Assembly: GCA_944381095.1 (NCBI GenBank)
Contig: CALWJW010000001.1
Coordinates: 1,987 to 65,986, forward strand
Origin: an uncultured Clostridia bacterium
GTDB taxonomy: Bacteria > Bacillota > Clostridia > Oscillospirales > CAG-272
Direction: 5' to 3'
DNA: 64,000 nt
Shown here: positions 1 to 64,000 of the stretch, piece by piece
How positions within the stretch are numbered: the first letter of the stretch is position 1
Layout of the letters: every line of letters begins with the position of its first letter
Made by a program: the position numbers and the translations under genes
Notes under the pieces: model-generated
Seen by the model: the letters and a program-made list of their open reading frames with translations, nothing else
Told to the model about the DNA's origin: nothing
Database searches by the model: none

Positions 1-591
1 CCGTCAAAACCTACTGCTGAGCGTGGAAGTATCCTCTTCTGATAACTGTTGTCTTTTTTAAGAAGACGCGAGAGTTTTAAAATGATTTTCTCAGCCTTAT
101 CCTCCAGATACGCATTTTTGCAGCAGGTATTTATTTCATTATCATAAACTCCGATGACTTTTAGATAGCTGTAAATGCTGTTGTATTTTCTTGACTTTGC
201 GTTGAGGAGTGCAAAAATATCTTTTGAATGATCGTTCAGTTTATAGGGGTCAAGAAAAGCGCTTACATCAACAATTTTTTCTTTTAATCCTACGGCAGTC
301 GGTTCATATATGTGGGGGGAAGTGCCGTCGACTATGGCAGTACCGGAATTTTTTATGATCAGACCGTCGAGTGAGCAGGGATCTGAAGAACAAAGGAATT
401 TTTCAGTTTCCAGTCCGCGGAGTTCAGCTTCTTGCGCGATATCATTCATCAGCCTGCTTTTGCCGGTACCGGGACCTCCTTTTATCACATATATCTTTTT
501 GCATCCGCCGAATATTTCATTAAAGTAGGACACAAAGCCCTGAGCGGTATTCATGCCCGCAAAATAGACTTCGTTTACGAATTTACCCACA
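1..591 (-). CDS. P-loop ATPase, conserved clostridial family; N-terminal part only (gene runs off the window edge)
   Basis: It is absent from the ORF track because no stop lies inside the window. The reverse frame is open from 591 to 1. GTG at 591 sits 8 nt after GAGAGGAAGG. The translation VGKFVNEVYFAGMNTAQGF...KKIYVIKGGPGTGKSRLMNDIAQEA carries a Walker A motif. The family name (PRK06851-like) is from memory. Confidence 0.6.
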
Positions 592-674
592 AAAAAAACC
601 TTCCTCTCTTGATTTTGCCTTCCGGCCTACTACATTTTATGTTTTCAGGTCATTTTTGTGATAAAAAAGGGATA

Positions 675-1172
675 TCAGAGTATTTTTTCAAACACAATAC
701 GTTCTTCTCCGGTCGGAAGGATGACATTTCCGACCTGACGGAAGCCGTTTTTTGTCAGAAGGTTGCGCATACGGAAATTAAGTTTATGAGTATCGAGTCT
801 TATAGAAGTTTTCCCGAAAGAAACGGCGGTCTTGCAGCATTGCGAGATCAACTCTGAGCCGACACCATGTCTCAGAATCTTATCCGAAACGGCAAATCTG
901 TGTGCAACAACAGCGTTATCGTCTTCAAATTTACCTCCGCTCAGAGTTTGGTAGTAAGGTTCGTTTGGTATAATCTGTACGGTCGCCAGGACAATTCCGT
1001 TTTCTTCCAGAACGTAGCATGAACCGGCTTTTACATCTTCGGCGAAGGTGGCGGGACCCGGATCGTTTCCTTGCCACTGAGGTATGTTGCTGTTTTTCAG
1101 CAGCAATTTTGCGCACTTGTATATTTCGCAAACTGCCTTGGCGTCTTTTTCGTCTGCTTTTCTGAATTTCAT
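675..1172 (-). CDS. GNAT family N-acetyltransferase
   Basis: This is ORF 675..1235 with the start moved to the internal ATG (MKFRKADEKD...), which follows GGAGAAATCCTAT. The acetyl-CoA motif region is LRHGVGSELI, with the typical GNAT C-terminal NGF. Confidence 0.8.
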   Translation of the reverse strand: MKFRKADEKDAKAVCEIYKCAKLLLKNSNIPQWQGNDPGPATFAEDVKAGSCYVLEENGIVLATVQIIPNEPYYQTLSGGKFEDDNAVVAHRFAVSDKILRHGVGSELISQCCKTAVSFGKTSIRLDTHKLNFRMRNLLTKNGFRQVGNVILPTGEERIVFEKIL

Positions 1173-1608
1173 ATAGGATTTCTCCGCAGTAAAAGTCTTT
1201 TCGGGTATTATACTACTTTCTGTCCGCCAAGTCAAGTACGAGGATATTTTCAGTTTTATTTTTGAAACTTCATAACACGGAGCAATCAGAATGAAAATTC
1301 ATTTTTTTACCGCGCTGTGTTTATTTTCAGGTAATTTTTCCGGGCTCCGCCTAAACAAGCCTCAAATACCTTAAAAACATATCACCGAAGCATTATCTGC
1401 ACGTAATTGTTTTGAACGTAACCTGAATTGCCCGGTTTGTACTGTTTCACCGCAAAATAACTTACCTGAAAAACCGATTAACCTGATTTTTAATTGTCTC
1501 GGTGTTCGGAGTTGAATTAAAAATTCTGAAACGGGCGAAGCGTCCGACTTTTCATTCTTTTGAACCCGGGAAAGTAAATTGATTCGGGAGTTAAAAAAAT
1601 TGACAGAC

Positions 1609-1637
1609 TTGACATAATTTTTAAAATATGGTAAAAT
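1609..1637 (+). promoter_or_regulatory. sigma-A type promoter for putP
   Basis: TTGACA (1609-1614), a 17-nt spacer, then TGgTAAAAT (extended -10, 1629-1637). Confidence 0.55.
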
Positions 1638-1646
1638 AATTTTAAT

Positions 1647-1696
1647 TTTTAAGCGGACGGAGAAATATCCTTTTAAGCGGACGGAGAAATATCCTT
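1647..1696 (+). repeat. Perfect 24-nt tandem duplication in the putP 5' leader
   Basis: TTTTAAGCGGACGGAGAAATATCC occurs at 1647-1670 and again at 1671-1694, followed by TT. It lies between the predicted -10 and the SD of putP. Confidence 0.9.
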
Positions 1697-1726
1697 CGTA
1701 AAAGTAATTTTGAAAGGTGAAAGATA

Positions 1727-3283
1727 ATGACAGGCAATCAGATACAGATACTGATAACGATGTCGGTATACCTGATAGGCATAGTGATGATAGGTGTTTT
1801 TTATGCCAAGCGGGCAAATAAAAACAGTGATTATTACTTTCTCGGAGACAGGGGACTCGGACCTTGGGTAACTGCCATGAGCGCGGAAGCGTCAGATATG
1901 AGCGGATGGTTGCTTATGGGACTTCCCGGTGTGGCTTATTGGATGGGAATTGCAGATGCGGCGTGGACGGCAATAGGACTTGCGCTGGGGACATACATAA
2001 ACTGGCTGATAGTTTCAAAACGGCTACGCAGGTACAGCGTAAAAGTAAAATCTATAACCATACCCGAGTTTTTTTCCAACCGTTTCCATGAGAAAAGCGG
2101 TGTAATACTTGCCGTATCGGCACTATTTATACTGGTGTTTTTCACAGTATACGCAGCCAGCTGTCTTGTGACCTGCGGCAAACTGTTTTCAACACTGTTC
2201 GGAACGCCGTATGTGGTAATGATGATAGTGGGAGCTGTCTTTGTTCTCGTATATACTTTTCTCGGCGGTTTTCTTGCCGAAAGCGTTTCGGATTTCATAC
2301 AGGCTTTTGTGATGATAACAGTTTTGATAATAACTCTCGCAGTCGGAGTATTTGCCGCCGGGGGATTCGGTCAGATAATTGAAAACTGCCGTAATATTCC
2401 CGGATTTCTTGAATTTTTCTCGATAGCCACGCCTACCGTTTCCGACGCCGGGACACAAATAATCGAAAACGGAAGCCCTGTGTTCGGAGAGGCGGCAAAA
2501 TATTCGGCACTGAGTGTTTTTTCCGCTCTTGCCTGGGGACTCGGTTATTTCGGAATGCCACAGGTATTGCTGAGATTTATGGCGATATCGGAAGAAAATA
2601 AATTGAAGGTTTCAAGGCGCATAGCAGTTATATGGTGTGTAATATCTCTTGCTGTATCGGTATTCATAGGTATCATCGGAAGAACATTATATCCCACAGA
2701 GCTTCTTACGCAGGCGCAGTCTGAAAACATTTTCATACTGATGTCTGAAAGACTGCTTCCTCCGCTGATAGCCGGTCTTTCGATGGCGGGAATACTTGCG
2801 GCTACAATGAGTTCGTCAGATTCCTATCTGCTAATAGCTTCTTCGGCGGCGGCCAAAGACATATACAAGCGAATTTTCCGCAAAAATGCAGAAGAAAAAC
2901 AGATAATGCTGATTTCAAGGGTATCCCTTGTTGTTATAACTCTGATTGCGATAGTGATAGCACTTGATGAAAACAGCAGGATTTTCTCAATAGTGTCGTT
3001 CGCTTGGGCGGGATTCGGAGCGACATTCGGTCCGCTTATGCTCTTTTCGCTGTTCTGGAAGAGAACCAATTTTTACGGAGCGGTGGCTGGTATGCTCGGG
3101 GGCGGAATAAGCGTGTTTGTATGGAAGCTCGCCATAAAACCGCTGGGCGGTGTTTTCGCCATATACGAACTGCTTCCCGCATTTATAATATCGTCGATTC
3201 TTATAATTATCGTTTCTCTTGTCACAGAAAAACCTTCGGAAAAGATAGAGACGGAATTTGAGGAAGTAAAAAAAGGAATCTGA
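1727..3283 (+). CDS. putP: sodium/proline symporter (SSF family)
   Basis: 518-aa polytopic membrane ORF. YFLGDRGLGPWVTAMSAEASDMSGWLLMGLPG matches the PutP/SSF signature region. The SD is GAAAGGTGA. Confidence 0.8.
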   Translation: MTGNQIQILITMSVYLIGIVMIGVFYAKRANKNSDYYFLGDRGLGPWVTAMSAEASDMSGWLLMGLPGVAYWMGIADAAWTAIGLALGTYINWLIVSKRLRRYSVKVKSITIPEFFSNRFHEKSGVILAVSALFILVFFTVYAASCLVTCGKLFSTLFGTPYVVMMIVGAVFVLVYTFLGGFLAESVSDFIQAFVMITVLIITLAVGVFAAGGFGQIIENCRNIPGFLEFFSIATPTVSDAGTQIIENGSPVFGEAAKYSALSVFSALAWGLGYFGMPQVLLRFMAISEENKLKVSRRIAVIWCVISLAVSVFIGIIGRTLYPTELLTQAQSENIFILMSERLLPPLIAGLSMAGILAATMSSSDSYLLIASSAAAKDIYKRIFRKNAEEKQIMLISRVSLVVITLIAIVIALDENSRIFSIVSFAWAGFGATFGPLMLFSLFWKRTNFYGAVAGMLGGGISVFVWKLAIKPLGGVFAIYELLPAFIISSILIIIVSLVTEKPSEKIETEFEEVKKGI

Positions 3284-3370
3284 ATTTGATACGGGACGTT
3301 ATCAAGTTTTTTAAATTCGGTAAATAGTAATGATTCCGGAGCCGGAATTTCTGATTTGCCTATACAAAAA

Positions 3371-3415
3371 CTCCCTGCACGGCGGTTAAGTTAAGCACGT
3401 AGCAGAGAGTTTTTT
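3371..3415 (+). terminator. putative intrinsic terminator after putP
   Basis: CTCCCTGC (3371-3378) pairs with GCAGAGAG (3402-3409) with one mismatch, extended by ACG/CGT, followed by TTTTTT. Confidence 0.45.
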
Positions 3416-3702
3416 GTTCGGCGTGATTTTTAAATGTAAAACTTAAAAAACGCAGTATTTTTCGGGTAATAAATCTTGTTATCTCTCCAATGACAGTAAA
3501 AATAACGGGGAAAGGAGTCTTTTCGGGAATATTTTGTCTAAACTAAGCCGGATCTTATCGAGAATGCTAAATCCAAATAACATCCGCATAAAATCTGTCG
3601 GTCATCCCCGAACATCTCCTTGTAAAGAAACAGAAGTACTGAGTAAAAATTGATGCCGGCTTCAGTTTTGTGAATTTTTAATCGGTCATTGTTAGGTACA
3701 AA

Positions 3703-3727
3703 TAAAAAACCGCGCCGAACGGCACGG
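3703..3727 (-). terminator. intrinsic terminator of the tRNA-Arg/tRNA-His unit
   Basis: On the minus strand CCGTGCC-gttc-GGCGCGG (7-bp stem, one G-U) is followed by TTTTTTAT, immediately 3' of tRNA-His. Confidence 0.6.
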
Positions 3728-3734
3728 TAAAATA

Positions 3735-3812
3735 TGGGGTGAGTAATGGGACTCGAACCCACGGCCTTCAGGGCCACAACCTGACGCTCTAACCAACTGA
3801 GCTATACCCACC
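3735..3812 (-). tRNA. tRNA-His (anticodon GTG), CCA encoded
   Basis: Manual cloverleaf: G-1 plus acceptor GTGGGTA/TACTCAC, D arm GCTC..GAGC, anticodon stem TCAGG/CCTGA with loop TTGTGGC, T arm GTGGG-TTCGAGT-CCCAT, and 3' CCCA. Confidence 0.9.
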
Positions 3813-3815
3813 GGA

Positions 3816-3892
3816 TGGCGTACCTTGGGGGATTCGAACCCTCGACCTACTGCTTAGAAGGCAGTTGCTCTATCCGACTGAGCTAAAGGTAC
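3816..3892 (-). tRNA. tRNA-Arg (anticodon TCT), CCA encoded
   Basis: Manual cloverleaf: acceptor GTACCTT/AAGGTAC, D arm GCTC-AGTCGGATA-GAGC, anticodon stem ACTGC/GCAGT with loop CTTCTAA, T loop TTCGAAT, and 3' GCCA. Confidence 0.9.
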
Positions 3893-3910
3893 ATTTTTCC
3901 GACGGAGTTA

Positions 3911-3939
3911 ATTATATCACATCAGAATGGTTTTGTCAA
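3911..3939 (-). promoter_or_regulatory. consensus sigma-A promoter for the tRNA unit
   Basis: On the minus strand: TTGACA, a 17-nt spacer, then TGaTATAAT. The -10 ends about 19 nt upstream of the tRNA-Arg 5' end. Confidence 0.75.
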
Positions 3940-4136
3940 TAGAAAAAGACAAACTTTTTCGGCAGATAAGATCACTCCGTTAAGCAGTTTACGGTTCATG
4001 AGGAAAAATATGAAAATTATCGGGAAATGATCCGGAAATCATAATCGTAGCCGGTTTTTTCAAAGCTCTGTAAATGTCAGTAGTGGTAAGGTGGACAGAC
4101 TGTTAACGCGGATAATGCTTAATTTACAAAAAACTG

Positions 4137-4165
4137 TTGATTATTACGGGAAATTATACTATAAT
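4137..4165 (+). promoter_or_regulatory. sigma-A type promoter upstream of the NusG_II/Gx pair
   Basis: TTGATT (4137-4142), a 17-nt spacer, TATAAT (4160-4165). A ~175-nt leader follows. Confidence 0.55.
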
Positions 4166-4340
4166 GATACAGATGAAGCAGCCGGACGTGGGATCAAACT
4201 GAAACCGGTTAGCAGCAAGCTCAAATTAAAAGTCGTTTAAGAATAAAAACGGTACATATACGGTTTAATACCGTATAGCGTCGGAAGTCACCGGAATACC
4301 GAGATGATGCTTTGGTGATCGGAGAGTTACAGGAGAAGAA

Positions 4341-4721
4341 ATGAAAAATGCCGGTTCTAAATTATTCAGAGCGGGAGACCTGATCATTTGTTTTGCGGTG
4401 GTGGCGATTGCCGTTCTTCTGTTTGTATTGCCTTTTACGAAAAGCGGAAGTTCTGTGCTTGCGGTAAGCGTGGGGGGCAGCACACAGCGTTATGAATTGG
4501 GGCAGGATCGAGAATTTGTGCTTGAAAACAACGGAATTATGTTAAACGTGAAAATAGAGGCGGGTGAAGCTTCGGTCGTTTTGTCAACTTGTCCTGACAA
4601 AGTGTGTGTCAGAACAGGTAAAATTTCCGCGAAAGGGCAGATAATCGTATGTGCTCCGGCAGATATAGCAATCTGGATAGAGAGCGGAGAGGAGGACGGC
4701 TATGACGGCGTTATCGGTTAA
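4341..4721 (+). CDS. NusG domain II-containing membrane-anchored protein
   Basis: 126 aa with an N-terminal TM helix followed by a beta-rich domain carrying CPDKVCV. It overlaps the following Gx transporter gene, which is the usual pairing. The SD is ACAGGAGAAG. Confidence 0.7.
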   Translation: MKNAGSKLFRAGDLIICFAVVAIAVLLFVLPFTKSGSSVLAVSVGGSTQRYELGQDREFVLENNGIMLNVKIEAGEASVVLSTCPDKVCVRTGKISAKGQIIVCAPADIAIWIESGEEDGYDGVIG

Positions 4722-5214
4722 AAAAACTGCTTGTGCGGCGGCGTTTACCGTGCTTGCACTGGCGCTTTCTTATTTCGAAGGTTTTATTCCGCTGTCTTAC
4801 ATAATTCCTTTTCCGGGTATAAAGCTCGGACTCGCCAACATAGCGGTGATGGCAGCCTGTTTTTATCTCGGCATCGCATATGCGATCGGAGTTTCGCTTT
4901 GTCGGATATTTATAGGTTTTCTGCTGTTCGGTTCGGTTACATCGCTTTGGTTTTCGTTTTGCGGGGGAATTTTTGCCCTTGCCGGGCTATGGTTGTATAC
5001 TGCTTTCCTGAAAAATACAAATGGGATTATAGGAAGTTCGGTGCTTTGTGCGGCACTTCATTCAACGGGGCAATGCCTTGCCTGCTCAGCAATATACGGC
5101 TATTATGTGATGCTGACATACCTTCCGTACCTGTTGCTTTTTTCTGCGGCTACCGGAACGGTTATCGGCTTTATAGTCTGGCGTCTGATCAGTTTAAAAA
5201 TTTATCAGGGATAG
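4702..5214 (+). CDS. Gx transporter family protein (formerly heptaprenyl diphosphate synthase component I-like)
   Basis: 170 aa with about 5 TM helices. GGAGGAGG lies upstream of the ATG. This is the classic partner of NusG_II proteins. Confidence 0.7.
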   Translation: MTALSVKKTACAAAFTVLALALSYFEGFIPLSYIIPFPGIKLGLANIAVMAACFYLGIAYAIGVSLCRIFIGFLLFGSVTSLWFSFCGGIFALAGLWLYTAFLKNTNGIIGSSVLCAALHSTGQCLACSAIYGYYVMLTYLPYLLLFSAATGTVIGFIVWRLISLKIYQG

Positions 5215-5218
5215 AAAT

Positions 5219-6655
5219 ATGGAAAAAGAAGTAATACTTTCGGAATCTGAAATAAAAAAACAGTTTGATTATATGTCTCAGGTGAAAACCCTCATCGGCA
5301 CCGGGAAAAAAGTGTATATCAGAACCTTCGGATGTCAGCAGAATGAAGCCGACAGTGAAAAGCTGCTCGGTATGGCGGAAACAATGGGATACACACCTAC
5401 CGATAAAAGCGGACAGGCCGACCTTATACTGGTCAATACTTGTGCGGTAAGGGAACACGCGGAGCTGAAAGCGTTGTCAATAAGCGGCGAATACAAGCAT
5501 TGCAAGGCGGATAATCCTCAACTTATCATAGGAATATGCGGATGCATGGTTTCTCAGGAGCATCGTGTAAAAGATATAAAAAACAGATATCCATATGTCG
5601 ATTTTCTTCTCGGAACCACTCTTATTCACCGTTTTCCGGAAATACTTTTTAAAACGCTGACCGAGAAAAAGCGTAATTTCTGGGTGTCGCCAGAAACATC
5701 GGTTATAGCCGAAAATCTTCCCGTAAGCCGTGTTCCGGGTGCCGTCGAAGCATGGGTTTCCGTTATGTACGGGTGCAATAATTTCTGCACTTATTGCATA
5801 GTGCCCTATGTAAGGGGAAGAGAGCGGAGCAGAAACCCGGAAGATGTAATAAAGGAAGTTGACAGTCTGATCAAGAACGGTGTAAAATCCATTACATTGC
5901 TCGGTCAGAACGTAAATTCTTACAAACCGCTGTCAAAGCCGGGATACGGATTTCCGGAGCTTCTTGAAGATTTGTGCAAGTTAGACGGAGAATGTGTGAT
6001 CGGTTTTATGACCAGTCATCCGAAGGACGCGACAGCAGAGCTTGTTGAAGTGATAGCAAAACATCCTCCTGCAACGGGAAAAGTCGGAATATCCAGGCGT
6101 TTTCATCTGCCGTTGCAGTCAGGCAGCGACAGAATACTGAAAGCGATGAACAGACATTATACGCTGGAAAAATACATGAGTCTTGTTGAAAACATAAAAC
6201 GCCGGATACCGGGAGTTTCTCTGACCACCGACATAATAGTCGGGTTTCCGACGGAGACCGAGGAGGAATTCAGACAGACTCTGGATGCAGTACGGCGTGT
6301 CAGATACGATAATATATATTCGTTTATATATTCCAAGAGAAAAGGAACTGCGGCGGCAGCAATGGAAGGACAGATAGACGAAAGAGTCAAGGGAGAAAGA
6401 CTGAGAAGACTTATTGACTTGCAATCGGAAATTTCAAAGGAAAACAATGTACGTCTTGAAAACCTGACAGTCCGGGGACTTATCGAGGGAGTAAGTAAGA
6501 CAAGTCCGGAGAAAATGACTGCACGAACAGCTGACGGAAAACTGATACATTTTACCGGAAACCCGGAGGATGCAGGTAAGTGCGGGCTTTTCCTTATCGA
6601 AAAGGCGGAAAGTCACGAACTATTCGGGAGCCTTGTAAAAACAGAGGATATCTGA
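5219..6655 (+). CDS. miaB: tRNA-i6A37 methylthiotransferase
   Basis: 478 aa. It has the MTTase N-domain cysteines (FGCQQN, NTCAVRE), the radical-SAM motif CNNFCTYC, and a C-terminal TRAM-like region. Confidence 0.9.
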   Translation: MEKEVILSESEIKKQFDYMSQVKTLIGTGKKVYIRTFGCQQNEADSEKLLGMAETMGYTPTDKSGQADLILVNTCAVREHAELKALSISGEYKHCKADNPQLIIGICGCMVSQEHRVKDIKNRYPYVDFLLGTTLIHRFPEILFKTLTEKKRNFWVSPETSVIAENLPVSRVPGAVEAWVSVMYGCNNFCTYCIVPYVRGRERSRNPEDVIKEVDSLIKNGVKSITLLGQNVNSYKPLSKPGYGFPELLEDLCKLDGECVIGFMTSHPKDATAELVEVIAKHPPATGKVGISRRFHLPLQSGSDRILKAMNRHYTLEKYMSLVENIKRRIPGVSLTTDIIVGFPTETEEEFRQTLDAVRRVRYDNIYSFIYSKRKGTAAAAMEGQIDERVKGERLRRLIDLQSEISKENNVRLENLTVRGLIEGVSKTSPEKMTARTADGKLIHFTGNPEDAGKCGLFLIEKAESHELFGSLVKTEDI

Positions 6656-6912
6656 ATTGTATTCCGGAATCTGAAATGATGATATTTTAACTGTGTCCCG
6701 GAATCTGAGCCGAGGATCTAAGACCCGTATTGCGTAATCGAAACGGACGAGTAAAAAGCGGCTTTATACGTTAGACAAGAAACTTTACGGCAGTTACGTA
6801 AGGCAATGCTTTGGGGATGACGGAAAAGCCGAAAGTCAAAATCAGGCGTTTGCAATATACGGATTTTTTGATGTTTACAAAATAACAACTATTTGAAAGG
6901 TGATAAACCGAC

Positions 6913-9492
6913 ATGACACCGATGATGCAGCAGTATCTTGAAGTAAAGAAAAATTACCCCGACACATTTTTGTTTTACAGACTTGGGGATTTTTATGAAA
7001 TGTTTTTTGATGACGCAAAGAAAGCGTCGGCAATACTTGAACTCACCCTCACCGGACGTGACTGCGGTGAAGATGAAAGGGCGCCGATGTGCGGAGTACC
7101 TTATCATGCTGCTGACAGTTATATAGCCAAACTTGTTTCAAGGGGCTACAAGGTCGCGATCTGCGAACAGACGGAAGATCCGGCGACAGCCAAAGGTCTG
7201 GTGAGGAGAGAAATAGTCAGAGTAATAACACCGGGGACAGTCACTGACAATACAATGCTTGACGAAAAGAAATATAATTACATATGTTCTCTTAACTTAC
7301 AGGGGGATAAAGCGGCTCTCGCATTTGCCGATGCGTCGACCGGAGATATGAGCGCGGTTTTTCTCAGCGGACGCGACATAGAGGAAAAAATAATATCTGA
7401 ATCGGAAAGATATGCGCCGCGGGAAATACTTTTCAATGCGGAAATCAGTGAATATAAAAAACTCAGGGAATATTTTTGCGATAAATTGAAGGCAATGGTG
7501 ACCTCGCGCGGCGACGGCTTTGATTACGATGTGGCGCTGCTGAGGGTAAAAAGGCAGCTTGGAAAGAATACACCGGAGGAGCTTGTCAACAATCCGGTAA
7601 TGACCGGAGCGGCAGGGGCGCTGCTTGCATATATATCCGAAACCCAGAAATCGGATATTTCTTACATACGGGGGGTTACTGTATACAGTGACGGCCAGTA
7701 TCTTGAGCTTGATCCCAGCAGCCGGAGAAACCTCGAAATATGTGAAACAATGAGAAGCAAGGAAAAGAAGGGTTCTCTGCTGTGGGTGCTCGATAAGACA
7801 GTGACCTCGATGGGAGCGAGACTTCTGAGAAAATGGCTGGAAATGCCTTTGGTAAATACGAGAGCGATAGAGCGCCGGCAAAAGGCTGTTTCGGAGCTGA
7901 AAGAAAATTATCTACTGAGGAAAGAGCTGACAGAAACTCTTCGACCGGTACTTGACATAGAAAGGTTGATGGCAAAGGTAGTATACGGTACGGCAAACGC
8001 AAGGGACATAAGGTGCGTAGCCGAAACGCTTTCGGCAGTCGGACAGGTAAAGAAGCAGATGGCGGATGTTGCCGTGGATGAACTGAAATCAATACGGGAT
8101 CTTCTTGATCCGCTCGAAGAATTTGTCGCCAAGATAAAAAATTCAGTGGTGGAAAATCCTCCGCTTACAGTGCGCGAAGGCGGAATGATCGCACCCGGAG
8201 TTGATGAAGAGCTGGACAGACTCCACGGATTGTTGAGCAACAGTAAAACATACCTTGAAGAGCTGATAGAAGAGGAGAGAAAAGCAACCGGAATAAGCAA
8301 GTTGAAATACGGCTATAACAGAGTTTTCGGGTACTATATAGAAGTCACTAATGCAAACAAAGGTGAATTGCCTGACTACTACATAAGAAAACAGACTCTC
8401 GCAAACGGGGAAAGATATATAACGCCGAAGCTCAAAGAGCTTGAATCCGAGATACTCGGTGCATCCGAAAAGATTTGCGATCTCGAATATAACATTTTCT
8501 GCGGTCTCAGGGATATAACAGCCGGGCTTTCGTCTGAAATACACGAAAATGCCCAACTGATGGCACTGCTTGATGTTTATCTGTCGCTCAGCGAAGCGGC
8601 GTCGAGGTATAATTACATATGTCCTGAGGTCTCATATGACGACAGGATAGAGATTAAAGACGGGCGGCATCCGGTAGTGGAGCTGTTTGTAAAAGACAGT
8701 TATTTTGTGCCTAACGATACGGTTCTTGATACATCAGCGAACAGACTTATGCTTATAACCGGTCCGAACATGGCAGGAAAATCCACATATATGCGCCAGG
8801 TGGCGCTTATAACCCTGATGGCGCAGATAGGTTCGTTTGTCCCGGCGCAGGAAGCGCATATAGGCGTAGTCGACAAGTTATTTACGCGTGTAGGAGCATC
8901 GGACGATCTGGCGTCGGGTCAGTCGACTTTTATGCTGGAAATGAATGAAGTCAGTTACATCGTGAAGAACGCCACGAAGCGGTCGCTGATAATATATGAC
9001 GAAATAGGTCGTGGGACCAGTACATATGACGGCATGAGCATAGCAAAAGCAATTGCCGAGTACACTGCGGGTAAAAAATTAGGAGCAAAAACTCTTTTCG
9101 CGACTCATTATCACGAGCTGACGTCGCTTGAAGGAGAAAAGGACGGAATAGTGAACTATTATATAGCCGCAAAGAAAAAAGGCGAGGACATAATTTTTCT
9201 TCGTAAGATACTCAGAGGCAAAGCCGACGACAGCTACGGAATAGAAGTCGCAAAGCTTGCGGGAATCCCGAATGAAATAATAAAACGTGCAAGGGAAGTT
9301 CTGGGTGAGATCGAAGCCGGAATCGGTCATCAGCAAATTGTGACAGCGATACCCGAAAACGACAATATTTCATTTGAAGACATGACGGATAAAGAAATAT
9401 CAAGACGTGTGAAGGAGTGTAATATCAACACACTCACGCCACTTGAAGCGCTCAATTTCATATACGAACTGAAAAAAATGGCGGAAAGCTGA
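6913..9492 (+). CDS. mutS: DNA mismatch repair protein MutS
   Basis: 859 aa with N-terminal MTPMMQQYLEVK..FYRLGDFYE, Walker A GPNMAGKST, and DEIGRGTSTYDG. Confidence 0.95.
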   Translation: MTPMMQQYLEVKKNYPDTFLFYRLGDFYEMFFDDAKKASAILELTLTGRDCGEDERAPMCGVPYHAADSYIAKLVSRGYKVAICEQTEDPATAKGLVRREIVRVITPGTVTDNTMLDEKKYNYICSLNLQGDKAALAFADASTGDMSAVFLSGRDIEEKIISESERYAPREILFNAEISEYKKLREYFCDKLKAMVTSRGDGFDYDVALLRVKRQLGKNTPEELVNNPVMTGAAGALLAYISETQKSDISYIRGVTVYSDGQYLELDPSSRRNLEICETMRSKEKKGSLLWVLDKTVTSMGARLLRKWLEMPLVNTRAIERRQKAVSELKENYLLRKELTETLRPVLDIERLMAKVVYGTANARDIRCVAETLSAVGQVKKQMADVAVDELKSIRDLLDPLEEFVAKIKNSVVENPPLTVREGGMIAPGVDEELDRLHGLLSNSKTYLEELIEEERKATGISKLKYGYNRVFGYYIEVTNANKGELPDYYIRKQTLANGERYITPKLKELESEILGASEKICDLEYNIFCGLRDITAGLSSEIHENAQLMALLDVYLSLSEAASRYNYICPEVSYDDRIEIKDGRHPVVELFVKDSYFVPNDTVLDTSANRLMLITGPNMAGKSTYMRQVALITLMAQIGSFVPAQEAHIGVVDKLFTRVGASDDLASGQSTFMLEMNEVSYIVKNATKRSLIIYDEIGRGTSTYDGMSIAKAIAEYTAGKKLGAKTLFATHYHELTSLEGEKDGIVNYYIAAKKKGEDIIFLRKILRGKADDSYGIEVAKLAGIPNEIIKRAREVLGEIEAGIGHQQIVTAIPENDNISFEDMTDKEISRRVKECNINTLTPLEALNFIYELKKMAES

Positions 9493-9505
9493 TTTAGGAG
9501 TATAT

Positions 9506-11728
9506 ATGGGAATAATCAACGTTCTTGAACCGCAGGTGGCTAACCTGATAGCTGCCGGAGAGGTCGTGGACAGACCGGCGTCAGTCGTAAAGGAACTGCT
9601 TGAAAACGCAATTGATTCCGGTGCCGATTCGGTGACTGTTGAGATAAGAAACGGCGGAATAAAGCTGATAAGAGTAAGCGATAACGGCTGCGGAATGGCA
9701 AGGGAAGACGTTCCGGTCTGCATAAAGCGGCACGCGACAAGCAAAATACATTCGGAAAGAGATCTTGACAGTATCGTAACTCTCGGATTCAGGGGTGAAG
9801 CGCTTGCGGCGATAGGTTCAGTATCAACACTGAGGATAATAACCAAACAGAAAAACTCATCAATGGGAACTGCGCTTACCTGTGTAAGCGGAGAGATAAA
9901 CAGTATAACTGAGACCGGGGCGCAGAACGGGACGACGGTAATAGTGGAAGATCTTTTTGCAAATATACCGGCAAGGCGTAAATTCCTGAAAAAAGACAGT
10001 TCAGAGGCTCTTGCGTGTTCTGCCGTTGTGGAAAAGATTGCTCTTTCAAGACCGGATCTTTCGGTAAAGTTCGTTTCAGACGGCAATCTCAGATTTTCCA
10101 CATCCGGTGACGGAAAACTGCTCAACGCCGTTTACGCGGTACTCGGAAGGGATTTTGCTCACAGATTGACAGAAGTATGCGGAAAGACCAACGGAATCGG
10201 GGTAACCGGCTACATAGGTACGCCGGAAAACGTCAGAGCAAACAGGAATTATCAGAATTTTTTCATAAACGGAAGATACGTCAAGAGCCGTACGGCAATG
10301 GCGGCGCTTGAACAGGCGTTCAGATCTTATATACCGTCAGACAAATTTCCGGTCTGCGTACTTGAAATAAAAATACATCCTGCTCTTGTTGACGTCAACG
10401 TACATCCGGCAAAGCTTGAAGTGAAATTTTCAAATGAGCAGGCGGTGTTTGACGCTGTATATTCTGCTGTGCTGACTACACTTGAAAACCTTAGTGAAAG
10501 ACCTAAGTTCGGACTGACCGGTGATAAAGCAAAAAGAGATAGTAAGGTCATCGGTGCCTTTGTCCCGCTTAAAGAATCCGGAAACGGAGCCGACAGCGAA
10601 AAAGGTGTGCAGATGACGCTTAAAGATTTTTCTCTCAGAGGTCAGGCGGTCAGCAGTGCTCATCTTTACGGCGTTAATGAGACAGAGTTGCCTCCGCATC
10701 TCAGGTTTTCACAGGCAAAAAAGGATGATATACCACTTCCGCTTTCGGTTGACAATTCAATAATTGATACAATAACTTCGTCCGGCAGCGAGCTGATCGA
10801 AGCAGATAAAATGATAAAAAAAGTCAGACTCAGCGTGCCTGAAACCGGAATAACGCCGCAGAATACAGACGAATGCAATAATGAAAAAGAGGAAAAGTCA
10901 GATCCCGGTAACCCGGAAAAACCGACTGAAAATACAGAACTTACGTACCGTGCGGCAGAAATTACAGAAACACCGCACATTCCGGCAGAAAGTGCGGCAG
11001 TGAAATCCGGCGCAAATGAGGAAAAAAAGAACGTAAGTCCGGAGAAAAGCGGACTTTATTATTCTGATGGAGAAGTCGGAAGCGCGAATGATACAACATT
11101 AAACAAAGAGGGCGTACAAGCGCATTCAGACCCGGTAAATGAACCCGTAATACCGGAATACCGTATTCTGGGTGAAATTTTCAATTCTTATGTGCTGGTG
11201 GAAACAGAAGGCAAACTGCTGATGATAGATAAGCATGCCGCACATGAGAGAATACTTTTTGAAGATATGAGAAAAAACATCACAGGGTCGGCAGAAAGTC
11301 AGATGCTTCTGGTGCCGCTGAACGTGAAGCTCTCAGAGGAAGAATCTGCGGCGGCGGATGAATACGGTGAAAAAATAAAGGCCATGGGTTACATCTACGA
11401 CATTTCTGACGGTGAGTGCAAAGTAAGCGGGATACCCTCCGGACTCAGCGCCGACGAGGCCGAAACACTTCTGGTTACGGTCCTCGGCAAACTTGCCGAC
11501 GGCACCGGAAATGTGAGTGTGACGGGAAAACTGTTTTTTGAGCAAGCCCTTTATCAGGCATCATGCAAGGCGGCAATCAAAGCGGGAAGAATTTACGGCG
11601 AATCTCACATAAAGTGGATATGCGACAGGCTTTTGTCGGACGAAAGTATAATGTTTTGTCCTCACGGAAGACCGGTGGCTTTTGAAATTTCACAGGATGA
11701 GATAGAACACAGATTCAAAAGAAAATAA
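9506..11728 (+). CDS. mutL: DNA mismatch repair endonuclease MutL
   Basis: 740 aa with a GHKL N-domain (IAAGEVVDRPASVVKELLENAIDSGA), a long low-complexity linker, and the C-terminal endonuclease motif DKHAAHERILFE. Confidence 0.95.
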   Translation: MGIINVLEPQVANLIAAGEVVDRPASVVKELLENAIDSGADSVTVEIRNGGIKLIRVSDNGCGMAREDVPVCIKRHATSKIHSERDLDSIVTLGFRGEALAAIGSVSTLRIITKQKNSSMGTALTCVSGEINSITETGAQNGTTVIVEDLFANIPARRKFLKKDSSEALACSAVVEKIALSRPDLSVKFVSDGNLRFSTSGDGKLLNAVYAVLGRDFAHRLTEVCGKTNGIGVTGYIGTPENVRANRNYQNFFINGRYVKSRTAMAALEQAFRSYIPSDKFPVCVLEIKIHPALVDVNVHPAKLEVKFSNEQAVFDAVYSAVLTTLENLSERPKFGLTGDKAKRDSKVIGAFVPLKESGNGADSEKGVQMTLKDFSLRGQAVSSAHLYGVNETELPPHLRFSQAKKDDIPLPLSVDNSIIDTITSSGSELIEADKMIKKVRLSVPETGITPQNTDECNNEKEEKSDPGNPEKPTENTELTYRAAEITETPHIPAESAAVKSGANEEKKNVSPEKSGLYYSDGEVGSANDTTLNKEGVQAHSDPVNEPVIPEYRILGEIFNSYVLVETEGKLLMIDKHAAHERILFEDMRKNITGSAESQMLLVPLNVKLSEEESAAADEYGEKIKAMGYIYDISDGECKVSGIPSGLSADEAETLLVTVLGKLADGTGNVSVTGKLFFEQALYQASCKAAIKAGRIYGESHIKWICDRLLSDESIMFCPHGRPVAFEISQDEIEHRFKRK

Positions 11729-12898
<1,170 letters not shown>

Positions 12899-13136
12899 TC
12901 CGAACCTTAAATCGGAAAGTGCCGGTAAATGCTAAGGTCAATTTTTTAACTGAAAAATCTGATTCTTATTCTGAAAATCTGATAACAATCCGAATTTTCG
13001 GAAGTATTTGCACAAGCATAAAAAACAAATTCTGGAACATTCAGAATTTTGAAGAAAGATTTACACTGGTTAAAAAATAAATTCTGATAAAAGTCTGAAT
13101 TTTCGGAAAGTATTCACCAAAATACGAAAAATAAAT

Positions 13137-13184
13137 ACTGACGGAAAACGCGGAATACGTTTAAATCTGTCAGTGTTTTCTTTT
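13137..13184 (+). terminator. putative intrinsic terminator ~240 nt after tgt
   Basis: ACTGACGG (13137-13144) pairs with CTGTCAGT (13167-13174). The loop holds an inner hairpin AAACG/CGTTT. GTTTTCTTTT follows. Confidence 0.5.
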
Positions 13185-13294
13185 ATCAGTCGCGTACTTC
13201 GGGGGATGACGGCTTTGCCAAATCTGAAAGCAGTAAAAAGTTCGGCACTGTCGTTTCCTATGCTTTTGACCGGATACGACGGCGTTGTTGCCGT

Positions 13295-13336
13295 GGAAAA
13301 AACACAGGGGGTATTGCTCCGTCGGCAATACCCCCT
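13295..13336 (-). terminator. strong intrinsic terminator on the minus strand, ~230 nt downstream of hpf
   Basis: A 12-bp perfect stem AGGGGGTATTGC / GCAATACCCCCT (13306-13336). On the minus strand it is followed by TGTGTTTTTTCC. Confidence 0.65.
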
Positions 13337-13564
13337 ACTTCCGTGAGCTACGTGCCTATCGGCAGCAGCCTCATTTACATTTTATAATCAATCAGTTATT
13401 CTTCTATAAAACCACCTCGTTTTTTCGCTTATTTAATGATATGTTCTGATTTTTCTATACTCATCACCTCACACATTTGAATTTATTTGTTTTCTCTCTG
13501 TGTTGCTTACCTCCTGTTTTTTTTATTTTAAGCCCTGTATCTGAGGGCATTACTGAAATCATTA

Positions 13565-14113
13565 TTATTGGATTTTCGGTATTATCAGTCCGTAATTACC
13601 TTCCTTTCTCTGATAAACTACATTTATGTTCATAGTGTCCATATTCAGGAAAACGAAAAACTGATGACCGAGCATGTTCATTTGCAGAACCGCTTCGTCA
13701 ACTGACATAGGTTTCAGTACGAACTCCTTTATGCGTACCGGAACCTCGGATTCCATAGACGAAACAACCGGTACCTCCGCCGGTTCGTCCGCGGGAATTT
13801 CTTTCAGGAACACTCCGTCCCTTATTCTTTTACCGAGTCGTGTTTTGTTTTTTCTGATCTGTCTTTCGATCGAGTCCATAACAGAGTCGAGAGCGTTCTG
13901 GAAAGTGGAATCTTCTTCTTCGCCCCGGAACATCAGTCCCGAACTGCTGATCGTCACTTCAAGTATTTCATTTCCGTTTTTTCTTTTCCGCATAGTAACA
14001 TGTGCTGTGGCGTCATCTTTGAAAAACTTGTCATACTTTGAAAGTTTTCGGTCGGCGAGCTCATAGAAGTCTTTTGGCACGTCCATCTGTCTTCCTACAA
14101 TTGTAATCTTCAT
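13565..14113 (-). CDS. hpf: ribosome hibernation promoting factor, long form
   Basis: This is ORF 13565..14161 with the start moved to ATG 14113 (MKITIVGRQMDVP...), which follows AAAGGTGGG. It has an N-terminal YfiA/RaiA domain and a C-terminal dimerisation domain (FVFLNMDTMNINVVYQRKEGNYGLI). Confidence 0.9.
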   Translation of the reverse strand: MKITIVGRQMDVPKDFYELADRKLSKYDKFFKDDATAHVTMRKRKNGNEILEVTISSSGLMFRGEEEDSTFQNALDSVMDSIERQIRKNKTRLGKRIRDGVFLKEIPADEPAEVPVVSSMESEVPVRIKEFVLKPMSVDEAVLQMNMLGHQFFVFLNMDTMNINVVYQRKEGNYGLIIPKIQ

Positions 14114-14165
14114 GTCATCCCACCTTTTCGATATATTATCAGGGGTTTTCCCTTCTGACAATTAG

Positions 14166-14194
14166 AGTATAGCATCTCGGAGAAGTAATTTCAA
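14166..14194 (-). promoter_or_regulatory. candidate hpf promoter
   Basis: On the minus strand: TTGAAA, a 17-nt spacer, TATACT. Confidence 0.5.
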
Positions 14195-14253
14195 TGTATA
14201 TTTTGTGAATAATTAACAAATTCGATTGTTACAATTTATTTAATTTATGCGTA

Positions 14254-14282
14254 TTGACAATTTATTGACTCTGTGATATAAT
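14254..14282 (+). promoter_or_regulatory. full-consensus orphan promoter pointing away from hpf
   Basis: TTGACA (14254-14259), a 17-nt spacer, TGaTATAAT (14274-14282). No plausible CDS lies downstream on this strand. Confidence 0.6.
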
Positions 14283-14287
14283 GAATA

Positions 14288-14336
14288 CAATAACGCCGCA
14301 ACTGTGTCCGGATGCGGCGTTATTGTTGTTGATTTT
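14288..14336. terminator. 13-14-bp GC-rich hairpin with T-rich tail (terminator-like)
   Basis: CAATAACGCCGCA (14288-14300), a 12-nt loop, TGCGGCGTTATTG (14313-14325), then TTGTTGATTTT on the plus strand. The tail on the minus strand (TATTCATTATAT) is poorer. Confidence 0.55.
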
Positions 14337-14534
14337 AAGTAAAATTTCTGCTTCGGGAGTGACAACAAGGATAAAATATAACGGGAAGGTAAGCAATAAA
14401 AATTATACCGTTAAGGCAGCCTATTTTAAACAAAGTAAAATGACCGTGCTGTTTATGACATCTCTGTAAAAAAGAGAATTGATGATTTAAATTGCTTTAA
14501 AAATTGTGTCAAAGAAAACTTATACGGGATATGT

Positions 14535-14855
14535 TCAAGGGAGAAAATTCAGGATCATTTCGGTCACAAAGACCGCTATACAGGAAAAAGCCGCAACGGT
14601 GATAAGTTTTTTTCCGAGAACGGTAAGAATAACAGCAACTGCAAAAGCGACAGCAGCGGAAATGACAGAAGATGTTGAAAAGAAAACCACCGGCACGGTC
14701 ATTACTGTGAGTACCGAAAACGGGATGTAGTAGAGAAAAGACCGAATAAACCTGTTGCGTATCTGTTTTTTTATCAAAAGCATAGGAATAAGTCTTATGA
14801 GATAAGTGACTGAGGCCATTACGGCAAGATATTTTATAAAAACTCCGAAGCTCAT
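14535..14855 (-). CDS. azlD: branched-chain amino acid transporter small subunit AzlD
   Basis: 106-aa, 3-4 TM protein. Its start overlaps the stop of the upstream AzlC-like gene by 4 nt (ATGA). Confidence 0.75.
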   Translation of the reverse strand: MSFGVFIKYLAVMASVTYLIRLIPMLLIKKQIRNRFIRSFLYYIPFSVLTVMTVPVVFFSTSSVISAAVAFAVAVILTVLGKKLITVAAFSCIAVFVTEMILNFLP

Positions 14856-15589
14856 TTCAGTTCTACCTCCGCGCAGTCGGTATCAGCAACGTCCCTGACG
14901 GGGAAAACAAGAGCGCAGATAAGGCTTACGGTAACCGAAACGATAATTATACGCATTCCTTCGCTCATATCGCTGACGACCGGCATGAAGTATATAATAC
15001 AGCTGAGTATTACCGAAATGAGAACGCAGAAGCGCACAGAAACGTCGGACTTCGCTTCCGGTAGGACTATGGCGATGAACATTGCATAGATAGCGCAACC
15101 GAGTGCGGATATGACCTGCTCCGGGAGAATGTTTCCGGCGACGGCTCCGGCAACGGTTCCGATGCTCCATCCGAGATACGGGAGAAGCGCCAGCCCGAAC
15201 ATAAAGCTTTTGCTTACAAATCCTTTTTTTGAGGTTGCGACAGCGAAAATTTCGTCTGTGTTGCAGAAAGCAAAAACAAATCTGTACACAGGACTGATTT
15301 TGCTGTCGAATTTCTGGGAAAGAGAGACAGACATCAGCGCATATCTCAGATTTATCACCGCCTGTGAAAGAGCAAGTTCCGAAAGTGAGCCGAGACTTGC
15401 GAAGATAGGAACGGCGGCAAACTGCCCGGCAGAAGTAAGATTGAACATGGAGACAAGGAGCGATTCGACCGGAGTCAACCCGGCTTCCACGGCGTAAATG
15501 CCAAAAACAAAGGCAACGGAAATATATCCGAGGCAGATAGGAAGACCTGCGGAAATTCCGGAGGAAAATTCCGCGTTCTTGATTTTCAT
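14852..15589 (-). CDS. azlC: AzlC family branched-chain amino acid permease subunit
   Basis: This is ORF 14852..15622 with the start moved to ATG 15589 (MKIKNAEFSSGI...), which follows AAAGGA. It is polytopic, with the AzlC-like GYISVAFVFG region. Confidence 0.8.
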   Translation of the reverse strand: MKIKNAEFSSGISAGLPICLGYISVAFVFGIYAVEAGLTPVESLLVSMFNLTSAGQFAAVPIFASLGSLSELALSQAVINLRYALMSVSLSQKFDSKISPVYRFVFAFCNTDEIFAVATSKKGFVSKSFMFGLALLPYLGWSIGTVAGAVAGNILPEQVISALGCAIYAMFIAIVLPEAKSDVSVRFCVLISVILSCIIYFMPVVSDMSEGMRIIIVSVTVSLICALVFPVRDVADTDCAEVELK

Positions 15590-15839
15590 ATCAGAGGATC
15601 CTTTCATATATGTATCGTGCAAGTGTGTAAATAAGTAAAGTCGGCATGAGTTTTATAATAAACATTTAAAAGTAATTATATCACTTCGGAGACCGAAAGT
15701 CAATATTTTATTTTTGCTGAGTTTTGCGTAAATGTGAAAACGGTATTGAAATTCCGCGGAAAAGGTGGTAAAATAATACGGAAAAACAGTTTGAGCGAAA
15801 AATAATAATTCTGACGTGAGGTAAGATAAGGAGTGTTAT

Positions 15840-16340
15840 ATGAAAATAAAACCTTTTGAAAAAACGGATTATGATAATCTTTATAGCTTCATGGAACCTC
15901 TTTGGAAGGAAACTTACGGGAAAATTTTACCCGAAAAACAGATAGACTTTCTTCTCGGTCATTATTTTTCCGCAGATGCCGTTAAGGAATTTCTCGGTAA
16001 AGGATACAGGTATTTCAGACTCGAAGAAGATGGAAAGCTCTGCGGAGTTACGGTAATATGTGACGGCAGCGACGGAAGCATTTATCTTGACAAGCTTTAT
16101 CTTGCGGAAGACTGTCGCGGAAAAGGCTACGCTGCCGAAGTTTTCTCTTACCTGCTTGACAGCGGAAAAGATATAACGCTGAATGTAAATCAGAAGAACG
16201 CCAGGGCAATAAAATGCTATACCAAAAACGGTTTCACGGTGGAAAGGGAAGAAGAGATAGTGCTTGAAGACGGGATGATAAACAAAGATTATGTTATGAG
16301 ACTCAAAGCTGAAAATTTTAAAGGAAACGAAAAGGAGTGA
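15840..16340 (+). CDS. GNAT family N-acetyltransferase
   Basis: 166 aa with the acetyl-CoA motif CRGKGYAAEV and the SD TAAGGAG. Confidence 0.8.
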   Translation: MKIKPFEKTDYDNLYSFMEPLWKETYGKILPEKQIDFLLGHYFSADAVKEFLGKGYRYFRLEEDGKLCGVTVICDGSDGSIYLDKLYLAEDCRGKGYAAEVFSYLLDSGKDITLNVNQKNARAIKCYTKNGFTVEREEEIVLEDGMINKDYVMRLKAENFKGNEKE

Positions 16341-16361
16341 CCGTATCGGTCACTCCTTTTG
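16331..16361 (+). terminator. intrinsic terminator of the GNAT gene
   Basis: AAAGGAGTGACC / GGTCACTCCTTT stem spanning the stop codon, followed by a T-run. Confidence 0.7.
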
Positions 16362-16438
16362 ATCATGCTGATTTTCGGAGTTATATTACAGTTTGTGCTT
16401 GGCAGTATCACAAAGATACCGAAAGCCTATCGGTTTTT

Positions 16439-17641
16439 TCAGAAAAACAGTTTTACTCCGTTTTCTTTCAGTGCGGATTGAAGATAAGTGACATCGAGTA
16501 AGTCAAAGTCAGAGGAAATCGCCGCAGCAAGTCCGGCAGCCTGACCGGTGACGGCGCAGTCGGGTATCACCCGGGTGATATCCCACATTCTGTCGTTTAC
16601 CGAAATACATCTGCCGGCTGTGATAAGATTTTTGACGTTGTTTCCGTAAAGGCAGGAGAAAGGAATGCTGAAACACAGACCTTTTTTCCGCCAGTCGGAA
16701 ACAATACCGATGCTGTCGCTGAAATTTTCAAAAGGTCGGTCGTCTCCGAGGACGGTCTTGCCGACAAGACAGGCGGTCATCCTGACCTGAGGAACTGTCG
16801 GGATGGTGACCGGTAAAAGGTCTTCTGCTCCTTTTTGCCTTCTGCTCAATATGTCGGAAAGAATTTTTGCTCTTGAATTGCAAACAAATTCAGATAGCAC
16901 AGAAGCATCGGCTCCCTGATAATACCTTCCGTTTTCAAGCAGGTTATCAGAAAATTCCTTTGTCTTTTTCTCGTCGGTTACATCCGCAAATCCAAGCATA
17001 TTAAGCATATATTTTCCGCCTGAAATGTAGTAGTACCACGCTGCAAGAAGGTTGCCTTTGCTGTGATTACGAATGGTTTCTCCGGAAAAACGGCAGATGT
17101 CAGCGTCGCCCGTTGCGTCGACAACCGACTTCCTTACTTTCACTGCGGATCTTCCTGATTTGTTTTCAATAATGACATGAGATATTTTGCCTTCACGGCA
17201 GGAAACGCCGCAGGCGGAAGTTCCGTACAGAATTTTTACTCCCTCGTCGAGAAGCAGGCGTTCAGACGCGATTGCGAACAGCTGAGCGTTGAATCTTGCC
17301 TGATAGCGTCCCGACTGTGCGCGGACAGAAGCCGGGCAATCTTTTTTCCAGACTTCCGGGAGATCGATTTCAGCCCCGTATTTTACCGATAACTTAATCA
17401 GCTCTTCGGCAAGTCCGAAGCTTACCTGATTTCCCAGTCCGTCGCAGAGCGGCAGAAATATTGTAACCAGTCCCGATGTGGCAAGTCCACCCGGTAAAAA
17501 GGATTTTTCGAGCAGCAGGACTTCAGCCCCTGCTCTTTTTGCAGAAAGGGCGGCGGCTATTCCGGCAACACCGCCTCCGCAGACGCACACGTCACATTCT
17601 GACGAAACGTCAAGAATATTGTTTTCGGATATTTTTTCCAT
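16439..17641 (-). CDS. FAD-dependent oxidoreductase
   Basis: This is ORF 16439..17836 with the start moved to ATG 17641 (MEKISENN...), 5 nt after GGAGG. The dinucleotide-binding motif VCVCGGGVAGIAAALSAKRAGAEVLLLEK comes right after that start. Confidence 0.75.
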   Translation of the reverse strand: MEKISENNILDVSSECDVCVCGGGVAGIAAALSAKRAGAEVLLLEKSFLPGGLATSGLVTIFLPLCDGLGNQVSFGLAEELIKLSVKYGAEIDLPEVWKKDCPASVRAQSGRYQARFNAQLFAIASERLLLDEGVKILYGTSACGVSCREGKISHVIIENKSGRSAVKVRKSVVDATGDADICRFSGETIRNHSKGNLLAAWYYYISGGKYMLNMLGFADVTDEKKTKEFSDNLLENGRYYQGADASVLSEFVCNSRAKILSDILSRRQKGAEDLLPVTIPTVPQVRMTACLVGKTVLGDDRPFENFSDSIGIVSDWRKKGLCFSIPFSCLYGNNVKNLITAGRCISVNDRMWDITRVIPDCAVTGQAAGLAAAISSDFDLLDVTYLQSALKENGVKLFF

Positions 17642-17836
17642 AAAAACCTCCGTTTTACGTTTAGCCGGTGAAAAAAGACTGTCAGACTTGCAGGGCTTTT
17701 GCTCCGGCAGGGGTATTGTATCATTTAAATCCGTATATGTCAACGGACTTGAAAAATAAATTATCATCATTTTATATGCTGTTTGCGGCTTTAACCGAAA
17801 ATTTACATAATCCGTGACAATACTTGCTTTTTCCAC

Positions 17837-17865
17837 TTGATTTTTTTTCGTGTTTGGTGTAGAAT
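17837..17865 (+). promoter_or_regulatory. candidate fba promoter
   Basis: TTGATT, a 17-nt spacer, TAGAAT. Confidence 0.5.
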
Positions 17866-17906
17866 AGAAGCAAATATATAAACTGAAAGACTGAGGAGAA
17901 TTTGTT

Positions 17907-18770
17907 ATGTTGGTATCGGCAAAAGAAATGCTTGTAAAAGCAAAAGAAGGTAAGTACGCGGTAGGTCAGTTCAATATTAACAACCTTGAATGGACCAAAG
18001 CGATACTCAGCACGGCGCAGGAGCTTTCTTCCCCTGTGATACTCGGAGTTTCCGAGGGAGCGGGAAAGTATATGTGCGGATATAAAACCGTGGTAGGAAT
18101 GGTCAACGGAATGCTGGAAGAGCTTTCGATAACAGTGCCGGTAGCGCTTCATCTTGACCACGGAACATATGAGGGTGCACTCAAATGTATCGAGGCGGGA
18201 TTTTCGTCTGTAATGTTTGACGGCTCTCATTATCCGATAGCTGAGAATATCGAAAAGACCAAAACACTTGTTGCGATATGCAACAGCAAAGGTCTTTCAA
18301 TAGAAGCCGAAGTCGGAGCAATAGGCGGCGAGGAAGACGGGGTCATAGGAAACGGAGAGTGCGCAGACCCTGAGGAGTGCAAGATGATAGCGGACCTCGG
18401 AGTGACGATGCTTGCGGCAGGCATAGGAAACATTCACGGAAAATATCCGGCAAACTGGCCCGGTCTTTCGTTTGACACGCTTGCGGCTGTAAGCGAAAAG
18501 GTCGGCAAAATGCCGCTTGTTCTTCACGGAGGAACAGGTATTCCCGAGGACATGATAAAGAAAGCGATCTCGCTGGGAGTTTCCAAAATCAATGTAAACA
18601 CAGAGTGCCAGCTGGCTTTCCAGGCGGCAACAAGAGCCTATATTGAAGCCGGAAAGGACCTCCAGGGAAAAGGATTTGACCCCAGAAAGCTGCTTGCTCC
18701 CGGAACAGAGGCCATAAAAGCAACCGTAAAGGAAAAGATGCAGCTTTTCGGTTCTGTCGGAAAAGCGTAA
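17907..18770 (+). CDS. fba: class II fructose-1,6-bisphosphate aldolase
   Basis: 287 aa with VPVALHLDHG, MFDGSH and LVLHGGTGIP. The SD is GAGGAG. Confidence 0.9.
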   Translation: MLVSAKEMLVKAKEGKYAVGQFNINNLEWTKAILSTAQELSSPVILGVSEGAGKYMCGYKTVVGMVNGMLEELSITVPVALHLDHGTYEGALKCIEAGFSSVMFDGSHYPIAENIEKTKTLVAICNSKGLSIEAEVGAIGGEEDGVIGNGECADPEECKMIADLGVTMLAAGIGNIHGKYPANWPGLSFDTLAAVSEKVGKMPLVLHGGTGIPEDMIKKAISLGVSKINVNTECQLAFQAATRAYIEAGKDLQGKGFDPRKLLAPGTEAIKATVKEKMQLFGSVGKA

Positions 18771-19133
18771 GATTCAGATACCTAAATACCCACCGGAAAA
18801 GGATAACGGCGGCGAAGCAATGTGGTCTTGGTTAGGGTGAAGGTATGCGCTTTGCTGTTTTCTGAACAGCTGGACTACAATATTCAGAGACAGCAGGATA
18901 ATATTGAAGTTAATGTGAAAGGACTGATTTGCGGCATTCTCCGGATCTGTACAGTCCTGAACCGGTCAAACGGCCTGTTCGGTGTTGTGCGGATGTCGGA
19001 AAGCTCAGGGAGGTCCTTTCGGTTTTTTCTGACTTTCTGAAAAAAACTTAATAAGAGTGTAACAAGTTTTGTGATTTAATTTACCGTATACCGAAGACAA
19101 TGACTTGGTCAAATATGGAAACAGGCAGGGAAT

Positions 19134-19727
19134 ATGATAAATATCGTTTACTGTGTTTGCGGACAAAGTGAAATCCCCGACGGTATTTCAGAAGAACGCA
19201 AAAGAAAAATAGAGGATACCGGAAATAAGTCGTTAAGAGAACAAATGATAGGTGCGGCAAAAGTTCTGAAAACAGGTTTCGGGCTTTACGGAATAAACGA
19301 GCGGGAAGTCATTTACGTAAAAAACGACTTCGGCAAGCCGTATGCGCTTGATTCCCCGGAAGTATATTTTTCGCTGTCTCATACAGACGGATTTGCCGTT
19401 GCAGCTTTCGGCGGCGCTGAACTCGGGTTGGACTGTGAGAGATCTGACAGACAAATACCCGATAAAGTAATTGGCAAATATTTCACAGCAGAAGAGCAAA
19501 AGGCGTACGGAAATGAGAGTATCCGGCTTTGGACATTGCTTGAAAGCTACGGAAAATTTACGGGTAGGGGTTTAGTCAGAGAGAAGAACAGGGATTTTCA
19601 CATTCCTTATTTTAAGTCAGAATACTATGACGGCAGTATTTTTTTCAGGTTTATCAGGCTTTGCGGGTTTGATGTAACAGTTTGCGGACCGGTCAAGGAT
19701 GAAATCAGGCTTGTTAAAACGAAATAA
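19134..19727 (+). CDS. 4'-phosphopantetheinyl transferase (Sfp-type)
   Basis: 197 aa with FGKPY, FSLSHTDG, GLDCE and WTLLESYGKFTG, which are PPTase superfamily motifs. Confidence 0.7.
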   Translation: MINIVYCVCGQSEIPDGISEERKRKIEDTGNKSLREQMIGAAKVLKTGFGLYGINEREVIYVKNDFGKPYALDSPEVYFSLSHTDGFAVAAFGGAELGLDCERSDRQIPDKVIGKYFTAEEQKAYGNESIRLWTLLESYGKFTGRGLVREKNRDFHIPYFKSEYYDGSIFFRFIRLCGFDVTVCGPVKDEIRLVKTK

Positions 19728-19748
19728 ACGAAATAAATAAAAAAAGTG

Positions 19749-19777
19749 TTGACAAAAATAAAAATGTGTGGTATACT
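19749..19777 (+). promoter_or_regulatory. consensus promoter of the ylxM-ffh operon
   Basis: TTGACA, a 17-nt spacer, TGgTATACT. Confidence 0.7.
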
Positions 19778-19833
19778 CTGTAAAGTGATTTGCTTTACAG
19801 CAATTTACCGGCGCGTACAAGGGGGGGAGCTGC

Positions 19834-20163
19834 ATGAAGATAGATATGGTTTACCTGTATGACCTCTATGCCCCGCTGCTGAGTGAGAGACAAAGGGAAA
19901 TACTTAACCTCTTGTATAATGAAGATGAATCGCTGTCTGAAATTTCGGAAAACATCGGAATAACAAGACAGGGAGTAAGGGACTACATAGTCAAATCCGA
20001 AGCACTCCTGTCAGGTTTTGAAAACGCACTGCATCTGCATAAAAAGCTGACTGAGCTCAGCGAATATGTCGATGAGCTAAAGGAACTGGCGGAGAAAACG
20101 GGTGCCGACGGGCAACTGAAAATTAAGATATCAGCACTGAAAGATAAACTCTTTCAGCAGTAA
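19834..20163 (+). CDS. ylxM: YlxM/UPF0122 putative DNA-binding protein
   Basis: 109 aa with a sigma-70 region-4-like HTH (SLSEISENIGITRQGVRDYI). It sits directly upstream of ffh, as in Bacillus. Confidence 0.8.
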   Translation: MKIDMVYLYDLYAPLLSERQREILNLLYNEDESLSEISENIGITRQGVRDYIVKSEALLSGFENALHLHKKLTELSEYVDELKELAEKTGADGQLKIKISALKDKLFQQ

Positions 20164-20179
20164 ACGGGAGGATTTATAA

Positions 20180-21523
20180 TTGTTCCAGAGTCTGACTGAT
20201 AAACTGGCGGAAGCATTCAAAAAATTCAGAAGTAAAGGGAAACTTACCGAAGCCGACGTAAAAACGGGTATGCGTGAAATAAAACTTGCGCTTCTGGAAG
20301 CTGATGTCAACTTCAAGGTGGTAAGGGATTTCATAAAAACCGTGACGGAGAGGGCTGTCGGAGCTCAGGTGCTTGAAAGCCTGATGCCGGCACAGCAGAT
20401 AGTAAAAATCGTAAATGAAGAACTTACAGCGCTGATGGGAAGCACAAACGCAAAGCTTACCATTTCACCCAAACCTCCGACAGTAGTGATGATGTGCGGA
20501 CTTCAGGGCTCGGGAAAGACAACGCATACCGGAAAATTGGCACTGATGTATAAAAAACAGGGGAAACATCCTCTTATGGTCGCGTGCGATGTATACCGTC
20601 CGGCAGCAATTTCACAGTTGCAGACGCTCGGAGAGCAGATAGGGGTACCGGTTTTCACTCTGGGCGACAAGGTAAGTCCGGTTCAGATAGCAAAAGAAGC
20701 TGTGTCATATGCACAGAAGAACGGAAACGATATGGTGTTTCTGGACACAGCAGGACGTTTACAGATAGACGAAGTGCTGATGAATGAGTTAAAGAAGATA
20801 AAAGAGGGGGTAAATCCTACCGAAATTCTTCTTGTCGTCAACTCAATGATCGGTCAGGAGTCGGTAAACGTAGCGGAAACATTCAACAATATGCTGGATA
20901 TAACCGGTGTTATACTTACAATGCTTGACGGTGACACTCGCGGCGGAGCAGCGCTCTCCATCAGATGCGTGACCGGAAAACCGATAAAATTTGTCGGTAC
21001 CGGTGAAAAAATGGACGCGATAGAGCCTTTTTATCCGGACAGAATGGCGTCAAGGATACTGGGAATGGGAGACGTGCTGTCTCTGATAGAAAAGGCGGAG
21101 CAGCTGTACGACCAGAAACAGGCGGAGGAGATGGAAAAGAAGATACGAGAGTCTTCCTTTACGCTTGAAGATTATCTGGAACAGTTCAAGCAAGTCCGGA
21201 AAATGGGTTCGATGGATCAGATAATGGCTATGCTTCCGGGAGTAAAACCGGGGGCGCTAAAGGACGCCAAAATTGACGAAAAGCAAATAGACCGGATGGA
21301 AGCGATCATTTTATCGATGACAAAGAAGGAGAGAATAAAACCGGATATCCTGAACGGTTCAAGGAAAAAGAGAATAGCGGAAGGAAGCGGAACGTCGGTT
21401 GAAGAAGTCAACAAACTGCTTAGTCAGTACGCACAGGTCAATAAACTGATGAAGCAGATGGCTTCCGGAAAACTCGGTATGCTCGGAAATCTGTTCGGAA
21501 AGAAAAACAAATTTCAGTTCTGA
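20180..21523 (+). CDS. ffh: signal recognition particle protein Ffh
   Basis: 447 aa. A TTG start lies 8 nt after GGGAGG. It has GLQGSGKTT, DTAGR, TMLDGD and a Met-rich M domain. Confidence 0.95.
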   Translation: MFQSLTDKLAEAFKKFRSKGKLTEADVKTGMREIKLALLEADVNFKVVRDFIKTVTERAVGAQVLESLMPAQQIVKIVNEELTALMGSTNAKLTISPKPPTVVMMCGLQGSGKTTHTGKLALMYKKQGKHPLMVACDVYRPAAISQLQTLGEQIGVPVFTLGDKVSPVQIAKEAVSYAQKNGNDMVFLDTAGRLQIDEVLMNELKKIKEGVNPTEILLVVNSMIGQESVNVAETFNNMLDITGVILTMLDGDTRGGAALSIRCVTGKPIKFVGTGEKMDAIEPFYPDRMASRILGMGDVLSLIEKAEQLYDQKQAEEMEKKIRESSFTLEDYLEQFKQVRKMGSMDQIMAMLPGVKPGALKDAKIDEKQIDRMEAIILSMTKKERIKPDILNGSRKKRIAEGSGTSVEEVNKLLSQYAQVNKLMKQMASGKLGMLGNLFGKKNKFQF

Positions 21524-21681
21524 GCGGCAAAAATGATTTATGGCATTTCGTAAAGTCAGCCGTTTGCAAAAGCCAATCGCAGACAGGATGGGTTTTGAAG
21601 TCGGACGCAAGAAAAGAGATAATTAAACGGCAATAAGCCATTTAACTATATTAAAAACAATCAAATTCGGAGGAAGAAAAA

Positions 21682-21921
21682 ATGGTTAAGATCAGACTCA
21701 AAAGAATAGGTGCGAAGAAAAATCCCTTTTACCGCATAGTGGTGGCGGATTCGCGTTATCCCCGTGACGGAAGGTTTATAGAGGAGATCGGAACATACGA
21801 TCCCACTGCGGAGCCGGTAGCTGTAAAGATAGACGCCGAAAAGGCGACAAAATGGATAGCAAACGGAGCGCAGCCGACCGAAACGGTAGCGGCACTGCTT
21901 AAAAAGAACAACATAATCTGA
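21682..21921 (+). CDS. rpsP: 30S ribosomal protein S16
   Basis: 79 aa beginning [25 protein letters not shown]. Confidence 0.95.
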
Positions 21922-21940
21922 AAAAGGAAGGCAAAATAAA

Positions 21941-22216
21941 GTGGTAGAACTCAGCAGTGTACTTACAGAGATAGTAAAGCCGCTTGTAACCTGCCCGGAT
22001 AAAGTCAGGATCATTGAAACTGTGTCCGGCAAAGAGGTTCTCCTTCAACTCAGCGTGTCGCCCGAAGATATGGGAAAAGTCATAGGACGTCACGGAAAAA
22101 TAGCCAAGGCCATCAGAATCCTGATGAGAGCAGCGGCAATTCCGGACGGTATGCACGTGAGAGTTGACATAGTCGATGCGGACGAAATAAATGACGCCGG
22201 AGCTGACGTCGAATGA
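21941..22216 (+). CDS. KH domain RNA-binding protein (YlqC-like)
   Basis: 91 aa with a GTG start after AAGGAAGG. The KH GxxG loop is VIGRHGKIAKAIR. Its position after rpsP is conserved. Confidence 0.85.
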   Translation: MVELSSVLTEIVKPLVTCPDKVRIIETVSGKEVLLQLSVSPEDMGKVIGRHGKIAKAIRILMRAAAIPDGMHVRVDIVDADEINDAGADVE

Positions 22217-22251
22217 CGGTTCGGCGGAAAATTTCAGAATGATTGATAATC

Positions 22252-22309
22252 AAAAACCGGGGATTTAAGTCAGATACGGATTTTCGTATCAACTTATCCC
22301 CGGTTTTTT
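22252..22309. terminator. bidirectional terminator shared by the rpsP-KH unit and the convergent kinase gene
   Basis: AAAAACCGGGGAT (22252-22264) pairs with ATCCCCGGTTTTT (22296-22308). The inner hairpin is GATACG/CGTATC. It is flanked by an A-run and a T-run. Confidence 0.6.
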
Positions 22310-22450
22310 ATAACTCAGTTCAGGATACTCTGTCGGATGAAAAACAAAATAATCAGAAAGAGAAAAACACGCAGAAAAGAAAAAAGAAAAGTTTTGAATG
22401 TGTGGAGAAATTTTCAAAGTGACCAAACAAATGACGCTCGGAAAGAAAAA

Positions 22451-22969
22451 TTATTTTACGGAACCGAGCATACGGCCAAGTAGCTCTGTGAATTCCGATT
22501 CGGCGTCGGCAATGGTACCGTCGTTGCGATAAGTATAATCGTAATTGTAATTTTCAACCAGGTCGTCTGAGGAGTTACCGTAAGAGTCTTTACATCTCGA
22601 AGAAGTCACGAGAAGAGTTTTGCAGTTTCCGCCTGATTTGTCTACCTTTTTTCTGAACTTTTCAATTTCTTCCGGTTCCCTTATGTGAACGAACAGTATC
22701 TCATAACTTGAAGACAGAAAGTCAAGGTATTTGCCATAGATATATTCGGTCGGAAGGTCATTGTAGTCAGTGAAAAGTTTTTTCAGATCGGCAAGGAATT
22801 TTCTCGACTTGTCGTCTTTCCCGCCGTTCCAGCCGCCGAGAGCGGCGATTTTTTTTACAGGATCAATTGAAGAAACATTCATAGTTCTGAAATGCCTTGA
22901 AGCAATTTCACAAAGTGTGTCTTTTCCGGCACCGCCTTTGCCGTTAATGATAACAGTCAGCTTTTTCAT
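22451..22969 (-). CDS. small P-loop nucleotide kinase-like protein (dNMP-kinase-like)
   Basis: 172 aa with Walker A GKGGAGKDT. The SSIDPVKKIAALGGWNGGKDDKSRKFLADL region resembles phage-type dNMP kinases (from memory). The SD is AAGGAGAAGG. Confidence 0.65.
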   Translation of the reverse strand: MKKLTVIINGKGGAGKDTLCEIASRHFRTMNVSSIDPVKKIAALGGWNGGKDDKSRKFLADLKKLFTDYNDLPTEYIYGKYLDFLSSSYEILFVHIREPEEIEKFRKKVDKSGGNCKTLLVTSSRCKDSYGNSSDDLVENYNYDYTYRNDGTIADAESEFTELLGRMLGSVK

Positions 22970-23211
22970 TATCAGAAGCCTTCTCCTTAATGGTTTATGA
23001 CAGCATCAAAGCCTGATTATCCGGTTTCAGAATTTCAGACTTCATGTTACTTTTTAATAATGCCCTCTATAACTGTATATATTGTAGCACGCGGATTGAA
23101 ATTTTTCAAGAGTAAAATTGAAAATTGCCACAAAACAGGTTAATATAATGTTCACAAAAAATTTTTAAATATTCCTTTAATAGCGCATACAATAATGGTA
23201 AAATCAAGTCG

Positions 23212-23238
23212 TTAGCACTTAGGTAAGCAGAGTGCTAA
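23212..23238 (+). promoter_or_regulatory. CIRCE operator (HrcA binding site)
   Basis: TTAGCACTT-N9-GAGTGCTAA, one mismatch from the consensus TTAGCACTC-N9-GAGTGCTAA, 24 nt upstream of the hrcA start. Confidence 0.9.
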
Positions 23239-23261
23239 AAGCTTTAAAAGGAGGCGTCGGT

Positions 23262-24311
23262 ATGGAAGACATTATGGAGCTTTCAGAGCGTCAGAAAATG
23301 ATACTGAAAGCAATAATCGACGCACATATAGAAAGCGGAGAACCTGTGGGCTCCAAAGTGCTGGCGGCAGAACTTCCGGTTACGCTGTCAAGCGCAACGA
23401 TAAGAAATGTAATGAGCGAACTTGAAAAGATGGGTTATCTTGAAAAGCCGCACACCTCAGCCGGAAGGGTACCGTCAGGTAAGGGATACCGACTTTACGT
23501 CAACAGCCTGATGAACAGATACGCATTGTCGGGTATTGACAAAAAGGTTCTTGACAGTGCGGAAACATCACAGATAGTCAGCGTGGACAGTTTGCTGAAA
23601 AAGGCGGCGCACGCAGTGTCTGAGTTTACCGACTACACAGCCCTTGCAGTAAAGCCGAGGCACAAAAGAGTGCTTGCCATGAACTTCAAGATGCTGCCGA
23701 TGAATGACTACGGGGTGCTGATGATAATCCGGACATCGATAGGCATAGTCAAGACGAGATTTATTGAAATGGGTTTCAAGGTAAGCGAGGATATTTCTTT
23801 CAAGCTTGAAAAGGTACTCAATGAAAAGCTGTCGGGAGTAAGTACCGAGGACGTTACGCCGTCACTTGTATCGGAAATGGAGAAAGAACTGTCTGGGGTA
23901 TCTCCGCTTCTAATACCTGTTATGCGTGCGTTCATGGAAGAGATAGGTACACTCAACGGCGGAGAGCTAAGTATTGACGGAGTCAATAAAATGCTGAAAT
24001 ATCCGGAGTATGCAAGTCTTGAAGGAATGAAAGATGTTCTTTCGGTTCTTGAAAAAAAAGATTACATTCTCGGAATGGTATCCTCAGCGGAAAAGGACAC
24101 AATAAATATATGTATAAGTCCGGAATCCGAGCAGTCACAGCTGAAAGGGACATCTCTGGTTTTTAAAACCATAACGGAAAACAATCTTCCGGTTGCTGCA
24201 ATAGGAGTTATAGGACCAAACAGGATGGATTATCCGAAAGTCATATCGGGAGTGGAATACATCAGTGATAAAATCCAGGAAGCAATGAAAACAGACGGAA
24301 AGGGAAAATAG
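23262..24311 (+). CDS. hrcA: heat-inducible transcription repressor HrcA
   Basis: This is ORF 23232..24311 with the start moved to ATG 23262, which follows AGGAGG. It has a winged-helix N-terminus (ERQKMILKAIIDAHIESGEPVGSK) and a CIRCE site upstream. Confidence 0.9.
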   Translation: MEDIMELSERQKMILKAIIDAHIESGEPVGSKVLAAELPVTLSSATIRNVMSELEKMGYLEKPHTSAGRVPSGKGYRLYVNSLMNRYALSGIDKKVLDSAETSQIVSVDSLLKKAAHAVSEFTDYTALAVKPRHKRVLAMNFKMLPMNDYGVLMIIRTSIGIVKTRFIEMGFKVSEDISFKLEKVLNEKLSGVSTEDVTPSLVSEMEKELSGVSPLLIPVMRAFMEEIGTLNGGELSIDGVNKMLKYPEYASLEGMKDVLSVLEKKDYILGMVSSAEKDTINICISPESEQSQLKGTSLVFKTITENNLPVAAIGVIGPNRMDYPKVISGVEYISDKIQEAMKTDGKGK

Positions 24312-24325
24312 AAAAGGGAGGTGCA

Positions 24326-24934
24326 GTGATGTCGGAGGAAGAAATAAAAGAAGATCAGGAAGAGACAGATGCGACAGATCGTCTATGCGACGTTGCAGGA
24401 GGAGAAGATAATCGGGAACAGGAAGAAAAGAAGGAAAAAACAGATAAAAGACATAAAAATACAAGCCGGGAGCTGGAAACAAAGCTGTTGACTCTTGAAA
24501 GCGAAAACGAAAAACTGAAAGAGGAACTTAAAGGCGCCGAAGATAAGTATCTCAGACTTTACGCCGAGTATGAAAATTTCAGAAAGCGTACCGCAAAGGA
24601 AAAAGAAGGGATTTACGGCGATGCTTACTCAGACGCAGTAACAGAAGTGTTGCCGATAGCGGATACACTTGAAATAGCGGCGGAATGCGAAGGGGATAAG
24701 GTAGTCGAAGGAGTTAGGATGACTCTGAAACAGTTTACAGAGACGCTGAAAAAGCTCGGAATAGAAGAAATCCAAACTGTTAAGGGTGACGAGTTTGACC
24801 CGGGAGTGCACAATGCGGTGATGAGTGAGGATGACGGAGAAGTAAAGACAGGGTGCGTCGTACGGGTTTTGAGAAAAGGTTACAGAAAAGGAGACAAGGT
24901 GATAAGGTACGCCATGGTCTCGGTAGCAAACTGA
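24326..24934 (+). CDS. grpE: nucleotide exchange factor GrpE
   Basis: 202 aa with an acidic N-terminus, a coiled coil (YLRLYAEYENFRKR) and a C-terminal beta domain. The start is GTG 24326 or ATG 24329, after GGGAGGTG. Confidence 0.9.
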   Translation: MMSEEEIKEDQEETDATDRLCDVAGGEDNREQEEKKEKTDKRHKNTSRELETKLLTLESENEKLKEELKGAEDKYLRLYAEYENFRKRTAKEKEGIYGDAYSDAVTEVLPIADTLEIAAECEGDKVVEGVRMTLKQFTETLKKLGIEEIQTVKGDEFDPGVHNAVMSEDDGEVKTGCVVRVLRKGYRKGDKVIRYAMVSVAN

Positions 24935-24988
24935 AAAATCCCGACCGTGAAAAGCGGCGGATTAAATTATATACATCATATATGGTAA

Positions 24989-26857
<1,869 letters not shown>

Positions 26858-27296
26858 TCCGGAACTGTATATTGTGATTTTCGGTTATCATCCGATACTT
26901 TGGTAAGTGTAAGCTTTGCTACGAAAGCAGCGACGCAAAATTATCCGGATTACGGTTGATTTTAATCAAAGATTGAGGCGCGTGCATTTTCAATTGATTT
27001 TGCATCATATCCGGACTAAACCTTTTGTATTATAACGAGTGATTCCGAGCGCCGTAAATTATCAGATTACAGATCCGATGATGTCAGGTTCACGGCTGTC
27101 CGTGTTTTGAATAACCCTGAAACGGAAATTCGCCGAACGTTTAATATGCGTCTGGTTAACAAAGTCAGAAATCGGGTACCGTCAGACTATGTAAAATAGT
27201 TGAGATGAGTCCGACCGATACCGGTTTCCGTATAAACGTAAAAAATATTAAGTAATAAATCCCGGCAAGTAACGCATGCCGGGATTTATTGTAAAC

Positions 27297-27327
27297 AAAA
27301 AACCACGCGATGGTCGCGTGGTTTTTT
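27297..27327. terminator. bidirectional intrinsic terminator between dnaK and the GT operon
   Basis: AAAAAA-CCACGCGA-tgg-TCGCGTGG-TTTTTT. A second 11-bp hairpin AAATCCCGGCA/TGCCGGGATTT lies just upstream at 27257-27287. Confidence 0.75.
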
Positions 27328-27486
27328 ATAACGTAATTAGCAGGATCAGCAAGGCAAAACGATCTCAAAAGAAAAGTAATTATCAGCTGTCAATGGAATT
27401 GCTTGCCGTCCGGGAAGTCGGATAATAAGCTTTGTTTTATTTAAAAAATCAGAATATCCGGCTTTTTATCCGTTGATCGTAACACA

Positions 27487-28803
27487 TCAGAACATTTGAA
27501 GTTCAAAGTAAGGTAAATGTTTAAGATAATTTTCGTCTGTGAGTTTCAACTCGCAAAGCCTTCCTATAACAACATCCTGGTAATCCGGTTGCCACGTGCC
27601 GTCAATCATGCTTTTGAAAAATCCTAGATATTTTTCCGCATTCCTGTTGATCTCAAAATTTTCTTTTGCATAGTCAAAGGCATTCTGACTGTATTTTTCC
27701 AATGTCTTTTTATTTTTTGACATTGTACATATTGCCTTGAATATATCATCGGTTTCATTATCGTCATATCTTACTTTTAATGCGACCGAATCGGGAAATT
27801 CAGAAAACGTACCGATATCGGTCGTTATTATAGGTTTACCCATACCGAGCATTCGGTGGATGCTTCCGGAGCTCTCGCCCTGGGTAGGATACCTCAGGTT
27901 TATGCAAATGTCGCACAGCTTGATGTAGTTTTTGAATTCGTCCAGTGTAACGAAGCCTGTGATTCTGACATTTTCAGATAAGCCGCACTCTGCTATTTTC
28001 CGTTCCAGATTCATAGAGGGAGAAACTTCTCCTACAATGTAATACAAGAACTTGTCTGTTACTTCTTTTTTGTATTTCGAACAAGCATCTATTATCTGAA
28101 TTATCCGCTTAGTCGGTGTGGCAAAGCCAAACGAACCCAGAACCAGAATATCGTCGGAAATTCCTGATTTTTTTCTTGCTGCTGCCGTTTCGTTTTTGCG
28201 GTCTTCAAGAAATTCGGCTGAATGGTGTGGAATTTTCACGATCGGCTTGGTATCGCAGATTCCCAATGCCATCTGTTTTGACATTTCTGAATGCACAATT
28301 AAGCCGGATGCGCTTTCTATGATTTTTCTTGCCATATTCAGTTCAAGCGGGTATTGCTCCCAAGGTGCCTGTCCGCCGTACTTAAAAAATTTCTTTGCAA
28401 TCTCAGTTCCTTTTTTTCCGTGACAGTACTCTACATAGTCAAGATATGCATCAATTCCTTTTCTGTCAAGAACACTTTCGGCAACCAGATGATGAAGACC
28501 GATTTCGTGAAGCTCGACGACGCCGGGGTATTTCATCAGCATTTCAACGATTTGTCCGTGGTATGTGTAATTGTTACCGATCTGATAAACTATCAGGTCA
28601 AGACTTTCGCGGATCTTTTTATCATTTAACTTTGAAAGTGTGTGTACCTCAAAATCGTTCAGAATATTCTTACTTGAAACCTTTTCCGGTGAAAAGATCA
28701 CAACATCTATATTCTGATTTTTCAGTGCGGGCACGAGCTCCTCGCTGAAATCAGAAATACCGGATTTCATCGGATTGAAAGGAGAACAATATCCTATTCT
28801 CAT
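27487..28803 (-). CDS. glycosyltransferase (GT4/GT1 fold)
   Basis: This is ORF 27487..28818 with the start moved to MRIGYCSPFNPMKSGISDFSEELV, which follows AGGTGA. It has the C-terminal GT-B EX7E-like region (GESSGSIHRMLGMGKPII). Confidence 0.8.
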   Translation of the reverse strand: MRIGYCSPFNPMKSGISDFSEELVPALKNQNIDVVIFSPEKVSSKNILNDFEVHTLSKLNDKKIRESLDLIVYQIGNNYTYHGQIVEMLMKYPGVVELHEIGLHHLVAESVLDRKGIDAYLDYVEYCHGKKGTEIAKKFFKYGGQAPWEQYPLELNMARKIIESASGLIVHSEMSKQMALGICDTKPIVKIPHHSAEFLEDRKNETAAARKKSGISDDILVLGSFGFATPTKRIIQIIDACSKYKKEVTDKFLYYIVGEVSPSMNLERKIAECGLSENVRITGFVTLDEFKNYIKLCDICINLRYPTQGESSGSIHRMLGMGKPIITTDIGTFSEFPDSVALKVRYDDNETDDIFKAICTMSKNKKTLEKYSQNAFDYAKENFEINRNAEKYLGFFKSMIDGTWQPDYQDVVIGRLCELKLTDENYLKHLPYFELQMF

Positions 28804-28814
28804 TTTATCACCTT

Positions 28815-29864
28815 TCACCTTACAGATTTTGTGAGTTCATCGATAACATTGTCCCAACAAATATCTTTAACAACGTCGTATCCTGAACAACCCATTTCTT
28901 CTGCCGTTTTTTTATTTTTGTAGAGTTCTTCGAATTTTTCGCCGAGCTCTTCCGGTAAGACATCACAAATAAATCCGTTTTCGCCGTTTTTTACAAATTC
29001 AAGCACGCCGCCGGAATCACGACAGGTAACTATCGGCTTTTTGGAAAGAAATGCTTCCAGAGTTATATAGCCGTAATCTTCGTCGATGGGGGGAAAACAA
29101 ACTCCGAGACATTCTGAATAAAGTTTAAGGAGTTCGTCATCCGGCACAAAACCGAGGAATCTGACTCTGTCTGACACCCCCAGACTGTCTGCGAGCTTTT
29201 TCAGATTATCCATCTCATTGCCTTTTCCCGCAATGACAGCCGTTATCTTTTTGTCACAGTATTGCAAAGCTTTGATTATCAGGTCGACTCTTTTAGTGCT
29301 GTCAAGTCTGCCGACGGAAAGTATATAGTCACCCATTGATTCAAAATAATATCTTCCCGCAAGTGACGGCGGATGATAAAGCGGGGTCGATTCTATGCCG
29401 TTGAAATGTTTCAGCCTCTGCGTAACATTTTTGGAAATGGTGTATCTGTCTTTGAATTCACTTATCCCGAGGGTGTCAAGAAAAGTTATTTTCTTTATCA
29501 TTTCTTCTCCGCCGGCAACAGTATGAAAGCCTCCTGCCTGTACGCTGTTTGCCAGATCGTACGCCGCCCGGTGCTGATGCATAAGCCACAACATCTTGTT
29601 TTTATGTTTTACCATGAAAGTAGGCGTTTTCAAGCAGATAACAAGATCGATCTTGCTGCCGTTTGATTCACTGAGATCAACAGTTCTCCACATTGCATAG
29701 GAATCCAGAAGACAGTTATTGGGATACCATTTGAACGGCAGAGAAACCATATCTGCCTCAAATCCCCTTTCCCTGAGTTTTGCGGTAAGGGTTTCAAGCA
29801 TTATTTCGGCTCCCCCGCGTATAAACGGTACCTGAGAATGAAGAACCGCCACTTTCTTTTTCAT
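28815..29864 (-). CDS. glycosyltransferase family 4
   Basis: This is ORF 28815..29993 with the start moved to ATG 29864 (MKKKVAVLHSQVPFIRGGAE), 8 nt after AAGGAG. It is GT-B, with FPPIDEDYGYITLEAFLSKKPIV. Confidence 0.8.
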   Translation of the reverse strand: MKKKVAVLHSQVPFIRGGAEIMLETLTAKLRERGFEADMVSLPFKWYPNNCLLDSYAMWRTVDLSESNGSKIDLVICLKTPTFMVKHKNKMLWLMHQHRAAYDLANSVQAGGFHTVAGGEEMIKKITFLDTLGISEFKDRYTISKNVTQRLKHFNGIESTPLYHPPSLAGRYYFESMGDYILSVGRLDSTKRVDLIIKALQYCDKKITAVIAGKGNEMDNLKKLADSLGVSDRVRFLGFVPDDELLKLYSECLGVCFPPIDEDYGYITLEAFLSKKPIVTCRDSGGVLEFVKNGENGFICDVLPEELGEKFEELYKNKKTAEEMGCSGYDVVKDICWDNVIDELTKSVR

Positions 29865-29869
29865 CGTCA

Positions 29870-31006
29870 TCACTCCTTGATAGCAATAATTGCATAGTCC
29901 ATGGGTCCATATAACTGACGTGCAATATTGTTTATAATCTTTTCGCAATCTTTGTAAGCTTCGTTTTCCGTACCGGAATTCAAATCCTTCCAACAGGAAT
30001 CCGGATTTGCTTCGATGATTCTGACTTGTTTATACCCGCACCAATCGAAATAATATTTTATCATTTCCGGCGGAAGAATTCGTTTATGTGTCGGATCATA
30101 GAAAAAAGTATTGGCTCCGACTGTGATATTGTCCGGATTCGGCGTTTCAAACAATACAATGCCTCCGGGTTTCAGCGCTTTTAGAGAGGATTTGAAAAGG
30201 TTCATAAGCTCTGACTGACGCAGATGCTCTATGATTTGTATGCCGGATATCATGTCGATGCTGTTTTCCGGCAATTCCTCAATGTATCTCACACAGTCGG
30301 TACACAATGTTTTATGCCCGTACTCTTCCGAAATGCTATTCTGGATTTTATTGAGATCTATTCCCACGTAATCGACAGCGCCGTTTTCCCTTATCACATC
30401 CAGCCATTCGCCTCTCCCGCTTCCTATGTCGACAAATCTGCACTTACTGAAATCCGGAAGATATTCCTTGACAACCGGAATATAAGATCTCAGCCTTTCG
30501 GTAATGTTATCCCTGGTTCCTCTGAAACGTTCCTCAAAGCAGTGATAAAACAGATCATCATCGCACGGAACATCCAGGCTTAATGATTTTTTGAATTCAT
30601 CGTTAAGTTGCCGGATACGGTTATTTGTTTCTTCCAGTTTAACGCTGACATTTTTTAATTCATCCCTGAGTTGCATCACCGAATCAATTAAAAGAGAATT
30701 GACTGATGTCTGTTGCTCGTAAACGGGGAAAATGTACCAACCGAAAAATATTCTGATCAGTTTTCTCAGCACTCTTTTGATGAAAGTCTTGATTTTTCCG
30801 TTTTGTATTGTGTGATAACCGTCTATCCGCTGTAATGACCTTGCGGTTGATAAGGTATTGTTGAGGGATTTGAAATCAGGAATGCAACCGGCAATTTCCG
30901 GTGATATTTCCTCATCAGTTTCAAGCACCTCGGATTTATAAGAGTTGTCGATCGCCAATTTCCTGTTTTTGACATTTCTTTGGAAATCTTTAAAGGTTAC
31001 GGACAT
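29870..31006 (-). CDS. class I SAM-dependent methyltransferase with N-terminal coiled-coil region
   Basis: 378 aa with the coiled segment LLIDSVMQLRDELKNVSVKLEETNNRIRQLNDEFKK, then FEERFRGTRDNITERLRSYIPV, SAM motif I VDIGSGRGEW, and LKPGGIVLFETPN. Confidence 0.8.
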   Translation of the reverse strand: MSVTFKDFQRNVKNRKLAIDNSYKSEVLETDEEISPEIAGCIPDFKSLNNTLSTARSLQRIDGYHTIQNGKIKTFIKRVLRKLIRIFFGWYIFPVYEQQTSVNSLLIDSVMQLRDELKNVSVKLEETNNRIRQLNDEFKKSLSLDVPCDDDLFYHCFEERFRGTRDNITERLRSYIPVVKEYLPDFSKCRFVDIGSGRGEWLDVIRENGAVDYVGIDLNKIQNSISEEYGHKTLCTDCVRYIEELPENSIDMISGIQIIEHLRQSELMNLFKSSLKALKPGGIVLFETPNPDNITVGANTFFYDPTHKRILPPEMIKYYFDWCGYKQVRIIEANPDSCWKDLNSGTENEAYKDCEKIINNIARQLYGPMDYAIIAIKE

Positions 31007-31370
31007 TTAACAGCTCCTCTCGGTATTTCATACGGTAAAATATTTCAGTTCCGGTTAATGCACAAAACGCAGTGCCCATCTGTATGGACTCTGTGTAGTT
31101 TTTGACTTATTCAAAGAAATATAACTGCGTAACATTATAACACACACCTTATTTTTTGTCAATATCCGCTTAAAAAATCACGTTTATCAGACACTTCATC
31201 AGATTTTGGATTTTTTTACAAAACAAGCCGGTTTATACGGATAAGCCAAAGCAGACACGGCAGCATCAGATTACAAATGTCGGGATTGCATAGTGCGATT
31301 ACAATTAAGAGGGCGGACGGAGAAAGTAACTGATACAAAGTTGAACAAGTATTTTTAGTGACGTTAAATA

Positions 31371-31399
31371 TTGACAATCAAATATAAAAGTGTTATAAG
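31371..31399 (+). promoter_or_regulatory. candidate GH92 promoter
   Basis: TTGACA, a 17-nt spacer, TGtTATAAG. Confidence 0.6.
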
Positions 31400-31426
31400 T
31401 AAAAGAGTGAAGAAAGAGGTGATCAT

Positions 31427-33475
31427 ATGCAATTGCTTAAATATGTAAATGTTCTTCAAGGTACCAAAAGCAGCAGCAGATTTTCCTGCGGCAATACATT
31501 ACCGATGGTGCAGAGACCTTTCGGTATGGGCGGGTTTACGATTCAGACCAACGGAAAAAACGGAAACTGGTTTTTCAGTCCGGATGACCGGTGTGTGGAG
31601 GGAATAAGGCTGACTCATCAACCAAGCCCTTGGATCGGCGATTACGGGTGCGTTTGTTTTATGCCTCAGACTGATCAGGTGTATCCCACGGCAGAGAAAG
31701 GTTGGTCCAGTTACAGGCCTGATAAAGCAGTTATCAGACCGGATATTCTTGATGTGTTTTTGCTGAGATACAGAACCCGTCTGTTGCTTACACCTACGGA
31801 GAGAGGTGCGTTTGTACATATAAGTTATCCGGAAGACGCAGCTCCACGGTTTGCGATATTCCCGGTTTACGGCAACAGTTACTTCAAGGTGGAAGATGAA
31901 TTTACGGTTACGGGTTACACCGACGCACAGATGAGGAATGATGCGGTTGATTTCAGAATGCATTTCGTTTTCAGATTTGATTGCAGAATACTGACGGACA
32001 GATGTTATATTACAAATACCGACGGAAGCATGAAAAAAGGATTTGAAACTGACAGTACGGCTTGCGGAATAAATTTGGCGCTTGAAGGGAGTGATGTTAA
32101 CGTTCGGATAGCCTCTTCGTACATAAGTAAAAGTCAGGCTATGCTGAATCTGGAACGGGAAACAATGTACCCGGATTTTGAAAGTGCAAGAAAGGAAGCT
32201 GAGACGTCTTGGGAAAACAAGCTTACTCTGTTGACTGTTAAAACGGATTCCGAGGATTTGAAAAAGACTTTTTATTCCTGTCTTGCGAGAGTTTTCATGT
32301 ATCCGCACAAATCCTACGAAATAAACGGCAGCGGAGAAGAAGTACACTACTGTCCTCATAACGGAAAGGTAGGAAAAGGTAAGTATTACACAAACAACGG
32401 GTTCTGGGATACATACAGAACGGTATATCCGCTACTCTCGATTATAAGTCCGGAAGACTTTAAAGAAATACTCACAGGATTTATAAATATTTACAAGGAC
32501 ACCGGGTGGCTCCCGAGGTGGCCGGCGATAGGAGAAAACGGCTGTATGCCCGGAACGCTCATTGACGCAGTGATTGCCGATGCAGCGGTGAAAGGAATAA
32601 TTGACGGCGAACTTCTGAAAACGGCGTTCGAAGGGATGATAAAACATTCGACTGTCGCTTCGGGAAACGCCAGATACGGCAGAATAGGCGTTGAAGAATA
32701 CAACAGACTCGGATATGTTCCGAACTCAATACCGGAAAGCGTAAACAATTCGCTTGACAGCTACTACGGAGATTACTGCATATCCGCTGTTGCGGAAATT
32801 CTCGGAGAAAAAGATATCAGTGAAAAATATCTAAGAAGAAGCAAAGGGTACAATGTATTGTTCGACAAAGACTGGGGGCTTATGCGCAGTCTTGACAGCG
32901 AAGGAAAAAGAAAAGAAAGCTTTGATCCGTATGAGTGGGGAGGCGACTATACGGAAGGAAGCGCTTACCAGACGGTATTTTCTGTCTGTCATGACCTTGA
33001 AGGACTTGCACAGCTGTTTGGAAGTAAAGAAAAATTACTTTCAAAGCTTGACGGGATTTTCAGTCTCCCGCCGTATTTCAGAACAGGAAATTACGGCCGT
33101 GAGATACATGAAATGAGCGAAATGGCGGCGGTTGATTTCGGCCAATGCGCGATATCCAATCAACCGAGCTTCCATTATCCGTTCATCTATTCGTACTTCG
33201 GTGAAACGCAAAAAACTTCGGGTATTGTCAGGAAAATGGCAGAGGAGCTGTTTTCCTGGAAGGCGGACGGATTTCCGGGTGATGAGGACAACGGCTCAAT
33301 GTCAGCCTGGTTTGTTTTTGCCTGTATGGGAATTTATCCTGTTTGCCCCGGCAAAGCAGAGTATGCAGTATTCAGGGGTCTTGCCGACAAAGTATTCGTC
33401 AGAGGGTCTGAGGTGAAAACAGAGGAAGAAAAACACCGGATAAAGCATACTGAATATCTCGACAGCCTTGATTGA
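31427..33475 (+). CDS. GH92 family alpha-mannosidase; no signal peptide visible
   Basis: 682 aa with VNVLQGTKSS...CGNTLPMVQRPFGM, THQPSPWIGDYG, NNGFWDTYRTVYPL, NQPSFHYPFIYSY and PGDEDNGSMSAWFVFACMGIYPVCPG, which are typical GH92 blocks. Confidence 0.85.
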   Translation: MQLLKYVNVLQGTKSSSRFSCGNTLPMVQRPFGMGGFTIQTNGKNGNWFFSPDDRCVEGIRLTHQPSPWIGDYGCVCFMPQTDQVYPTAEKGWSSYRPDKAVIRPDILDVFLLRYRTRLLLTPTERGAFVHISYPEDAAPRFAIFPVYGNSYFKVEDEFTVTGYTDAQMRNDAVDFRMHFVFRFDCRILTDRCYITNTDGSMKKGFETDSTACGINLALEGSDVNVRIASSYISKSQAMLNLERETMYPDFESARKEAETSWENKLTLLTVKTDSEDLKKTFYSCLARVFMYPHKSYEINGSGEEVHYCPHNGKVGKGKYYTNNGFWDTYRTVYPLLSIISPEDFKEILTGFINIYKDTGWLPRWPAIGENGCMPGTLIDAVIADAAVKGIIDGELLKTAFEGMIKHSTVASGNARYGRIGVEEYNRLGYVPNSIPESVNNSLDSYYGDYCISAVAEILGEKDISEKYLRRSKGYNVLFDKDWGLMRSLDSEGKRKESFDPYEWGGDYTEGSAYQTVFSVCHDLEGLAQLFGSKEKLLSKLDGIFSLPPYFRTGNYGREIHEMSEMAAVDFGQCAISNQPSFHYPFIYSYFGETQKTSGIVRKMAEELFSWKADGFPGDEDNGSMSAWFVFACMGIYPVCPGKAEYAVFRGLADKVFVRGSEVKTEEEKHRIKHTEYLDSLD

Positions 33476-33530
33476 TCAGAAGAAGTGAGCAGAATGAGGT
33501 CAAGCTGCGGTATTATTCGGAAAAATACAT

Positions 33531-33578
33531 AAATACGCGCAGACAGACTGTTTAAAAACGGTCTGTCTGCGCGTATTT
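33531..33578. terminator. long hairpin between convergent GH92 and ruvX
   Basis: An 18-bp perfect stem AAATACGCGCAGACAGAC / GTCTGTCTGCGCGTATTT. The flanks are A/T-rich, but the T-runs are short. Confidence 0.55.
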
Positions 33579-33604
33579 CATACTGTGGACATGTAAGGAT
33601 AAAT

Positions 33605-34045
33605 TTAACGGAGGTTACTGCGACGGCTGTCGAGATAATCCTGAAGTATAATTTCAGCTGAAAGGTTGTCAATGACGGCTTTCCTTTTTTTACCTCTGGT
33701 GTCCGTCATATTGAGAATGCTGTGGGCAGCCATTGTAGTACAGCGTTCATCAAAAAGAACGGTAGGGATATCGCATATCTCGGCAAGCGCATCACGAAGC
33801 AGTTTTATTCTTTCAGAACTTTCTCCGATTGTGCCATTCATATTCACAGGGTTTCCTATTACAATCAGTTTTACGTTTTTTTCCAAAGCCTTTTCCCTGA
33901 TCGCGTTTGCGATCGGGTGGATGCCAGATACCTTGATGGTACACAAAGCGCTTGCGAGAAAACCGTTTTCATCGCTGACAGCCACTCCGGTTCTGACTGT
34001 GCCTACGTCTACGCCGAGGATTCTTCCGACAGGAAGTTTTTCCAT
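33605..34045 (-). CDS. ruvX: Holliday junction resolvase-like RuvX/YqgF
   Basis: 146 aa with RILGVDVGTVRTGVAVSD and DERCTT. The SD is AAGGAG. Confidence 0.9.
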   Translation of the reverse strand: MEKLPVGRILGVDVGTVRTGVAVSDENGFLASALCTIKVSGIHPIANAIREKALEKNVKLIVIGNPVNMNGTIGESSERIKLLRDALAEICDIPTVLFDERCTTMAAHSILNMTDTRGKKRKAVIDNLSAEIILQDYLDSRRSNLR

Positions 34046-34152
34046 AATATATCTCCTTGATTTAAGTAAAAAGTAAATCGGGTTAATGTTATGCAGTCAG
34101 AATGAAAGGACATTTCAGCAAATTTTAATACGTTGTGACATCCGGCTTAGAA

Positions 34153-34333
34153 TTAAGGCACCACCGCGCAATTCACGGCTCGCGCCTTGACCGCACAACT
34201 TTTTGCATCTTTTTCGCCAAACTGCACAAATCTCCTTGTCAATAGATCCACTATTGCCTGCGTCAATTTGGTTTGTTTGACGAAAAATCTGACGGCAGAT
34301 TTGCGCAGTCAGAATTGTGCGGTGTTGCCTTAA
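34153..34333. repeat. ~180-bp element bounded by 22-bp imperfect inverted repeats
   Basis: The left arm TTAAGGCACCACCGCGCAATTC (34153-34174) pairs with the right arm GAATTGTGCGGTGTTGCCTTAA (34312-34333): 20 Watson-Crick pairs, 1 G-T and 1 mismatch. A nested second pair is ACTGCACAAATCT (34221-34233) / AGATTTGCGCAGT (34297-34309). Confidence 0.8.
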
Positions 34334-34623
34334 ATTTTGGCAGAAAAATCATGAGAAAACTGCTGTACCCGAAGTGAAAAGCTGTACAGGAGTAAAACGA
34401 AAAGGACCATCTCAGGTTAATTCTCTTTGCGGATGCTGTCGTAACCGTCACATGTCAGACAGATTATTTTCGTTTTTTGATTTCCGTGTCAGTAAATTAT
34501 GAGACAAAGCGCTATGTTGACCGTTTGTCCGATTATAGTATATTACATTACACTTATTTTCCTACCTGTACTGATCAGCGTGTCAAAAAAAGCCGTGATT
34601 CTTCTAATTCAGAACTGCATTTT

Positions 34624-35559
34624 TCAAAATTTAATATTTCTTTCCGTCAAAAATTTGTTCAGCTCAGCATCAGTCGGAACCGATTCACCCGCACCCGTTC
34701 TGGAAACGGTAACTGCGGCAACAGCATTACCGAATCTGCACGCTTTTTCTATGCTTCCGGAGCGCACATATTCCAAAGTAAGAGCAGCGGTGAACGAATC
34801 GCCTGCGGCAGTTGTATCTTTGACCGGAACGCAGTAAGCCGGGAATAATTCGAGTGACGTTCCGTCTGACACGGCGGCGCCTCTCTTTCCGAGTTTGATC
34901 ACGTAATATTTTGCCGCTACCATTGATTTGAGTTTATTAACAGCCGCAACGCAGTTTTTTTCGGTGTCCGGTGAAATGCCTGTGAAAATCTCGGTTTCCG
35001 TTTCGTTGGGTGAAAATACGCAGACCGGCGAAAGAGCCCGTAGGTTGATATTTTTGTCGGCGGGACCGGCGTCGATAAACATAGGCACGCCTGCCTCGTA
35101 ACATAAGCGGGACAAATGAGTAACAGTTTCAAAAGGTATTTCAAAATGACAAAGAACAGCGTCCGGACAAGCTTTACCGAATGCATCGGCGGCGATTACG
35201 GGAGAAAGTGAAAGATTTGCGCCTGAAAAAACTGTAATCCGGTTAGCTCCGTCGTCCTCAACAGTGACAGTAGCCAGACCTGTCGGTCGATCCGAAGAGA
35301 AGCTTATGTAATCGGTACGCACAGACAGACTCTTGTAGAAATTCAAAAGAGCCTTGCCGTTTGAGTCGTTTCCAAGCGAAGCGCAGAAGTAAGACGATCC
35401 TCCCAGTTTGGCAACAGCTACGGCGGAATTTGCGCCTTTTCCGCCCGGTACATAGCAGTAATCTCTGCCGAAGACAGTCTGACCTTTCACCGGTGCGTCT
35501 TTGACTCTCATGTTCAGATCCATATTTGCCGAACTTACAGTAAGAATTTTGTACTGCAT
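34624..35559 (-). CDS. rbsK: ribokinase (PfkB family)
   Basis: 311 aa with GGKGANSAVAVAKLG and DTTAAGDSFTAAL. Confidence 0.8.
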   Translation of the reverse strand: MQYKILTVSSANMDLNMRVKDAPVKGQTVFGRDYCYVPGGKGANSAVAVAKLGGSSYFCASLGNDSNGKALLNFYKSLSVRTDYISFSSDRPTGLATVTVEDDGANRITVFSGANLSLSPVIAADAFGKACPDAVLCHFEIPFETVTHLSRLCYEAGVPMFIDAGPADKNINLRALSPVCVFSPNETETEIFTGISPDTEKNCVAAVNKLKSMVAAKYYVIKLGKRGAAVSDGTSLELFPAYCVPVKDTTAAGDSFTAALTLEYVRSGSIEKACRFGNAVAAVTVSRTGAGESVPTDAELNKFLTERNIKF

Positions 35560-35633
35560 AAAATTTCTCCGTAAAAAGTTATGTTGTTTGTTTTTAAAAC
35601 TGTTTCAGTAAGACGGACAGTATTTTTGCAGGC

Positions 35634-36740
35634 TCAACTGTTTTTGAAACAAAAATGTTCTTGAATCTGTGAAAAAACTGTTTCGGCTGTGGTGAAGTCT
35701 GAGGATTTGCAGCAGAAAGTAAGAAGGTAAATATATCCGCCGTTTATCAGCACGGTCTGACGGTATTTATATTCAGCGGCACCGGTTGTAACTGTGTAGA
35801 CATATGTTCTCGATGTATAACCGTCAAGCTTTGTTTCGGTGAATTTATTTTCAGGATTGTCAAAAGTGATGTTTCCGAATGTGGATTTGATATCTGACTC
35901 GTAACTGCTGAAAAAAGCGTCGTAATCAGTGCCGTTTGCTTCAAAGACGGTGACGCTGGCGGTAGTAGTCTTGTTTTCACTGTCAGATGCGGCGGTCATA
36001 CCGGTATTCATCAGCGGCGTCCAGTCAGACGGTACAAAAAGAATATAGTTGATGTGCTCTCCGGTCAGCGCTGAAAACCCTTCCGGTATATTTTCGACCT
36101 CTGTGAATTGCGCAGGCGGTGTCTTATCGGTCATAGGAATGGTTTCCGTAACCAATCTGAAATTATCATAGACCTGGGTAAGATCTTCAAGATGACTCTC
36201 AAACACCGATGAGGGTGCGCTGTACGTAATAATGAACAGATCCTTTGATTCGGGATGAACTACAAAAGCCTGTGCAAAACGGTAAATTGACTCTTCACCT
36301 TCAAGGCCCGGAAGTTTGAACGAATAATCGTATCTGTAAAGAGTACAGGAATTGTCTGCGACAAGCCGCGTCGTGTAATCCGGATCAGATTCCGACGATT
36401 TTATTATGGAAAAATCACTTACACTTGAAATGAAAGAAGATTTGTAATAATCCCAGTATTCAGTAACAGTCCTGTCCCCCACATCTTCTGCCGGAACGGT
36501 AATAAGGGTAATCATAGAATAGTCACGGTCAGAGTAATAGGCTGACGGAACTCCGGCAGAATCACTGACGTTCCAATACGAAGGAACATAGAGAATGGCG
36601 CCGTTTTCGCCCTCGTTACAGGGGCGCATTCCGTTGGGTGCGCCTTCATATCCCGGCTGGACGCTGCACGAAGCAAGAGAAACTGTAATAGCAGCGCAGA
36701 TAAGGCAAAGCGCCGTCAGTATTTTCACAAAATTTTTCAT
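35634..36740 (-). CDS. lipoprotein of unknown function with an internally duplicated domain
   Basis: 368 aa. The signal peptide with lipobox is LTALCLICAAITVSLASC. Two ~160-aa halves each begin I-L-[YF]-V-P-S-x-W. Confidence 0.7.
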   Translation of the reverse strand: MKNFVKILTALCLICAAITVSLASCSVQPGYEGAPNGMRPCNEGENGAILYVPSYWNVSDSAGVPSAYYSDRDYSMITLITVPAEDVGDRTVTEYWDYYKSSFISSVSDFSIIKSSESDPDYTTRLVADNSCTLYRYDYSFKLPGLEGEESIYRFAQAFVVHPESKDLFIITYSAPSSVFESHLEDLTQVYDNFRLVTETIPMTDKTPPAQFTEVENIPEGFSALTGEHINYILFVPSDWTPLMNTGMTAASDSENKTTTASVTVFEANGTDYDAFFSSYESDIKSTFGNITFDNPENKFTETKLDGYTSRTYVYTVTTGAAEYKYRQTVLINGGYIYLLTFCCKSSDFTTAETVFSQIQEHFCFKNS

Positions 36741-36851
36741 AATAGGTGTCCTTGATAGAAAAATATGTTACTATTATAGCACAAAATTTTAAAAATGTAA
36801 AGAAAGTTTTGTAAACAACTTGTCAGGGCGTCAAATTTTTTAATCCTGTAC

Positions 36852-36879
36852 TTGACAAAAGCCAAAAAGAGGGTATAAT
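36852..36879 (+). promoter_or_regulatory. candidate promoter of the DUF1858 gene
   Basis: TTGACA, a 16-nt spacer, TATAAT. Confidence 0.6.
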
Positions 36880-36913
36880 AGTGCTTGGAAAGTAAATGAA
36901 AGGAAAATGCGAT

Positions 36914-37111
36914 ATGACAATCAAAAAGGATACGATAATCGGTGAAATTCTTGACAATCATCCGGAAACCGAACCGATATTCATAGAAATTGGGATGTAC
37001 TGTCTGACTTGCCCCTGCTCAAGGATGGAAACAGTCGAGCAGGCTTGTGAAGTACACGGAACCGATGTTGAAGAGTTTGTCAAAAAGCTCAACGAATTTA
37101 TCGGCAAATAA
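36914..37111 (+). CDS. DUF1858 / hybrid-cluster-protein-associated redox disulfide domain protein
   Basis: This is ORF 36896..37111 with the start moved to MTIKKDTIIGEIL. It has the CLTCPC motif (GMYCLTCPCSRMETVEQAC). Confidence 0.7.
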   Translation: MTIKKDTIIGEILDNHPETEPIFIEIGMYCLTCPCSRMETVEQACEVHGTDVEEFVKKLNEFIGK

Positions 37112-37113
37112 GC

Positions 37114-37139
37114 AAAAGGACCGCAAAGCGGTCTTTTTA
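37114..37139 (+). terminator. intrinsic terminator
   Basis: AAAGGACCGC-aaa-GCGGTCTTTTT. Confidence 0.75.
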
Positions 37140-37241
37140 CTTTGATCGGCTTTAAATTCAGAAAAAGTTTTTCTGCGCCGGTGTTCCGACTTGTAAGAGA
37201 ATGCTTTCTTGCAGAAAAGAAAACATAATCGGGAGGATCAG

Positions 37242-37934
37242 ATGATCTCTACACTTAAAGACAGAAGAATGGCAAAGATAGCGGAAGCCGTGAGAGAGGG
37301 CGTAACGGTATTCGATATAGGTTCGGATCACGCACTGATACCGGTTTATCTGCTTAAAAGCGGAAAATGTCCGCGGGCAGTAATAACCGATATCAGTCGG
37401 AATTCTCTCGAAAAAGGACTGAAAAATGTGATAAAGGAAGGAGTTTCGGTACAAGTTGAAGCTGTATGTACTGACGGAACTCTCGGACTTGACTTACCGG
37501 ATGAAGCCGATATCATAATAGCCGGAATGGGAGGAGAGCTGATAGCGGAAATAATAAGCCGTGATGAGCGCCTGAAAGACAAACGTTACCGGCTAATACT
37601 TCAACCGATGACAAAAGTGCGTGAACTGCGGATTTATCTTTCTGAAAGCGGATTTTCGGATATAAAAGAGCAAAGAGTTTTATCTTGCGGTAAAATTTAC
37701 TGTGTTATCAGTTGCGGTTATACGGGAAGTAAAGAAAAAACCGGAGATAAAGAGGCTTATTTCGGTTACGGGTTCGATCGGACGCACAACGAAGACAGGC
37801 AATATGCGAAAAAAACATTGAATGATTTGAAACGGAAAATGGAAGGGCTGAAATCATCGGGAAAAACTGACAGCGAAGAACTGAATAAAACCGGAAAGCT
37901 TATATCATATCTCGAAAAAGAGCTTGACAGCTGA
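37242..37934 (+). CDS. trmK: tRNA (adenine22-N1)-methyltransferase
   Basis: This is ORF 37209..37934 with the start moved to ATG 37242, 5 nt after GGGAGG. It has DIGSDHALIPVYL and IIIAGMGGELI. Confidence 0.8.
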   Translation: MISTLKDRRMAKIAEAVREGVTVFDIGSDHALIPVYLLKSGKCPRAVITDISRNSLEKGLKNVIKEGVSVQVEAVCTDGTLGLDLPDEADIIIAGMGGELIAEIISRDERLKDKRYRLILQPMTKVRELRIYLSESGFSDIKEQRVLSCGKIYCVISCGYTGSKEKTGDKEAYFGYGFDRTHNEDRQYAKKTLNDLKRKMEGLKSSGKTDSEELNKTGKLISYLEKELDS

Positions 37935-37955
37935 ATTTTTTCGACTTGATTCTGC

Positions 37956-37984
37956 TTGACACAGTCATGGAATTGTGATATACT
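37956..37984 (+). promoter_or_regulatory. consensus promoter of smpB
   Basis: TTGACA, a 17-nt spacer, TGaTATACT. Confidence 0.7.
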
Positions 37985-38014
37985 CAACCGGTAAACAAGG
38001 GAAAGGAGACTGAT

Positions 38015-38482
38015 ATGCAGGCAGACAACGCAAAAAAAGTCATAACCACAAACAGAAAAGCTTATCACGATTATTTCGTTGAAGAAACGTTTGAAGCCGG
38101 TATAGAGCTGTACGGAACCGAAGTAAAAAGCATAAGGGCAGGTCAGGTAAACCTGAAAGATTCATATGCGATAATTGACGGCGGAGAGATTTACGTAACC
38201 GGTATGCATATAAGTCCGTATGAAAAAGGCAATATTTTCAACCGTAACCCTCTGCGTGACAAAAAACTTCTGATGCACAAAAAAGAGATACTCAGGCTGT
38301 CCGGAAAGGTGAGCAAGGACGGTCTTGCGCTGATTCCGCTTTCTCTTTATTTTTCCGGAAGCAGAGTAAAAGTAGAGCTTGGGTTGTGCCGTGGAAAAAA
38401 ATTGTACGACAAACGTGAAAGCGACGCAAAAAAACAGGCAGACAGAGATATAGAAAGATATTCAAAAACCTCCTACCGTTGA
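38015..38482 (+). CDS. smpB: SsrA-binding protein SmpB
   Basis: 155 aa with [24 protein letters not shown]. Confidence 0.95.
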
Positions 38483-38516
38483 GTAACCTTTCCGGCAAAC
38501 CGAATAAAAAATGAAG

Positions 38517-38568
38517 AACAGGCTGCTCCTAAACCGCATTCAAAGAGGTTTAACGAGCAGCCTGTTTT
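38517..38568. terminator. hairpin shared by convergent smpB and the DUF1540 gene
   Basis: AACAGGCTGCTC / GAGCAGCCTGTT (12 bp) with inner stem TAAACC/GGTTTA, then TTTTG. Confidence 0.6.
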
Positions 38569-38605
38569 GCCATCAGCTATTTACAGATATCATTTGCCGA
38601 TATGA

Positions 38606-38806
38606 TCAGTTTTTCGGAGCAAATGAAGAACAGTCAACGCAACGGCATTCGGTGGGGTTTTTCTCGTGAGTGGTTATCTTGACCTTTTCGAGAGAACAAT
38701 AGTTCTCGCCGGTGCAATGATGAACGCATTCACATACTGTACAGCTGATCGACTTGTTAGGGGTGCAGCAGTTTTTTCCTGAGCAGGAATTTTCAGCTTT
38801 ATTCAT
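38606..38806 (-). CDS. DUF1540 cysteine-rich small protein
   Basis: 66 aa with two repeats of the C-x-V-x-x-C-x-H motif region (CTVCECVHHCTGENYC). The SD is AAGGAGG. Confidence 0.8.
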   Translation of the reverse strand: MNKAENSCSGKNCCTPNKSISCTVCECVHHCTGENYCSLEKVKITTHEKNPTECRCVDCSSFAPKN

Positions 38807-38892
38807 TGATACAACCTCCTTTTCTTCGGTTTGATTATATTATTTCACGCAAATTGCTGCTTTATTCAGCGAGCCAAAGAAACAAGTAACTC

Positions 38893-38921
38893 TTGACAAA
38901 ATAAATAAAGTTTGTTATATT
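38893..38921 (+). promoter_or_regulatory. candidate promoter of the isomerase gene
   Basis: TTGACA, a 17-nt spacer, TGtTATATT. Confidence 0.6.
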
Positions 38922-38996
38922 ATAGTTGCCGGATGGAGCAAGTTGAACAAACAGGCACATGCGGCAATAATAAACTATCTGAAACGGAGAAAAAAC

Positions 38997-39785
38997 ATGA
39001 AAGTCGGAGTACAGATGTATACCCTGAGAGATTATTGCAAGGATCTCGATAGTTTTTCGGAGACGCTCAAACGAATATCCGAAATGGGATTTTCTACGGT
39101 ACAGGTGTCAGGCACCTGCGCGTACCAGGCAGATTGGCTGAGAGACCGTCTGAAAGAGAACGGATTGACGTGTGACCTGACTCATTACAACTATGACAGG
39201 ATCATAAACGAAACGGAAGCGGTAATAGCCGAGCACAAAACTTTCGGATGCAAATACATAGGTGTAGGCTCTCTTCCCGGCATATTTTCGGGAGAGAAGG
39301 ACAAGATACCCGAATACTGCGCGGAATTTGTAAAAAAAGCGACTCCGGCTGCAAGAAAGATAGCCGAAAGCGGATGCTACTTTATGTACCACAACCACGA
39401 TGCCGAATATAAAAACAGCATAAACGGTGAAAATTGCATGAAATATCTTTCGGATAATTTTTCACCGGCAGAGATGGGATTTACTCTCGATACTTACTGG
39501 GTAAAATCAGGCGGATATGAGCCGGTAGACGAAATAAAGAGGCTGAAAGGAAGACTCCCCTGTGTCCACTTCAAGGACATGGCGGTCGAACCTGACGGAA
39601 CTAAGCATTTTACCTGGTGCGGCAACGGTATACTTGACTTTTCTTCGATAGGCGATGCATTAAAGGATGCGGGTACCGAATACATATTTATAGAGCAGGA
39701 TAAAACTTTCCGGTGCGAGCCTGATCCGTTCAGATGTCTCGAAAAAAGTAAAAAATATCTCGAATCGATCGGTTTTGATTTCTGA
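38997..39785 (+). CDS. sugar phosphate isomerase/epimerase (xylose-isomerase-like TIM barrel)
   Basis: This is ORF 38943..39785 with the start moved to MKVGVQMYTLRDY, which follows GGAGA. This is the typical AP-endonuclease-2/TIM family N-terminus. Confidence 0.75.
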   Translation: MKVGVQMYTLRDYCKDLDSFSETLKRISEMGFSTVQVSGTCAYQADWLRDRLKENGLTCDLTHYNYDRIINETEAVIAEHKTFGCKYIGVGSLPGIFSGEKDKIPEYCAEFVKKATPAARKIAESGCYFMYHNHDAEYKNSINGENCMKYLSDNFSPAEMGFTLDTYWVKSGGYEPVDEIKRLKGRLPCVHFKDMAVEPDGTKHFTWCGNGILDFSSIGDALKDAGTEYIFIEQDKTFRCEPDPFRCLEKSKKYLESIGFDF

Positions 39786-39938
39786 GATCGCATCGAATTT
39801 GAGGTGCGGGTTTCAACTTCGGTAAAGGTCCGCCGAATACTGAAATGTTTACCGGGAAAAGGCATAGATCCCGCGACATACTTTGCAAAAGAAAAGACCG
39901 ATAACGGCAGAGACGCGCATCCATAAGGGTGCAGTCTG

Positions 39939-42200
39939 ATGAGCATTGTGACAGAGAACAAACAGATAAGCAGGTCAGACAAAAAAATTCGGGAGGCAGT
40001 GAAACTGATGAAATCAGTCTGGATAACCGCAAAGAACCGGAAACGGGAGAGTGGACTTTACCTGTTTACCGGGGAATATAATCTTAAAGAATGTGAAGTT
40101 TTAACATTGAACATAAGCGCTGACACAAGATACAAGCTTTATTTCAACGGCAGTTACATTTGTGAAGGACCCTGTCAGGGGGACCATTGGTTTTGGAGAT
40201 ACGAAACAGTAAAAATACCTCGGAAATACATATGCGACGGGATAAATCGCATTGAGGCATATGTCTACTACAACGGAGGAGATATATATCACACCCAGGC
40301 AAGGAAGGACAGTTGTGCCCTCATCGTTTTCGGAAGAGCGGAGAGCAAAGGAAAAGTAACTGAAATTAACACCGGTCTCGACTGGAAATGCCGTTTTCTT
40401 GACGGTTACAAATTCATACCGTCTCAGGGTGTCCATGTTTCAATGCCGCCGGTTCAGCTGATAACACCTGACAAGGCGACCGAATGTGAAGTTGCGGTAA
40501 AGAGCAGATGCCTGCTCGAAAACGACTGCGTTGACGATTACGGACTTTTTGATACGTACAGACTTAAAAAACGGGAAATAAAACTTTTTGCTCCCGGTGA
40601 GGCAGAAAAATTCAGATGCGTAAGACAAACGGAAAGCTCATCGGAGCTCGATGCCGGAAAATATACCACAGCATATCCGGAGTTCACTTTCAAAGGCAAA
40701 GAAGGCGGTCTGATAAGATTTACCTACGCGGAATGCTATTGCAATGAGAACGGAAGCAAGCTCGGACTTGACCGAAGCGGCACCGAAGGGGTTATAAGAG
40801 GCGTTTATGATGAGGTGGTTTTAACAGGCGAAGAGCAGAAATTCATACCGTATTTTTACAAAGCGTTCAGGTTCATAAAGGCCGAATATCCGGAGGGAAC
40901 GGTTTTTGAAGCGGATAACCAGATTTACAGACCGTATTTTTACCCGGTTGAAGGCAGTGGAAGTTACTGCTCAGACAGTGAGACGGAAAACAGGATGTGG
41001 GAAGTTTCCGTAAATACTTTGAAGTGCTGTACTCATGAAACATTTGTGGATTGCCCCTATTACGAGCAGTGCCAGTACGATATGGACACAACCCTTGAAG
41101 CAACCTTTATGATGAGACTGACAAACGACTATTCAATGCCGCGAAAGGCGGTATATGATCTCGCGCGCAGTCAGCAGCCTGACGGAATGCTTGCAGCGCA
41201 TTATCCCGCGTGGAGAATACAGGTCATTCCTACTTTTTCGCTTTTCTGGATACTCCTGCTGAGTGAGTATGTGATGAACTCAGGTGACACGGGTTGTCTT
41301 GGCGAGCTGTTGCCGTATGCCGAGAGGATACTCAGCGCATTCAGGATGCTGAAAAACGAAAAAGGTCTGGTAAAAGCGACGCCGTACTGGCATTACACGG
41401 ATTGGGTAGACGGCTGGAACGGGGGTGTTCCTCCCGAGGGAAGAAAGAAACCGCTTACAGTGACGTCCATGATGCTTGCTTATGCGCTGAAAAAGGCGGC
41501 GGAGCTGTGCGAAATCGCCGGTCGCGGTGCACTTGCAACAGAGTATGTGGCAGAATACAAAGAAACGGTCAAGGCAATTGAAGAAAATTGTTATGACGGT
41601 GAGATGCACTTTTATTCCGATACCCCCGGCGGACGGACATATTCCGAACACACGGCGGTATGGGCTGTACTGTCAGAATGTAAAACCGGGGAAGACGCAA
41701 AACAGTTGCTGATAAGAAGTTTTGAAGGTAATTACAGCAGAGCGTCGTTTTCATTCAGTTTCTATACGTTCAGGGCTCTGGAAAAAACGGGGCTGTATAC
41801 AAGGTACGCAGAAAGAATTTTTGACGGATGGCGAAAAATGCTGAATATGGGATGTACGACATGGGGTGAAAATCCCGGTAACCCCAGGAGTGAATGCCAT
41901 GCATGGAGCAGCGCTCCGATATATGAATATTCGGCAGTTTTTCTCGGTGTTAAGCCTACATTACCGGGTTATCGTAAGTTTGTCGTCAGACCGCAAATTG
42001 AAATGGCAGATAATGTCAGGGGAAGTGTGCCTACACCGTACGGAGAAATAGAGGTAAGTTTGCAAAAAATTGGCGGAGCGCTGAAATTCCGCGTACAAAA
42101 GCCTTTGGAGATTGAGGGACTGTTTGAAATATGCGGTCGGACGGCTGTCATACCGTCCGGTTCCGGAGAATTTGAAGCTGAGTTCAATTTAAGCAAATAA
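39939..42200 (+). CDS. six-hairpin glycoside hydrolase, alpha-L-rhamnosidase (GH78)-like
   Basis: 753 aa with an N-terminal beta-sandwich region, then HETFVDCPYYEQCQYDMDT and WGENP...ECHAWSSAP, typical of the rhamnosidase-like (alpha/alpha)6 family. The start is uncertain (39939, or MKSVWIT at 40008). Confidence 0.6.
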   Translation: MSIVTENKQISRSDKKIREAVKLMKSVWITAKNRKRESGLYLFTGEYNLKECEVLTLNISADTRYKLYFNGSYICEGPCQGDHWFWRYETVKIPRKYICDGINRIEAYVYYNGGDIYHTQARKDSCALIVFGRAESKGKVTEINTGLDWKCRFLDGYKFIPSQGVHVSMPPVQLITPDKATECEVAVKSRCLLENDCVDDYGLFDTYRLKKREIKLFAPGEAEKFRCVRQTESSSELDAGKYTTAYPEFTFKGKEGGLIRFTYAECYCNENGSKLGLDRSGTEGVIRGVYDEVVLTGEEQKFIPYFYKAFRFIKAEYPEGTVFEADNQIYRPYFYPVEGSGSYCSDSETENRMWEVSVNTLKCCTHETFVDCPYYEQCQYDMDTTLEATFMMRLTNDYSMPRKAVYDLARSQQPDGMLAAHYPAWRIQVIPTFSLFWILLLSEYVMNSGDTGCLGELLPYAERILSAFRMLKNEKGLVKATPYWHYTDWVDGWNGGVPPEGRKKPLTVTSMMLAYALKKAAELCEIAGRGALATEYVAEYKETVKAIEENCYDGEMHFYSDTPGGRTYSEHTAVWAVLSECKTGEDAKQLLIRSFEGNYSRASFSFSFYTFRALEKTGLYTRYAERIFDGWRKMLNMGCTTWGENPGNPRSECHAWSSAPIYEYSAVFLGVKPTLPGYRKFVVRPQIEMADNVRGSVPTPYGEIEVSLQKIGGALKFRVQKPLEIEGLFEICGRTAVIPSGSGEFEAEFNLSK

Positions 42201-42224
42201 GCCGGGAAGGCTGAAAGGAGAAAA

Positions 42225-42734
42225 ATGAGCGAAATATTTGCGGCGATCGGAGCCAACATCGGAGCATTGCATATCATACTGTTTGCCCTGGGTATCATCT
42301 GCATGGTCATAGAAATGTTTGAACCGGGAATAGGAATATTCGGAGCGGCAGGCTTGATCATAATGATAATAGACATATTTGTTCTCGCTGAAAACCTCGT
42401 GCAAGGCTTTGTTCTTTTTGCGATGCTTGCACTGCTGGTTACAGTGCTTTTTGTGCTGATGATGGTATTGACTTCCTACGGTATAATACCGAAAAAGCTG
42501 GTATTGACTGACTCTACTGACAACGGCAAAGGTTATACGGCAGTTTCGGAAACTGAACTTAAAGAAGGAGATAAAGGTACTGCCCTTACCCAGCTGAGAC
42601 CTGCGGGAAAGGCAAAATTCGGGGAAAAAACGGTCGATGTGGTGAGCGAAGGAGAATTCCTTGAAGTAGGAACAAAAATAGTCGTTATTTCGGTTGTCGG
42701 CAATAAAATTACCGTGAAACCGGATAGCGAGTGA
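42225..42734 (+). CDS. nfeD: NfeD family membrane protein
   Basis: 169 aa with 3-4 TM helices plus a C-terminal OB-fold-like tail (GKAKFGEKTVDVVSEGEFLEVGTKIVV). It sits directly upstream of floA. Confidence 0.8.
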   Translation: MSEIFAAIGANIGALHIILFALGIICMVIEMFEPGIGIFGAAGLIIMIIDIFVLAENLVQGFVLFAMLALLVTVLFVLMMVLTSYGIIPKKLVLTDSTDNGKGYTAVSETELKEGDKGTALTQLRPAGKAKFGEKTVDVVSEGEFLEVGTKIVVISVVGNKITVKPDSE

Positions 42735-42764
42735 ACAAGATTAGTTTTAGAAAGGAAGAAAAGT

Positions 42765-43784
42765 ATGTTTTTGAATTATCTGGCGCCTGAACTTCAAACA
42801 ATTATCCCTGTGGTAGTAGGAATATTTGCGGTATTTATACTGCTTGCTCTGTTTTTCAGTTTTATACCTATAAGGTTGTGGATAAGCGCACAGGCTTCAA
42901 ATGCGAAAGTCGGAATTTTCACATTGATAGGAATGAAGCTGAGGCGAGTAAAACCCGATCTCATAATCAACCCGCTTATACAGGCTACAAAAGCGGGAAT
43001 ACCGGTTTCAATATCAAAGCTCGAAGCACATTACCTTGCAGGTGGTAATGTCGACAAAGTCGTAAACGCTTTGGTCGCTGCGCAGAGAGCTGAAATACCG
43101 CTTAATTTTGAAAGAGCGGCGGCGATAGACCTTGCGGGAAGAAATGTGCTCGAAGCTGTGCAGATGAGCGTCAACCCCAAGATAATAGAGACGCCGACGG
43201 TTGCGGCAATAGCAAAAGACGGGATTGAACTGCGCGCAAAGGCGAGGGTTACGGTTCGTGCCAATATCGACCGGTTGGTAGGAGGTGCCGGTGAAGCAAC
43301 GATAATAGCAAGGGTAGGAGAAGGCGTTGTCACTACGATAGGCTCGTCAGAGTCACACAAAGAGGTGCTTGAAAATCCCGACCGGATATCAAAGACAGTA
43401 CTGAGTAAGGGACTTGAATCCGGAACTGCGTTTGAAATACTGTCGATAGACATTGCCGACGTGGACGTGGGACGCAATGTCGGAGCACAGCTTCAAACCG
43501 AACAGGCTGAGGCTGACAAGAGGATAGCACAGGCAAAAGCAGAGGAAAGAAAAGCTATGGCAATGGCTGCCGAACAGGAAATGAAAGCAAAAGTCCAAGA
43601 AATGAGAGCGAAGGTCGTGGAAGCAGAGGCGGAACTTCCGAAAGCGATGGCAGAAGCGCTCAGAGAAGGAAACATGGGAGTAATGGATTACTATAATATG
43701 CTCAACGTCCAGGCAGACACCGAGATGAGAAAATCAATAAGTCAGACAGAGGAAAAGCCAAAGCCGATAAACGGCGATAAGTAA
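42765..43784 (+). CDS. floA: flotillin-like protein FloA (YqfA/UPF0365, SPFH domain)
   Basis: 339 aa with [48 protein letters not shown] and an Ala/Glu-rich coiled tail. Confidence 0.9.
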
Positions 43785-43789
43785 GGCAG

Positions 43790-44089
43790 GTGACTGCATT
43801 GGAAAGCAACAGATATGAATACAGCGGTAACGGGATTTATCCTAAAATGGTGTCAGAAACCGATAAAACGATCGAGCAGGACGGTCACGCTCAGAAAGAA
43901 ATGCCTCGGAAAGCCGAATACCGTTACGTAAGAGTCAAAAATGAAAGCAGGACCGACAGTCGGGAAGAGGCTCCGGGCGAACCTGATAATGCTGTTGAAA
44001 TTTTTTCACGTCAAGAGCTTAGGAAGGCAGTGATAATGAGCACCGTTATCGGTCCGGCAAGATTCAGAACCGGAAGAAAATACCGCTGA
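43790..44089 (+). CDS. hypothetical small protein in the yqfB position
   Basis: 99-aa ORF with a GTG start 3 nt after TAAGG, 5 nt after the floA stop. It has no recognisable motif. Position is the only support. Confidence 0.4.
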   Translation: MTALESNRYEYSGNGIYPKMVSETDKTIEQDGHAQKEMPRKAEYRYVRVKNESRTDSREEAPGEPDNAVEIFSRQELRKAVIMSTVIGPARFRTGRKYR

Positions 44090-44255
44090 GCGAAAAATGT
44101 AAGAAAAAATGCACAAAAAATCATATGAAGACTTGTTGAAAGAGTAAAACTCAACAAATGGGATTCAATTTTCATATTTTATTAACACAAAACGACACGG
44201 TATGTGTTATGATATTTTACAGATAAAAATTGCCTTAGGAGGGGAATTAACAAAA

Positions 44256-45815
44256 ATGAAGAAGAAAAGGAGTATACTTGCGCTTCTGCTTGTGTTTTCG
44301 CTGGTGTTAGCGTCTGTGGCGCTGAGCGGATGTAAACCGGACGATGACGATGTTGACGAAGATTATGTAGTTCCGGAAGAGGATCTTTCGCCGGCTTTCG
44401 CAAACGAAGCTCTCAGATTCAGCGGATCGTTTACGGTTATGACTGAGCTTGACAGATCTGAAGGACAGGCATGGAATATTGTTGATCTTGTAGAGGAAAA
44501 CAATCTCGGAGATTCTGCTATAAAGGAGGCCGTGGCGACCAGAAATAACCTGATAAGAAGGAATTTCGGTGTGAAGATCGCCAGGGCAACATCTCAGAAT
44601 ATCGGAGAGGATTCGCTTCAAGCGGTTAATTCAGGAGACGATTCATATGATGCCTTTATGCTTTCAATAACCAACGGACTTAATCTTGCCTGTGGCGGAG
44701 GTCTTCTTGATTTTTCTATGTGTGACTACATAGATCTGAATCAGGATTGGTGGGATCAGGGTATAACCGAGAGTCTGCTGTTGGCGGGCGGTGCTTACAT
44801 AGCGGTCGGTGACCTGCTCACCGTTGATAAAGACGGTACCTGGTGTGTTCTCTTCAACAAGGATAATCTTTCTGAAATGAATCGCGGTCTCACTGACACA
44901 AAACTTTATCAGATGGTCAAGGACGGAATAGGTCAAGCCGGAGGATGGACTCTTGAATATCTGATGACACAGGCACAGGCACACAGCACAACTGAATTTG
45001 ATTCAAATAAAAATATCTGGGCAACCGATTATCAGGGATCCGGTAAATACGGAATATTTACACAGAAAGAGGTAGCAACAGTATTTTTGCAGTCGGCAGG
45101 TTATACGCCGACGGTTGTCGATAACAGTCTTGCCGGTGTGAAGGCAAACATGGATTCAAATGCGTTCGGTGACGCAGTGGATATGGTTTGGCAGAATTTC
45201 GGACAAAGGACAAATACTGAGTGGTTCCTTGACCTTGACACTGTCGTCGGAAATGACCCGGTAGACGGATGGCAAAATATAGCGCGCGGCGGATTCATGG
45301 CAAATAAAGCCACGTTCTTTATCTGCCACGTCGGAACTATAAATCTGATAAGAGACATGAAATCGGATTTCGGAATTTTACCGATACCGAAATTGTTCGA
45401 GTCTCAGACGGAGTACGGAAACACAATACAGTACGGAAACGGACACTGTTATGTTGTGCCGGACAGAGCCGGTGATTCTCTTGACGAAAAATCAACATAT
45501 ATACTCGAAGCTATGGCTTACTATTCAAGTCAGGAATACGGCGGTGAGACCAGCCTCAACTATGCTTACTACGATATAGTTCTCCGCGGAAAAGCATCCA
45601 GAGATGACGACTCATGGGAAATGCTTGACCTTATATTCGACACGCGTGTATATGACTTTGCGTGCGCTCTTGATATCAAGAATGTTAACAACGTTATCAG
45701 AGAATCGGTGTGCGAACTTGATTATAGGTGGAGTTCAAAAAGAGATTCTTTTCTCGACGGTTTTGATGATGCAATAGCCGAAGCATTGAAAGGACTTACA
45801 AACCCTGATACTTAA
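44256..45815 (+). CDS. extracellular solute-binding lipoprotein (ABC SBP family 1-like), orphan
   Basis: This is ORF 44202..45815 with the start moved to MKKKRSILALLLVFSLVLASVALSGC (lipobox). It is a large (~520 aa) sugar-SBP-like protein. No permease or ATPase genes are adjacent. Confidence 0.7.
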   Translation: MKKKRSILALLLVFSLVLASVALSGCKPDDDDVDEDYVVPEEDLSPAFANEALRFSGSFTVMTELDRSEGQAWNIVDLVEENNLGDSAIKEAVATRNNLIRRNFGVKIARATSQNIGEDSLQAVNSGDDSYDAFMLSITNGLNLACGGGLLDFSMCDYIDLNQDWWDQGITESLLLAGGAYIAVGDLLTVDKDGTWCVLFNKDNLSEMNRGLTDTKLYQMVKDGIGQAGGWTLEYLMTQAQAHSTTEFDSNKNIWATDYQGSGKYGIFTQKEVATVFLQSAGYTPTVVDNSLAGVKANMDSNAFGDAVDMVWQNFGQRTNTEWFLDLDTVVGNDPVDGWQNIARGGFMANKATFFICHVGTINLIRDMKSDFGILPIPKLFESQTEYGNTIQYGNGHCYVVPDRAGDSLDEKSTYILEAMAYYSSQEYGGETSLNYAYYDIVLRGKASRDDDSWEMLDLIFDTRVYDFACALDIKNVNNVIRESVCELDYRWSSKRDSFLDGFDDAIAEALKGLTNPDT

Positions 45816-45822
45816 ATTTAAC

Positions 45823-45853
45823 AAAAAAAGCTACCCGATGGGTAGCTTTTTTT
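45823..45853 (+). terminator. intrinsic terminator
   Basis: AAAAAAAGCTACCC-gat-GGGTAGCTTTTTTT. Confidence 0.85.
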
Positions 45854-46175
45854 GTTGGAGCAATATTTTACTTATTGCTTTCAAAAAAATAACAAATCGA
45901 TACTGCCGGTTAACAAACTATCTTCCAAAAATGCGGTTTTTAAGCTTAAAATGCAAAAAAATGCAGTTTTTTTCACATTTTTTAAAAAAATCGAGAAAAA
46001 AGCGTCGAGTTTTTGCCTGCAAGAACAAAATGTTAACAAAATTACAAAATACAGTTAATAATAATAAAGTATAATATGTAATAAAATATAGGCTGTACGG
46101 AGCGAAATTTAACAGAATCAGGTAAGCGGGAACTTTGGATTTCCAATCAATTATAAAAAAAGTTGTGAGGTGCTT

Positions 46176-47891
46176 ATGGAAGTATATTACGAATGGCTGA
46201 AACAAAAACTTGACGACGATGACCTGACAAAAGAATTGAAAGAAATAGAAGGAAAGGAAGACGAAATATTTGAAAGATTCCGTTGCGACCTTGAATTCGG
46301 TACCGGAGGACTGAGAGGAATACTCGGAGCCGGAACCAACAGAATGAATATATACACAGTCGGAAGGGCTACACAAGGGCTGGCGAACAGTCTGAAAAGC
46401 GAAAACAAGGGAAAGAATAAGGAACTCTCAGTAGCAATTGCTTACGACAGCAGAAACAAAGGCAGATTGTTTGCTGAAAGATGCGCGTCAATATTAGCGG
46501 CTAACGGGATCAAAGTATATCTCTATTCTGAACTTGCCCCAACTCCGGCTCTTTCTTTTGCTGTGAGATATTATAAATGTGACGCCGGAATATGTGTAAC
46601 GGCCAGTCATAATCCGGCTGAGTATAACGGATATAAGGTGTATGGCGATGACGGATGTCAGCTTGGTCCGGCGCTTGCCGACGTGATTCTTTCGGAAATA
46701 GGAAAAACAGATATCTTTACCGGTGTGAAATTAACAGATTATAATTCGGCGGTAGAGTCCGGAAAGATAGTACTTGTCAACGATGAAGTTTACACAGCAT
46801 TCATAGAGGCGGTCAAAAATCAGAGCTTGCTGACTGACGAGCTTAGAAATGGCGACAAATTGAAAATAGTTTACACGCCCCTGAACGGTACCGGAAGAAG
46901 GGGTGTTACAACTGTGCTCGGGGAAGAGAGCAGTTACAGACTGATCGTAGTAAAAGAGCAGGAACTGCCGGACGGAAATTTCCCGACTTGTCCTTACCCT
47001 AACCCCGAGAATCCCGATGCAATAAAACTTGCGCTGAAATATTGTGAGGATTATGATGCGGACATAATGATAGCGACCGACCCTGATTGTGACAGGTGCA
47101 GAGCTGCATCGAAATACTGTGGAGGCTATAAGGCACTTTCCGGCAACGAACTCGGAATACTGCTTATGGATTACTTGTCAAAAAGGAAAACGGAGCTCGG
47201 AAAAATGCCCGGAAAACCTGTTGCCGTGACTACGATAGTATCAACGGCAATGGTCGATAAGATTGCGGAAGAGTACGGAATAGAAATGAGAAGAGTACTG
47301 ACCGGATTCAAATATATAGGTGAACAGATCGGTCTTCTTGAAGCAGAAGGACGAGCCGATGATTATATTTTCGGATTTGAGGAGAGCTGCGGATATCTTT
47401 CCGGAAGTTATGTCAGAGATAAAGACGGAGTGAATGCGGCGATGCTGACAGCCGAAATGGCGCTTTATTATAAAAGGCAAGGACTTACGCTTGCTGAGGT
47501 ATTTGACCGCTTATGTGAAAAATACGGCTACTATAAAGAAGGACTGATCAATTACGCATTTGAAGGCGCAGAAGGCGTTGAAAAGATGAAAGCTATTATT
47601 GACGGTCTGAGAAATGATCCGCCGCAACTACTTTCCGGTGAAAAAGTCGTAAAAGTTAAAGATTACCACAAGGATGGACTGCGCGAGGGAGAGTACAACA
47701 GCAATACGGGATTGCCTGATTCCAATGTACTTGAATTTGTCACCGCCAACAAGTGCAAGGTGATAGTCAGACCGTCAGGAACCGAACCGAAAATGAAGGC
47801 ATATATTTCGACTGTCGGAAAAAGTGCAAAGGAAGCACAGAGCTTGCTTGAAAAACTCAGAAAAGATCCGGTACTTGATTTTAAGAAATGA
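46176..47891 (+). CDS. alpha-phosphohexomutase (phosphoglucomutase/phosphomannomutase, PgcA-like)
   Basis: ~571 aa with the active-site loop TASHNPAEYNGYKVY, the metal site ATDPDCDR, and GFEESCGY. ATG 46176 lies 5 nt after GAGG. Confidence 0.85.
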   Translation: MEVYYEWLKQKLDDDDLTKELKEIEGKEDEIFERFRCDLEFGTGGLRGILGAGTNRMNIYTVGRATQGLANSLKSENKGKNKELSVAIAYDSRNKGRLFAERCASILAANGIKVYLYSELAPTPALSFAVRYYKCDAGICVTASHNPAEYNGYKVYGDDGCQLGPALADVILSEIGKTDIFTGVKLTDYNSAVESGKIVLVNDEVYTAFIEAVKNQSLLTDELRNGDKLKIVYTPLNGTGRRGVTTVLGEESSYRLIVVKEQELPDGNFPTCPYPNPENPDAIKLALKYCEDYDADIMIATDPDCDRCRAASKYCGGYKALSGNELGILLMDYLSKRKTELGKMPGKPVAVTTIVSTAMVDKIAEEYGIEMRRVLTGFKYIGEQIGLLEAEGRADDYIFGFEESCGYLSGSYVRDKDGVNAAMLTAEMALYYKRQGLTLAEVFDRLCEKYGYYKEGLINYAFEGAEGVEKMKAIIDGLRNDPPQLLSGEKVVKVKDYHKDGLREGEYNSNTGLPDSNVLEFVTANKCKVIVRPSGTEPKMKAYISTVGKSAKEAQSLLEKLRKDPVLDFKK

Positions 47892-47920
47892 GACAAACCT
47901 GAAAGGAATTTAATCCGAAT

Positions 47921-48997
47921 ATGGAAAGAGTAGCGGTAATAATGGCAGGAGGCCGCGGGGAAAGACTGTGGCCAAAAAGCCGCAAAGACTGTCCGAAGCA
48001 GTTTCTGTCCGTAGGAAGAGACAATAAATCATTGATAGTGCAGACCGTCGAAAGGATGCAGAAGCTAACGGATCTGAGGAGAATTTTCATAGTTACCGGA
48101 AAGGACTATTATGAACTTACAAGGAGTCAGCTTCCGGAGCTTCCCGCGGAAAACATTATTTGTGAACCGATGGGAAAGAATACCACCGCATGTATCGGCT
48201 ATGCATGTGAAATAATAAAGAAGAGAATAGGTGATGCCGTGATGATGGTGGTGCCGTCTGATCATCTTATCAGACGGATAAAGGCATTTACATCAGATCT
48301 CAGAAAATGCTGTACATTGGCGGAGAGACACAATACCATCGTTACAGTCGGAATAACGCCGACAAAGCCTGAAACCGGATTTGGTTATATTAAAATTCAC
48401 AGGGAAAAACCAATAGAAAACACTACTTTGTCGTGGAAAATGGCAAAATTTGTCGAAAAGCCGGATTTGAAAACAGCGACGAGGTATGCGTCATCCGGAA
48501 AATATTTTTGGAATGCCGGTATGTTCGTTTTCCCGGTATCATACATGTTGCGCTGTATCAAGAGGTTTTGCCCGCATAATTCACAGTGCCTGACTACAAT
48601 AGGAAAGAGCATAGGCAAAAAAAATGAAGAACTGATAACATATCAGAATTTCGAAAAAATGGAATCGATTTCAATAGACTACGCCGTAATGGAGCATGTG
48701 CGCGGCAGCATAACAGTCCAGTCTACATTCGAATGGAATGACGTAGGTACGTGGGCGGCAATTTCCGAGATACAGAAACCGGACAGCAACGGCAATTTCG
48801 TTAACGGGGCGGCTGTATCCTTTGAGAGCAGCGGCAATATAGTTGAAATTCCGGAGGATAGACTCATAGCGCTGCTTGGCGTGAAGGATCTGGTGATAGT
48901 TGAATCAGGAAACGCGATACTGGTATGCCACAGGGATTACGCACAAAGAATAAAGGAAGCGACACGTCAGATATCAGACAGTCCGGAATATTTATGA
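47921..48997 (+). CDS. manC: mannose-1-phosphate guanylyltransferase (no PMI/cupin domain)
   Basis: 358 aa with VIMAGGRGERLWPKSRKDCPKQFL and VPSDHLI, plus FVEKPD...YFWNAGMFVF. Confidence 0.85.
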   Translation: MERVAVIMAGGRGERLWPKSRKDCPKQFLSVGRDNKSLIVQTVERMQKLTDLRRIFIVTGKDYYELTRSQLPELPAENIICEPMGKNTTACIGYACEIIKKRIGDAVMMVVPSDHLIRRIKAFTSDLRKCCTLAERHNTIVTVGITPTKPETGFGYIKIHREKPIENTTLSWKMAKFVEKPDLKTATRYASSGKYFWNAGMFVFPVSYMLRCIKRFCPHNSQCLTTIGKSIGKKNEELITYQNFEKMESISIDYAVMEHVRGSITVQSTFEWNDVGTWAAISEIQKPDSNGNFVNGAAVSFESSGNIVEIPEDRLIALLGVKDLVIVESGNAILVCHRDYAQRIKEATRQISDSPEYL

Positions 48998-50166
48998 AAA
49001 TAAGATTCGAGGCAACGCCAATAGCGTCAGAACAGCTGACGGGAATAGGAATACACGAAAAAGAACTTTGTACGGCAATGATAAAATCGGCTCCGGAAAA
49101 CGAGTATGAGTTCACCTATTTTTCTGCCAGAGACAGGAAAACCAAGCAGAAAATAATGAAAACATATGAAAGCGACAACGTAAGGATAAGGGAGTTGTCT
49201 TTCATGACGTCCGGCTTTTACCGGATAATTCAGTGTTTTCTCCCTATCCCCTACAAGTGGTTTTTCCGCGGAAAACCTGATGTTACGCATTTTTTTAATT
49301 TTCTCATCCCCCCCGGAGTCAAAGGTAAGGCTGTGGTGACAGTTCACGACCTTGCCTTTGTAAGATATCCGGAAACCGTTTTGTTAAAGACACGCAAGTT
49401 ACTTTCGCTCAGGCTGAAAAGCACTCTGAAAAGGGCAGACCACATATTTGTGGCGTCAGAGTTTACCGGAGAAGAACTGAACGAAGTATACGGGGTTCCA
49501 AAAGAAAAAATGACGGTGGTGTACGCCGGTGTAGACAGAGACCTGTTCAGACCGAGAGAAGAAAGCGAATGCGCCGATGTCCTCAGAAAATACGGTGTCA
49601 AATACAAAAGTTATTTTTTCTACCTCGGAACCATAGAGCCGAGAAAAAATCTGAAAAGACTGGTAAATGCATATGCCGCTGCCTGTGAAAGGCTGAAAAG
49701 CGAGGGAAAAGATATACCGCCGCTGGTGCTTGCGGGAAAACTCGGATGGTATTATGAGGAAATAGAGAAAGCCATAAAATCAACCGGGAACTCTGCCGGC
49801 ATAATAACACCGGGTTATCTCAGCGACAAGGAAAAGGCAGTTTTGTATTCCGGAGCCAAAGCGTTTCTTTTTCCGTCACTTTATGAGGGATTCGGAATAC
49901 CTGTGCTTGAAGCAATGTCAAGCGGGGTAGCCGTACTTACATCTAATATTTCATCTCTGCCTGAGGTGGCAGGGGACTGTGCGGTACTTTGCAACCCTGA
50001 ATCAGAAAGTGAAATATCGGACGGTATTTACAAACTGAGTGTTGACGGAAGGCTGTGTGAAGAACTTTCAGAAAAGGGTTACAGGCGTTCAGATAATTTT
50101 TCGTGGGAAAAAAGCGCCGAAGTTATGCTCGGCGAATACCGGAAACTGACAGAAGGTATTAGATGA
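48994..50166 (+). CDS. glycosyltransferase family 4
   Basis: This is ORF 48925..50166 with the start moved to ATG 48994, which overlaps the manC stop (ATGA). It is GT-B, with FPSLYEGFGIPVLEAMSSGVAVL. Confidence 0.8.
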   Translation: MKIRFEATPIASEQLTGIGIHEKELCTAMIKSAPENEYEFTYFSARDRKTKQKIMKTYESDNVRIRELSFMTSGFYRIIQCFLPIPYKWFFRGKPDVTHFFNFLIPPGVKGKAVVTVHDLAFVRYPETVLLKTRKLLSLRLKSTLKRADHIFVASEFTGEELNEVYGVPKEKMTVVYAGVDRDLFRPREESECADVLRKYGVKYKSYFFYLGTIEPRKNLKRLVNAYAAACERLKSEGKDIPPLVLAGKLGWYYEEIEKAIKSTGNSAGIITPGYLSDKEKAVLYSGAKAFLFPSLYEGFGIPVLEAMSSGVAVLTSNISSLPEVAGDCAVLCNPESESEISDGIYKLSVDGRLCEELSEKGYRRSDNFSWEKSAEVMLGEYRKLTEGIR

Positions 50167-50290
50167 CATTACTACGCCTTTAATGAGTTACAGAGACCGG
50201 TTCGTAACCGACTTGACGGAAGAATGAAGTCGGCGTTTTTTGCCGTAAAGGGCAGTTATTTTAATTAAAAATGATCGAGGATTTCTCGTT

Positions 50291-51484
50291 ATGACAGATA
50301 TAAATACAACTACCGATTTGCCAGCGCCTGAAAAAAGGTTCAGAATACTTCAGGCCGCAAAATGGTACAGTCCGGAAGTCGGAGGAATAGAGACAGTAGC
50401 ATTGGCGATAACCGCAGCGGTAAAGGATAAGGCGGAGATGAAAATACTCGTCTGTTCCGGAAAGAAGGACAAAAAAGAGGAATACACACCGGAAGGGGTG
50501 TACATATACCGTGCGCGTACGCCGTTCTGTTTTTTTTCTATGCCGGTGTCATTTGACTACATAAGGGCGTTCAGAAAAATGTCTGCGGATGTGGATCTGA
50601 TACAGTTGCATGCTCCTTTTCCTTTGTCAGATCTCGCGCTGTTTCTCAGAAAACGCAAAAGGAAAATAAAAAAGGTTATCTGGTGGCACAGCGATGTGGT
50701 CAAACAGAAAAAACTGATGTTTTTCTACGCGCCGCTGCTGAAATGGATGCTGAAAAAAGTCGACAAAATATATGTGGCCAGCCAATCAATAGCAGAACAA
50801 TCAAGATATCTTGGAAAGTATCAGGATAAAATAGAGATAATCCCTTTCGGAATATCGTCCGCCGATTACAATAAAGTGAAAACCGCACCCGTTCTTACAC
50901 AAAAACTGAGTAAAAAGGACAGAGTGAAAATACTTTTCGTAGGACGTCTGGTCTATTATAAAGGTGTAGACGTTTTGCTTGAAGCTCTCTACAAAACACA
51001 GAACACCGAGCTTTTTATAATCGGCGGAGGCGAGCTTGAAGGGCAGCTTAAAAAGAGAGCGGCGGAACTGAAAATTTCAGACAGAGTGCATTTTATGGGT
51101 AAGATCGGAAAGAAAAAGCTGCTCAATTCTTTTTCAGACTGTGATATTTTTGTTTTGCCGTCGGTAAGCCGCGCAGAGTGCTTCGGGCTGGTACAGCTTG
51201 AAGCCATGGTGTATGGAAAACCGGTAATAAATACAAAACTCCCGACAGCTGTGCCGGAGGTGAGCGTTGACGGGGAAACAGGGATAACGGTAGAACCCGG
51301 CAACGCTGATGAACTTGCAAATGCCATACAGAAACTGACTGATGACAAAGAACTGAGGGAACAATACGGAAAGGCAGCCAGACAGAGATGCGAGGAATGC
51401 TACAGTCTTGACAAAATGCAGGAAAAATTGTATAATTCATATCTGAGTGTGTTGGGACTGGAGGACAGTCAGGCAGAAAACTGA
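50291..51484 (+). CDS. glycosyltransferase family 4
   Basis: 397 aa with WYSPEVGGIETVA and LPSVSRAECFGLVQLEAMVYGKPVI. Confidence 0.85.
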   Translation: MTDINTTTDLPAPEKRFRILQAAKWYSPEVGGIETVALAITAAVKDKAEMKILVCSGKKDKKEEYTPEGVYIYRARTPFCFFSMPVSFDYIRAFRKMSADVDLIQLHAPFPLSDLALFLRKRKRKIKKVIWWHSDVVKQKKLMFFYAPLLKWMLKKVDKIYVASQSIAEQSRYLGKYQDKIEIIPFGISSADYNKVKTAPVLTQKLSKKDRVKILFVGRLVYYKGVDVLLEALYKTQNTELFIIGGGELEGQLKKRAAELKISDRVHFMGKIGKKKLLNSFSDCDIFVLPSVSRAECFGLVQLEAMVYGKPVINTKLPTAVPEVSVDGETGITVEPGNADELANAIQKLTDDKELREQYGKAARQRCEECYSLDKMQEKLYNSYLSVLGLEDSQAEN

Positions 51485-51497
51485 GAAAGGTTAAACA

Positions 51498-52343
51498 ATG
51501 CAGAAAGAGACAGATAGCAGAAGCAAAACGGTCAGCGTGAGAAAGACCGGACAGAAGGAAAGTTTTTTACAGACGGTAAAAGAGATATATTCGTACAGGC
51601 AGATGATAGTGGCGTTTGTGCGCAGAGAGCTCAGGGGAAGATACAAGGGTTCGTTTCTCGGCTTTTTGTGGACTTTTCTGAATCCGCTTTTACAGCTTTG
51701 CGTTTACAGCATAGTATTTTCGACGATACTTCAAAGCGGAATAGAAAAATATTATCTTTTCTTGTTTGTCGCACTGATCCCGTGGATCTTTTTTTCGTCG
51801 TCAGTGCTCGGAGGAGCTGCTTCGATCATATCACAGAAAGATATGGTCAAAAAGATATATTTTCCGAGAGAAGTACTTCCTATCTCAACAGTCACTACGA
51901 ATTTTGTCAACATGCTGCTTTGTTTTATAGTAGTGTTCGCGGTTGTTTTGCTGTCCGGAATAAGGCTGAATTTTCCGGCGTTGCTTTGTCTGATACCTGT
52001 TTGGGCGGTAGAGTATCTGCTTGCTCTCGGAATGGCATTTCTCACGTCAGCGGTGACAGTATATTTCAGAGACATGGAGCATATACTCGGTATAGTAATG
52101 ATGGCATGGCAATACCTTACACCGGTGCTTTACAGTTACGATATTATTCCGCAGCAATATAAAGTCATATTTGACCTGAACCCCATGACGCCGATAATAA
52201 CAGCATACAGAGATATTTTGTATGAATCAAAAATACCTGATTTCAAATCGCTTTTAAGTGCAACGGTTATGGGACTGATAGTGTTACTTATAGGGTGGAT
52301 AGCGTTTTCCAAACTGAAAAGGAGGTTTGCGGAGGAGCTGTAA
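51498..52343 (+). CDS. ABC-2 type polysaccharide/teichoic acid export permease (Wzm/TagG-like)
   Basis: 281 aa with 6 TM helices and LRGRYKGSFLGFLWTFLNPLL at the N-terminus. Confidence 0.85.
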   Translation: MQKETDSRSKTVSVRKTGQKESFLQTVKEIYSYRQMIVAFVRRELRGRYKGSFLGFLWTFLNPLLQLCVYSIVFSTILQSGIEKYYLFLFVALIPWIFFSSSVLGGAASIISQKDMVKKIYFPREVLPISTVTTNFVNMLLCFIVVFAVVLLSGIRLNFPALLCLIPVWAVEYLLALGMAFLTSAVTVYFRDMEHILGIVMMAWQYLTPVLYSYDIIPQQYKVIFDLNPMTPIITAYRDILYESKIPDFKSLLSATVMGLIVLLIGWIAFSKLKRRFAEEL

Positions 52344-52362
52344 AAAATCCGCAGGATTAGAA

Positions 52363-53118
52363 ATGGAAGTGATAAACTGTGATGACAACGTGTATTCCAT
52401 AGAAGTGGAAAATGTTTACAAGCATTACAGAATATATAAGGACAAGGGAAGCCAACTAAAAGAAAAGCTTTTGTTCTGGTCCAGAAATAAATACACTGAA
52501 AACGCTGTGCTGAAAGGCATATCGCTCAAAGTGAAAAAAGGCGAGGCAGTGGGTTTTGTCGGACATAACGGTTGCGGAAAAAGTACCCTCCTGAAACTCC
52601 TCAGCAGAATAAGCTACCCGGATAAAGGAATAATAACAACAAGAGGCAGGATATCGGGGCTTATTGAGCTTGGCGCCGGATTTCATCCTGACATGACAGG
52701 AAGGGAAAATATATACACCAATGCGTCAATATACGGGCTGTGCAAGAAAGAAATAGATAAACGGCTTGATAAGATAATAGAATTTTCCGGACTTGGCGAA
52801 TTTATAGACGCGCCGGTAAGAACATATTCTTCCGGAATGTATATGCGACTCGGATTTTCGGTGGCGATCAATGTTGATGCAGATATACTGCTGATAGATG
52901 AAATACTCGCGGTCGGTGACAGTGAGTTTCAGGCGAAGTGTCTGAACGAGCTGAAAGAGGTAAAATCAAGAGGGACAACAATAGTGATTGTCAGCCATTC
53001 CTTGAACCAGATCGAAGAGATATGTGAAAAGAGCTACTGGATCCAGAATGGGGAAATTTGTATGGAGGGAGATCCGAGAGAGGTGCACAGGGCTTATCTT
53101 GAAGCCACGGTACATTGA
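52363..53118 (+). CDS. polysaccharide export ABC transporter ATP-binding protein (Wzt/TagH-like, short form)
   Basis: This is ORF 52327..53118 with the start moved to ATG 52363. It has Walker A GHNGCGKST, signature YSSGMYMRLGF and Walker B ILLIDE. There is no C-terminal carbohydrate-binding extension. Confidence 0.85.
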   Translation: MEVINCDDNVYSIEVENVYKHYRIYKDKGSQLKEKLLFWSRNKYTENAVLKGISLKVKKGEAVGFVGHNGCGKSTLLKLLSRISYPDKGIITTRGRISGLIELGAGFHPDMTGRENIYTNASIYGLCKKEIDKRLDKIIEFSGLGEFIDAPVRTYSSGMYMRLGFSVAINVDADILLIDEILAVGDSEFQAKCLNELKEVKSRGTTIVIVSHSLNQIEEICEKSYWIQNGEICMEGDPREVHRAYLEATVH

Positions 53119-53119
53119 T

Positions 53120-54508
53120 ATGCGCGCTGAAACAAAACTGAAATCAAATGTAAATCTATCCGGATTTATTTCGGAAGAGTATTTGTCCGATATGAAGGTC
53201 GGGAGATTTATTACAAATACGAAAAGACCGGAGTCAATTATCGGTTTTCAGGAGGTTAACGCGATTGAGTTCAGTTCAAGAGCAAACTCCCCGTATAAGC
53301 TCGAAGAAAATGATAATTCCGGTATGAGCAACCTTAATGTTGAAGATAAGAAAAATCAGCGGTCGGCAGAGAACCGATTTGATTCTTTTGAAAGCAGGCT
53401 GAAATTAACGGTTACGGTACTGATGTCAGCAGTACCGTTTTGTCATTATATTTTCAGCGGGGCAGTATTGTTGGCGGTTTCGCTTCTTCTTATCGCGATT
53501 CCTGCGTCAAGGAGAGAAATACTGCGTCAGAGAAGAATGGTGCTGTTAACAGTTATTATTTCTTCAATGTCGCTTCTTGTATCGGTAATTAACGCCAATA
53601 TAATAGGTATATTCATTACGTGGGGTATATTTCTGATCCTTATGGACGGAGCATACCTGAGAAGCGTCATGAACAGTTATTTATTGCGGATATCTTCCCT
53701 GACTGTCGCTGCCGGAGGAATTATAACAGCGCTGATAGTGATAGTACAGCGTGTAAATTTCGAAAATCCGGATCACAGACCATACGGTCTGGCATATAAT
53801 CCGAACTATCTCGGCTCGATAGCAGTGCTCTCAGCTGTGTTTGTTATTGTAATGTTATTTGACGGTAACTTTAAGCAAACCGGAAGAGAGATAATTGTTA
53901 AATCGTTTTATGCTCTGTCACTTATATGTGATGTGATAACTATACTGATAAGCGAAAGCAGGTCGTCATTGCTTGCGCTGACAGCGGCTGTGATAGTGTT
54001 TGTTTTTCTTAAAGGACATTATGTAATTACGGCTGTTTGCTGTGTTGCGGGTGCGATGATCTGGGTGGTAGGTCTGATAGATCCGGGCATATTTTCATGG
54101 ACGAATTCGCTGACAGAAGTCTTCTCCGGCAGGGTGGAAATATGGAAGGACGCATTTAAGTCGTTTTCGTCTGATTTTTTCACTGCAATGTTCGGACGAG
54201 GTCCTATGACATATTATCTTGTGAAAAATTCAGAGGGACTTACAGAGGCAAATCACGCTCATAACATACTGCTTGACACGCTTATAAACGCTGGGATTAT
54301 CGGCTTTTTCATTTACTTGGCGATAGTGGCGGACATACTAAACAAAGCATTTGATTTGAGTCGCAAGGGCGACAAGACCTCGTTTATACTGATTACCGTT
54401 GCGGTATGTGGCGTGGCAGTGCAGCGAATTCCCGATGTCACGATAATGTGGCACCAGACTGCGATACTGTTTATGATAATCTGCGCCGCAAAAAAAGTAA
54501 ACGATTAA
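53120..54508 (+). CDS. O-antigen ligase / O-antigen polymerase family (Wzy_C) membrane protein with N-terminal soluble extension
   Basis: This is ORF 53024..54508 with the start moved to the first ATG after the Wzt stop (53120). It has ~120 aa of hydrophilic N-terminus, then ~10 TM helices, with the periplasmic-loop motif region SESRSSLLAL and ...ANHAHNILLDTLINAGIIG. The start is uncertain and no clear SD is present. Confidence 0.7.
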   Translation: MRAETKLKSNVNLSGFISEEYLSDMKVGRFITNTKRPESIIGFQEVNAIEFSSRANSPYKLEENDNSGMSNLNVEDKKNQRSAENRFDSFESRLKLTVTVLMSAVPFCHYIFSGAVLLAVSLLLIAIPASRREILRQRRMVLLTVIISSMSLLVSVINANIIGIFITWGIFLILMDGAYLRSVMNSYLLRISSLTVAAGGIITALIVIVQRVNFENPDHRPYGLAYNPNYLGSIAVLSAVFVIVMLFDGNFKQTGREIIVKSFYALSLICDVITILISESRSSLLALTAAVIVFVFLKGHYVITAVCCVAGAMIWVVGLIDPGIFSWTNSLTEVFSGRVEIWKDAFKSFSSDFFTAMFGRGPMTYYLVKNSEGLTEANHAHNILLDTLINAGIIGFFIYLAIVADILNKAFDLSRKGDKTSFILITVAVCGVAVQRIPDVTIMWHQTAILFMIICAAKKVND

Positions 54509-54621
54509 GGTGCTCTTTTGTTTCAATATAGCGTGTTTGATTTATTTTTCGGACGGAAAGTCGGCTGAAAATCAGTGTTCCGTATTACCCGAAAATCAGA
54601 GAAAATCGATTAGATATTTTT

Positions 54622-54649
54622 AAGCCGCTCAGGCGGCTTTTTTGTTTTT
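54622..54649 (+). terminator. intrinsic terminator of the glycan operon
   Basis: AAGCCGC-tcag-GCGGCTTTTTTGTTTTT. Confidence 0.8.
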
Positions 54650-54776
54650 GAAGTTTAGCTTGACGAATCCTCAGACAACTGCGGAAATAAATGACAGTCC
54701 TTTTATTCAAAATCATCAAAATATAACAATTCAAACAGTCGTTTTGCCGAAAATAAAGCTGGCTATGACAATTATG

Positions 54777-54805
54777 TTGACTTTTATGACTAAATAATGT
54801 ATAAT
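54777..54805 (+). promoter_or_regulatory. consensus promoter of the MBOAT module
   Basis: TTGACT, a 17-nt spacer, TATAAT. Confidence 0.65.
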
Positions 54806-54843
54806 AAGTTTAATTTGAGAAAAAATCCACAGAAAGGCAGAAT

Positions 54844-57084
54844 ATGAGACTCAGGCACTTAAAAATCGTACTTATCCCGGTCGTCTTAGTGATAACCTTG
54901 ATGACATTTTGCGGTTGCTTTGACATAGACGATGTCATAGTTGATCTCGGACTGTACCAAAGAAACACAAAAGCCAATACCAAATTTACTGTCGTTGTCC
55001 GGGAAACCGCCGGAGTGACAGTGGACGGTGACAGTGTAAAAGAAGTTGCAAGCGGTCAAAAGGCAGTGTTCAAGGTTTCAATTGACGAAAATAACTATGT
55101 ATACCTAGGAAATACGGCTGACGCCAGTTACAATTCGAAAGATAAAACGCTTACAGTCAGCCGTGTACAATCGCCGATGACGATAGATTTTATTCTTGTG
55201 GACAAGAGCGAACTGTACTGCGTGAACACCTACTCGAATGTCAGTTCCGGCTATATAAGCTTTGTACAGGGAAGCTCCCTTATGCTGGAGCCAGAAAAGG
55301 TAACAGTGCAGGTAACTGTACCCAGCGGTTATATTTTCCAGGGTTGGACGGTCGGAGAGTATCTCGATAACGGTGGTAAGCTGGTGGGAACCGACCCGGT
55401 ATATTCATTCACACCCGAAGACAGAAGAGTTGACCTTTATGCTAACCTTGCAAGTGAGTCACAGTACAGGATAACATATGACGCAAACGGCGGAAGCATA
55501 AAGAACTTCTCGGGAGAACAGTACACTATACGCGGAACTTTCAGTACAATGTTTTCAATGCAACAGACGCTGAATGAAAACAATTCCGGCGTAAAATTCG
55601 AAAGACCGGGTTATACGGCGATAGGTTACAGCACTGAAAAAACAACGGATTACCGTGATTATAATTCTGTGAACGATATAGAAGGATTCAGCAACATGGG
55701 CGGAGTGTGCCAGGTGCCTTCATCAGGATCGCTTACTCTGAATGTCGTGTGGGCTGAAAACACAGCAGAATCGGATTTTGAAGTCCAATCTGTTACATAC
55801 ACCGATGTTTACAGCGAGGGAGGGGTCGAAGGAAGCGGTAAAATTACCAAATCCGGTTGCATTATAACGAGGTGTACTGTAAGGTCTGATACTGTCGTCA
55901 TTCCCGAAACAATCAACGGACAAACGGTTATCGGAATAAAATCCGGTGCATTCAACGGAAACGTGTTGCAAAAGATAGTTATACCGAAGACGGTGCTGAG
56001 AATTGAAAGCGATGCGTTTACCGGAAGTTACAGGCTCAGAGAAGTAGTGTTCTTTGACAGTTTACAGTACGTAAGCAATTCAAGTTTTCCGAACTCAGTG
56101 CAAACAGTGGTAATGAACGCACAGAGGCTTCCGGTGTATGCGGGATCTGCGGAGGGTAGCTTTTGTATAAAATACGAGAGAGTGAGAACCCTGAAAGGTA
56201 AAAAGCTTATAGTCGTGTCCGGCTCGTCGACGCTCAACGGACTTAATTCTCCTCAGCTTGAAGAGAATTTCGACAACGAATACAGCGTTGTCAACTACGG
56301 TACAAATGCCGGTACTCAGATGCTGTTTTATCTTGACGTGATTTCAAATTACACAAAACCAGGCGATATCGTTATTCATGCTCCCGAGTGGAATTCAGAC
56401 GGTCCCATGGGAGGCAACAGCATTCAATGGAGGATGTTCAGAGGCAATAATCAGTGCTATGACATATTCAGAGAAGTAAATATGTCTGAATACAGCAATT
56501 TCTGGGGTGCATATCAGTTATTCCAGATAGGCGGGAAAAACGGTAGCGAAATTGTTATCGGTGCGGTTACCATGAAAGGTAAAGAGTATCAGAATTCAAA
56601 CACCGGAATGAATCTTTACGGAGATCTGCTCGGTAACAGGTATAATTACAACGGATTTTCGTATTCATCGGTTCAAGGATTTTCAGAGTCCTACATAACT
56701 TCGAATAAAAGGGCGGAAAACCTTAACAGAGTAAATTCACGGATAACGGCAAAGGGCGGCACGCTGCTGTTCAGCTTCGGCACAATGCTTTACGAAAGAC
56801 TGAGTCCCGGTGTAAGGAACGCGTCTGATTACGATAATTTCACTAAGCAGTGCGCAAATGCGCTTGATTTTCCGGTTATATCAAACGTCGGAACTTATCT
56901 TTTCAAGGAAAGGTATATGAGCAATTCAGAGTGGCACTGCACATATGAAGGTGCTGATATAAGGACTGAGGAGCTCACTTATGACCTGAAAAAATTCTTG
57001 AATTCGTCAGGACTCAGCGATACCTACGAGACGTACAACACGAGAAAATCTCACAATTCATCGGCATATCAGAACGGAATGTGA
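54844..57084 (+). CDS. lipoprotein: Flg_new-type repeats + BspA-type LRR + C-terminal DltD/AlgX-like (SGNH-like) domain
   Basis: 746 aa with the lipobox LMTFCGC. The repeat motifs are FQGWTV, YRITYDANGGS and PGYTAIGYS. The LRR is VVIPETINGQTVIGIKSGAFNGN..IVIPKTVLRIESDAFTG. The C-terminal domain is KKLIVVSGSSTLNG...APEWNS...NSEWH. Confidence 0.75.
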   Translation: MRLRHLKIVLIPVVLVITLMTFCGCFDIDDVIVDLGLYQRNTKANTKFTVVVRETAGVTVDGDSVKEVASGQKAVFKVSIDENNYVYLGNTADASYNSKDKTLTVSRVQSPMTIDFILVDKSELYCVNTYSNVSSGYISFVQGSSLMLEPEKVTVQVTVPSGYIFQGWTVGEYLDNGGKLVGTDPVYSFTPEDRRVDLYANLASESQYRITYDANGGSIKNFSGEQYTIRGTFSTMFSMQQTLNENNSGVKFERPGYTAIGYSTEKTTDYRDYNSVNDIEGFSNMGGVCQVPSSGSLTLNVVWAENTAESDFEVQSVTYTDVYSEGGVEGSGKITKSGCIITRCTVRSDTVVIPETINGQTVIGIKSGAFNGNVLQKIVIPKTVLRIESDAFTGSYRLREVVFFDSLQYVSNSSFPNSVQTVVMNAQRLPVYAGSAEGSFCIKYERVRTLKGKKLIVVSGSSTLNGLNSPQLEENFDNEYSVVNYGTNAGTQMLFYLDVISNYTKPGDIVIHAPEWNSDGPMGGNSIQWRMFRGNNQCYDIFREVNMSEYSNFWGAYQLFQIGGKNGSEIVIGAVTMKGKEYQNSNTGMNLYGDLLGNRYNYNGFSYSSVQGFSESYITSNKRAENLNRVNSRITAKGGTLLFSFGTMLYERLSPGVRNASDYDNFTKQCANALDFPVISNVGTYLFKERYMSNSEWHCTYEGADIRTEELTYDLKKFLNSSGLSDTYETYNTRKSHNSSAYQNGM

Positions 57085-57094
57085 GGTAACTGAA

Positions 57095-57403
57095 ATGGAA
57101 CTTGTGATATTTTCAAATACTTTTGCGCTGATAGCAATGGGAGTGACTTTGTTTTTATATCTGCTTTCGGCTGTAATAAGTGTTATGCAAACAGTCGCAG
57201 AGGCTAATAATTGCGGGGATGGCAGCCGTATGCTGATTTCGGTTCTGAAAAACGTGTCCGGTGTGCTCTGTATAATTTCACAGCTGGTGATGTTCGGTGT
57301 GTTTTTCTACATCGGTGCGTCATCGCAGGAGCTGTTGTTTGCGCTGATGGTATGCACGGCGCTGTCACTTGTGATAAGTGCTCCCCGAAAGGAGAAGAAG
57401 TAA
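57095..57403 (+). CDS. small 3-TM membrane protein of unknown function
   Basis: 102 aa. The SD GTGAGGT lies 7 nt upstream. It is tightly packed between the lipoprotein and the MBOAT gene (10-nt and 3-nt gaps). Confidence 0.6.
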   Translation: MELVIFSNTFALIAMGVTLFLYLLSAVISVMQTVAEANNCGDGSRMLISVLKNVSGVLCIISQLVMFGVFFYIGASSQELLFALMVCTALSLVISAPRKEKK

Positions 57404-57406
57404 AAA

Positions 57407-58891
57407 ATGGTCTTCAATTCTCTGGAATTTCTTATATTTTTTCCGATAGTACTCATTCTTTACAGAATATTGCCCCTTAAAATCCGCTGGGTAATGTTGC
57501 TGATAACAAGCTACTACTTCTATATGGGCTGGCAGGCGGACCTTTTATATCTTATTCTTTTTACAACTTTGGTGTCGTACGTGTGTGCCAGAAAGATAGA
57601 GGCTTCTGTGACCAAAAGAGCCAGGAAAATATATCTCGTAATCGCCTTGGTCGCTTCTCTCAGTGTGCTTTTCTTTTTCAAATATTTCAATTTTCTCTCA
57701 GAAAATGTTACAGGACTATTAGAGCTTATGGGATTCGGAGTAAGTGAGTTTACTCTTAATCTTATTCTTCCTGTGGGCATATCCTTTTACACATTCCAGA
57801 CTCTCTCATATGTCATCGACGTTTACAGAGGTATGATAAAAGCGGAAAAACATTTTGGTTATTACGCGCTTTATGTTTCATATTTTCCGCAGCTTGTCGC
57901 CGGACCTATCGAAAGACCCGAAAACCTTCTTCCGCAGCTCAAAAGAAAAAATCCGTTCACGGCATATGACACAGCAGTAGGACTTAAAATGATGGCGGTA
58001 GGATTTTTCAAGAAGGTAGCGGTGGCTGACCAGATATCCAAATATGTAGACGGCGTTTACAACAATCTGGATAAAACGACGCCCGGACTCATCAACGGTT
58101 TCACGATAACAGTTGCAACGGTATTGTTTGCAGTACAGATCTACTGCGACTTTTCCGGATACACCGACATAGCGATCGGTTGTGCAAGGGTAATGGGAAT
58201 AAAGCTGATGCAAAACTTCGATAACCCATACTCTGCGACGAGTATAAAGGACTTCTGGCGCAGATGGCATATCTCACTGACATCCTGGTTTACAGATTAT
58301 TTATATATACCTCTCGGAGGATCCAGGTGCAGTAAAGTAAAGCATTACAGAAACATCCTGATAGTATTTTTCATTTCAGGTGTATGGCACGGTGCGGCAT
58401 GGACGTTCATCCTCTGGGGAACAATGCACGGAATATATCAGATTGTCGGAAACATTACCGCAAAATACCGGGTGATGTTGTGGGATAAGCTTGGAGTAAG
58501 TCAGCAGAATCCGATACTTGTAATTGCAAAAAAGATCGGAACCTTCGCTTTGGTATGCATAGCATGGATGGCATTCAGGGCAAACAGTCTTCGGGATCTC
58601 GGGTTCTTATACAAGCAATTGTTCACAGGATGGTCCGGAGTCAGCATCACCGAATCAATGAAAGCACTTGACATGTCGGTTATGGCATTGATGACGGTAG
58701 TATTTTCGGTGTTCGTTATAAACCTGCTTGACAAACAGATAAATCTGCGCATAGATGAGCTGCACCTTGACTCGGGACTCAGTGTTCCGAGAGCAAATGC
58801 CTATATAACGGTATGCTGGACAGTCTGTGTTGCCTGGCTTATACTGCTTGCTTCAAACGCAGCGAGTTCGTTTATATATTTCCAGTTCTGA
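57407..58891 (+). CDS. MBOAT family O-acyltransferase (AlgI/DltB-like)
   Basis: 494 aa, polytopic, with MVFNSLEFLIFFPIV, VGISFYTFQTLSYVIDVY, FWRRWHISLTSWFTDYLYIPLGGSR and ISGVWHGAAW (containing the catalytic His). Confidence 0.9.
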   Translation: MVFNSLEFLIFFPIVLILYRILPLKIRWVMLLITSYYFYMGWQADLLYLILFTTLVSYVCARKIEASVTKRARKIYLVIALVASLSVLFFFKYFNFLSENVTGLLELMGFGVSEFTLNLILPVGISFYTFQTLSYVIDVYRGMIKAEKHFGYYALYVSYFPQLVAGPIERPENLLPQLKRKNPFTAYDTAVGLKMMAVGFFKKVAVADQISKYVDGVYNNLDKTTPGLINGFTITVATVLFAVQIYCDFSGYTDIAIGCARVMGIKLMQNFDNPYSATSIKDFWRRWHISLTSWFTDYLYIPLGGSRCSKVKHYRNILIVFFISGVWHGAAWTFILWGTMHGIYQIVGNITAKYRVMLWDKLGVSQQNPILVIAKKIGTFALVCIAWMAFRANSLRDLGFLYKQLFTGWSGVSITESMKALDMSVMALMTVVFSVFVINLLDKQINLRIDELHLDSGLSVPRANAYITVCWTVCVAWLILLASNAASSFIYFQF

Positions 58892-58966
58892 GGAGAGACG
58901 GCAGATGACAGAGATAAAAAACGATAAAACAAAGTCGCTTGTCGGAACGGAAAGGAAGGCATAAGT

Positions 58967-59164
58967 ATGTTTTTAAACGATAAAAGAACCAGCACGCAGT
59001 ATATACTATGTTGGATATTCACGCTGGGGATATACAATGTGATATTCAAGAGACAGGTCGCCTCCGATATCAACAAGATATTCAAAGCGAAAAAGGTTGA
59101 ACTTCCGGGAGCAAAATACTTTTTCCTTAACTTTATAACACTGAGAATTAACGGTGGAACATGA
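58967..59164 (+). CDS. small membrane protein fragment (DUF4234-like GIY hairpin), ends at an in-frame TGA
   Basis: 65 aa. The SD AAGGAAGG lies 7 nt upstream. YILCWIFTLGIYNVIF resembles the TCGIY helix of DUF4234-type proteins (from memory). It is in the same frame as ORF 59300..61186. Confidence 0.4.
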   Translation: MFLNDKRTSTQYILCWIFTLGIYNVIFKRQVASDINKIFKAKKVELPGAKYFFLNFITLRINGGT

Positions 59165-59299
59165 GACATACAGGTACTTGAACTGATTCAGGGATATATA
59201 AAAGAAAACGGTTCTGATGTCACGATCGATTACGAAAATTACAAATTTTTCGGAAAAATCCCGATAGCCAGAGTAACTATTGTCGCCGACTTTATCAAA

Positions 59300-61186
59300 A
59301 TGATAAATGAAGCTTGCAGGATATACAGCGCAAAGGAACTTGAAGAGATAAATGCTGACGATTATCTTGCAGTGAACAGAGTACATGAGATAAATGAGGA
59401 GGAGATTTTAACTGCCGTAACAGAAAAACAGAACGATAGCTCAGGCGAGGATGTAACTGAAAATGCCGAGAGCATAAACGAAGCAGAAAATCCGAAAAAA
59501 AAGCAGGAAAAGAAAGAAGACGGCAATTATAAGATAGCAGGATACGCGGTCGTTGAGGAGTACGATCCGGAAAGTGACCAGAAGAGAATAGCTTACCGCC
59601 TCAGAATGGAAAGGGAAGCGAGAGCGTTGGCACGGCAAAAGCAGGAAGAAACTCCTGTAATAACACCTCAGGAAACAAAAATTGATATAGACCAGACACC
59701 AATCAGCTGTTACAGAAACAAGAGGTGGATGATCAAAGTTTTTTCGGCGCTTTTTGGGGTGTTCATACTGCCGTTTATAGCAATAGCGGTTATGTGTTTC
59801 GGATTTCCGACATATAACGAAACTTTCGTCGGAGAGCTGGGCGATAAGTTCGACAGACTTAATAGTTTTGATGAGCCGAAAATAATTGTCGTAGGCGGAA
59901 GCTCGGTAGCTTTCGGACTTGACAGTTCGCTTATACAGCAGGAGTTAGGTTATAAGGTGATCAACTTCGGGCTTTATGCGGATCTCGGTACAAAAATGAT
60001 GATGGATCTGTCAAAAAGCAATATAGGAGAAGGAGATATTATAATACTTGCTCCGGAGATGAACAGTCAGACATTGTCGCTTTATTTCAACGGTGAGACA
60101 GCGCTTCAGGCGCTTGACGGAAACTGGCATATGCTTTTTGATATAGCAAGTGAAGATTACGGTTCGCTCATCGGAGCGTCACTGAAATTTGCGCAGAACA
60201 AATTGAATTATCTGATAAGCGGTACTGTTCCGGAAAATGAAGGAGCGTATAGGAAAGAGAATTTCAACGGATTCGGTGACAATATTTATGACAGACCTTA
60301 CAATGTAATGACAGGAGTTCAGAATGTAATAACACTGAATTTCAATGCGAATTTTTCCGACAGCAGGACTACTGATTACGAAGAATATATCGACTACGTA
60401 AACAAATATGTTCATTTTGCCGAGCGGAAGGGGGCAACAGTATATTTCAGCTTTTGTCCGATGAACGCAGCGGCAATGTCAGTTGAAAATTCAGAAAGAT
60501 CGATAAATTCATTTTACGATAATCTGTGTGAAAACCTTGAATGCAAAGTAATAAGTAATGTGTATGACTATATACTTGACGAAGGATATTTCTTTGACAG
60601 TGAATTTCATCTTAACAACGCCGGAGTGACGGTAAGAACGGTAAGACTTATTGACGATATCAAGCGTCAGCTTGGAGATCAGACGATAACGATTCCGGAA
60701 CTTGAATTGCCAGAGCCTCCCGGATATAAACCTATTGAAGGTGCAGATGGTGAAGAGGGAACTGAAAACTTCTTGTTCGAGCTGATACAGATAGGAGAAA
60801 AGGAGTATTATCAGATAACCGGTTTGTCTGAAACAGGAAAACAGGCGGCTGAGCTGACTGTTCCGAATAACTATCAGGGAATTCCGGTTGTAAGGATAGC
60901 GAAAGACGCGTTCAGCGGTTGCACGAATCTGAAAACGCTGAATCTCGGCGAAAACATATCTTCAATTGTCGCATATGCGTTCAGAGGTTCATCAATCACA
61001 GCAGTTTACGTGCCTGACGGCAAAGGTCCTGACGATATATCAGTACCTAATTCGATGTCAGAAGCACTTGCAACCGAGGGAAGCGATCCGGCACTTAGAA
61101 TTTACGTTGACAGTAATTATTACAACTCATTTACGGCTGACTACTTCTGGGGAGATTACGCTGCTTGTTTAGCCCCGAAGAGCTGA
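59300..61186 (+). CDS. membrane-anchored DltD/AlgX-like (SGNH-like) protein with C-terminal BspA-type LRR; start uncertain or possibly disrupted
   Basis: 628 aa from ATG 59300, which has no SD. It has an acidic N-region, a TM helix WMIKVFSALFGVFILPFIAIAVMCFGF, then PKIIVVGGSSVAFG...APEMNS...DSEFH, and the LRR LTVPNNYQGIPVVRIAKDAFSGCTNLKTLNL. It is a paralogue of the C-terminal domain of 54844..57084. Confidence 0.7.
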   Translation: MINEACRIYSAKELEEINADDYLAVNRVHEINEEEILTAVTEKQNDSSGEDVTENAESINEAENPKKKQEKKEDGNYKIAGYAVVEEYDPESDQKRIAYRLRMEREARALARQKQEETPVITPQETKIDIDQTPISCYRNKRWMIKVFSALFGVFILPFIAIAVMCFGFPTYNETFVGELGDKFDRLNSFDEPKIIVVGGSSVAFGLDSSLIQQELGYKVINFGLYADLGTKMMMDLSKSNIGEGDIIILAPEMNSQTLSLYFNGETALQALDGNWHMLFDIASEDYGSLIGASLKFAQNKLNYLISGTVPENEGAYRKENFNGFGDNIYDRPYNVMTGVQNVITLNFNANFSDSRTTDYEEYIDYVNKYVHFAERKGATVYFSFCPMNAAAMSVENSERSINSFYDNLCENLECKVISNVYDYILDEGYFFDSEFHLNNAGVTVRTVRLIDDIKRQLGDQTITIPELELPEPPGYKPIEGADGEEGTENFLFELIQIGEKEYYQITGLSETGKQAAELTVPNNYQGIPVVRIAKDAFSGCTNLKTLNLGENISSIVAYAFRGSSITAVYVPDGKGPDDISVPNSMSEALATEGSDPALRIYVDSNYYNSFTADYFWGDYAACLAPKS

Positions 61187-61197
61187 ATAAACTGACA

Positions 61198-61234
61198 GAA
61201 TTCCCTTTGCAAATTTTTGCAAAGGGAATTTTTC
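61198..61234 (+). terminator. intrinsic terminator of the MBOAT module
   Basis: A ~15-bp stem GAATTCCCTTTGCAA / TTGCAAAGGGAATT followed by TTTTT. Confidence 0.85.
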
Positions 61235-61595
61235 AAGGCGAAGCAATTTGTGTGCTTTGATTAAATGTTCGATATTAAAGCTTTTGTTTGGTCAGTTGAA
61301 GGGCAAAAAATACAAAGCAAAATGAAAAAATAACGCCATCACAAGAAAACAGTTGTCAAGGCAATCTGCAAATTCTCAATCAAGAGTAAACAATTCAAAA
61401 CATAAAAACTCCACACAACAAAGCAGACGCCAAGTCGATCTGAGCTCTCGTTCAAGAATAAAGTGTTGTTAACGTAAAATGTAAAACAAACGCGATATGT
61501 GATTTTTAAGTATATTCAAAAATCTTTCTGATTAAATACAAAACCAAAAACAGGTGACAGAAGGATAGATATTATCCGGAAAGACCGGGGGAAAA

Positions 61596-63479
61596 ATGAT
61601 AAAAAAAATAAATGATTTACTCAGCGGCATAACTGCTACTGTCATAGGCGGTATTTTCCTGGTAATCAGTTTTATACTCAGCAGGACTGAAATATCTTTA
61701 CCGGTCGACCCGGCATGGATAACTGTTATAATCAGCGGAGTGCCGCTTCTGTATCTTGCGGTTTGGAGAATAATATATAACCCGGGTATCAGCAAGATTT
61801 CATCGGCATTGCTCATAACTGTGGCGATGATCGCGGCGATAATAATCGGTGATCTGTTTGCCGCAGGAGAAGTGGCGTTCATAATGGCTATTGGTGCAAT
61901 TCTCGAAGATATGACGACAAACAGAGCAAAAAAAGGGTTAAGCAAGCTGATAAATCTGGCGCCGACAGAGGGAAGGCGGATTTCCGACGGCAAGGAAGAA
62001 ATGGTGAAAGCCGCGGATATAAAAAAAGGCGATGTGATACGTATCCTGCCCGGAGAGACAATACCGGCTGACGGTAAAGTAATAAGCGGTGAAACTTCTG
62101 TTGATCAGTCTGTAATGACCGGTGAATCGTTGCCTGTCGATAAAAGCAAAGGCGATGAGGTTTATAGCGGAACTATTAACAGATTCGGAGCGATCGACAT
62201 ATCTGTGACAAGGTCCGGACAGGACAGTTCGCTTCAAAGGCTGATAAAATTGGTGGAAGAGGCGGAAAACCGCAAGGCGCCAATGGCAAGAACGGCTGAC
62301 AGAGCTGCAAGCTGGCTTGTGCCTGCGGCGTTGATAATAGCGATAGCGGCAGGGATAATTACAAAAGATATAGTAAGAGCAGTCACCGTGCTTGTGGTAT
62401 TTTGTCCGTGCGCTCTTGTACTGGCGACTCCGACAGCGATAATGGCAGCGATAGGTCAGGCGACAAAGCACGGAGTAATTGTAAAGTCAGGCGAAGCGCT
62501 TGAAAAAATGGGCAAGGTAAACACAGTTACGTTTGATAAAACAGGTACGCTGACATATGGCAGACTTGAAGTTAGTGACATTATAAGCTTTGATCAATCG
62601 GTAAATGAGGAAGGAATACTTATACTGGCAGCTTCCGCCGAATCAAAAAGTGAACATCCTTTGGGCAAGGCGATAGTTTCCTGTGCAAATGAAAGAGGCC
62701 TGTTGATCTGTGATTGCGATGATTTTTCCATGCAGGCAGGAAAGGGAATAAAGGCGTCTGTGAATGGCAGAAATGTGATTTGCGGGAATGAGCAATTTTT
62801 GTCCGAAAACGGTATAAAAACAGCAGCTAAAAAGCAGAAAGCCGAATGTTATACAATGCAGGGAAAAGCGTTGGTGTATGTAGCTGAATCCGGGAAATGC
62901 ATAGGTGCAGTTACGCTTGCCGATAAAATAAGACCTGAAACTGCAAAAGTAATAGCTGAAATAAAGAGCATGGGTGCAGATTCAGTGCTTCTTACAGGCG
63001 ACAATAAAAGGACTGCGGAATATTTTGCTGAAAAATCGGGTATAACTGAGGTTTATTCGGAATTATTGCCGGAAAACAAACAACAGATAATAATAAAGTT
63101 GCAGTCCGAAAACAGGACGGTCTGTATGATAGGGGATGGTGTAAATGACGCACCGGCATTGAAGACCGCAGATGTAGGAGTGGCAATGGGAAGCATGGGA
63201 AGCGATATAGCAGTGGAAGCGGCGGATATAGCCCTGATGAGCGACGATATAACAAAGATACCGTATCTGAAAAGGCTGTCTGACGCCACAGTCGGAACAA
63301 TAAAGGCGAGCATAACGCTTTCCATGTGTATAAATCTGGTCGCAGTAGTGCTATCGGTAGCCGGTATACTCAATCCTACCACCGGAGCACTGGTACATAA
63401 CGCCGGCTCATGTTTTGTAATACTGATAGCAGCTTTGCTTTACGACAGAAAATTTGACAAAACGAGCAAAAAGCAATAG
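61596..63479 (+). CDS. heavy-metal translocating P1B-type ATPase (Cd/Zn/Co-type), no N-terminal HMA domain
   Basis: 627 aa with TGESLPV, the CPC motif in VFCPCALVLATP, DKTGTLT and GDGVNDAPAL. It begins directly with TM helices. Confidence 0.9.
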   Translation: MIKKINDLLSGITATVIGGIFLVISFILSRTEISLPVDPAWITVIISGVPLLYLAVWRIIYNPGISKISSALLITVAMIAAIIIGDLFAAGEVAFIMAIGAILEDMTTNRAKKGLSKLINLAPTEGRRISDGKEEMVKAADIKKGDVIRILPGETIPADGKVISGETSVDQSVMTGESLPVDKSKGDEVYSGTINRFGAIDISVTRSGQDSSLQRLIKLVEEAENRKAPMARTADRAASWLVPAALIIAIAAGIITKDIVRAVTVLVVFCPCALVLATPTAIMAAIGQATKHGVIVKSGEALEKMGKVNTVTFDKTGTLTYGRLEVSDIISFDQSVNEEGILILAASAESKSEHPLGKAIVSCANERGLLICDCDDFSMQAGKGIKASVNGRNVICGNEQFLSENGIKTAAKKQKAECYTMQGKALVYVAESGKCIGAVTLADKIRPETAKVIAEIKSMGADSVLLTGDNKRTAEYFAEKSGITEVYSELLPENKQQIIIKLQSENRTVCMIGDGVNDAPALKTADVGVAMGSMGSDIAVEAADIALMSDDITKIPYLKRLSDATVGTIKASITLSMCINLVAVVLSVAGILNPTTGALVHNAGSCFVILIAALLYDRKFDKTSKKQ

Positions 63480-63673
63480 CACTATTTTTCTTGTGATACC
63501 GGAATTTTTCTGCAAAAAAGTTTATGCACAGACAAGTCAGTTTTTAATCAAACATAGCAACTGAATGTATTTATGGGAAAAAAGCTTAATCTTTTCCGGA
63601 ATTCCTTTTCAGGAAGAACAAGCATAATAGAAATAAGTCGTGATAAATACACTATTTAAGAAAGTACATCGTG

Positions 63674-63702
63674 TTGACTTAAATCACGGAATGTTGTACA
63701 AT
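63674..63702 (+). promoter_or_regulatory. candidate promoter of the last gene
   Basis: TTGACT, a 17-nt spacer, TACAAT. Confidence 0.55.
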
Positions 63703-63739
63703 ATCAGCGGGGAACACCGGAAAAACCGGTTAGTGAATT

Positions 63740-64000
63740 ATGGAAAAAATTGAAGTAATACGTTCTGACCGCAAGACCATATCAGTGGAAATCAGACGTG
63801 ACCTCAGAATTATAGTGAGGGCACCGCTTAAAATGAAAGATAAAGCGGTAAAAGAGTTTGTGAAAGACAAATATAAATGGATAGAGAGTCACCTGGAAAA
63901 GATGAGAGCCCGGATTGAAGCAAAAAGACTTGAAGATCCGGTTGAACCTTTCACAGACACTGAGCTTGAGGAGCTGACTGCAAGAGCACGCAAAATCATA
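63740..64000 (+). CDS. YgjP-like M48/SprT-family metallopeptidase (DUF45), N-terminal part only
   Basis: The frame is open from ATG 63740 to the window end (87 codons). MEKIEVIRSDRKTISVEIRRDLRIIVRAPLKMKDKAVKEFVKDKYKWIESHL matches the YgjP N-terminal pattern. It is not in the ORF track because it has no stop. Confidence 0.65.
   Translation, partial: MEKIEVIRSDRKTISVEIRRDLRIIVRAPLKMKDKAVKEFVKDKYKWIESHLEKMRARIEAKRLEDPVEPFTDTELEELTARARKII

Follow-up and report, generated by a model that had tools for sequence, protein, structure and literature searches.

In the 64-kb stretch of DNA analysed here (the window), a pair of long inverted repeats lies in the spacer upstream of ruvX, and the locus raises the question of what these repeats bound. 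A sequence-only reading had left three answers side by side, namely an invertible DNA switch (inverton), the relic of a transposable element of the miniature inverted-repeat type (MITE) and a long-hairpin non-coding RNA. We conclude, with high confidence, that positions 34157-34329 are a non-autonomous 173-bp type II MITE with IS5-family ends, which was inserted at TTAA and is probably mobilised in trans.

The inverted repeats and the fold of the element

We found the outer arms with the coordinates and sequences previously described: across an interval of 137 nt, TTAAGGCACCACCGCGCAATTC (34153-34174) can pair with GAATTGTGCGGTGTTGCCTTAA (34312-34333) at 20 of 22 positions. When up to three mismatches were allowed, the 22-mer of the outer arms occurred at these two sites only in the window, while the chance expectation from shuffled sequences was 0.00. 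The inner arms, the two apical hairpins and an additional copy of the arm core (CCGCACAA, 34191-34198) were likewise all present (Table 1). As reported, 578 bp separate the PfkB kinase gene from ruvX. The start of the element is 108 nt upstream of the ATG of ruvX, close to the earlier estimate of about 105 nt.

Table 1. Features of the element and the adjacent genes, in window coordinates
Feature	Position	Strand	Remark
ruvX, Holliday-junction resolvase-like (PF03652)	33605..34045	-	108 nt from the element
Target-site duplication, copy 1, TTAA	34153..34156	.	from comparison with the empty allele in L001
MITE body, 173 bp, non-coding, imperfect palindrome along its full length	34157..34329	.	present or absent between strains
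Terminal inverted repeat GGCACCACCGCGCAATTC	34157..34174	+	similar to the IRL (left end) of the partner IS
Internal palindromic core	34175..34311	.	inner arms, apical hairpins and repeat-core copies
Repeat core C(C/T)GC(G/A)CAA, internal copies	34191 and 34222		inverted copies at 34299 and 34315
Inner arms	34221-34233 / 34297-34309		12/13 complementary
Apical hairpins, two, small	34240-34256 and 34261-34282		
Terminal inverted repeat, GGCAACACCGCACAATTC when read outward-in	34312..34329	-	equals the family consensus end
Target-site duplication, copy 2, TTAA	34330..34333	.	same TTAA/TTAA around near-identical copies elsewhere
PfkB-family carbohydrate kinase (rbsK of the sequence-only reading), upstream gene	34624..35559	-	

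Folding of a 206-nt stretch gave a single long irregular hairpin on either strand, with an energy of -82.4 kcal/mol on the minus strand (z -6.3) and -73.2 kcal/mol on the plus strand (z -5.9), and none of 200 shuffled sequences matched this fold. For the element copy in the window the two strands differ only modestly (-79.0 vs -67.6 kcal/mol), the more stable strand of the hairpin being the coding strand of ruvX. The MITE body is overlapped by two ORFs (61-62 aa) that run out of the element, and neither had a match in Pfam. With its 173 bp and without coding capacity, the element lies in the size range of bacterial MITEs (about 50-500 bp).

A sister strain carries the empty site

We collected the contigs that encode exactly the RuvX of the window, which came from ten independent assemblies of the same species (L001-L010), and aligned their spacers. 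In L001 (GCA_949282145.1), RuvX is 100% identical and the flanks are about 99% identical to those of the other strains, while the spacer measures 401 bp, compared with 578 bp in the window, and the missing 177 bp are exactly the element and one TTAA. The empty allele of this strain reads ...CTGCCAAAAT-TTAA-TTCTAAGCC..., and the filled allele of the window reads ...CTGCCAAAAT-TTAA-[173 bp]-TTAA-TTCTAAGCC... Such a filled/empty pair is classic for cut-and-paste insertion in which a 4-bp target is duplicated, and the insertion adds 177 bp with one TTAA included. From this comparison, the outer TTAA of each 'arm' is the duplicated target, and the true terminal repeats are therefore the 18-mers at 34157-34174 and 34312-34329, which are complementary at 16 of 18 positions.

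The element is spanned by the contigs of L002-L005, among which L003-L005 are collinear with the window and L002 has a 46-bp deletion at the apex; the five contigs of L006-L010 terminate within the element. Its orientation was identical in all ten assemblies that carry it (five spanning and five partial), assemblies being a weak proxy for reads when orientation is judged. Upstream of ruvX in two related species, whose RuvX proteins are 81% and 70% identical to that of the window, the element was absent, and the spacers there (339 and 163 bp, respectively) are unrelated in sequence.

The element belongs to a dispersed family

A species-representative genome collection was scanned with the pattern TARGGCAMCACCGCRCAATTC, for which we estimated a chance expectation of about 2. 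The terminal repeat GGCAAYACCGCAYAATTC was found in at least 119 stretches from at least 66 Clostridia assemblies, the number of assemblies being counted from accession prefixes, and all of the listed matches came from Clostridia of gut, rumen or faeces. The carriers were Oscillospiraceae, Ruminococcus, Acutalibacter, Gemmiger, Subdoligranulum, Faecalibacterium and Ruthenibacterium, as well as Lawsonibacter, Neglectibacter, Anaerotignum, Christensenella, Anaerovoracaceae and one Lachnospiraceae MAG, with up to nine loci per genome among the matches listed (Candidatus Cibiobacter qucibialis). Moreover, the repeat was identified in 27 viral contigs. The viral contigs, together with the distribution over several orders, point to phage-assisted spread.

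When the ends were paired, 75 complete elements were obtained among the matches listed. They range from 42 to 348 bp, and the most frequent lengths are 161 bp (14 copies) and 172 bp (17 copies). The 4-bp flanks on the two sides were identical in 61 of these 75 listed elements, as TTAA in 32 copies, TTAG in 10, CTAA in 10, ATAA in four, ATAG in two, CAAG in two and TTAT in one. The scan pattern required TAR beside one end, so the YTAR/NTAR preference stems in part from the search itself; that left and right flanks are identical was not imposed by the pattern and gives unbiased support, as does a scan with an internal pattern. The blocks TTCCGTCAG and CTGACGAAAAATCT are common to the window element and other subfamilies.

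For the unbiased check, a 32-nt pattern internal to the window subfamily was searched in a metagenome collection. It was found in 16 human-gut contigs, none of them at the window locus, and nine of the 16 carry copies 95-99% identical to the window element in seven different flanks. A 99% identical copy in a MAG (L128) lies at yet another, eighth site. All seven internal-pattern copies that have intact repeats and could be scored at both ends are flanked by TTAA/TTAA, and one degenerate copy by TTAA/TTCA. A search for other copies gave none in the 64-kb window and at least eight other flanks for copies that are at least 95% identical, in gut metagenomes and one genome. In a plasmid collection we found only copies of about 70% identity, which are unannotated and belong to Subdoligranulum variabile records.

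The near-identical copies at other sites and the strain polymorphism indicate that the element is young, mobile and multi-copy at the population level, and the polymorphism together with copies 97-99% identical implies that it probably moved recently. The earlier suggestion of a MITE relic therefore holds for its first word, given the empty site and the copies elsewhere, and fails for its second, as the element is young and insertion-polymorphic with its repeats and duplication intact. We found no annotation of these copies in public records, and no published description or annotation of a MITE family with GGCAAYACCGCAYAATTC ends in a search that lay outside ISfinder and Dfam-like catalogues; we provisionally consider the family undescribed.

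An IS5-family element shares the ends

At one locus (L105), an exact copy of the repeat adjoins a truncated IS5 transposase gene with a DUF772 domain. This was the only one of 21 loci with 'unpaired' ends at which a transposase was found beside the end, and most of the others are truncated or mini elements near ordinary genes. Full-length homologues of the L105 transposase are 320-325 aa long and carry DUF772 and DDE_Tnp_1 (Pfam). Four homologues have 321 aa (P0129, P0158, P0153 and P0146), and P0129 matched the NCBIfam model NF033581 'IS5 family transposase' with 303.8 bits at a cut-off of 140. An element of 1135-1138 bp surrounds the gene in 22 of the 23 places that encode these four homologues, and the remaining contig stops before the right end.

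The left end (IRL) of this IS is GGCAACACCGCACAATTG and its right end is GGCAA(C/T)ACCGCACAATAG; in their longer form, the left end is GGCAACACCGCACAATTGCC and the right end, read inward, is GGCAA(C/T)ACCGCACAATAGAC. We found that the MITE family consensus end GGCAACACCGCACAATTC is identical to the IRL at 17 of 18 positions, the first 17 bases of the left end being equal, while the window end at 34157-34174 differs from the IRL at 3 of 18 positions. Judged by eye, the IS and the MITE have unrelated interiors. With shared ends but unrelated interiors, the element is what PMC10969869 terms a 'type II' MITE.

The flanking sequences of the family were then compared with those of known and partner elements. 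E. coli IS5 generates 4-bp duplications at YTAR (PMC5009759), and TTAA, CTAA and TTAG all fit this motif. Two copies of the partner IS on long contigs have clean 4-bp duplications, TTTC and TTGT, while the flanks on short metagenomic IS contigs are unreliable. As these duplications are TTTC and TTGT rather than YTAR, the IS found here may be a cousin of the real mobiliser.

Small size, terminal repeats and target duplications are defining traits of bacterial MITEs, and so are mobilisation in trans and transcripts that form stem-loops (PMC10969869). The element in the window shows a precise insertion polymorphism, a 4-bp duplication, dispersed near-identical copies and ends in common with an IS5-family IS, and in all defining features that could be tested it agrees with the bacterial type II MITEs that are linked to the IS5 family. 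The MITE entered a TTAA of the spacer that separates the PfkB kinase gene from ruvX, and this TTAA was duplicated. An IS5-family DDE transposase, supplied in trans from an IS of about 1.14 kb, would recognise the 18-bp ends, excise or copy the element and integrate it with a staggered 4-bp cut. The transposase may come from elsewhere in the genome or from a phage; no transposase gene was found in the 64-kb window by tblastn. The transposase identified here, or a close relative of it, probably moves the element.

The insertion upstream of ruvX

A consensus scan detected no promoter-like (sigma-70-like) or terminator-like site within 34157-34329, which agrees with the sequence-only reading, in which no convincing promoter had been seen inside the element. 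A by-eye search of the element for an outward promoter facing ruvX gave nothing convincing either. One borderline promoter-like site on the plus strand (34125-34153) is made of the flank and the TTAA, and it points away from ruvX. The rest of the spacer, analysed on the minus strand as a possible structured leader (34334-34460), is unstructured (z +1.1). Given an element without a convincing promoter or terminator and an unstructured upstream spacer, the insertion is probably roughly neutral for ruvX. Should transcription enter ruvX from upstream, its leader would gain a hairpin of about -79 kcal/mol from the element.

A weak terminator-like hairpin followed by a T-run was also observed on the minus strand (34393-34359), 24 nt upstream of the insertion point.

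Alternative explanations

According to the inverton hypothesis, a recombinase encoded in trans flips the 137-bp segment between the 22-bp repeats and thereby alters ruvX expression. The inverted repeats are real, and the size of the segment and the length of its repeats are like those of the C. difficile flagellar and cwpV switches that the sequence-only reading had named. However, the repeats proved to be transposon ends, belonging to a dispersed family that duplicates its target, the five spanning and five partial independent assemblies share one orientation, and the consensus scan gave no promoter-like site inside the element. Moreover, the strain variation that we saw consists of presence or absence and an apex deletion, with no inversion, and relatives lack the element at this locus. 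We therefore consider a switch very unlikely, and this part of the earlier interpretation is abandoned. An element moved as single-stranded DNA, either an IS200/IS605-type palindrome-associated element or a REP moved by RAYT, whose relic would be seen here, would naturally explain the strand-specific hairpin described below. IS200/IS605-type and REP elements lie beside a fixed short target, without target duplication and without terminal inverted repeats. The flanks of the present family vary between copies yet match on both sides (TTAA, CTAA, TTAG, ATAA and CAAG), and the clear 18-bp inverted ends match a DDE element of the IS5 family, which leaves this origin extremely improbable.

A long-hairpin sRNA or a ruvX 5' leader that evolved at this locus to regulate ruvX would account for a very stable hairpin (z about -6) whose stabler strand is the coding strand of ruvX. 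Against such a locus-specific RNA, the element is missing at this locus in the sister strain and in the two related species, near-identical copies occur in unrelated contexts, and the boundaries of the hairpin coincide exactly with the transposon ends. Nor did the element match Rfam at E up to 10: Rfam 15 at the gathering score identified two tRNAs elsewhere in the whole window and nothing at the element, the spacer gave two chance eukaryotic matches only when E values up to 10 were admitted, and no match was obtained for 15 copy-carrying loci (at the gathering score) or for one 161-bp copy. A locus-specific regulatory RNA is thus highly improbable, and of the earlier ncRNA suggestion only a role of the hairpin in single-stranded form, at the level of the family, is retained as a possibility. 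The long hairpin belongs to the MITE family and did not evolve as a device at the ruvX locus.

The hairpin of the family is strand-specific

We compared the two strands of the copies of this MITE family. The favoured strand, 5'-GGCAATACCGCATAATTC...GAATTGTGCGGTGTTGCC-3', gave the better fold in 59 of 61 copies, by 22.7 kcal/mol on average. An energy-free self-alignment of the weak strand showed 404 A·C against 99 G·T mismatches. For the 161-bp subfamily, we used an alignment (A2) of 13 copies from 13 assemblies with 786 cells, in which 96.8% of the cells formed pairs on the favoured strand, compared with 83.5% on the opposite one. The cells on the favoured strand included 652 Watson-Crick pairs, 109 G·U pairs and 4 A·C mismatches. 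Double changes were found in 15 of 61 pairs of this subfamily, and the covariation score was 0.192, compared with 0.102 in shuffles (0/500 reached the observed value) and at most 0.07 when the partners were slid. In the apical stem, AAGGC/GCCTT, CATAC/GTATG, CTTGC/GCAAG and CAACC/GGTTG replace each other around a conserved CTGAC loop. Within subfamilies, one-sided changes converted Watson-Crick pairs to G·U in 34 cases and to A·C in 11.

Private substitutions showed no general strand bias (60 vs 81 in paired columns and 30 vs 24 in unpaired columns). A mutational strand bias was considered as the cause of the G·U asymmetry, and the private substitution spectrum does not support it.

These observations might extend the MITE explanation to an element whose full-length hairpin is selected on one strand, in the form of either RNA or single-stranded DNA. 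The hairpin would then serve the spread of the element or a role at the level of the host; candidate roles would be a stability or RNase III element, a hairpin that binds protein through the conserved CTGAC loop, or a single-stranded intermediate of transposition or replication. The strand-specific fold, the excess of G·U over A·C, the covariation and the apex swaps around CTGAC speak for such selection, as does a substitution spectrum without general strand bias. On the other hand, the copies share ancestry, which overstates the number of independent events, and the consensus that supplied the tested structure was itself built from these sequences. Quasi-palindromes can also undergo template-switch 'correction', which can mimic compensation and yield paired changes without selection. 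The stable strand has no robust orientation bias relative to the flanking genes (7 sense and 18 antisense with one gene heuristic, 10/16 with another, p=0.33), and the window copy is only modestly asymmetric. In addition, stable hairpin transcripts are generic to MITEs (PMC10969869). Altogether, selection on one strand is possible, and we suggest it only tentatively. The broader proposal, that the family goes beyond a passive 'ends-only' MITE and that a hairpin with a CTGAC loop is selected on one strand across subfamilies, orders and phages, is rather doubtful at present. If it were true, the single-stranded form, either RNA or DNA in replication or transposition, would be functional, and the hairpin could be needed for IS5-type mobilisation or be a mobile module that acts as RNA or binds protein. 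The conservation of the strand-specific hairpin is a lead rather than a finding, and one that a plain 'ends-only' MITE does not explain.

Implications for annotation

The element is an ordinary kind of mobile DNA and not a gene switch, and general knowledge of MITEs is unchanged by it. Its annotation signature consists of GGCAAYACCGCAYAATTC ends, a 4-bp YTAR duplication and a length of 161 or 172 bp. In Oscillospiraceae, Ruminococcaceae, Acutalibacteraceae, Anaerotignum and further Clostridia of gut and rumen, it would pick out hundreds of intergenic hairpins, which could otherwise be mistaken for phase-variation switches or sRNAs. The element can serve as a presence/absence marker of strains, and it causes contig breaks, with 5 of 10 assemblies of the locus ending within it. 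Furthermore, the strand-specific hairpin offers a testable lead to the maintenance of palindromic MITEs.

Comparison with known systems

The flgB and cwpV switches of C. difficile are single-locus elements with a promoter or terminator inside, which occur in both orientations and without target duplication. The window element resembles them in its size of 150-200 bp, its imperfect inverted repeats of about 20 bp and its position upstream of a gene. Unlike these switches, it is multi-copy, present or absent between strains, found in one orientation and flanked by a TTAA duplication.

Among bacterial MITEs, the transcripts of Correia/NEMIS, ERIC, RUP and the Coxiella QMITE2 fold as long hairpins, and co-transcription with neighbouring genes is possible (PMC10969869, PMC2229807). 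Like the window element, they are 100-200 bp long and intergenic, with terminal repeats, a target duplication and a stem-loop that comprises the whole element. They are unrelated to the window family in sequence and in parent IS, and Correia and RUP duplicate TA.

E. coli IS5 (InsH) shares with the partner IS a DDE transposase with DUF772 and DDE_Tnp_1 and ends that begin with GG, and with the window family a 4-bp target duplication at the YTAR motif, TTAA included (PMC5009759). In contrast to E. coli IS5, the window element has no transposase, and the partner IS (1.14 kb, with a 321-aa transposase) has different repeats; its two reliably flanked copies duplicated TTTC and TTGT, not YTAR.

The closest comparison is with type II MITEs associated with the IS5 family, such as ATR of Neisseria meningitidis, which has the ends of ISNme1 (PMC4596501), and MITEPgRS, MITE239, MITE700 and BrickBuilt of Porphyromonas gingivalis, which have the ends of ISPg1/3/4/9 (PMC4596501). 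Like these elements, the window family is short, non-coding, dispersed, mostly intergenic and variable in size, and its likeness to the IS5 family is restricted to the terminal repeats. Unlike them, it has the end GGCAACACCGCACAATTC and gut and rumen Clostridia as hosts, forms a palindrome over its full length with strand-specific G·U pairs, and occurs in viral contigs and in several orders. The element upstream of ruvX thus represents an additional family within the known class of IS5-linked MITEs.

Hairpin conservation and internal repeats of the element

In alignments A1 and A2 of the 161-bp MITE subfamily, as also across all subfamilies, the hairpin was conserved on one strand only; the 161-bp subfamily shows 109 G·U cells vs 4 A·C cells. 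In the family hairpin, the apical loop CTGAC is conserved and paired positions show compensatory changes, and no clear orientation bias of this hairpin relative to genes was found. We further identified that the terminal-repeat core C(C/T)GC(G/A)CAA occurs inside the element in both orientations (see table). The sequence-only reading had described a copy of the arm core that could compete for pairing; this copy, at 34191, is one of these cores, and the recurrence of the core within the element accounts for it. The internal copies could be extra transposase-binding sites, or traces of the construction of the palindrome.

The family ranges from "mini" forms of only 38-44 bp to long forms of up to 348 bp, and the apex of its elements behaves as a swappable module.

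Coordinates of features in the element, its spacer and related loci
Feature	Location	Strand or orientation	Remarks
Terminal-repeat core	window 34163, 34191, 34222	+	
Terminal-repeat core	window 34299, 34315	inverted	
Apex deletion (L002 strain)	window 34241-34286 (approximate equivalent)		46 bp
Contig ends (L006-L010)	window 34182-34237 (equivalents)		
Weak terminator-like hairpin	within window 34340-34393	minus	CTGTAC...GTACAG, then T-run; 24 nt upstream of insertion point
Sigma-70-like site	window 34463-34492	minus	CTGACA-18-AATAAT; further upstream than the hairpin
Mini form	L037:204-241, other loci too		end + short loop + end

Alleles and spacer of the ruvX locus

In one strain (L002), a deletion within the element has removed the hairpin apex, which is a third allele at the locus beside the filled and empty ones. 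Moreover, contigs break inside the element in five of the ten independent assemblies of the locus, consistent with a repeat, or with filled and empty alleles mixed in the samples.

Upstream of the insertion point, the sigma-70-like site and the terminator-like hairpin could be the limits of a ~110-nt transcript between the kinase gene and ruvX; no significant structure was found in this putative transcript region on the minus strand (z +1.1). A relative whose RuvX is 81% identical carries three or four tandem repeats in its ruvX upstream spacer (L169:374-714); each is ~21 nt long and follows the pattern TCTGTGATT(T/C)A(T/C)CAAAATT. These look like repeated binding sites, and the window lacks them.

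The family on plasmid records and viral contigs

Family copies with ~70% identity were found on Subdoligranulum variabile records filed as plasmids (OY725839.1, OY725879.1, OY725847.1 and OY725857.1), with no annotation beneath them. The MITE end pattern was also present in 27 stretches of viral contigs from IMG/VR (L171-L197), among which L179, L193 and L197 carry complete 172-bp copies. Copies of the partner insertion sequence at four loci (L130, L160, L164 and L166) adjoin phage-type genes, namely DUF2800/PDDEXK_1, Enc34 ssDNA-binding and ANT, and spread of the family across Clostridia by phage is plausible.

Follow-up and report, generated by a model that had tools for sequence, protein, structure and literature searches.

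A seven-gene operon conserved among uncultured gut Clostridia and a candidate ABC-transporter-dependent pathway for a mannose glycan

Seven genes lie in the same direction at positions 46176-54508 of the window, by which we mean the whole 64-kb stretch of clostridial DNA that was analysed, and encode, in this order, a phosphohexomutase of the PMM/PGM family, ManC, two GT4 glycosyltransferases (GT4a and GT4b), a Wzm-like permease, a short Wzt-like ATPase, and a Wzy_C protein (Table 1). Domains were assigned by Pfam and NCBIfam profile searches of the open reading frame translations. All seven genes stand, on the plus strand, where a first-pass annotation had placed them, and both junctions it described, the ATGA overlap at 48994-48997 and the TGAtATG junction at 53116-53122, were read exactly. 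Strong terminator hairpins flank the unit on both sides, and the upstream one is its 5' boundary. A perfect consensus match at the 3' end of GT4b may be an internal promoter. The full seven-gene order was found again in 12 independent loci from metagenome-assembled genomes of uncultured Clostridia and is therefore not a product of chance; the seven-gene operon of uncultured gut Clostridia is real and conserved. A reduced variant (L003/L004) is without GT4a, Wzm, and Wzt and keeps GT4b, as its glycosyltransferase, and the Wzy_C protein.

Table 1 Features of the operon, of the cassette downstream of it, and of the second glycosyltransferase locus
Feature	Position	Strand	Remark
GT4c	27487..28818	-	Pfam Glycos_transf_1
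GT4d	28815..29864	-	Pfam Glycos_transf_1
Coiled-coil plus WbdD(O8)-like SAM methyltransferase	29870..31006	-	Pfam Methyltransf_23
Terminator-like hairpin	45817..45859	+	20-pair stem and T run; ends upstream lipoprotein gene
Promoter-like site before first gene	46033..46062	+	TTAACA-18-AATAAT, 10/12; consensus match only
Phosphohexomutase, PMM/PGM family, ~571 aa	46176..47891	+	Pfam PGM_PMM_I-IV, four domains
ManC, mannose-1-phosphate guanylyltransferase	47921..48997	+	Pfam NTP_transferase and ManC_GMP_beta-helix
GT4a, WbdB-like GT4	48994..50166	+	Pfam Glyco_transf_4 and Glycos_transf_1
GT4b, WbdC-like GT4	50291..51484	+	Pfam Glyco_transf_4 and Glycos_transf_1
Promoter-like site within GT4b 3' end, 5' of wzm	51408..51436	+	12/12; consensus match only
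Wzm-like ABC-2 permease	51498..52343	+	Pfam ABC2_membrane
Wzt-like ATPase, 251 aa, NBD only	52363..53118	+	Pfam ABC_tran only
WaaL/TacL-type Wzy_C membrane ligase, 462 aa	53120..54508	+	Pfam Wzy_C
Terminator-like hairpin	54622..54639	+	Closes seven-gene unit
Membrane-anchored LRR_5 and C-terminal SGNH-like protein	54844..57084	+	Pfam LRR_5; first cassette gene
Small hydrophobic protein, 102 aa	57095..57403	+	Between LRR protein and MBOAT
MBOAT acyltransferase, DltB/AlgI/PatA type	57407..58891	+	Pfam MBOAT
Second SGNH-like/LRR_5 protein	58967..61186	+	AF2 model pLDDT 93.4

The mutase translation contains the motifs TASHNP, DPDCDR, GFEESCG, and RPSGTEP, its best sequence matches in the PDB are the PGM/PMM proteins 9du5 and 1wqa, and it is 25% identical to ManB of E. 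coli O9. In relatives its gene always stands immediately 5' of manC, and the enzyme would be a phosphomannomutase giving Man-1-P. ManC is 34% identical to ManC of E. coli O9 (E 1e-63) and covers positions 3-346 of the 467 in the GMP/PMI model TIGR01479, so the PMI cupin is absent.

Assigning families to the two glycosyltransferases, a step recommended in the first-pass annotation, placed both in Pfam Glyco_transf_4 plus Glycos_transf_1, and where that annotation had allowed that they might be unrelated to mannosyl transfer, they proved WbdB-like and WbdC-like. GT4a aligns over its full length with WbdB of E. coli O9 and O8 (30-31% identity, E 4e-54 (174 bits) and 2e-55), carries the EX7E motif, and also aligns with the WbdA polymerase in both of its GT domains. 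GT4b aligns over its full length with WbdC of E. coli O8/O9 (31% identity, E 7e-56 (178 bits) and 9e-55); its next characterised relatives are PimB' and PimA (65 bits), and the best PDB relatives of the two enzymes reach 65-70 bits only. WbdC is the first mannosyltransferase acting on Und-PP-GlcNAc, and we infer that GT4b adds the first mannose onto this acceptor, GT4a being a candidate second or adaptor mannosyltransferase. For these two enzymes the comparison covered the mannosyltransferases WbdB and WbdC only and, to our knowledge, the donor specificity of GT4 enzymes is not readable from sequence.

Wzm is 28% identical to its counterpart in E. coli O9 (E 8e-41). The nucleotide-binding domain of the ATPase is 47% identical to that of E. 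coli O9 Wzt (E 4e-73) and 65-66% identical to those of proteins combining Wzt and Wzt_C in loci L027 and L028, while the Wzt_C carbohydrate-binding domain itself was not found by Pfam in the 251-aa protein.

The last gene product matches Pfam Wzy_C with 56.7 bits (cut-off 31.7) and the EpaQ family model of NCBIfam with 33.7 bits (cut-off 100). Residues 1-80 are species-specific and disordered in the AF2 model, and translation may in fact begin at an ATG at 53324. No sequence similarity to solved structures was detectable. A structural comparison of the ligase, likewise suggested beforehand, was made with the AF2 model (pLDDT 78.8), for which Foldseek returned WaaL (7tpg) as the sole significant match (E 1.6e-6, TM 0.54/0.61); the protein thus models as a WaaL fold, with the invariant residues R220, R281, R338, H379, and H381 predicted to face the outer side of the membrane. 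Because the reduced variant retains this protein without Wzm and Wzt, the ligase is not strictly dependent on the transporter.

A second locus, 15 kb from the operon and on the opposite strand, had been overlooked in the first-pass annotation and consists of a methyltransferase followed by GT4d and GT4c (27487-31006). Across 155 aa the methyltransferase shares 38% identity with the corresponding domain of O8 WbdD (E 6e-37), its homologues directly follow wzm-wzt in L027 and L028, and some homologues are named 'O-antigen chain-terminating methyltransferase' in JGI, all of which is consistent with a chain-terminating role. In L027 and L028 the glycosyltransferase 3' of the methyltransferase is 64-65% identical to GT4d, and in L029 the identity reaches 83%. 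GT4c is 87% identical to its counterpart in L029 and 49-54% to those in L027 and L028, and it aligns weakly, over its full length, with the third GT domain of O8 WbdA (E 2e-8); GT4d and GT4c would both extend the chain. In L027 and L028 the whole triad comes immediately after wzm-wzt, the clusters having manC and gmd/rmd-type genes as well, and L027 additionally has PGM-like and GT4a-like genes. Since wzm-wzt adjoins the triad in these other bacteria, the genes of the pathway are probably divided between two loci, a link drawn from synteny in distant organisms. Triad and operon are both present in the assembly CALWJV01, unlinked and on different contigs, and close triad homologues were found for only two operon-bearing species. 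A cap-binding Wzt domain normally accompanies a WbdD-type terminator; as the Wzt here is without it, the methyltransferase may serve another pathway.

Downstream of the operon, with its own promoter-like site at 54777-54805, lies an MBOAT/SGNH cassette that had also escaped earlier attention. In its first protein, residues 429-719 share 31% identity with the SGNH-like domain of the protein read from 59300 (E 1e-19). The small hydrophobic protein has no family match, and in L001, L003, L005, L022, and L023 a gene of 72-102 aa occupies the same place, flanked by the LRR and MBOAT genes. The DltB model TIGR04091 aligns with the MBOAT over its full length (E 3.5e-45), but the score of 155 bits is below the cut-off of 375, and the protein is of the same type without being DltB itself. 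The second SGNH-like gene is broken by an in-frame TGA at 59162-59164, where L001 has a Trp codon, and the long open reading frame resumes at 59300; Foldseek matches its product to SGNH folds, including DltD (6o93/7dxm) and PatB (8tlb), and GGSS...D293...H297 are invariant. Large secreted LRR_5 proteins lie immediately 3' of the operon in 8 of the 13 informative genomes, the window counted. The cassette was also found without the operon and is not downstream of it in L012, L014, and L026; it is a separate, often adjacent module, which probably O-acylates some surface polymer, possibly the operon's glycan.

Pfam searches of every non-shadow open reading frame of at least 150 aa in the 64 kb revealed no priming transferase (PF00953 or PF02397), PMI, LCP protein, or Wzx flippase. 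In the window Pfam likewise detected neither TagB/TagF nor TagD, nor any S-layer gene, SLH domain, or CWB2 domain. No GDP_Man_Dehyd-type gene was seen in the 64 kb or in the operon-bearing loci with called genes and Pfam matches listed, and no WbdA-type multi-domain polymerase lies within the operon. The first-pass annotation had presented the lack of a priming transferase, the lack of PMI, and the short Wzt as oddities; the absences hold by Pfam, but they are normal for such a pathway. PMI is usually a housekeeping gene located elsewhere, short Wzt forms that lack the cap-binding domain are familiar, and the E. coli O9 and O8 clusters, in their RefSeq annotation, are likewise without a priming transferase.

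With somewhat better than even confidence, we read the seven genes as a single transcription unit that would direct an ABC-transporter-dependent pathway to a mannose glycan, the putative equivalent in Clostridia of the polymannose O-antigen pathway of E. coli O8/O9a; the donor sugar, the polymer length, and the acceptor named here are likewise putative. The mutase and ManC, recognised by their domains, would provide GDP-mannose. Und-PP-GlcNAc would come from an enzyme of WecA/TagO type whose gene lies outside the window, as suggested by the WbdC-like acceptor enzyme and by the E. coli precedent. GT4b would then attach the first mannose and GT4a the next ones, by homology to WbdC and WbdB, and the second locus would probably contribute chain extension and a methyl cap, as gene order in other bacteria suggests. 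Wzm and the short Wzt would export the lipid-linked glycan without cap recognition, and the ligase with its WaaL fold would then, on the outer side of the membrane, move it from Und-PP to the acceptor. The lipid-linked mannan, export, and ligase transfer proposed earlier stand at the level of sequence (WbdC/WbdB-like glycosyltransferases, 47% identity of Wzt, WaaL fold). As acceptor we consider a membrane glycolipid the most likely by analogy, which would give a lipomannan-like lipoglycan, and we rank a surface protein second.

In that second case the pathway would be the same and the Wzy_C protein would be an O-oligosaccharyl:protein transferase that attaches the exported mannan to a surface protein, for instance of an S-layer, a role suggested for WsaB and WsfB in the slg clusters of Geobacillus and Paenibacillus. 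In Gram-positives, slg clusters do unite wzm and wzt with a transferase of the Wzy_C family (PMC2943079), and the frequent LRR_5 neighbours would fit this reading. We consider it unlikely, given the lack of S-layer, SLH, and CWB2 candidates in the window and the membership of the LRR proteins in a cassette that occurs apart from the operon and is missing 3' of it in three loci. Moreover, a TPR has been noted for WsfB and PglL, and in WsaA beside WsaB (PMC2943079), but neither a TPR motif nor a TPR partner is present here, and the size of the conserved core fits TacL and WaaL.

A quite doubtful alternative keeps the operon self-contained, building a short oligomannoside on Und-PP-GlcNAc with the WbdC/WbdB adaptor and no polymer, which would then be exported and ligated, while the triad belongs to a different pathway. 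The operon's lack of a WbdA-type polymerase, the unlinked triad in CALWJV01, the two species only with close triad homologues, and a Wzt without a cap-reading domain agree with this; however, Wzm/Wzt exporters typically handle polymers, L027 holds operon-type genes and the triad in one cluster, and GT4a, matching both WbdA GT domains, could therefore itself be processive. GDP-D-rhamnose is the donor for WbdC/WbdB relatives in D-rhamnan pathways, and a polymer built from a sugar derived from GDP-mannose, for example D-rhamnose, with gmd/rmd located elsewhere in the manner of the CPA-type pathways of Pseudomonas, would suit the dehydratase/reductase-type genes in the closest triad and Wzt contexts (L027, L028) and the identity of GT4d to the glycosyltransferases there; this reading is improbable in view of the lack of a GDP_Man_Dehyd-type gene in the 64 kb and in the operon-bearing loci with genes and Pfam matches listed. 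We give very little credence to a TagGH teichoic-acid exporter joined to a Wzy-type polymerase instead of a ligase: the best NCBIfam matches of the ATPase are TagH models and Pfam Wzy_C includes polymerases too, but with cut-offs of 538 and 320 bits the TagH models reach only 217 and 199, the ATPase is 47% identical to O9 Wzt and 65% to the Wzt+Wzt_C proteins, and the window has neither Wzx nor the Tag-type enzymes that the first-pass annotation had thought might point to teichoic-acid export. Polymerisation is cytoplasmic in ABC-dependent pathways, so a Wzy would be unneeded.

For the favoured glycolipid-linked mannan, the closest monoderm precedent for the ligase is TacL of pneumococcal lipoteichoic acid, which had been passed over before. 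TacL has 397 aa and a Wzy_C domain and is needed for joining an Und-PP-linked polymer to a glycolipid (PMC5727136); like WaaL, it is similar in size to the ~390-aa conserved core of the protein described here. With the triad at 27487-31006 taken into account, the parallel to E. coli O8 is closer than had been claimed.

Pfam and NCBIfam searches bore out the seven-gene content that the first-pass annotation had given for the operon. All seven genes are co-directional with small or overlapping junctions, and on re-reading the sequence, the ATGA overlap and the TGAtATG junction lay where they had been placed. Strong terminator-like hairpins flank the operon, and because Rfam matched only two tRNAs in the whole window, its 300-nt leader contains no riboswitch. 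A perfect TTGACA-17-TATAAT site is located inside the 3' end of the GT4b gene, 60 nt upstream of wzm, and could act as an internal promoter for wzm, wzt and the ligase gene. The predicted lipoprotein gene directly upstream keeps its position in most relatives; it was considered as a component of the system and rejected, since its product matches no family beyond a lipoprotein signal and a strong terminator lies between this gene and the operon. The remainder of the window is an ordinary Clostridia-like chromosome (mutS, mutL, tgt, dnaK, grpE, hrcA, ffh, smpB, floA). While smpB is present (region 38015-38942), no tmRNA gene was found with ARAGORN or Rfam in the 460-nt gap after it or elsewhere in the window.

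Coordinates of the features discussed in the text, with family evidence and, where made, the direct protein comparison with the annotated O9 (E. coli HS) or O8 (E. coli IAI1) cluster
Feature	Coordinates	Strand	Description and evidence	E. coli comparison
Second locus	27487-31006	-	two GT4s and a methyltransferase	
GT4c	27487-28818	-	GT4 glycosyltransferase	third O8 WbdA domain, weak match only
GT4d	28815-29864	-	GT4 glycosyltransferase	
WbdD-like methyltransferase	29870-31006	-	378 aa; coiled-coil segment, then methyltransferase domain	O8 WbdD methyltransferase domain, 38% identity over 155 aa, E 6e-37
GH92 gene	31427-33475		alpha-mannosidase family; no obvious signal peptide	
Upstream gene	44202-45815		537-aa predicted lipoprotein	
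Hairpin	45817-45859		strong, terminator-like	
Seven-gene operon	46176-54508	+	Pfam, NCBIfam	
Gene 1, mutase		+	four-domain PGM/PMM mutase (Pfam, NCBIfam)	
Gene 2, ManC		+	guanylyltransferase, ends before the PMI cupin (Pfam, NCBIfam)	O9 ManC, 34% identity
Gene 3, GT4a		+	GT4 glycosyltransferase (Pfam, NCBIfam)	WbdB, full length, 30% identity, E 4e-54; single WbdA domains matched too
Gene 4, GT4b		+	GT4 glycosyltransferase (Pfam, NCBIfam)	WbdC (RefSeq: Und-PP-GlcNAc 3-alpha-mannosyltransferase), full length, 31% identity, E 7e-56
Gene 5, Wzm		+	ABC-2 permease (Pfam ABC2_membrane)	O9 Wzm, 28% identity
Gene 6, Wzt		+	251-aa ATPase, ABC_tran only, without Wzt_C (Pfam)	O9 Wzt nucleotide-binding domain, 47% identity
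Gene 7, Wzy_C protein		+	Wzy_C (Pfam, NCBIfam)	
ATGA overlap	48994-48997	+	gene junction	
TTGACA-17-TATAAT	51408-51436		possible internal promoter	
TGAtATG	53116-53122	+	gene junction	
Wzy_C N-terminal extension	53120-53360	+	80 aa	
Possible Wzy_C start	53324	+	ATG	
Hairpin	54622-54639		strong, terminator-like	
Promoter-like site	54777-54805		precedes the MBOAT cassette	
MBOAT cassette	54844-61186	+	LRR_5 protein, 102-aa hydrophobic protein, MBOAT, second LRR_5 protein	
DUF4234-like part	58967-59161	+	N-terminal part of the last cassette gene	
In-frame TGA	59162-59164	+	TGG (Trp) in the closest relative	
ORF restart	59300	+	second LRR_5 protein	

Comparison with the E. coli clusters suggests that the operon probably belongs to the polymannose O-antigen type of pathway. 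GT4a and GT4b scored about 175 bits against WbdB and WbdC, whereas the best values against any solved GT4 were 65-70 bits (PimB', PimA and an MshA-like enzyme). On sequence, both are orthologue-grade matches to these mannosyltransferases, and the scores argue against the possibility, raised in the first-pass annotation, that the transferases belong to families unrelated to mannosyl transfer. No multi-GT-domain protein of the WbdA polymerase kind is present, and the candidates for building the chain on Und-PP are the WbdC- and WbdB-like enzymes of the operon and the two further GT4s of the second locus. The permease and its cognate ATPase are homologues of Wzm and Wzt, as predicted for an ABC-transporter-dependent glycan pathway. 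Wzt relatives within this lineage are 251-261 aa long, and the window protein lacks the C-terminal cap-reading domain.

The other reading that had been named as fatal to the mannan proposal is export of teichoic acid by a TagGH system. The window ATPase reached only 217 and 199 bits with the TagH models, against cut-offs of 538 and 320, and Pfam detected no Glyphos_transf or cytidylyltransferase gene of the TagB/TagF/TagD type in the window; together these results speak against a TagGH system. The Pfam scan, which took in all non-shadow ORFs of at least 150 aa in the 64 kb, also agreed with the earlier negatives: there is no WecA/MraY-type or WbaP-type primer and no PMI. Nor is there any LCP protein or Wzx among these ORFs, and the operon-bearing loci with called genes likewise have no priming transferase.

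The missing primer, the missing PMI and the short Wzt had been listed as oddities, but none is surprising in itself. No priming transferase is annotated in the E. coli O8 and O9 clusters either; the WecA gene belongs to the ECA cluster and serves several pathways, and in Gram-positives a WecA/TagO-type primer is commonly encoded apart from polymer-specific clusters. A first transferase resembling WbdC points to priming with GlcNAc-1-P by an enzyme of the WecA/TagO type. It is common for ManC to lack a PMI domain and for the PMI gene to lie elsewhere, and Wzt proteins without a carbohydrate-binding domain have precedents such as that of the Klebsiella O2a galactan system.

The product of the last gene of the operon was modelled and compared with solved structures. 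The Wzy_C domain scored 56.7 bits (threshold 31.7), and AlphaFold, run with 24 relatives, gave a model with a pLDDT of 78.8 and values above 90 in most of the membrane core. In Foldseek, the only significant match was the O-antigen ligase WaaL (7TPG; E 1.6e-6, TM 0.54/0.61), with SEDS proteins far behind, which bears out the proposed ligase-like fold. By domain and modelled fold, the protein thus appears to belong to the WaaL/O-antigen ligase superfamily. A subfamily profile found no match among PDB sequences even at E 10, leaving the fold search as the only informative one; the match to the EpaQ family was far under cut-off, and the literature on EpaQ offered nothing useful for this protein. 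Residues R220, R281 and R338 and H379 and H381 of an HAHN motif are invariant in the 24 sequences and, in a crude positive-inside analysis, are predicted to lie on the outer face. A WaaL-type ligase working on a glycan exported on Und-PP would need such a site. A polymerase role is unlikely, as the chain in pathways of this kind is made in the cytoplasm. Like WaaL, the modelled protein is predicted to have an extracytoplasmic loop with invariant His and Arg, but this loop is short (about 65 aa), and the two proteins share 16% identity in the structural alignment with no sequence-level match.

The start of this gene may be misplaced. Its relatives are 382-425 aa long, and the 80-aa N-terminal extension is confined to this species and to P0001, a protein 99% identical to it. 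Since the extension has no counterpart and its approximately 80 residues are modelled as disordered, the internal ATG may be the true start. We considered the extension as a decayed Wzt_C domain and rejected this, as no similarity was found in any frame.

The acceptor of the exported glycan is expected to differ from the lipid A-core that serves WaaL, given that no LPS genes were seen and the organism belongs to a Clostridia MAG lineage. Two precedents from Gram-positive bacteria bear on this question. The slg clusters of Geobacillus stearothermophilus and Paenibacillus alvei combine wzm, wzt and a Wzy_C transferase gene, wsaB or wsfB (PMC2943079), and resemble the window operon in being ABC-transporter-dependent and in their overlapping genes. 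Their acceptor is a protein, and the Wzy_C protein could alternatively be a protein O-glycosylation enzyme, as has been proposed for WsaB and WsfB (PMC2943079). However, slg clusters also carry their own WbaP-type primer, WsaP or WsfP, rhamnose genes and a linked S-layer gene (PMC2943079); none of these occurs in the window, where Pfam found no Bac_transf, SLH or S-layer gene, and the TPR element is likewise missing. The second precedent is TacL (RafX) of Streptococcus pneumoniae, a 397-aa Wzy_C protein required for transferring Und-PP-linked pneumococcal teichoic acid to a membrane glycolipid (PMC5727136). TacL and the window ligase are both Wzy_C membrane proteins of about 390-400 aa from a monoderm Firmicute (apparently so for the window host), although the substrate of TacL is a Wzx/Wzy-made teichoic acid and its gene is not beside an ABC exporter. 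With a conserved core of the same size, TacL is the best monoderm precedent for the acceptor, and by this analogy we weakly favor a glycolipid over a protein.

Two further features of the window had been missed by the first-pass annotation. One is the second locus, whose methyltransferase domain resembles that of O8 WbdD. The O8 WbdD is a chain terminator, and O9a WbdD adds a kinase. No match to O9a WbdD was found, and a search of PDB sequences matched no WbdD chain, the best match being the uncharacterised 3dli. Homologues of all three genes occur in two other bacteria (loci L027 and L028; 44-49% identity for the methyltransferase, 64-65% for GT4d and 49-54% for GT4c), immediately after wzm and a wzt gene whose product carries Wzt_C. 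The order wzm-wzt-terminator-transferases is that of E. coli. Both of these clusters contain manC, and L027 adds a PGM-like gene (50%) and a GT4a-like gene (38%). In CALWJV01, a MAG assembly, the triad is on one contig (L029) and the seven-gene operon on another (L012). Judging from the synteny in L027 and L028, the triad is probably part of the operon's pathway, and we think that this pathway is split, with the operon supplying precursors, adaptor transferases, exporter and ligase and the triad providing extension and capping. With the short Wzt, capping, if any, would not be read by the exporter. A GH92 gene adjoins the triad, and another GH92 gene is found near a distant Wzy_C relative in locus L019.

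The other is the MBOAT cassette downstream of the operon, which has its own promoter-like site. A domain of 300 aa is common to its two LRR proteins (31% identity, E 1e-19); it has more than 400 relatives and, when isolated, matched no Pfam family; the full-length protein from the ORF restart gave only LRR matches among PDB sequences. The domain was modelled with a pLDDT of 93.4, and its top Foldseek matches were SGNH folds including DltD and PatB, although these were modest (E 6e-4 to 1e-2, low TM-scores). Residues S61, D293 and H297 are invariant. The MBOAT protein aligned along its full length with the DltB model, far under cut-off. On these models, the cassette would combine an MBOAT protein with an extracytoplasmic SGNH-fold partner bearing Ser, Asp and His, in line with the general scheme of polymer acylation by MBOAT-SGNH systems (PMC12148441). 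As in PatA/PatB, AlgI/AlgJ/AlgX and DltB/DltD, the MBOAT protein is paired with membrane-anchored SGNH-like proteins, here two. Unlike in these pairs, the SGNH-like domain is fused to LRR_5 repeats and a small membrane protein of 72-102 aa is always in the cassette; DltA and DltC are missing. In the last gene, an in-frame TGA severs the DUF4234-like part where L001 has a Trp codon. Elsewhere in the window TGA serves as an ordinary stop, and here it could reflect either a nonsense mutation or an error in sequencing.

The cassette follows the operon in 8 of the 13 informative genomes (the window and the L001/L002, L003/L004, L005, L006, L009, L016 and L025 species). It is absent downstream of the operon in L007, L010, L012, L014 and L026 and occurs without the mannan operon in L022 and L023, which indicates a separable module. 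Its gene neighborhood is therefore only suggestive of a link to the mannan, and the idea that the LRR proteins are dedicated glycosylation targets is down-weighted because the cassette exists independently of the operon.

Regarding the distribution of the operon, only 47 relatives of the Wzy_C protein were detectable in a large protein collection, none with more than a generic name, and an exact-sequence look-up found no identical sequence on record. The contigs of these relatives, and those found by scanning each species through one genome, are from uncultured Clostridia MAGs. Twelve loci keep all seven genes in this order (L005-L010, L012-L014, L016, L025 and L026), with the Wzy_C gene by far the most divergent (32-68% identity, compared with 45-95% for the other six). 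One lineage (L003 and L004) has a reduced operon (L003 5681-11176) encoding PGM, ManC, a 433-aa GT4b-type enzyme and Wzy_C; GT4a, Wzm and Wzt are missing together, and the MBOAT cassette is still adjoining.

The operon is thus a real feature and the core of its first interpretation stands on sequence and model comparisons. At the level of homology, it encodes GDP-mannose supply, WbdC- and WbdB-like transferases, a Wzm/Wzt exporter and, as modelled, a WaaL-fold transferase with an outward-facing conserved site. In the mechanism we propose, an Und-PP-GlcNAc primer would be made elsewhere, the second locus would extend and cap the chain, and the acceptor would be a TacL-like glycolipid. The complete reading, in which monoderm gut Clostridia make an O8-type, possibly methyl-capped polymannan that is exported independently of the cap after loss of Wzt_C, ligated to a glycolipid by a WaaL-fold enzyme and acylated by the LRR-fused MBOAT/SGNH cassette, is tentative and, taken as a whole, rather unlikely. 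If true, it would describe a lipomannan resembling an LPS O-antigen in a Firmicute. If the proposed mechanism is right, a group of uncultured gut Clostridia would display an alpha-mannan-type surface polymer following the logic of the enterobacterial O8/O9 antigens. Mannose-binding receptors of the host could then recognize this polymer, and a further WaaL-type ligase, after TacL, would be working in bacteria without an outer membrane. The analysis also gives concrete annotations (WbdC-like, WbdB-like, WbdD-like) to genes unnamed in these MAGs and points out a widespread MBOAT partner domain without a Pfam family. Nothing is overturned: pathways of this type, primers encoded elsewhere and short Wzt proteins are all familiar. 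A first broad literature search returned only mannan-degradation papers. Of some interest, none strongly surprising, are the split organization, the combination of a WbdD-like methyltransferase with a Wzt lacking the cap domain, the WaaL/TacL-type ligase inside a monoderm operon and the undescribed SGNH-like/LRR partner domain.

One of the closest known systems is the O8/O9a cluster of E. coli (O5/O3 in Klebsiella), with manC, manB, wzm, wzt, wbdD, wbdA, wbdB and wbdC. Both have GDP-mannose supply genes, and neither cluster contains a priming transferase gene. In contrast to E. coli, the window genes lie at two loci, one on each strand, a pair of single-domain GT4s takes the place of the multi-domain WbdA, the Wzt has no C-terminal cap-binding domain, and the mutase is a 570-aa protein of the PGM2/PgcA-like type. 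The coiled coil is N-terminal in the window methyltransferase and C-terminal in E. coli WbdD. Finally, the window host is apparently monoderm, without a lipid A-core, and carries its ligase gene within the operon.

Follow-up and report, generated by a model that had tools for sequence, protein, structure and literature searches.

Within the window, the whole stretch of 64,000 nucleotides analysed here, a short DUF4234 membrane hairpin and a large SGNH-like protein are annotated in the same frame with a single TGA codon dividing them. The locus thus raises the question of whether this stop codon reflects a genuine gene boundary, a recoding site or a recent mutation in the organism, or whether it was introduced during sequencing and assembly.

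Reading frame and architecture of the protein

The following features were located in and immediately before the reading frame.

58967..61186, + strand: a single gene, broken in this assembly, whose product is a membrane protein of 739 aa (assigned from homologues, AF2, Foldseek and Pfam)
58967..59164, + strand: ORF of the 65-aa N-terminal fragment, a DUF4234 hairpin truncated midway through helix 2
59162..59164, + strand: in-frame TGA in place of the TGG (Trp) found elsewhere at codon 66
59300..59302, + strand: ATG without an SD, internal codon Met112 of the intact protein and not a start codon
59729..59731, + strand: internal ATG, Met255, with AAGAGG 3 nt upstream, just ahead of the TM helix
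58905..58964, + strand: upstream ORF of 19 codons with its own SD-like GAGGAGAG, filling the intergenic gap between the MBOAT and DUF4234 genes

Translation of 58967..61186 (+ strand) yields 740 codons with one internal stop, the TGA at 59162-59164, and the ORFs 58967..59164 and 59300..61186 therefore constitute a single frame interrupted only at this codon, as had been proposed in the initial annotation. Its further observations on the frame are borne out as well: the 45 codons past the TGA are all open, the earliest ATG, GTG or TTG is the ATG at 59300, and this codon is preceded by tcgccgactttatcaaa, which lacks an SD, while the ATG at 58967 is preceded by ggaaaggaagg. As to the ATG at 59300, the alignment shows the FIKMINEACRIYS region to be conserved within the full-length homologues. 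The upstream ORF of 19 codons, also noted earlier, is present and has counterparts of 20 codons in the 75%-identical species L003 and of 19 codons in L004; none was found in L005.

Sequence searches identified more than 40 clusters of single 700-760 aa proteins with PF14018, whose coverage of the read-through query is 97-100%, and the read-through translation can be aligned with such intact proteins from end to end (100% of its length). One of these (P0001, 738 aa) is 99% identical to the read-through protein; TBLASTN gave contiguous matches in three other species, and the closest other-species match in the scan of genome contigs shows 78% amino acid identity. The position of codon 66 is occupied by Trp in 29 of the 38 full-length homologues and never by a stop, and among the same 38 sequences Tyr62 is invariant and Gly60 is retained in 36. 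All 13 independent conspecific assemblies (98.2-100% nucleotide identity) carry TGG at codon 66, and the six full-length members and three fragments of the 90%-identity cluster uniformly read FITLGIYGAKWDIP. The 65-aa product (P0127 in the cluster table) is recorded only on the contig of the window (67,657 bp). Thus, the core of the initial annotation, that a single gene for a protein of about 740 aa is broken at a Trp codon, agrees with the homologues, and the comparison with orthologues that it had suggested, when carried out, returned single proteins with TGG at this codon.

The 739-aa protein comprises a DUF4234 two-helix hairpin (aa 9-80), a cytoplasmic linker that is helical and then disordered, a TM helix (aa 252-279), an SGNH-like alpha/beta domain (aa ~290-570) and a BspA-type LRR (aa ~600-738), and the homologues have the same layout of N-terminal DUF4234 hairpin, linker, one TM helix, SGNH-like domain and BspA-type LRR. 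DUF4234 and LRR_5 were found by Pfam in the read-through protein, and the PF14018 match is precomputed for the intact homologues; the 65-aa fragment scores 26.7 bits (gathering cutoff 25.3) over profile positions 5-55 of 70 only. In the AF2 model of an intact orthologue (mean pLDDT 83.6, with residues 290-570 mostly above 85-90), the second helix consists of residues 61-80, with the stop falling at residue 66. The motif of the first DUF4234 helix, sought as T-[LF]-G-x-Y, is intact (TLGIY), and in all conspecific assemblies both helices carry it; in the window the second helix is incomplete and lacks the pattern, reading TLRIN and then the stop. DUF4234 (PF14018) proteins, for which no function is known to us, are small two-helix membrane proteins with the same twin T-[LF]-G-[IV]-Y helices; they stand alone, whereas here the hairpin forms the N-terminal part of a large protein with several domains.

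The central domain may be SGNH-like, going by weak Foldseek matches to the SGNH esterases 2hsj, 2o14, 1deo, 6xpg and 4iyj (E 7e-3 to 0.13, with TM on target of 0.37-0.52 and high rmsd); weak LRR matches were also returned. Across 62 homologues G311, S313, D544 and E546 never vary and S312 and H548 hardly do, and the G311/S312/S313 and D544/H548 blocks are candidates for the catalytic Ser of block I and the Asp/His of block V, respectively.

The substitution patch and other assemblies of the strain

Comparison with other assemblies brought out three further features.

59144..59172, + strand: patch of six substitutions private to this assembly, in comparison with L001 and scaffold_859
59129..59135, no strand: AACTTTA, a 7-base contig overlap joined by 10 Ns in ENA ERZ28614008 scaffold_859
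54411..54425, + strand: a second, window-private cluster of substitutions at the 3' terminus of the Wzy_C gene, with G in place of C at 54411 and C in place of G at 54425

The six substitutions (window/others: 59144 A/G, 59150 A/T, 59157 G/C, 59160 C/A, 59164 A/G, 59172 A/C) lie within 29 bp, include four transversions, are all nonsynonymous and fall at near-invariant residues (G60R, Y62N, A64G, K65T, W66*, P69Q), converting TLGIYGAKWDIP into TLRINGGT*DIQ in the window. The initial annotation had correctly recognised the loss of a Trp codon, but the change of TGG to TGA is one part of a six-base patch and not a single mutation; the second GIY motif that it described as 'decayed' is likewise to be seen in the sequence, but arises from the same six clustered changes. 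At the six sites the bases are G, T, C, A, G and C in the 13 conspecific assemblies, as they are in the 75%-identical species L003, and no intermediate alleles were found among them. With these sites set to N, the resulting degenerate pattern matched none of the JGI metagenome contigs, a collection from which the species is apparently absent. The coexistence of mutant and ancestral alleles within one sample could also upset an assembler near such a patch.

In scaffold_859 the gap precedes the first changed base, at 59144, by 9 bp, and the contig to the right of the gap opens with the ancestral sequence, including TGG. The junction of 10 Ns with a 7-bp overlap marks a coverage gap. Scaffold_859 is identical to window positions 40291-64000 (23.7 kb) but for 12 substitutions, which form three tight clusters, and this near-identity suggests that it and the contig of the window were assembled from the same reads. 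Logan contigs assembled from run ERR4096267 show 100% identity to the window (5644 bp and 3037 bp, none of those compared crossing the TGA site), whereas all other samples are 98.2-99.7% identical; therefore the same strain, probably from the same read set, has been assembled three ways.

At the second cluster, scaffold_859 has a private change of its own at 54412, and a Logan contig of ERR4096267 ends at 54410, exactly where the window-private changes begin. That the three assemblies break or disagree at the same places points to coverage gaps and not to alleles. The eight window-private changes found in a four-way comparison of 21 kb are clustered and all nonsynonymous, with six transversions and no indels, a profile of Illumina-type error rather than of variation filtered by selection. 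Natural variation in the region is also patchy: strains that are ~1% diverged differ by as many as 16-18 SNPs in 29 bp, and clustering by itself is therefore no proof of error. The names of SPAdes contigs for the species from the Brazilian samples give coverages of 2.3-5.4x. A frameshift in the overlapping minus-strand ORFs at 28815-31006, considered as another sign of poor assembly, was rejected, since these are distinct GT1 and methyltransferase genes.

Origin of the stop codon

The TGA is most probably absent from the DNA of the organism and was brought in by an error-laden read bridging a coverage gap, because it belongs to an assembly-private patch right beside the coverage gap of a second assembly. 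The comparisons show that the patch of six substitutions is unique to this assembly, that a scaffold gap lies next to it and that the orthologues are intact. From the comparison of assemblies we infer a course of events in which read coverage would have nearly broken at 59129-59135 in the metagenomic run and the assembler would have crossed the break on one or very few reads; a low-quality read tail would have brought six substitution errors within the next 44 nt, and the true sequence on the right, left as a dead-end tip of ~44 nt, would have been clipped. Erroneous bridging and tip clipping are a known failure mode of low-coverage de Bruijn graph assembly. The outcome would be a false nonsense codon and a falsely 'decayed' second GIY motif, upon which gene callers would report a 65-aa stub and a 628-aa protein from an internal Met without an SD. 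The patch resembles the errors of low-coverage metagenome assembly, a class assigned here from assemblies and not from reads, in that its substitutions are private, clustered, rich in transversions and free of indels, in their position, no more than 44 nt from a contig junction in another assembly of the strain, and in the occurrence of an extra private cluster where a third assembly breaks. Among the three causes offered in the initial annotation, sequencing or assembly error is accordingly favoured, and a recent nonsense mutation is left as the minority view.

A real and very recent clustered multi-nucleotide mutation, arising by error-prone repair or by a short conversion from a donor outside the window, is considered unlikely. 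It would leave either a fresh pseudogene or a 65-aa stub together with a product made by inefficient reinitiation at 59300 or from the ATG at 59729. The deposited sequence does contain the patch, ancestral and mutant alleles together could contribute to the break in scaffold_859, and homologues of 490-590 aa without DUF4234 exist, with Met255 aligned with their start. However, the haplotype is a singleton among 14 assemblies and has no intermediates, the same-strain scaffold_859 has TGG, and the 7-bp overlap with Ns fits a coverage gap, whereas a variant bubble would break at 59144. The other private changes are also clustered where two other assemblies of the strain break or disagree, and decay following pseudogenisation would be expected along the whole gene and not within 29 bp. 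Gene conversion or template switching from within the window was rejected: no k-mer of at least 11 containing a mutated base occurs elsewhere in the window on either strand (the rest of the genome, beyond this search of the window, could still hold a donor), no quasi-palindrome in the window accounts for the six changes, and the local hairpin is no better for the mutant (-24.0 kcal/mol) than for the ancestral sequence (-25.7 kcal/mol).

Less probable again is a particular form of this event, in which a real single-event patch in one gut Clostridia strain has just severed the DUF4234 hairpin from an SGNH-like partner of the MBOAT protein and a working short form is made from the AAGAGG-led ATG at 59729. 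The homologues of 490-590 aa start at the place equivalent to Met255, and L006 and L007 match the query from residues 250-252 onward; the existence of such short homologues indicates that the module of TM helix, SGNH-like domain and LRR can work alone, and, were the stop real, translation of a short form might begin at the ATG at 59729. The severed hairpin would then be a snapshot of how the relatives without DUF4234 arose.

The explanations that treat the interruption as functional fare much worse. Programmed recoding of the TGA, whether as selenocysteine, by an alternative code for Trp or Gly, or by regulated readthrough, would suit a stop at a Trp position with an open frame downstream, but its probability is practically negligible. 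Of the 34 long ORFs in the window, 24 end in TGA, among them the MBOAT gene directly upstream, in keeping with the doubt already expressed in the initial annotation about global recoding, and the flanking codons are also altered in a manner that breaks invariant positions. Since all conspecific strains have TGG, the TGA is not conserved. The RNA following it shows no structure beyond chance (MFE -10.8 against a shuffle mean of -11.5 kcal/mol, z = 0.29) and no Rfam match at E<=1. Recoding was rejected on the basis of TGG in the 13 conspecific assemblies and L003, the lack of an RNA signal and the common use of TGA as a stop, and the readthrough or reinitiation raised earlier found no support as a designed mechanism. 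It is hardly credible, too, that a small DUF4234 protein and a separate 628-aa SGNH-like protein starting at 59300 are two genuine genes. Gene callers do annotate them so, but no homologue is split in this way, conservation as internal protein sequence extends over the 45 codons in between and the ~140 codons that follow the ATG at 59300, the 59300 start has no SD, and the 65-aa product ends at position 55 of the 70 in the DUF4234 profile; the two-gene arrangement was rejected by the orthologue alignment. Targeted hypervariation of the second hairpin helix, by a diversity-generating retroelement or by phase variation, would be consistent with a tight cluster of substitutions without indels in which four of the six window bases are A. 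It is nevertheless exceedingly improbable: the changed residues are the most conserved of the domain, A occurs just once among the six ancestral bases, so that the pattern is not adenine-directed, and no second copy that could act as template repeat was found in the window. The site is invariant in the 13 conspecific assemblies and in the 75%-identical species, so that it is not a variable region, and both mechanisms were rejected on this ground.

Assembly error thus being the favoured origin, the main value of the case lies in quality control. Public protein collections already hold the locus as proteins of 65 aa and 628 aa, entries that are almost certainly artefacts of low-coverage MAG assembly. 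A usable test for a suspect nonsense codon is to set it against a second assembly of the same strain and to seek adjacent contig junctions.

The MBOAT locus

The underlying biology is ordinary and only partly charted: the gene is a single ORF of ~739 codons beside an MBOAT gene in a cell-wall polysaccharide gene cluster. Two of its neighbours are listed below.

57407..58891, + strand: MBOAT acyltransferase (Pfam PF03062, 5.6e-31)
54844..57084, + strand: paralogue of 746 aa, anchored by an N-terminal TM segment and sharing the central SGNH-like domain, with a match to LRR_5

Over 322 aa, this paralogue shares 30% identity with the P0001 central domain (E 1e-19), and the motifs VVSGSS/VVGGSS and SEWH/SEFH are aligned between the two. 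Other genes of the neighbourhood encode two GT4 proteins, an ABC-2 permease and ATPase, Wzy_C, a 102-aa membrane protein and a P-type ATPase.

Bacterial MBOAT-SGNH pairs that acylate the envelope include PatA/PatB, DltB/DltX/DltD and AlgI/AlgJ/AlgX (PMC12148441). The last six residues of the MBOAT protein, FIYFQF (58871-58888), fit the FXYXXF acyl-shuttle motif as defined in the same study (PMC12148441), and its SSFIYFQF* ending is kept in L003, L004 and L005. The fusion of this motif to the MBOAT protein recalls PatA, and the MBOAT protein is presumed to be the partner of the two SGNH-like proteins that flank it. As in the known pairs, these are membrane-anchored and extracytoplasmic, with an invariant Ser in GGSS and an invariant Asp and near-invariant His in DSEFH, and the genes sit among glycosyltransferase, ABC-2 exporter and Wzy_C genes of a polysaccharide cluster, like those of the MBOAT-SGNH envelope systems.

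The label 'DltD-like' given in the initial annotation has no support at the sequence level, since no DltD match was obtained in Pfam (E<=1), in NCBIfam, or in the PDB with either phmmer or a 62-sequence profile. No AMP-binding or PP-binding gene (dltA/dltC) was called among the genes immediately around the locus, and the MBOAT protein scores 154.9 bits against the DltB equivalog model, under its cutoff of 375; membership of DltD was rejected on these grounds, and there is no sequence-level match to the PatB and AlgX families either. Unlike the characterised systems, this locus encodes a pair of paralogous SGNH-like partners that both contain a BspA-type LRR, and one partner has an N-terminal DUF4234 hairpin and a cytoplasmic linker of ~170 aa. 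To our knowledge, no member with this architecture has been characterised. The combination of an FXYXXF-fused MBOAT protein with two flanking SGNH-like/LRR proteins, one of them carrying DUF4234, recurs in many ruminant and gut Clostridia.

The interrupted reading frame and its homologues

Translation of 58967..61186 gives one frame of 740 codons for the DUF4234-SGNH gene, with the TGA at 59162-59164 as its lone interruption, as described in the initial annotation. The 45 codons 3' of the TGA are open and contain no ATG, GTG or TTG, so a mechanical ORF list resumes only at ATG 59300. No SD precedes this ATG (preceding sequence tcgccgactttatcaaa); ATG 58967 is preceded by ggaaaggaagg. These points and the 19-codon upstream ORF had been noted from the sequence, and everything in that description is found in the window.

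54844..57084 (+), first SGNH-like gene, 746 aa
57407..58891, MBOAT gene
58905..58964, 19-codon ORF that fills the MBOAT-DUF4234 intergenic space
58967..61186 (+), DUF4234-SGNH gene, broken by the TGA

The split is present in the deposited sequence, but the organism itself most probably lacks it. The 65-aa piece scores 26.7 bits against Pfam DUF4234 (gathering score 25.3), covering only profile positions 5-55 of 70, and this product is restricted to one contig of 67,657 bp in NCBI and ENA.

A search with the read-through translation, W being placed at the stop, found more than 40 PF14018-bearing protein clusters of ~700-760 aa with 97-100% query coverage, a few others being longer (876-958 aa). 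The closest homologues show 99% (P0001, intact, 738 aa), 79% and 77% identity. In the alignment, conservation as internal protein sequence extends over the residues flanking the stop, the 45 'intergenic' codons and the stretch that follows Met 59300, and tblastn against the genomes of three other species gave contiguous matches to query residues 1-731 or 1-737. Because both analyses show contiguous single proteins, the orthologues are not two separate genes, an arrangement that the initial annotation would have counted against an interrupted gene; they are single proteins of ~740 aa with Trp at the stop codon, as it had predicted. The homologue alignment likewise rejects two true genes in the window. 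Among 38 full-length homologues, Y62 is present in 38, G60 in 36 and W66 in 29, and in the 90%-identity cluster six of six full-length members and three of three fragments read FITLGIYGAKWDIP. Cluster member P0129 (88 aa, on a 1160-bp ENA contig) passes at residue ~83 (…YIKENG) into …LYRKEN, a sequence that belongs near residue 430 in this protein; it probably represents a deletion variant or a short contig that is chimeric.

Clustered substitutions and assemblies of the same strain

The window protein differs from P0001 at 12 positions, six of them in residues 60-69, and the six underlying substitutions are all nonsynonymous, four being transversions.

Clustered differences involving the window
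Patch, bases (window/other): 59144 A/G, 59150 A/T, 59157 G/C, 59160 C/A, 59164 A/G, 59172 A/C
Patch, amino acids (P0001 to window): G60R, Y62N, A64G, K65T, W66*, P69Q
scaffold_859 against window: 41759/41804/41817; 54411/54412/54425; six at 59144-59172

The proposed TGG to TGA change does lie at a Trp codon, not as a lone difference but as one of six clustered changes, and the same patch accounts for the altered motif that had been read as a decayed second GIY motif. The ancestral base occurs at all six sites in 13/13 independent conspecific assemblies, with no intermediate haplotype among them (ERZ17292903, ERZ27268650, GCA_949282145.1, ERZ28613881, ERZ24773245, ERZ28613960, ERZ24773275, ERZ24773274, ERZ16268163, ERZ24773261, ERZ16268255, ERZ28614243 and ERZ28614008), and likewise in a species with only 75% nucleotide identity (locus L003).

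Logan contigs of run ERR4096267 (5644 bp and 3037 bp) match the window at 100% identity with zero mismatches and every other sample at 98.2-99.7%; therefore, the window's strain is the strain in that run. The 54-kb scaffold_859 of ENA assembly ERZ28614008, taken as a second assembly of this strain, is identical to window 40291-64000 save for 12 substitutions, which fall into three tight clusters. Its junction at window 59129-59135 consists of a left contig end ...CCTTAACTTTA, ten Ns and a right contig start AACTTTATAACACTGGGAATTTACGGTGCAAAATGGG..., the contigs overlapping by 7 bp; the six changes private to the window all follow 9-37 nt to the right of this junction. Scaffolders leave such an N-bridged 7-bp overlap at a coverage gap that is not crossed by any k-mer. 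With a variant bubble, the break would be expected at the first variant base instead.

Apart from the patch, the window has just two private substitutions, 54411 (G vs C) and 54425 (C vs G). Both are at the 3' end of Wzy_C (53024..54508) and are predicted from codon positions to be nonsynonymous. One ERR4096267 Logan contig stops at 54410, one base short of the first, and scaffold_859 carries its own private base between them, at 54412; the window probably has a second assembly error here. Breaks or disagreements among three assemblies of one strain fall at the same two places, a pattern that thin coverage explains better than three alleles would. In a 21-kb four-way comparison the window-private changes (n=8) are all clustered nonsynonymous substitutions, six of them transversions, with no indels. 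In other samples, the coverages given in the SPAdes contig names for this species are only 2.3-5.4x.

In the rhamnosidase gene (39939..42200), 41759 is polymorphic among strains and the private bases (41804, 41817) belong to scaffold_859; with private clusters in each, small clustered errors therefore probably occur in both assemblies. At 61030-61096, towards the 3' end of the DUF4234-SGNH gene, the window differs from the conspecific locus L001 at 11 sites in 67 bp (SMSEALATEG vs QMSGALATDG). Since the window version is common to other strains (homologues P0125, P0126), this patch is natural recombination or variation in the LRR tail and not error.

Origin of the TGA

Of the causes listed in the initial annotation, sequencing or assembly error is favoured, and we consider it likely that the TGA is an assembly artefact produced by an error-rich read across a coverage gap. 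The sole path over the gap would have been one error-rich read tail, which merged back into the correct sequence past 59172; the genuine start of the right-hand side, ~44 nt long, would have become a dead-end tip and been removed, leaving a false TGA and a falsely split gene. A real, very recent clustered mutation, the nonsense mutation of that list, is an unlikely minority rival. It would make the gene a fresh pseudogene, or one rescued from internal ATG 59729, which has AAGAGG 3 nt upstream and aligns with the start of DUF4234-less homologues of 490-590 aa. Against it, the six-base haplotype occurs only once, the second assembly of the strain reads TGG, the scaffold_859 junction bears the coverage-gap signature, and neither a donor nor a quasi-palindrome was found in the window.

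Recoding of TGA is rejected: the TGA at this site is not conserved, and TGA terminates 24 of 34 long ORFs, the MBOAT gene directly upstream among them, in agreement with the earlier view that global recoding is unlikely. The RNA 3' of the TGA shows no structure (z = 0.29), and an Rfam search gave no match. DGR-type hypervariation is rejected too: the site does not vary between strains, only one of the six ancestral bases is A, and the window has no repeat copy.

Protein architecture and the MBOAT cluster

The AF2 model of P0001 (62-sequence alignment, mean pLDDT 83.6) predicts the following:

Residues 9-39 and 49-80, two-helix hairpin
To about residue 130, helical segment
Residues 132-199 and 228-244, disordered linkers
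Residues 252-279, TM helix
Residues ~290-570, alpha/beta domain
Residues 600-738, beta-rich LRR region

In Foldseek searches against PDB, the central domain gave weak matches to the SGNH esterases 2hsj, 2o14, 1deo, 6xpg and 4iyj (E 7e-3 to 0.13; TM on target 0.37-0.52) and the C-terminus matched BspA-type LRR proteins. The invariant columns include G311, S313, D544 and E546, with H548 nearly invariant, a pattern compatible with SGNH blocks I and V. No sequence method found DltD for this protein, and the earlier label 'DltD-like' is not retained. The protein of 54844..57084 has the same central domain (30% identity, E 1e-19). Both paralogues, which flank the MBOAT gene, bear BspA-type LRR_5 repeats, N-terminal to the putative catalytic domain in 54844-57084 and C-terminal in 58967-61186, an architecture not known from characterised MBOAT-SGNH systems.

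The MBOAT between them (PF03062, 5.6e-31) ends in FIYFQF (58871-58888), an exact fit to FXYXXF, and SSFIYFQF* is kept in three other species (loci L003, L004, L005). The FXYXXF acyl-shuttle motif likewise stands at the C-terminus of PatA-type MBOATs and, in the Dlt system, on DltX (PMC12148441). Because of this ending and a score of 154.9 bits against the DltB equivalog model (cutoff 375), the MBOAT is of PatA/AlgI type, not DltB type. Two GT4 glycosyltransferases, an ABC-2 exporter pair and the Wzy_C protein are encoded upstream, and neither dltA nor dltC is found among the genes around the locus. From gene context and the published MBOAT-SGNH mechanism, we infer that the locus may encode a module of the PatA/PatB kind, with two SGNH-like partners, that O-acylates a secreted cell-wall glycopolymer. 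The DUF4234-SGNH family is new-looking yet unremarkable among known systems of the MBOAT-SGNH kind.

A 19-20 codon ORF with an SD-like GAGGAG/GGAGA occupies the gap after the MBOAT gene in three species, the window's and those of L003 and L004 (which share 78% and 48% protein identity with the former), where it lies directly upstream of position 5001; it is absent from L005. The peptides are weakly similar (…ERKA, …EREAN, …VKEAA), and the 3' end of each ORF runs into the SD of the gene that follows. Such an ORF might act as a leader or in coupling, or might have arisen by chance. Between the first SGNH-like gene and the MBOAT lies a 102-aa predicted membrane protein (57095-57403) with no Pfam or NCBIfam match; it has the same length at all conspecific loci and could serve the acylation module as an accessory subunit.
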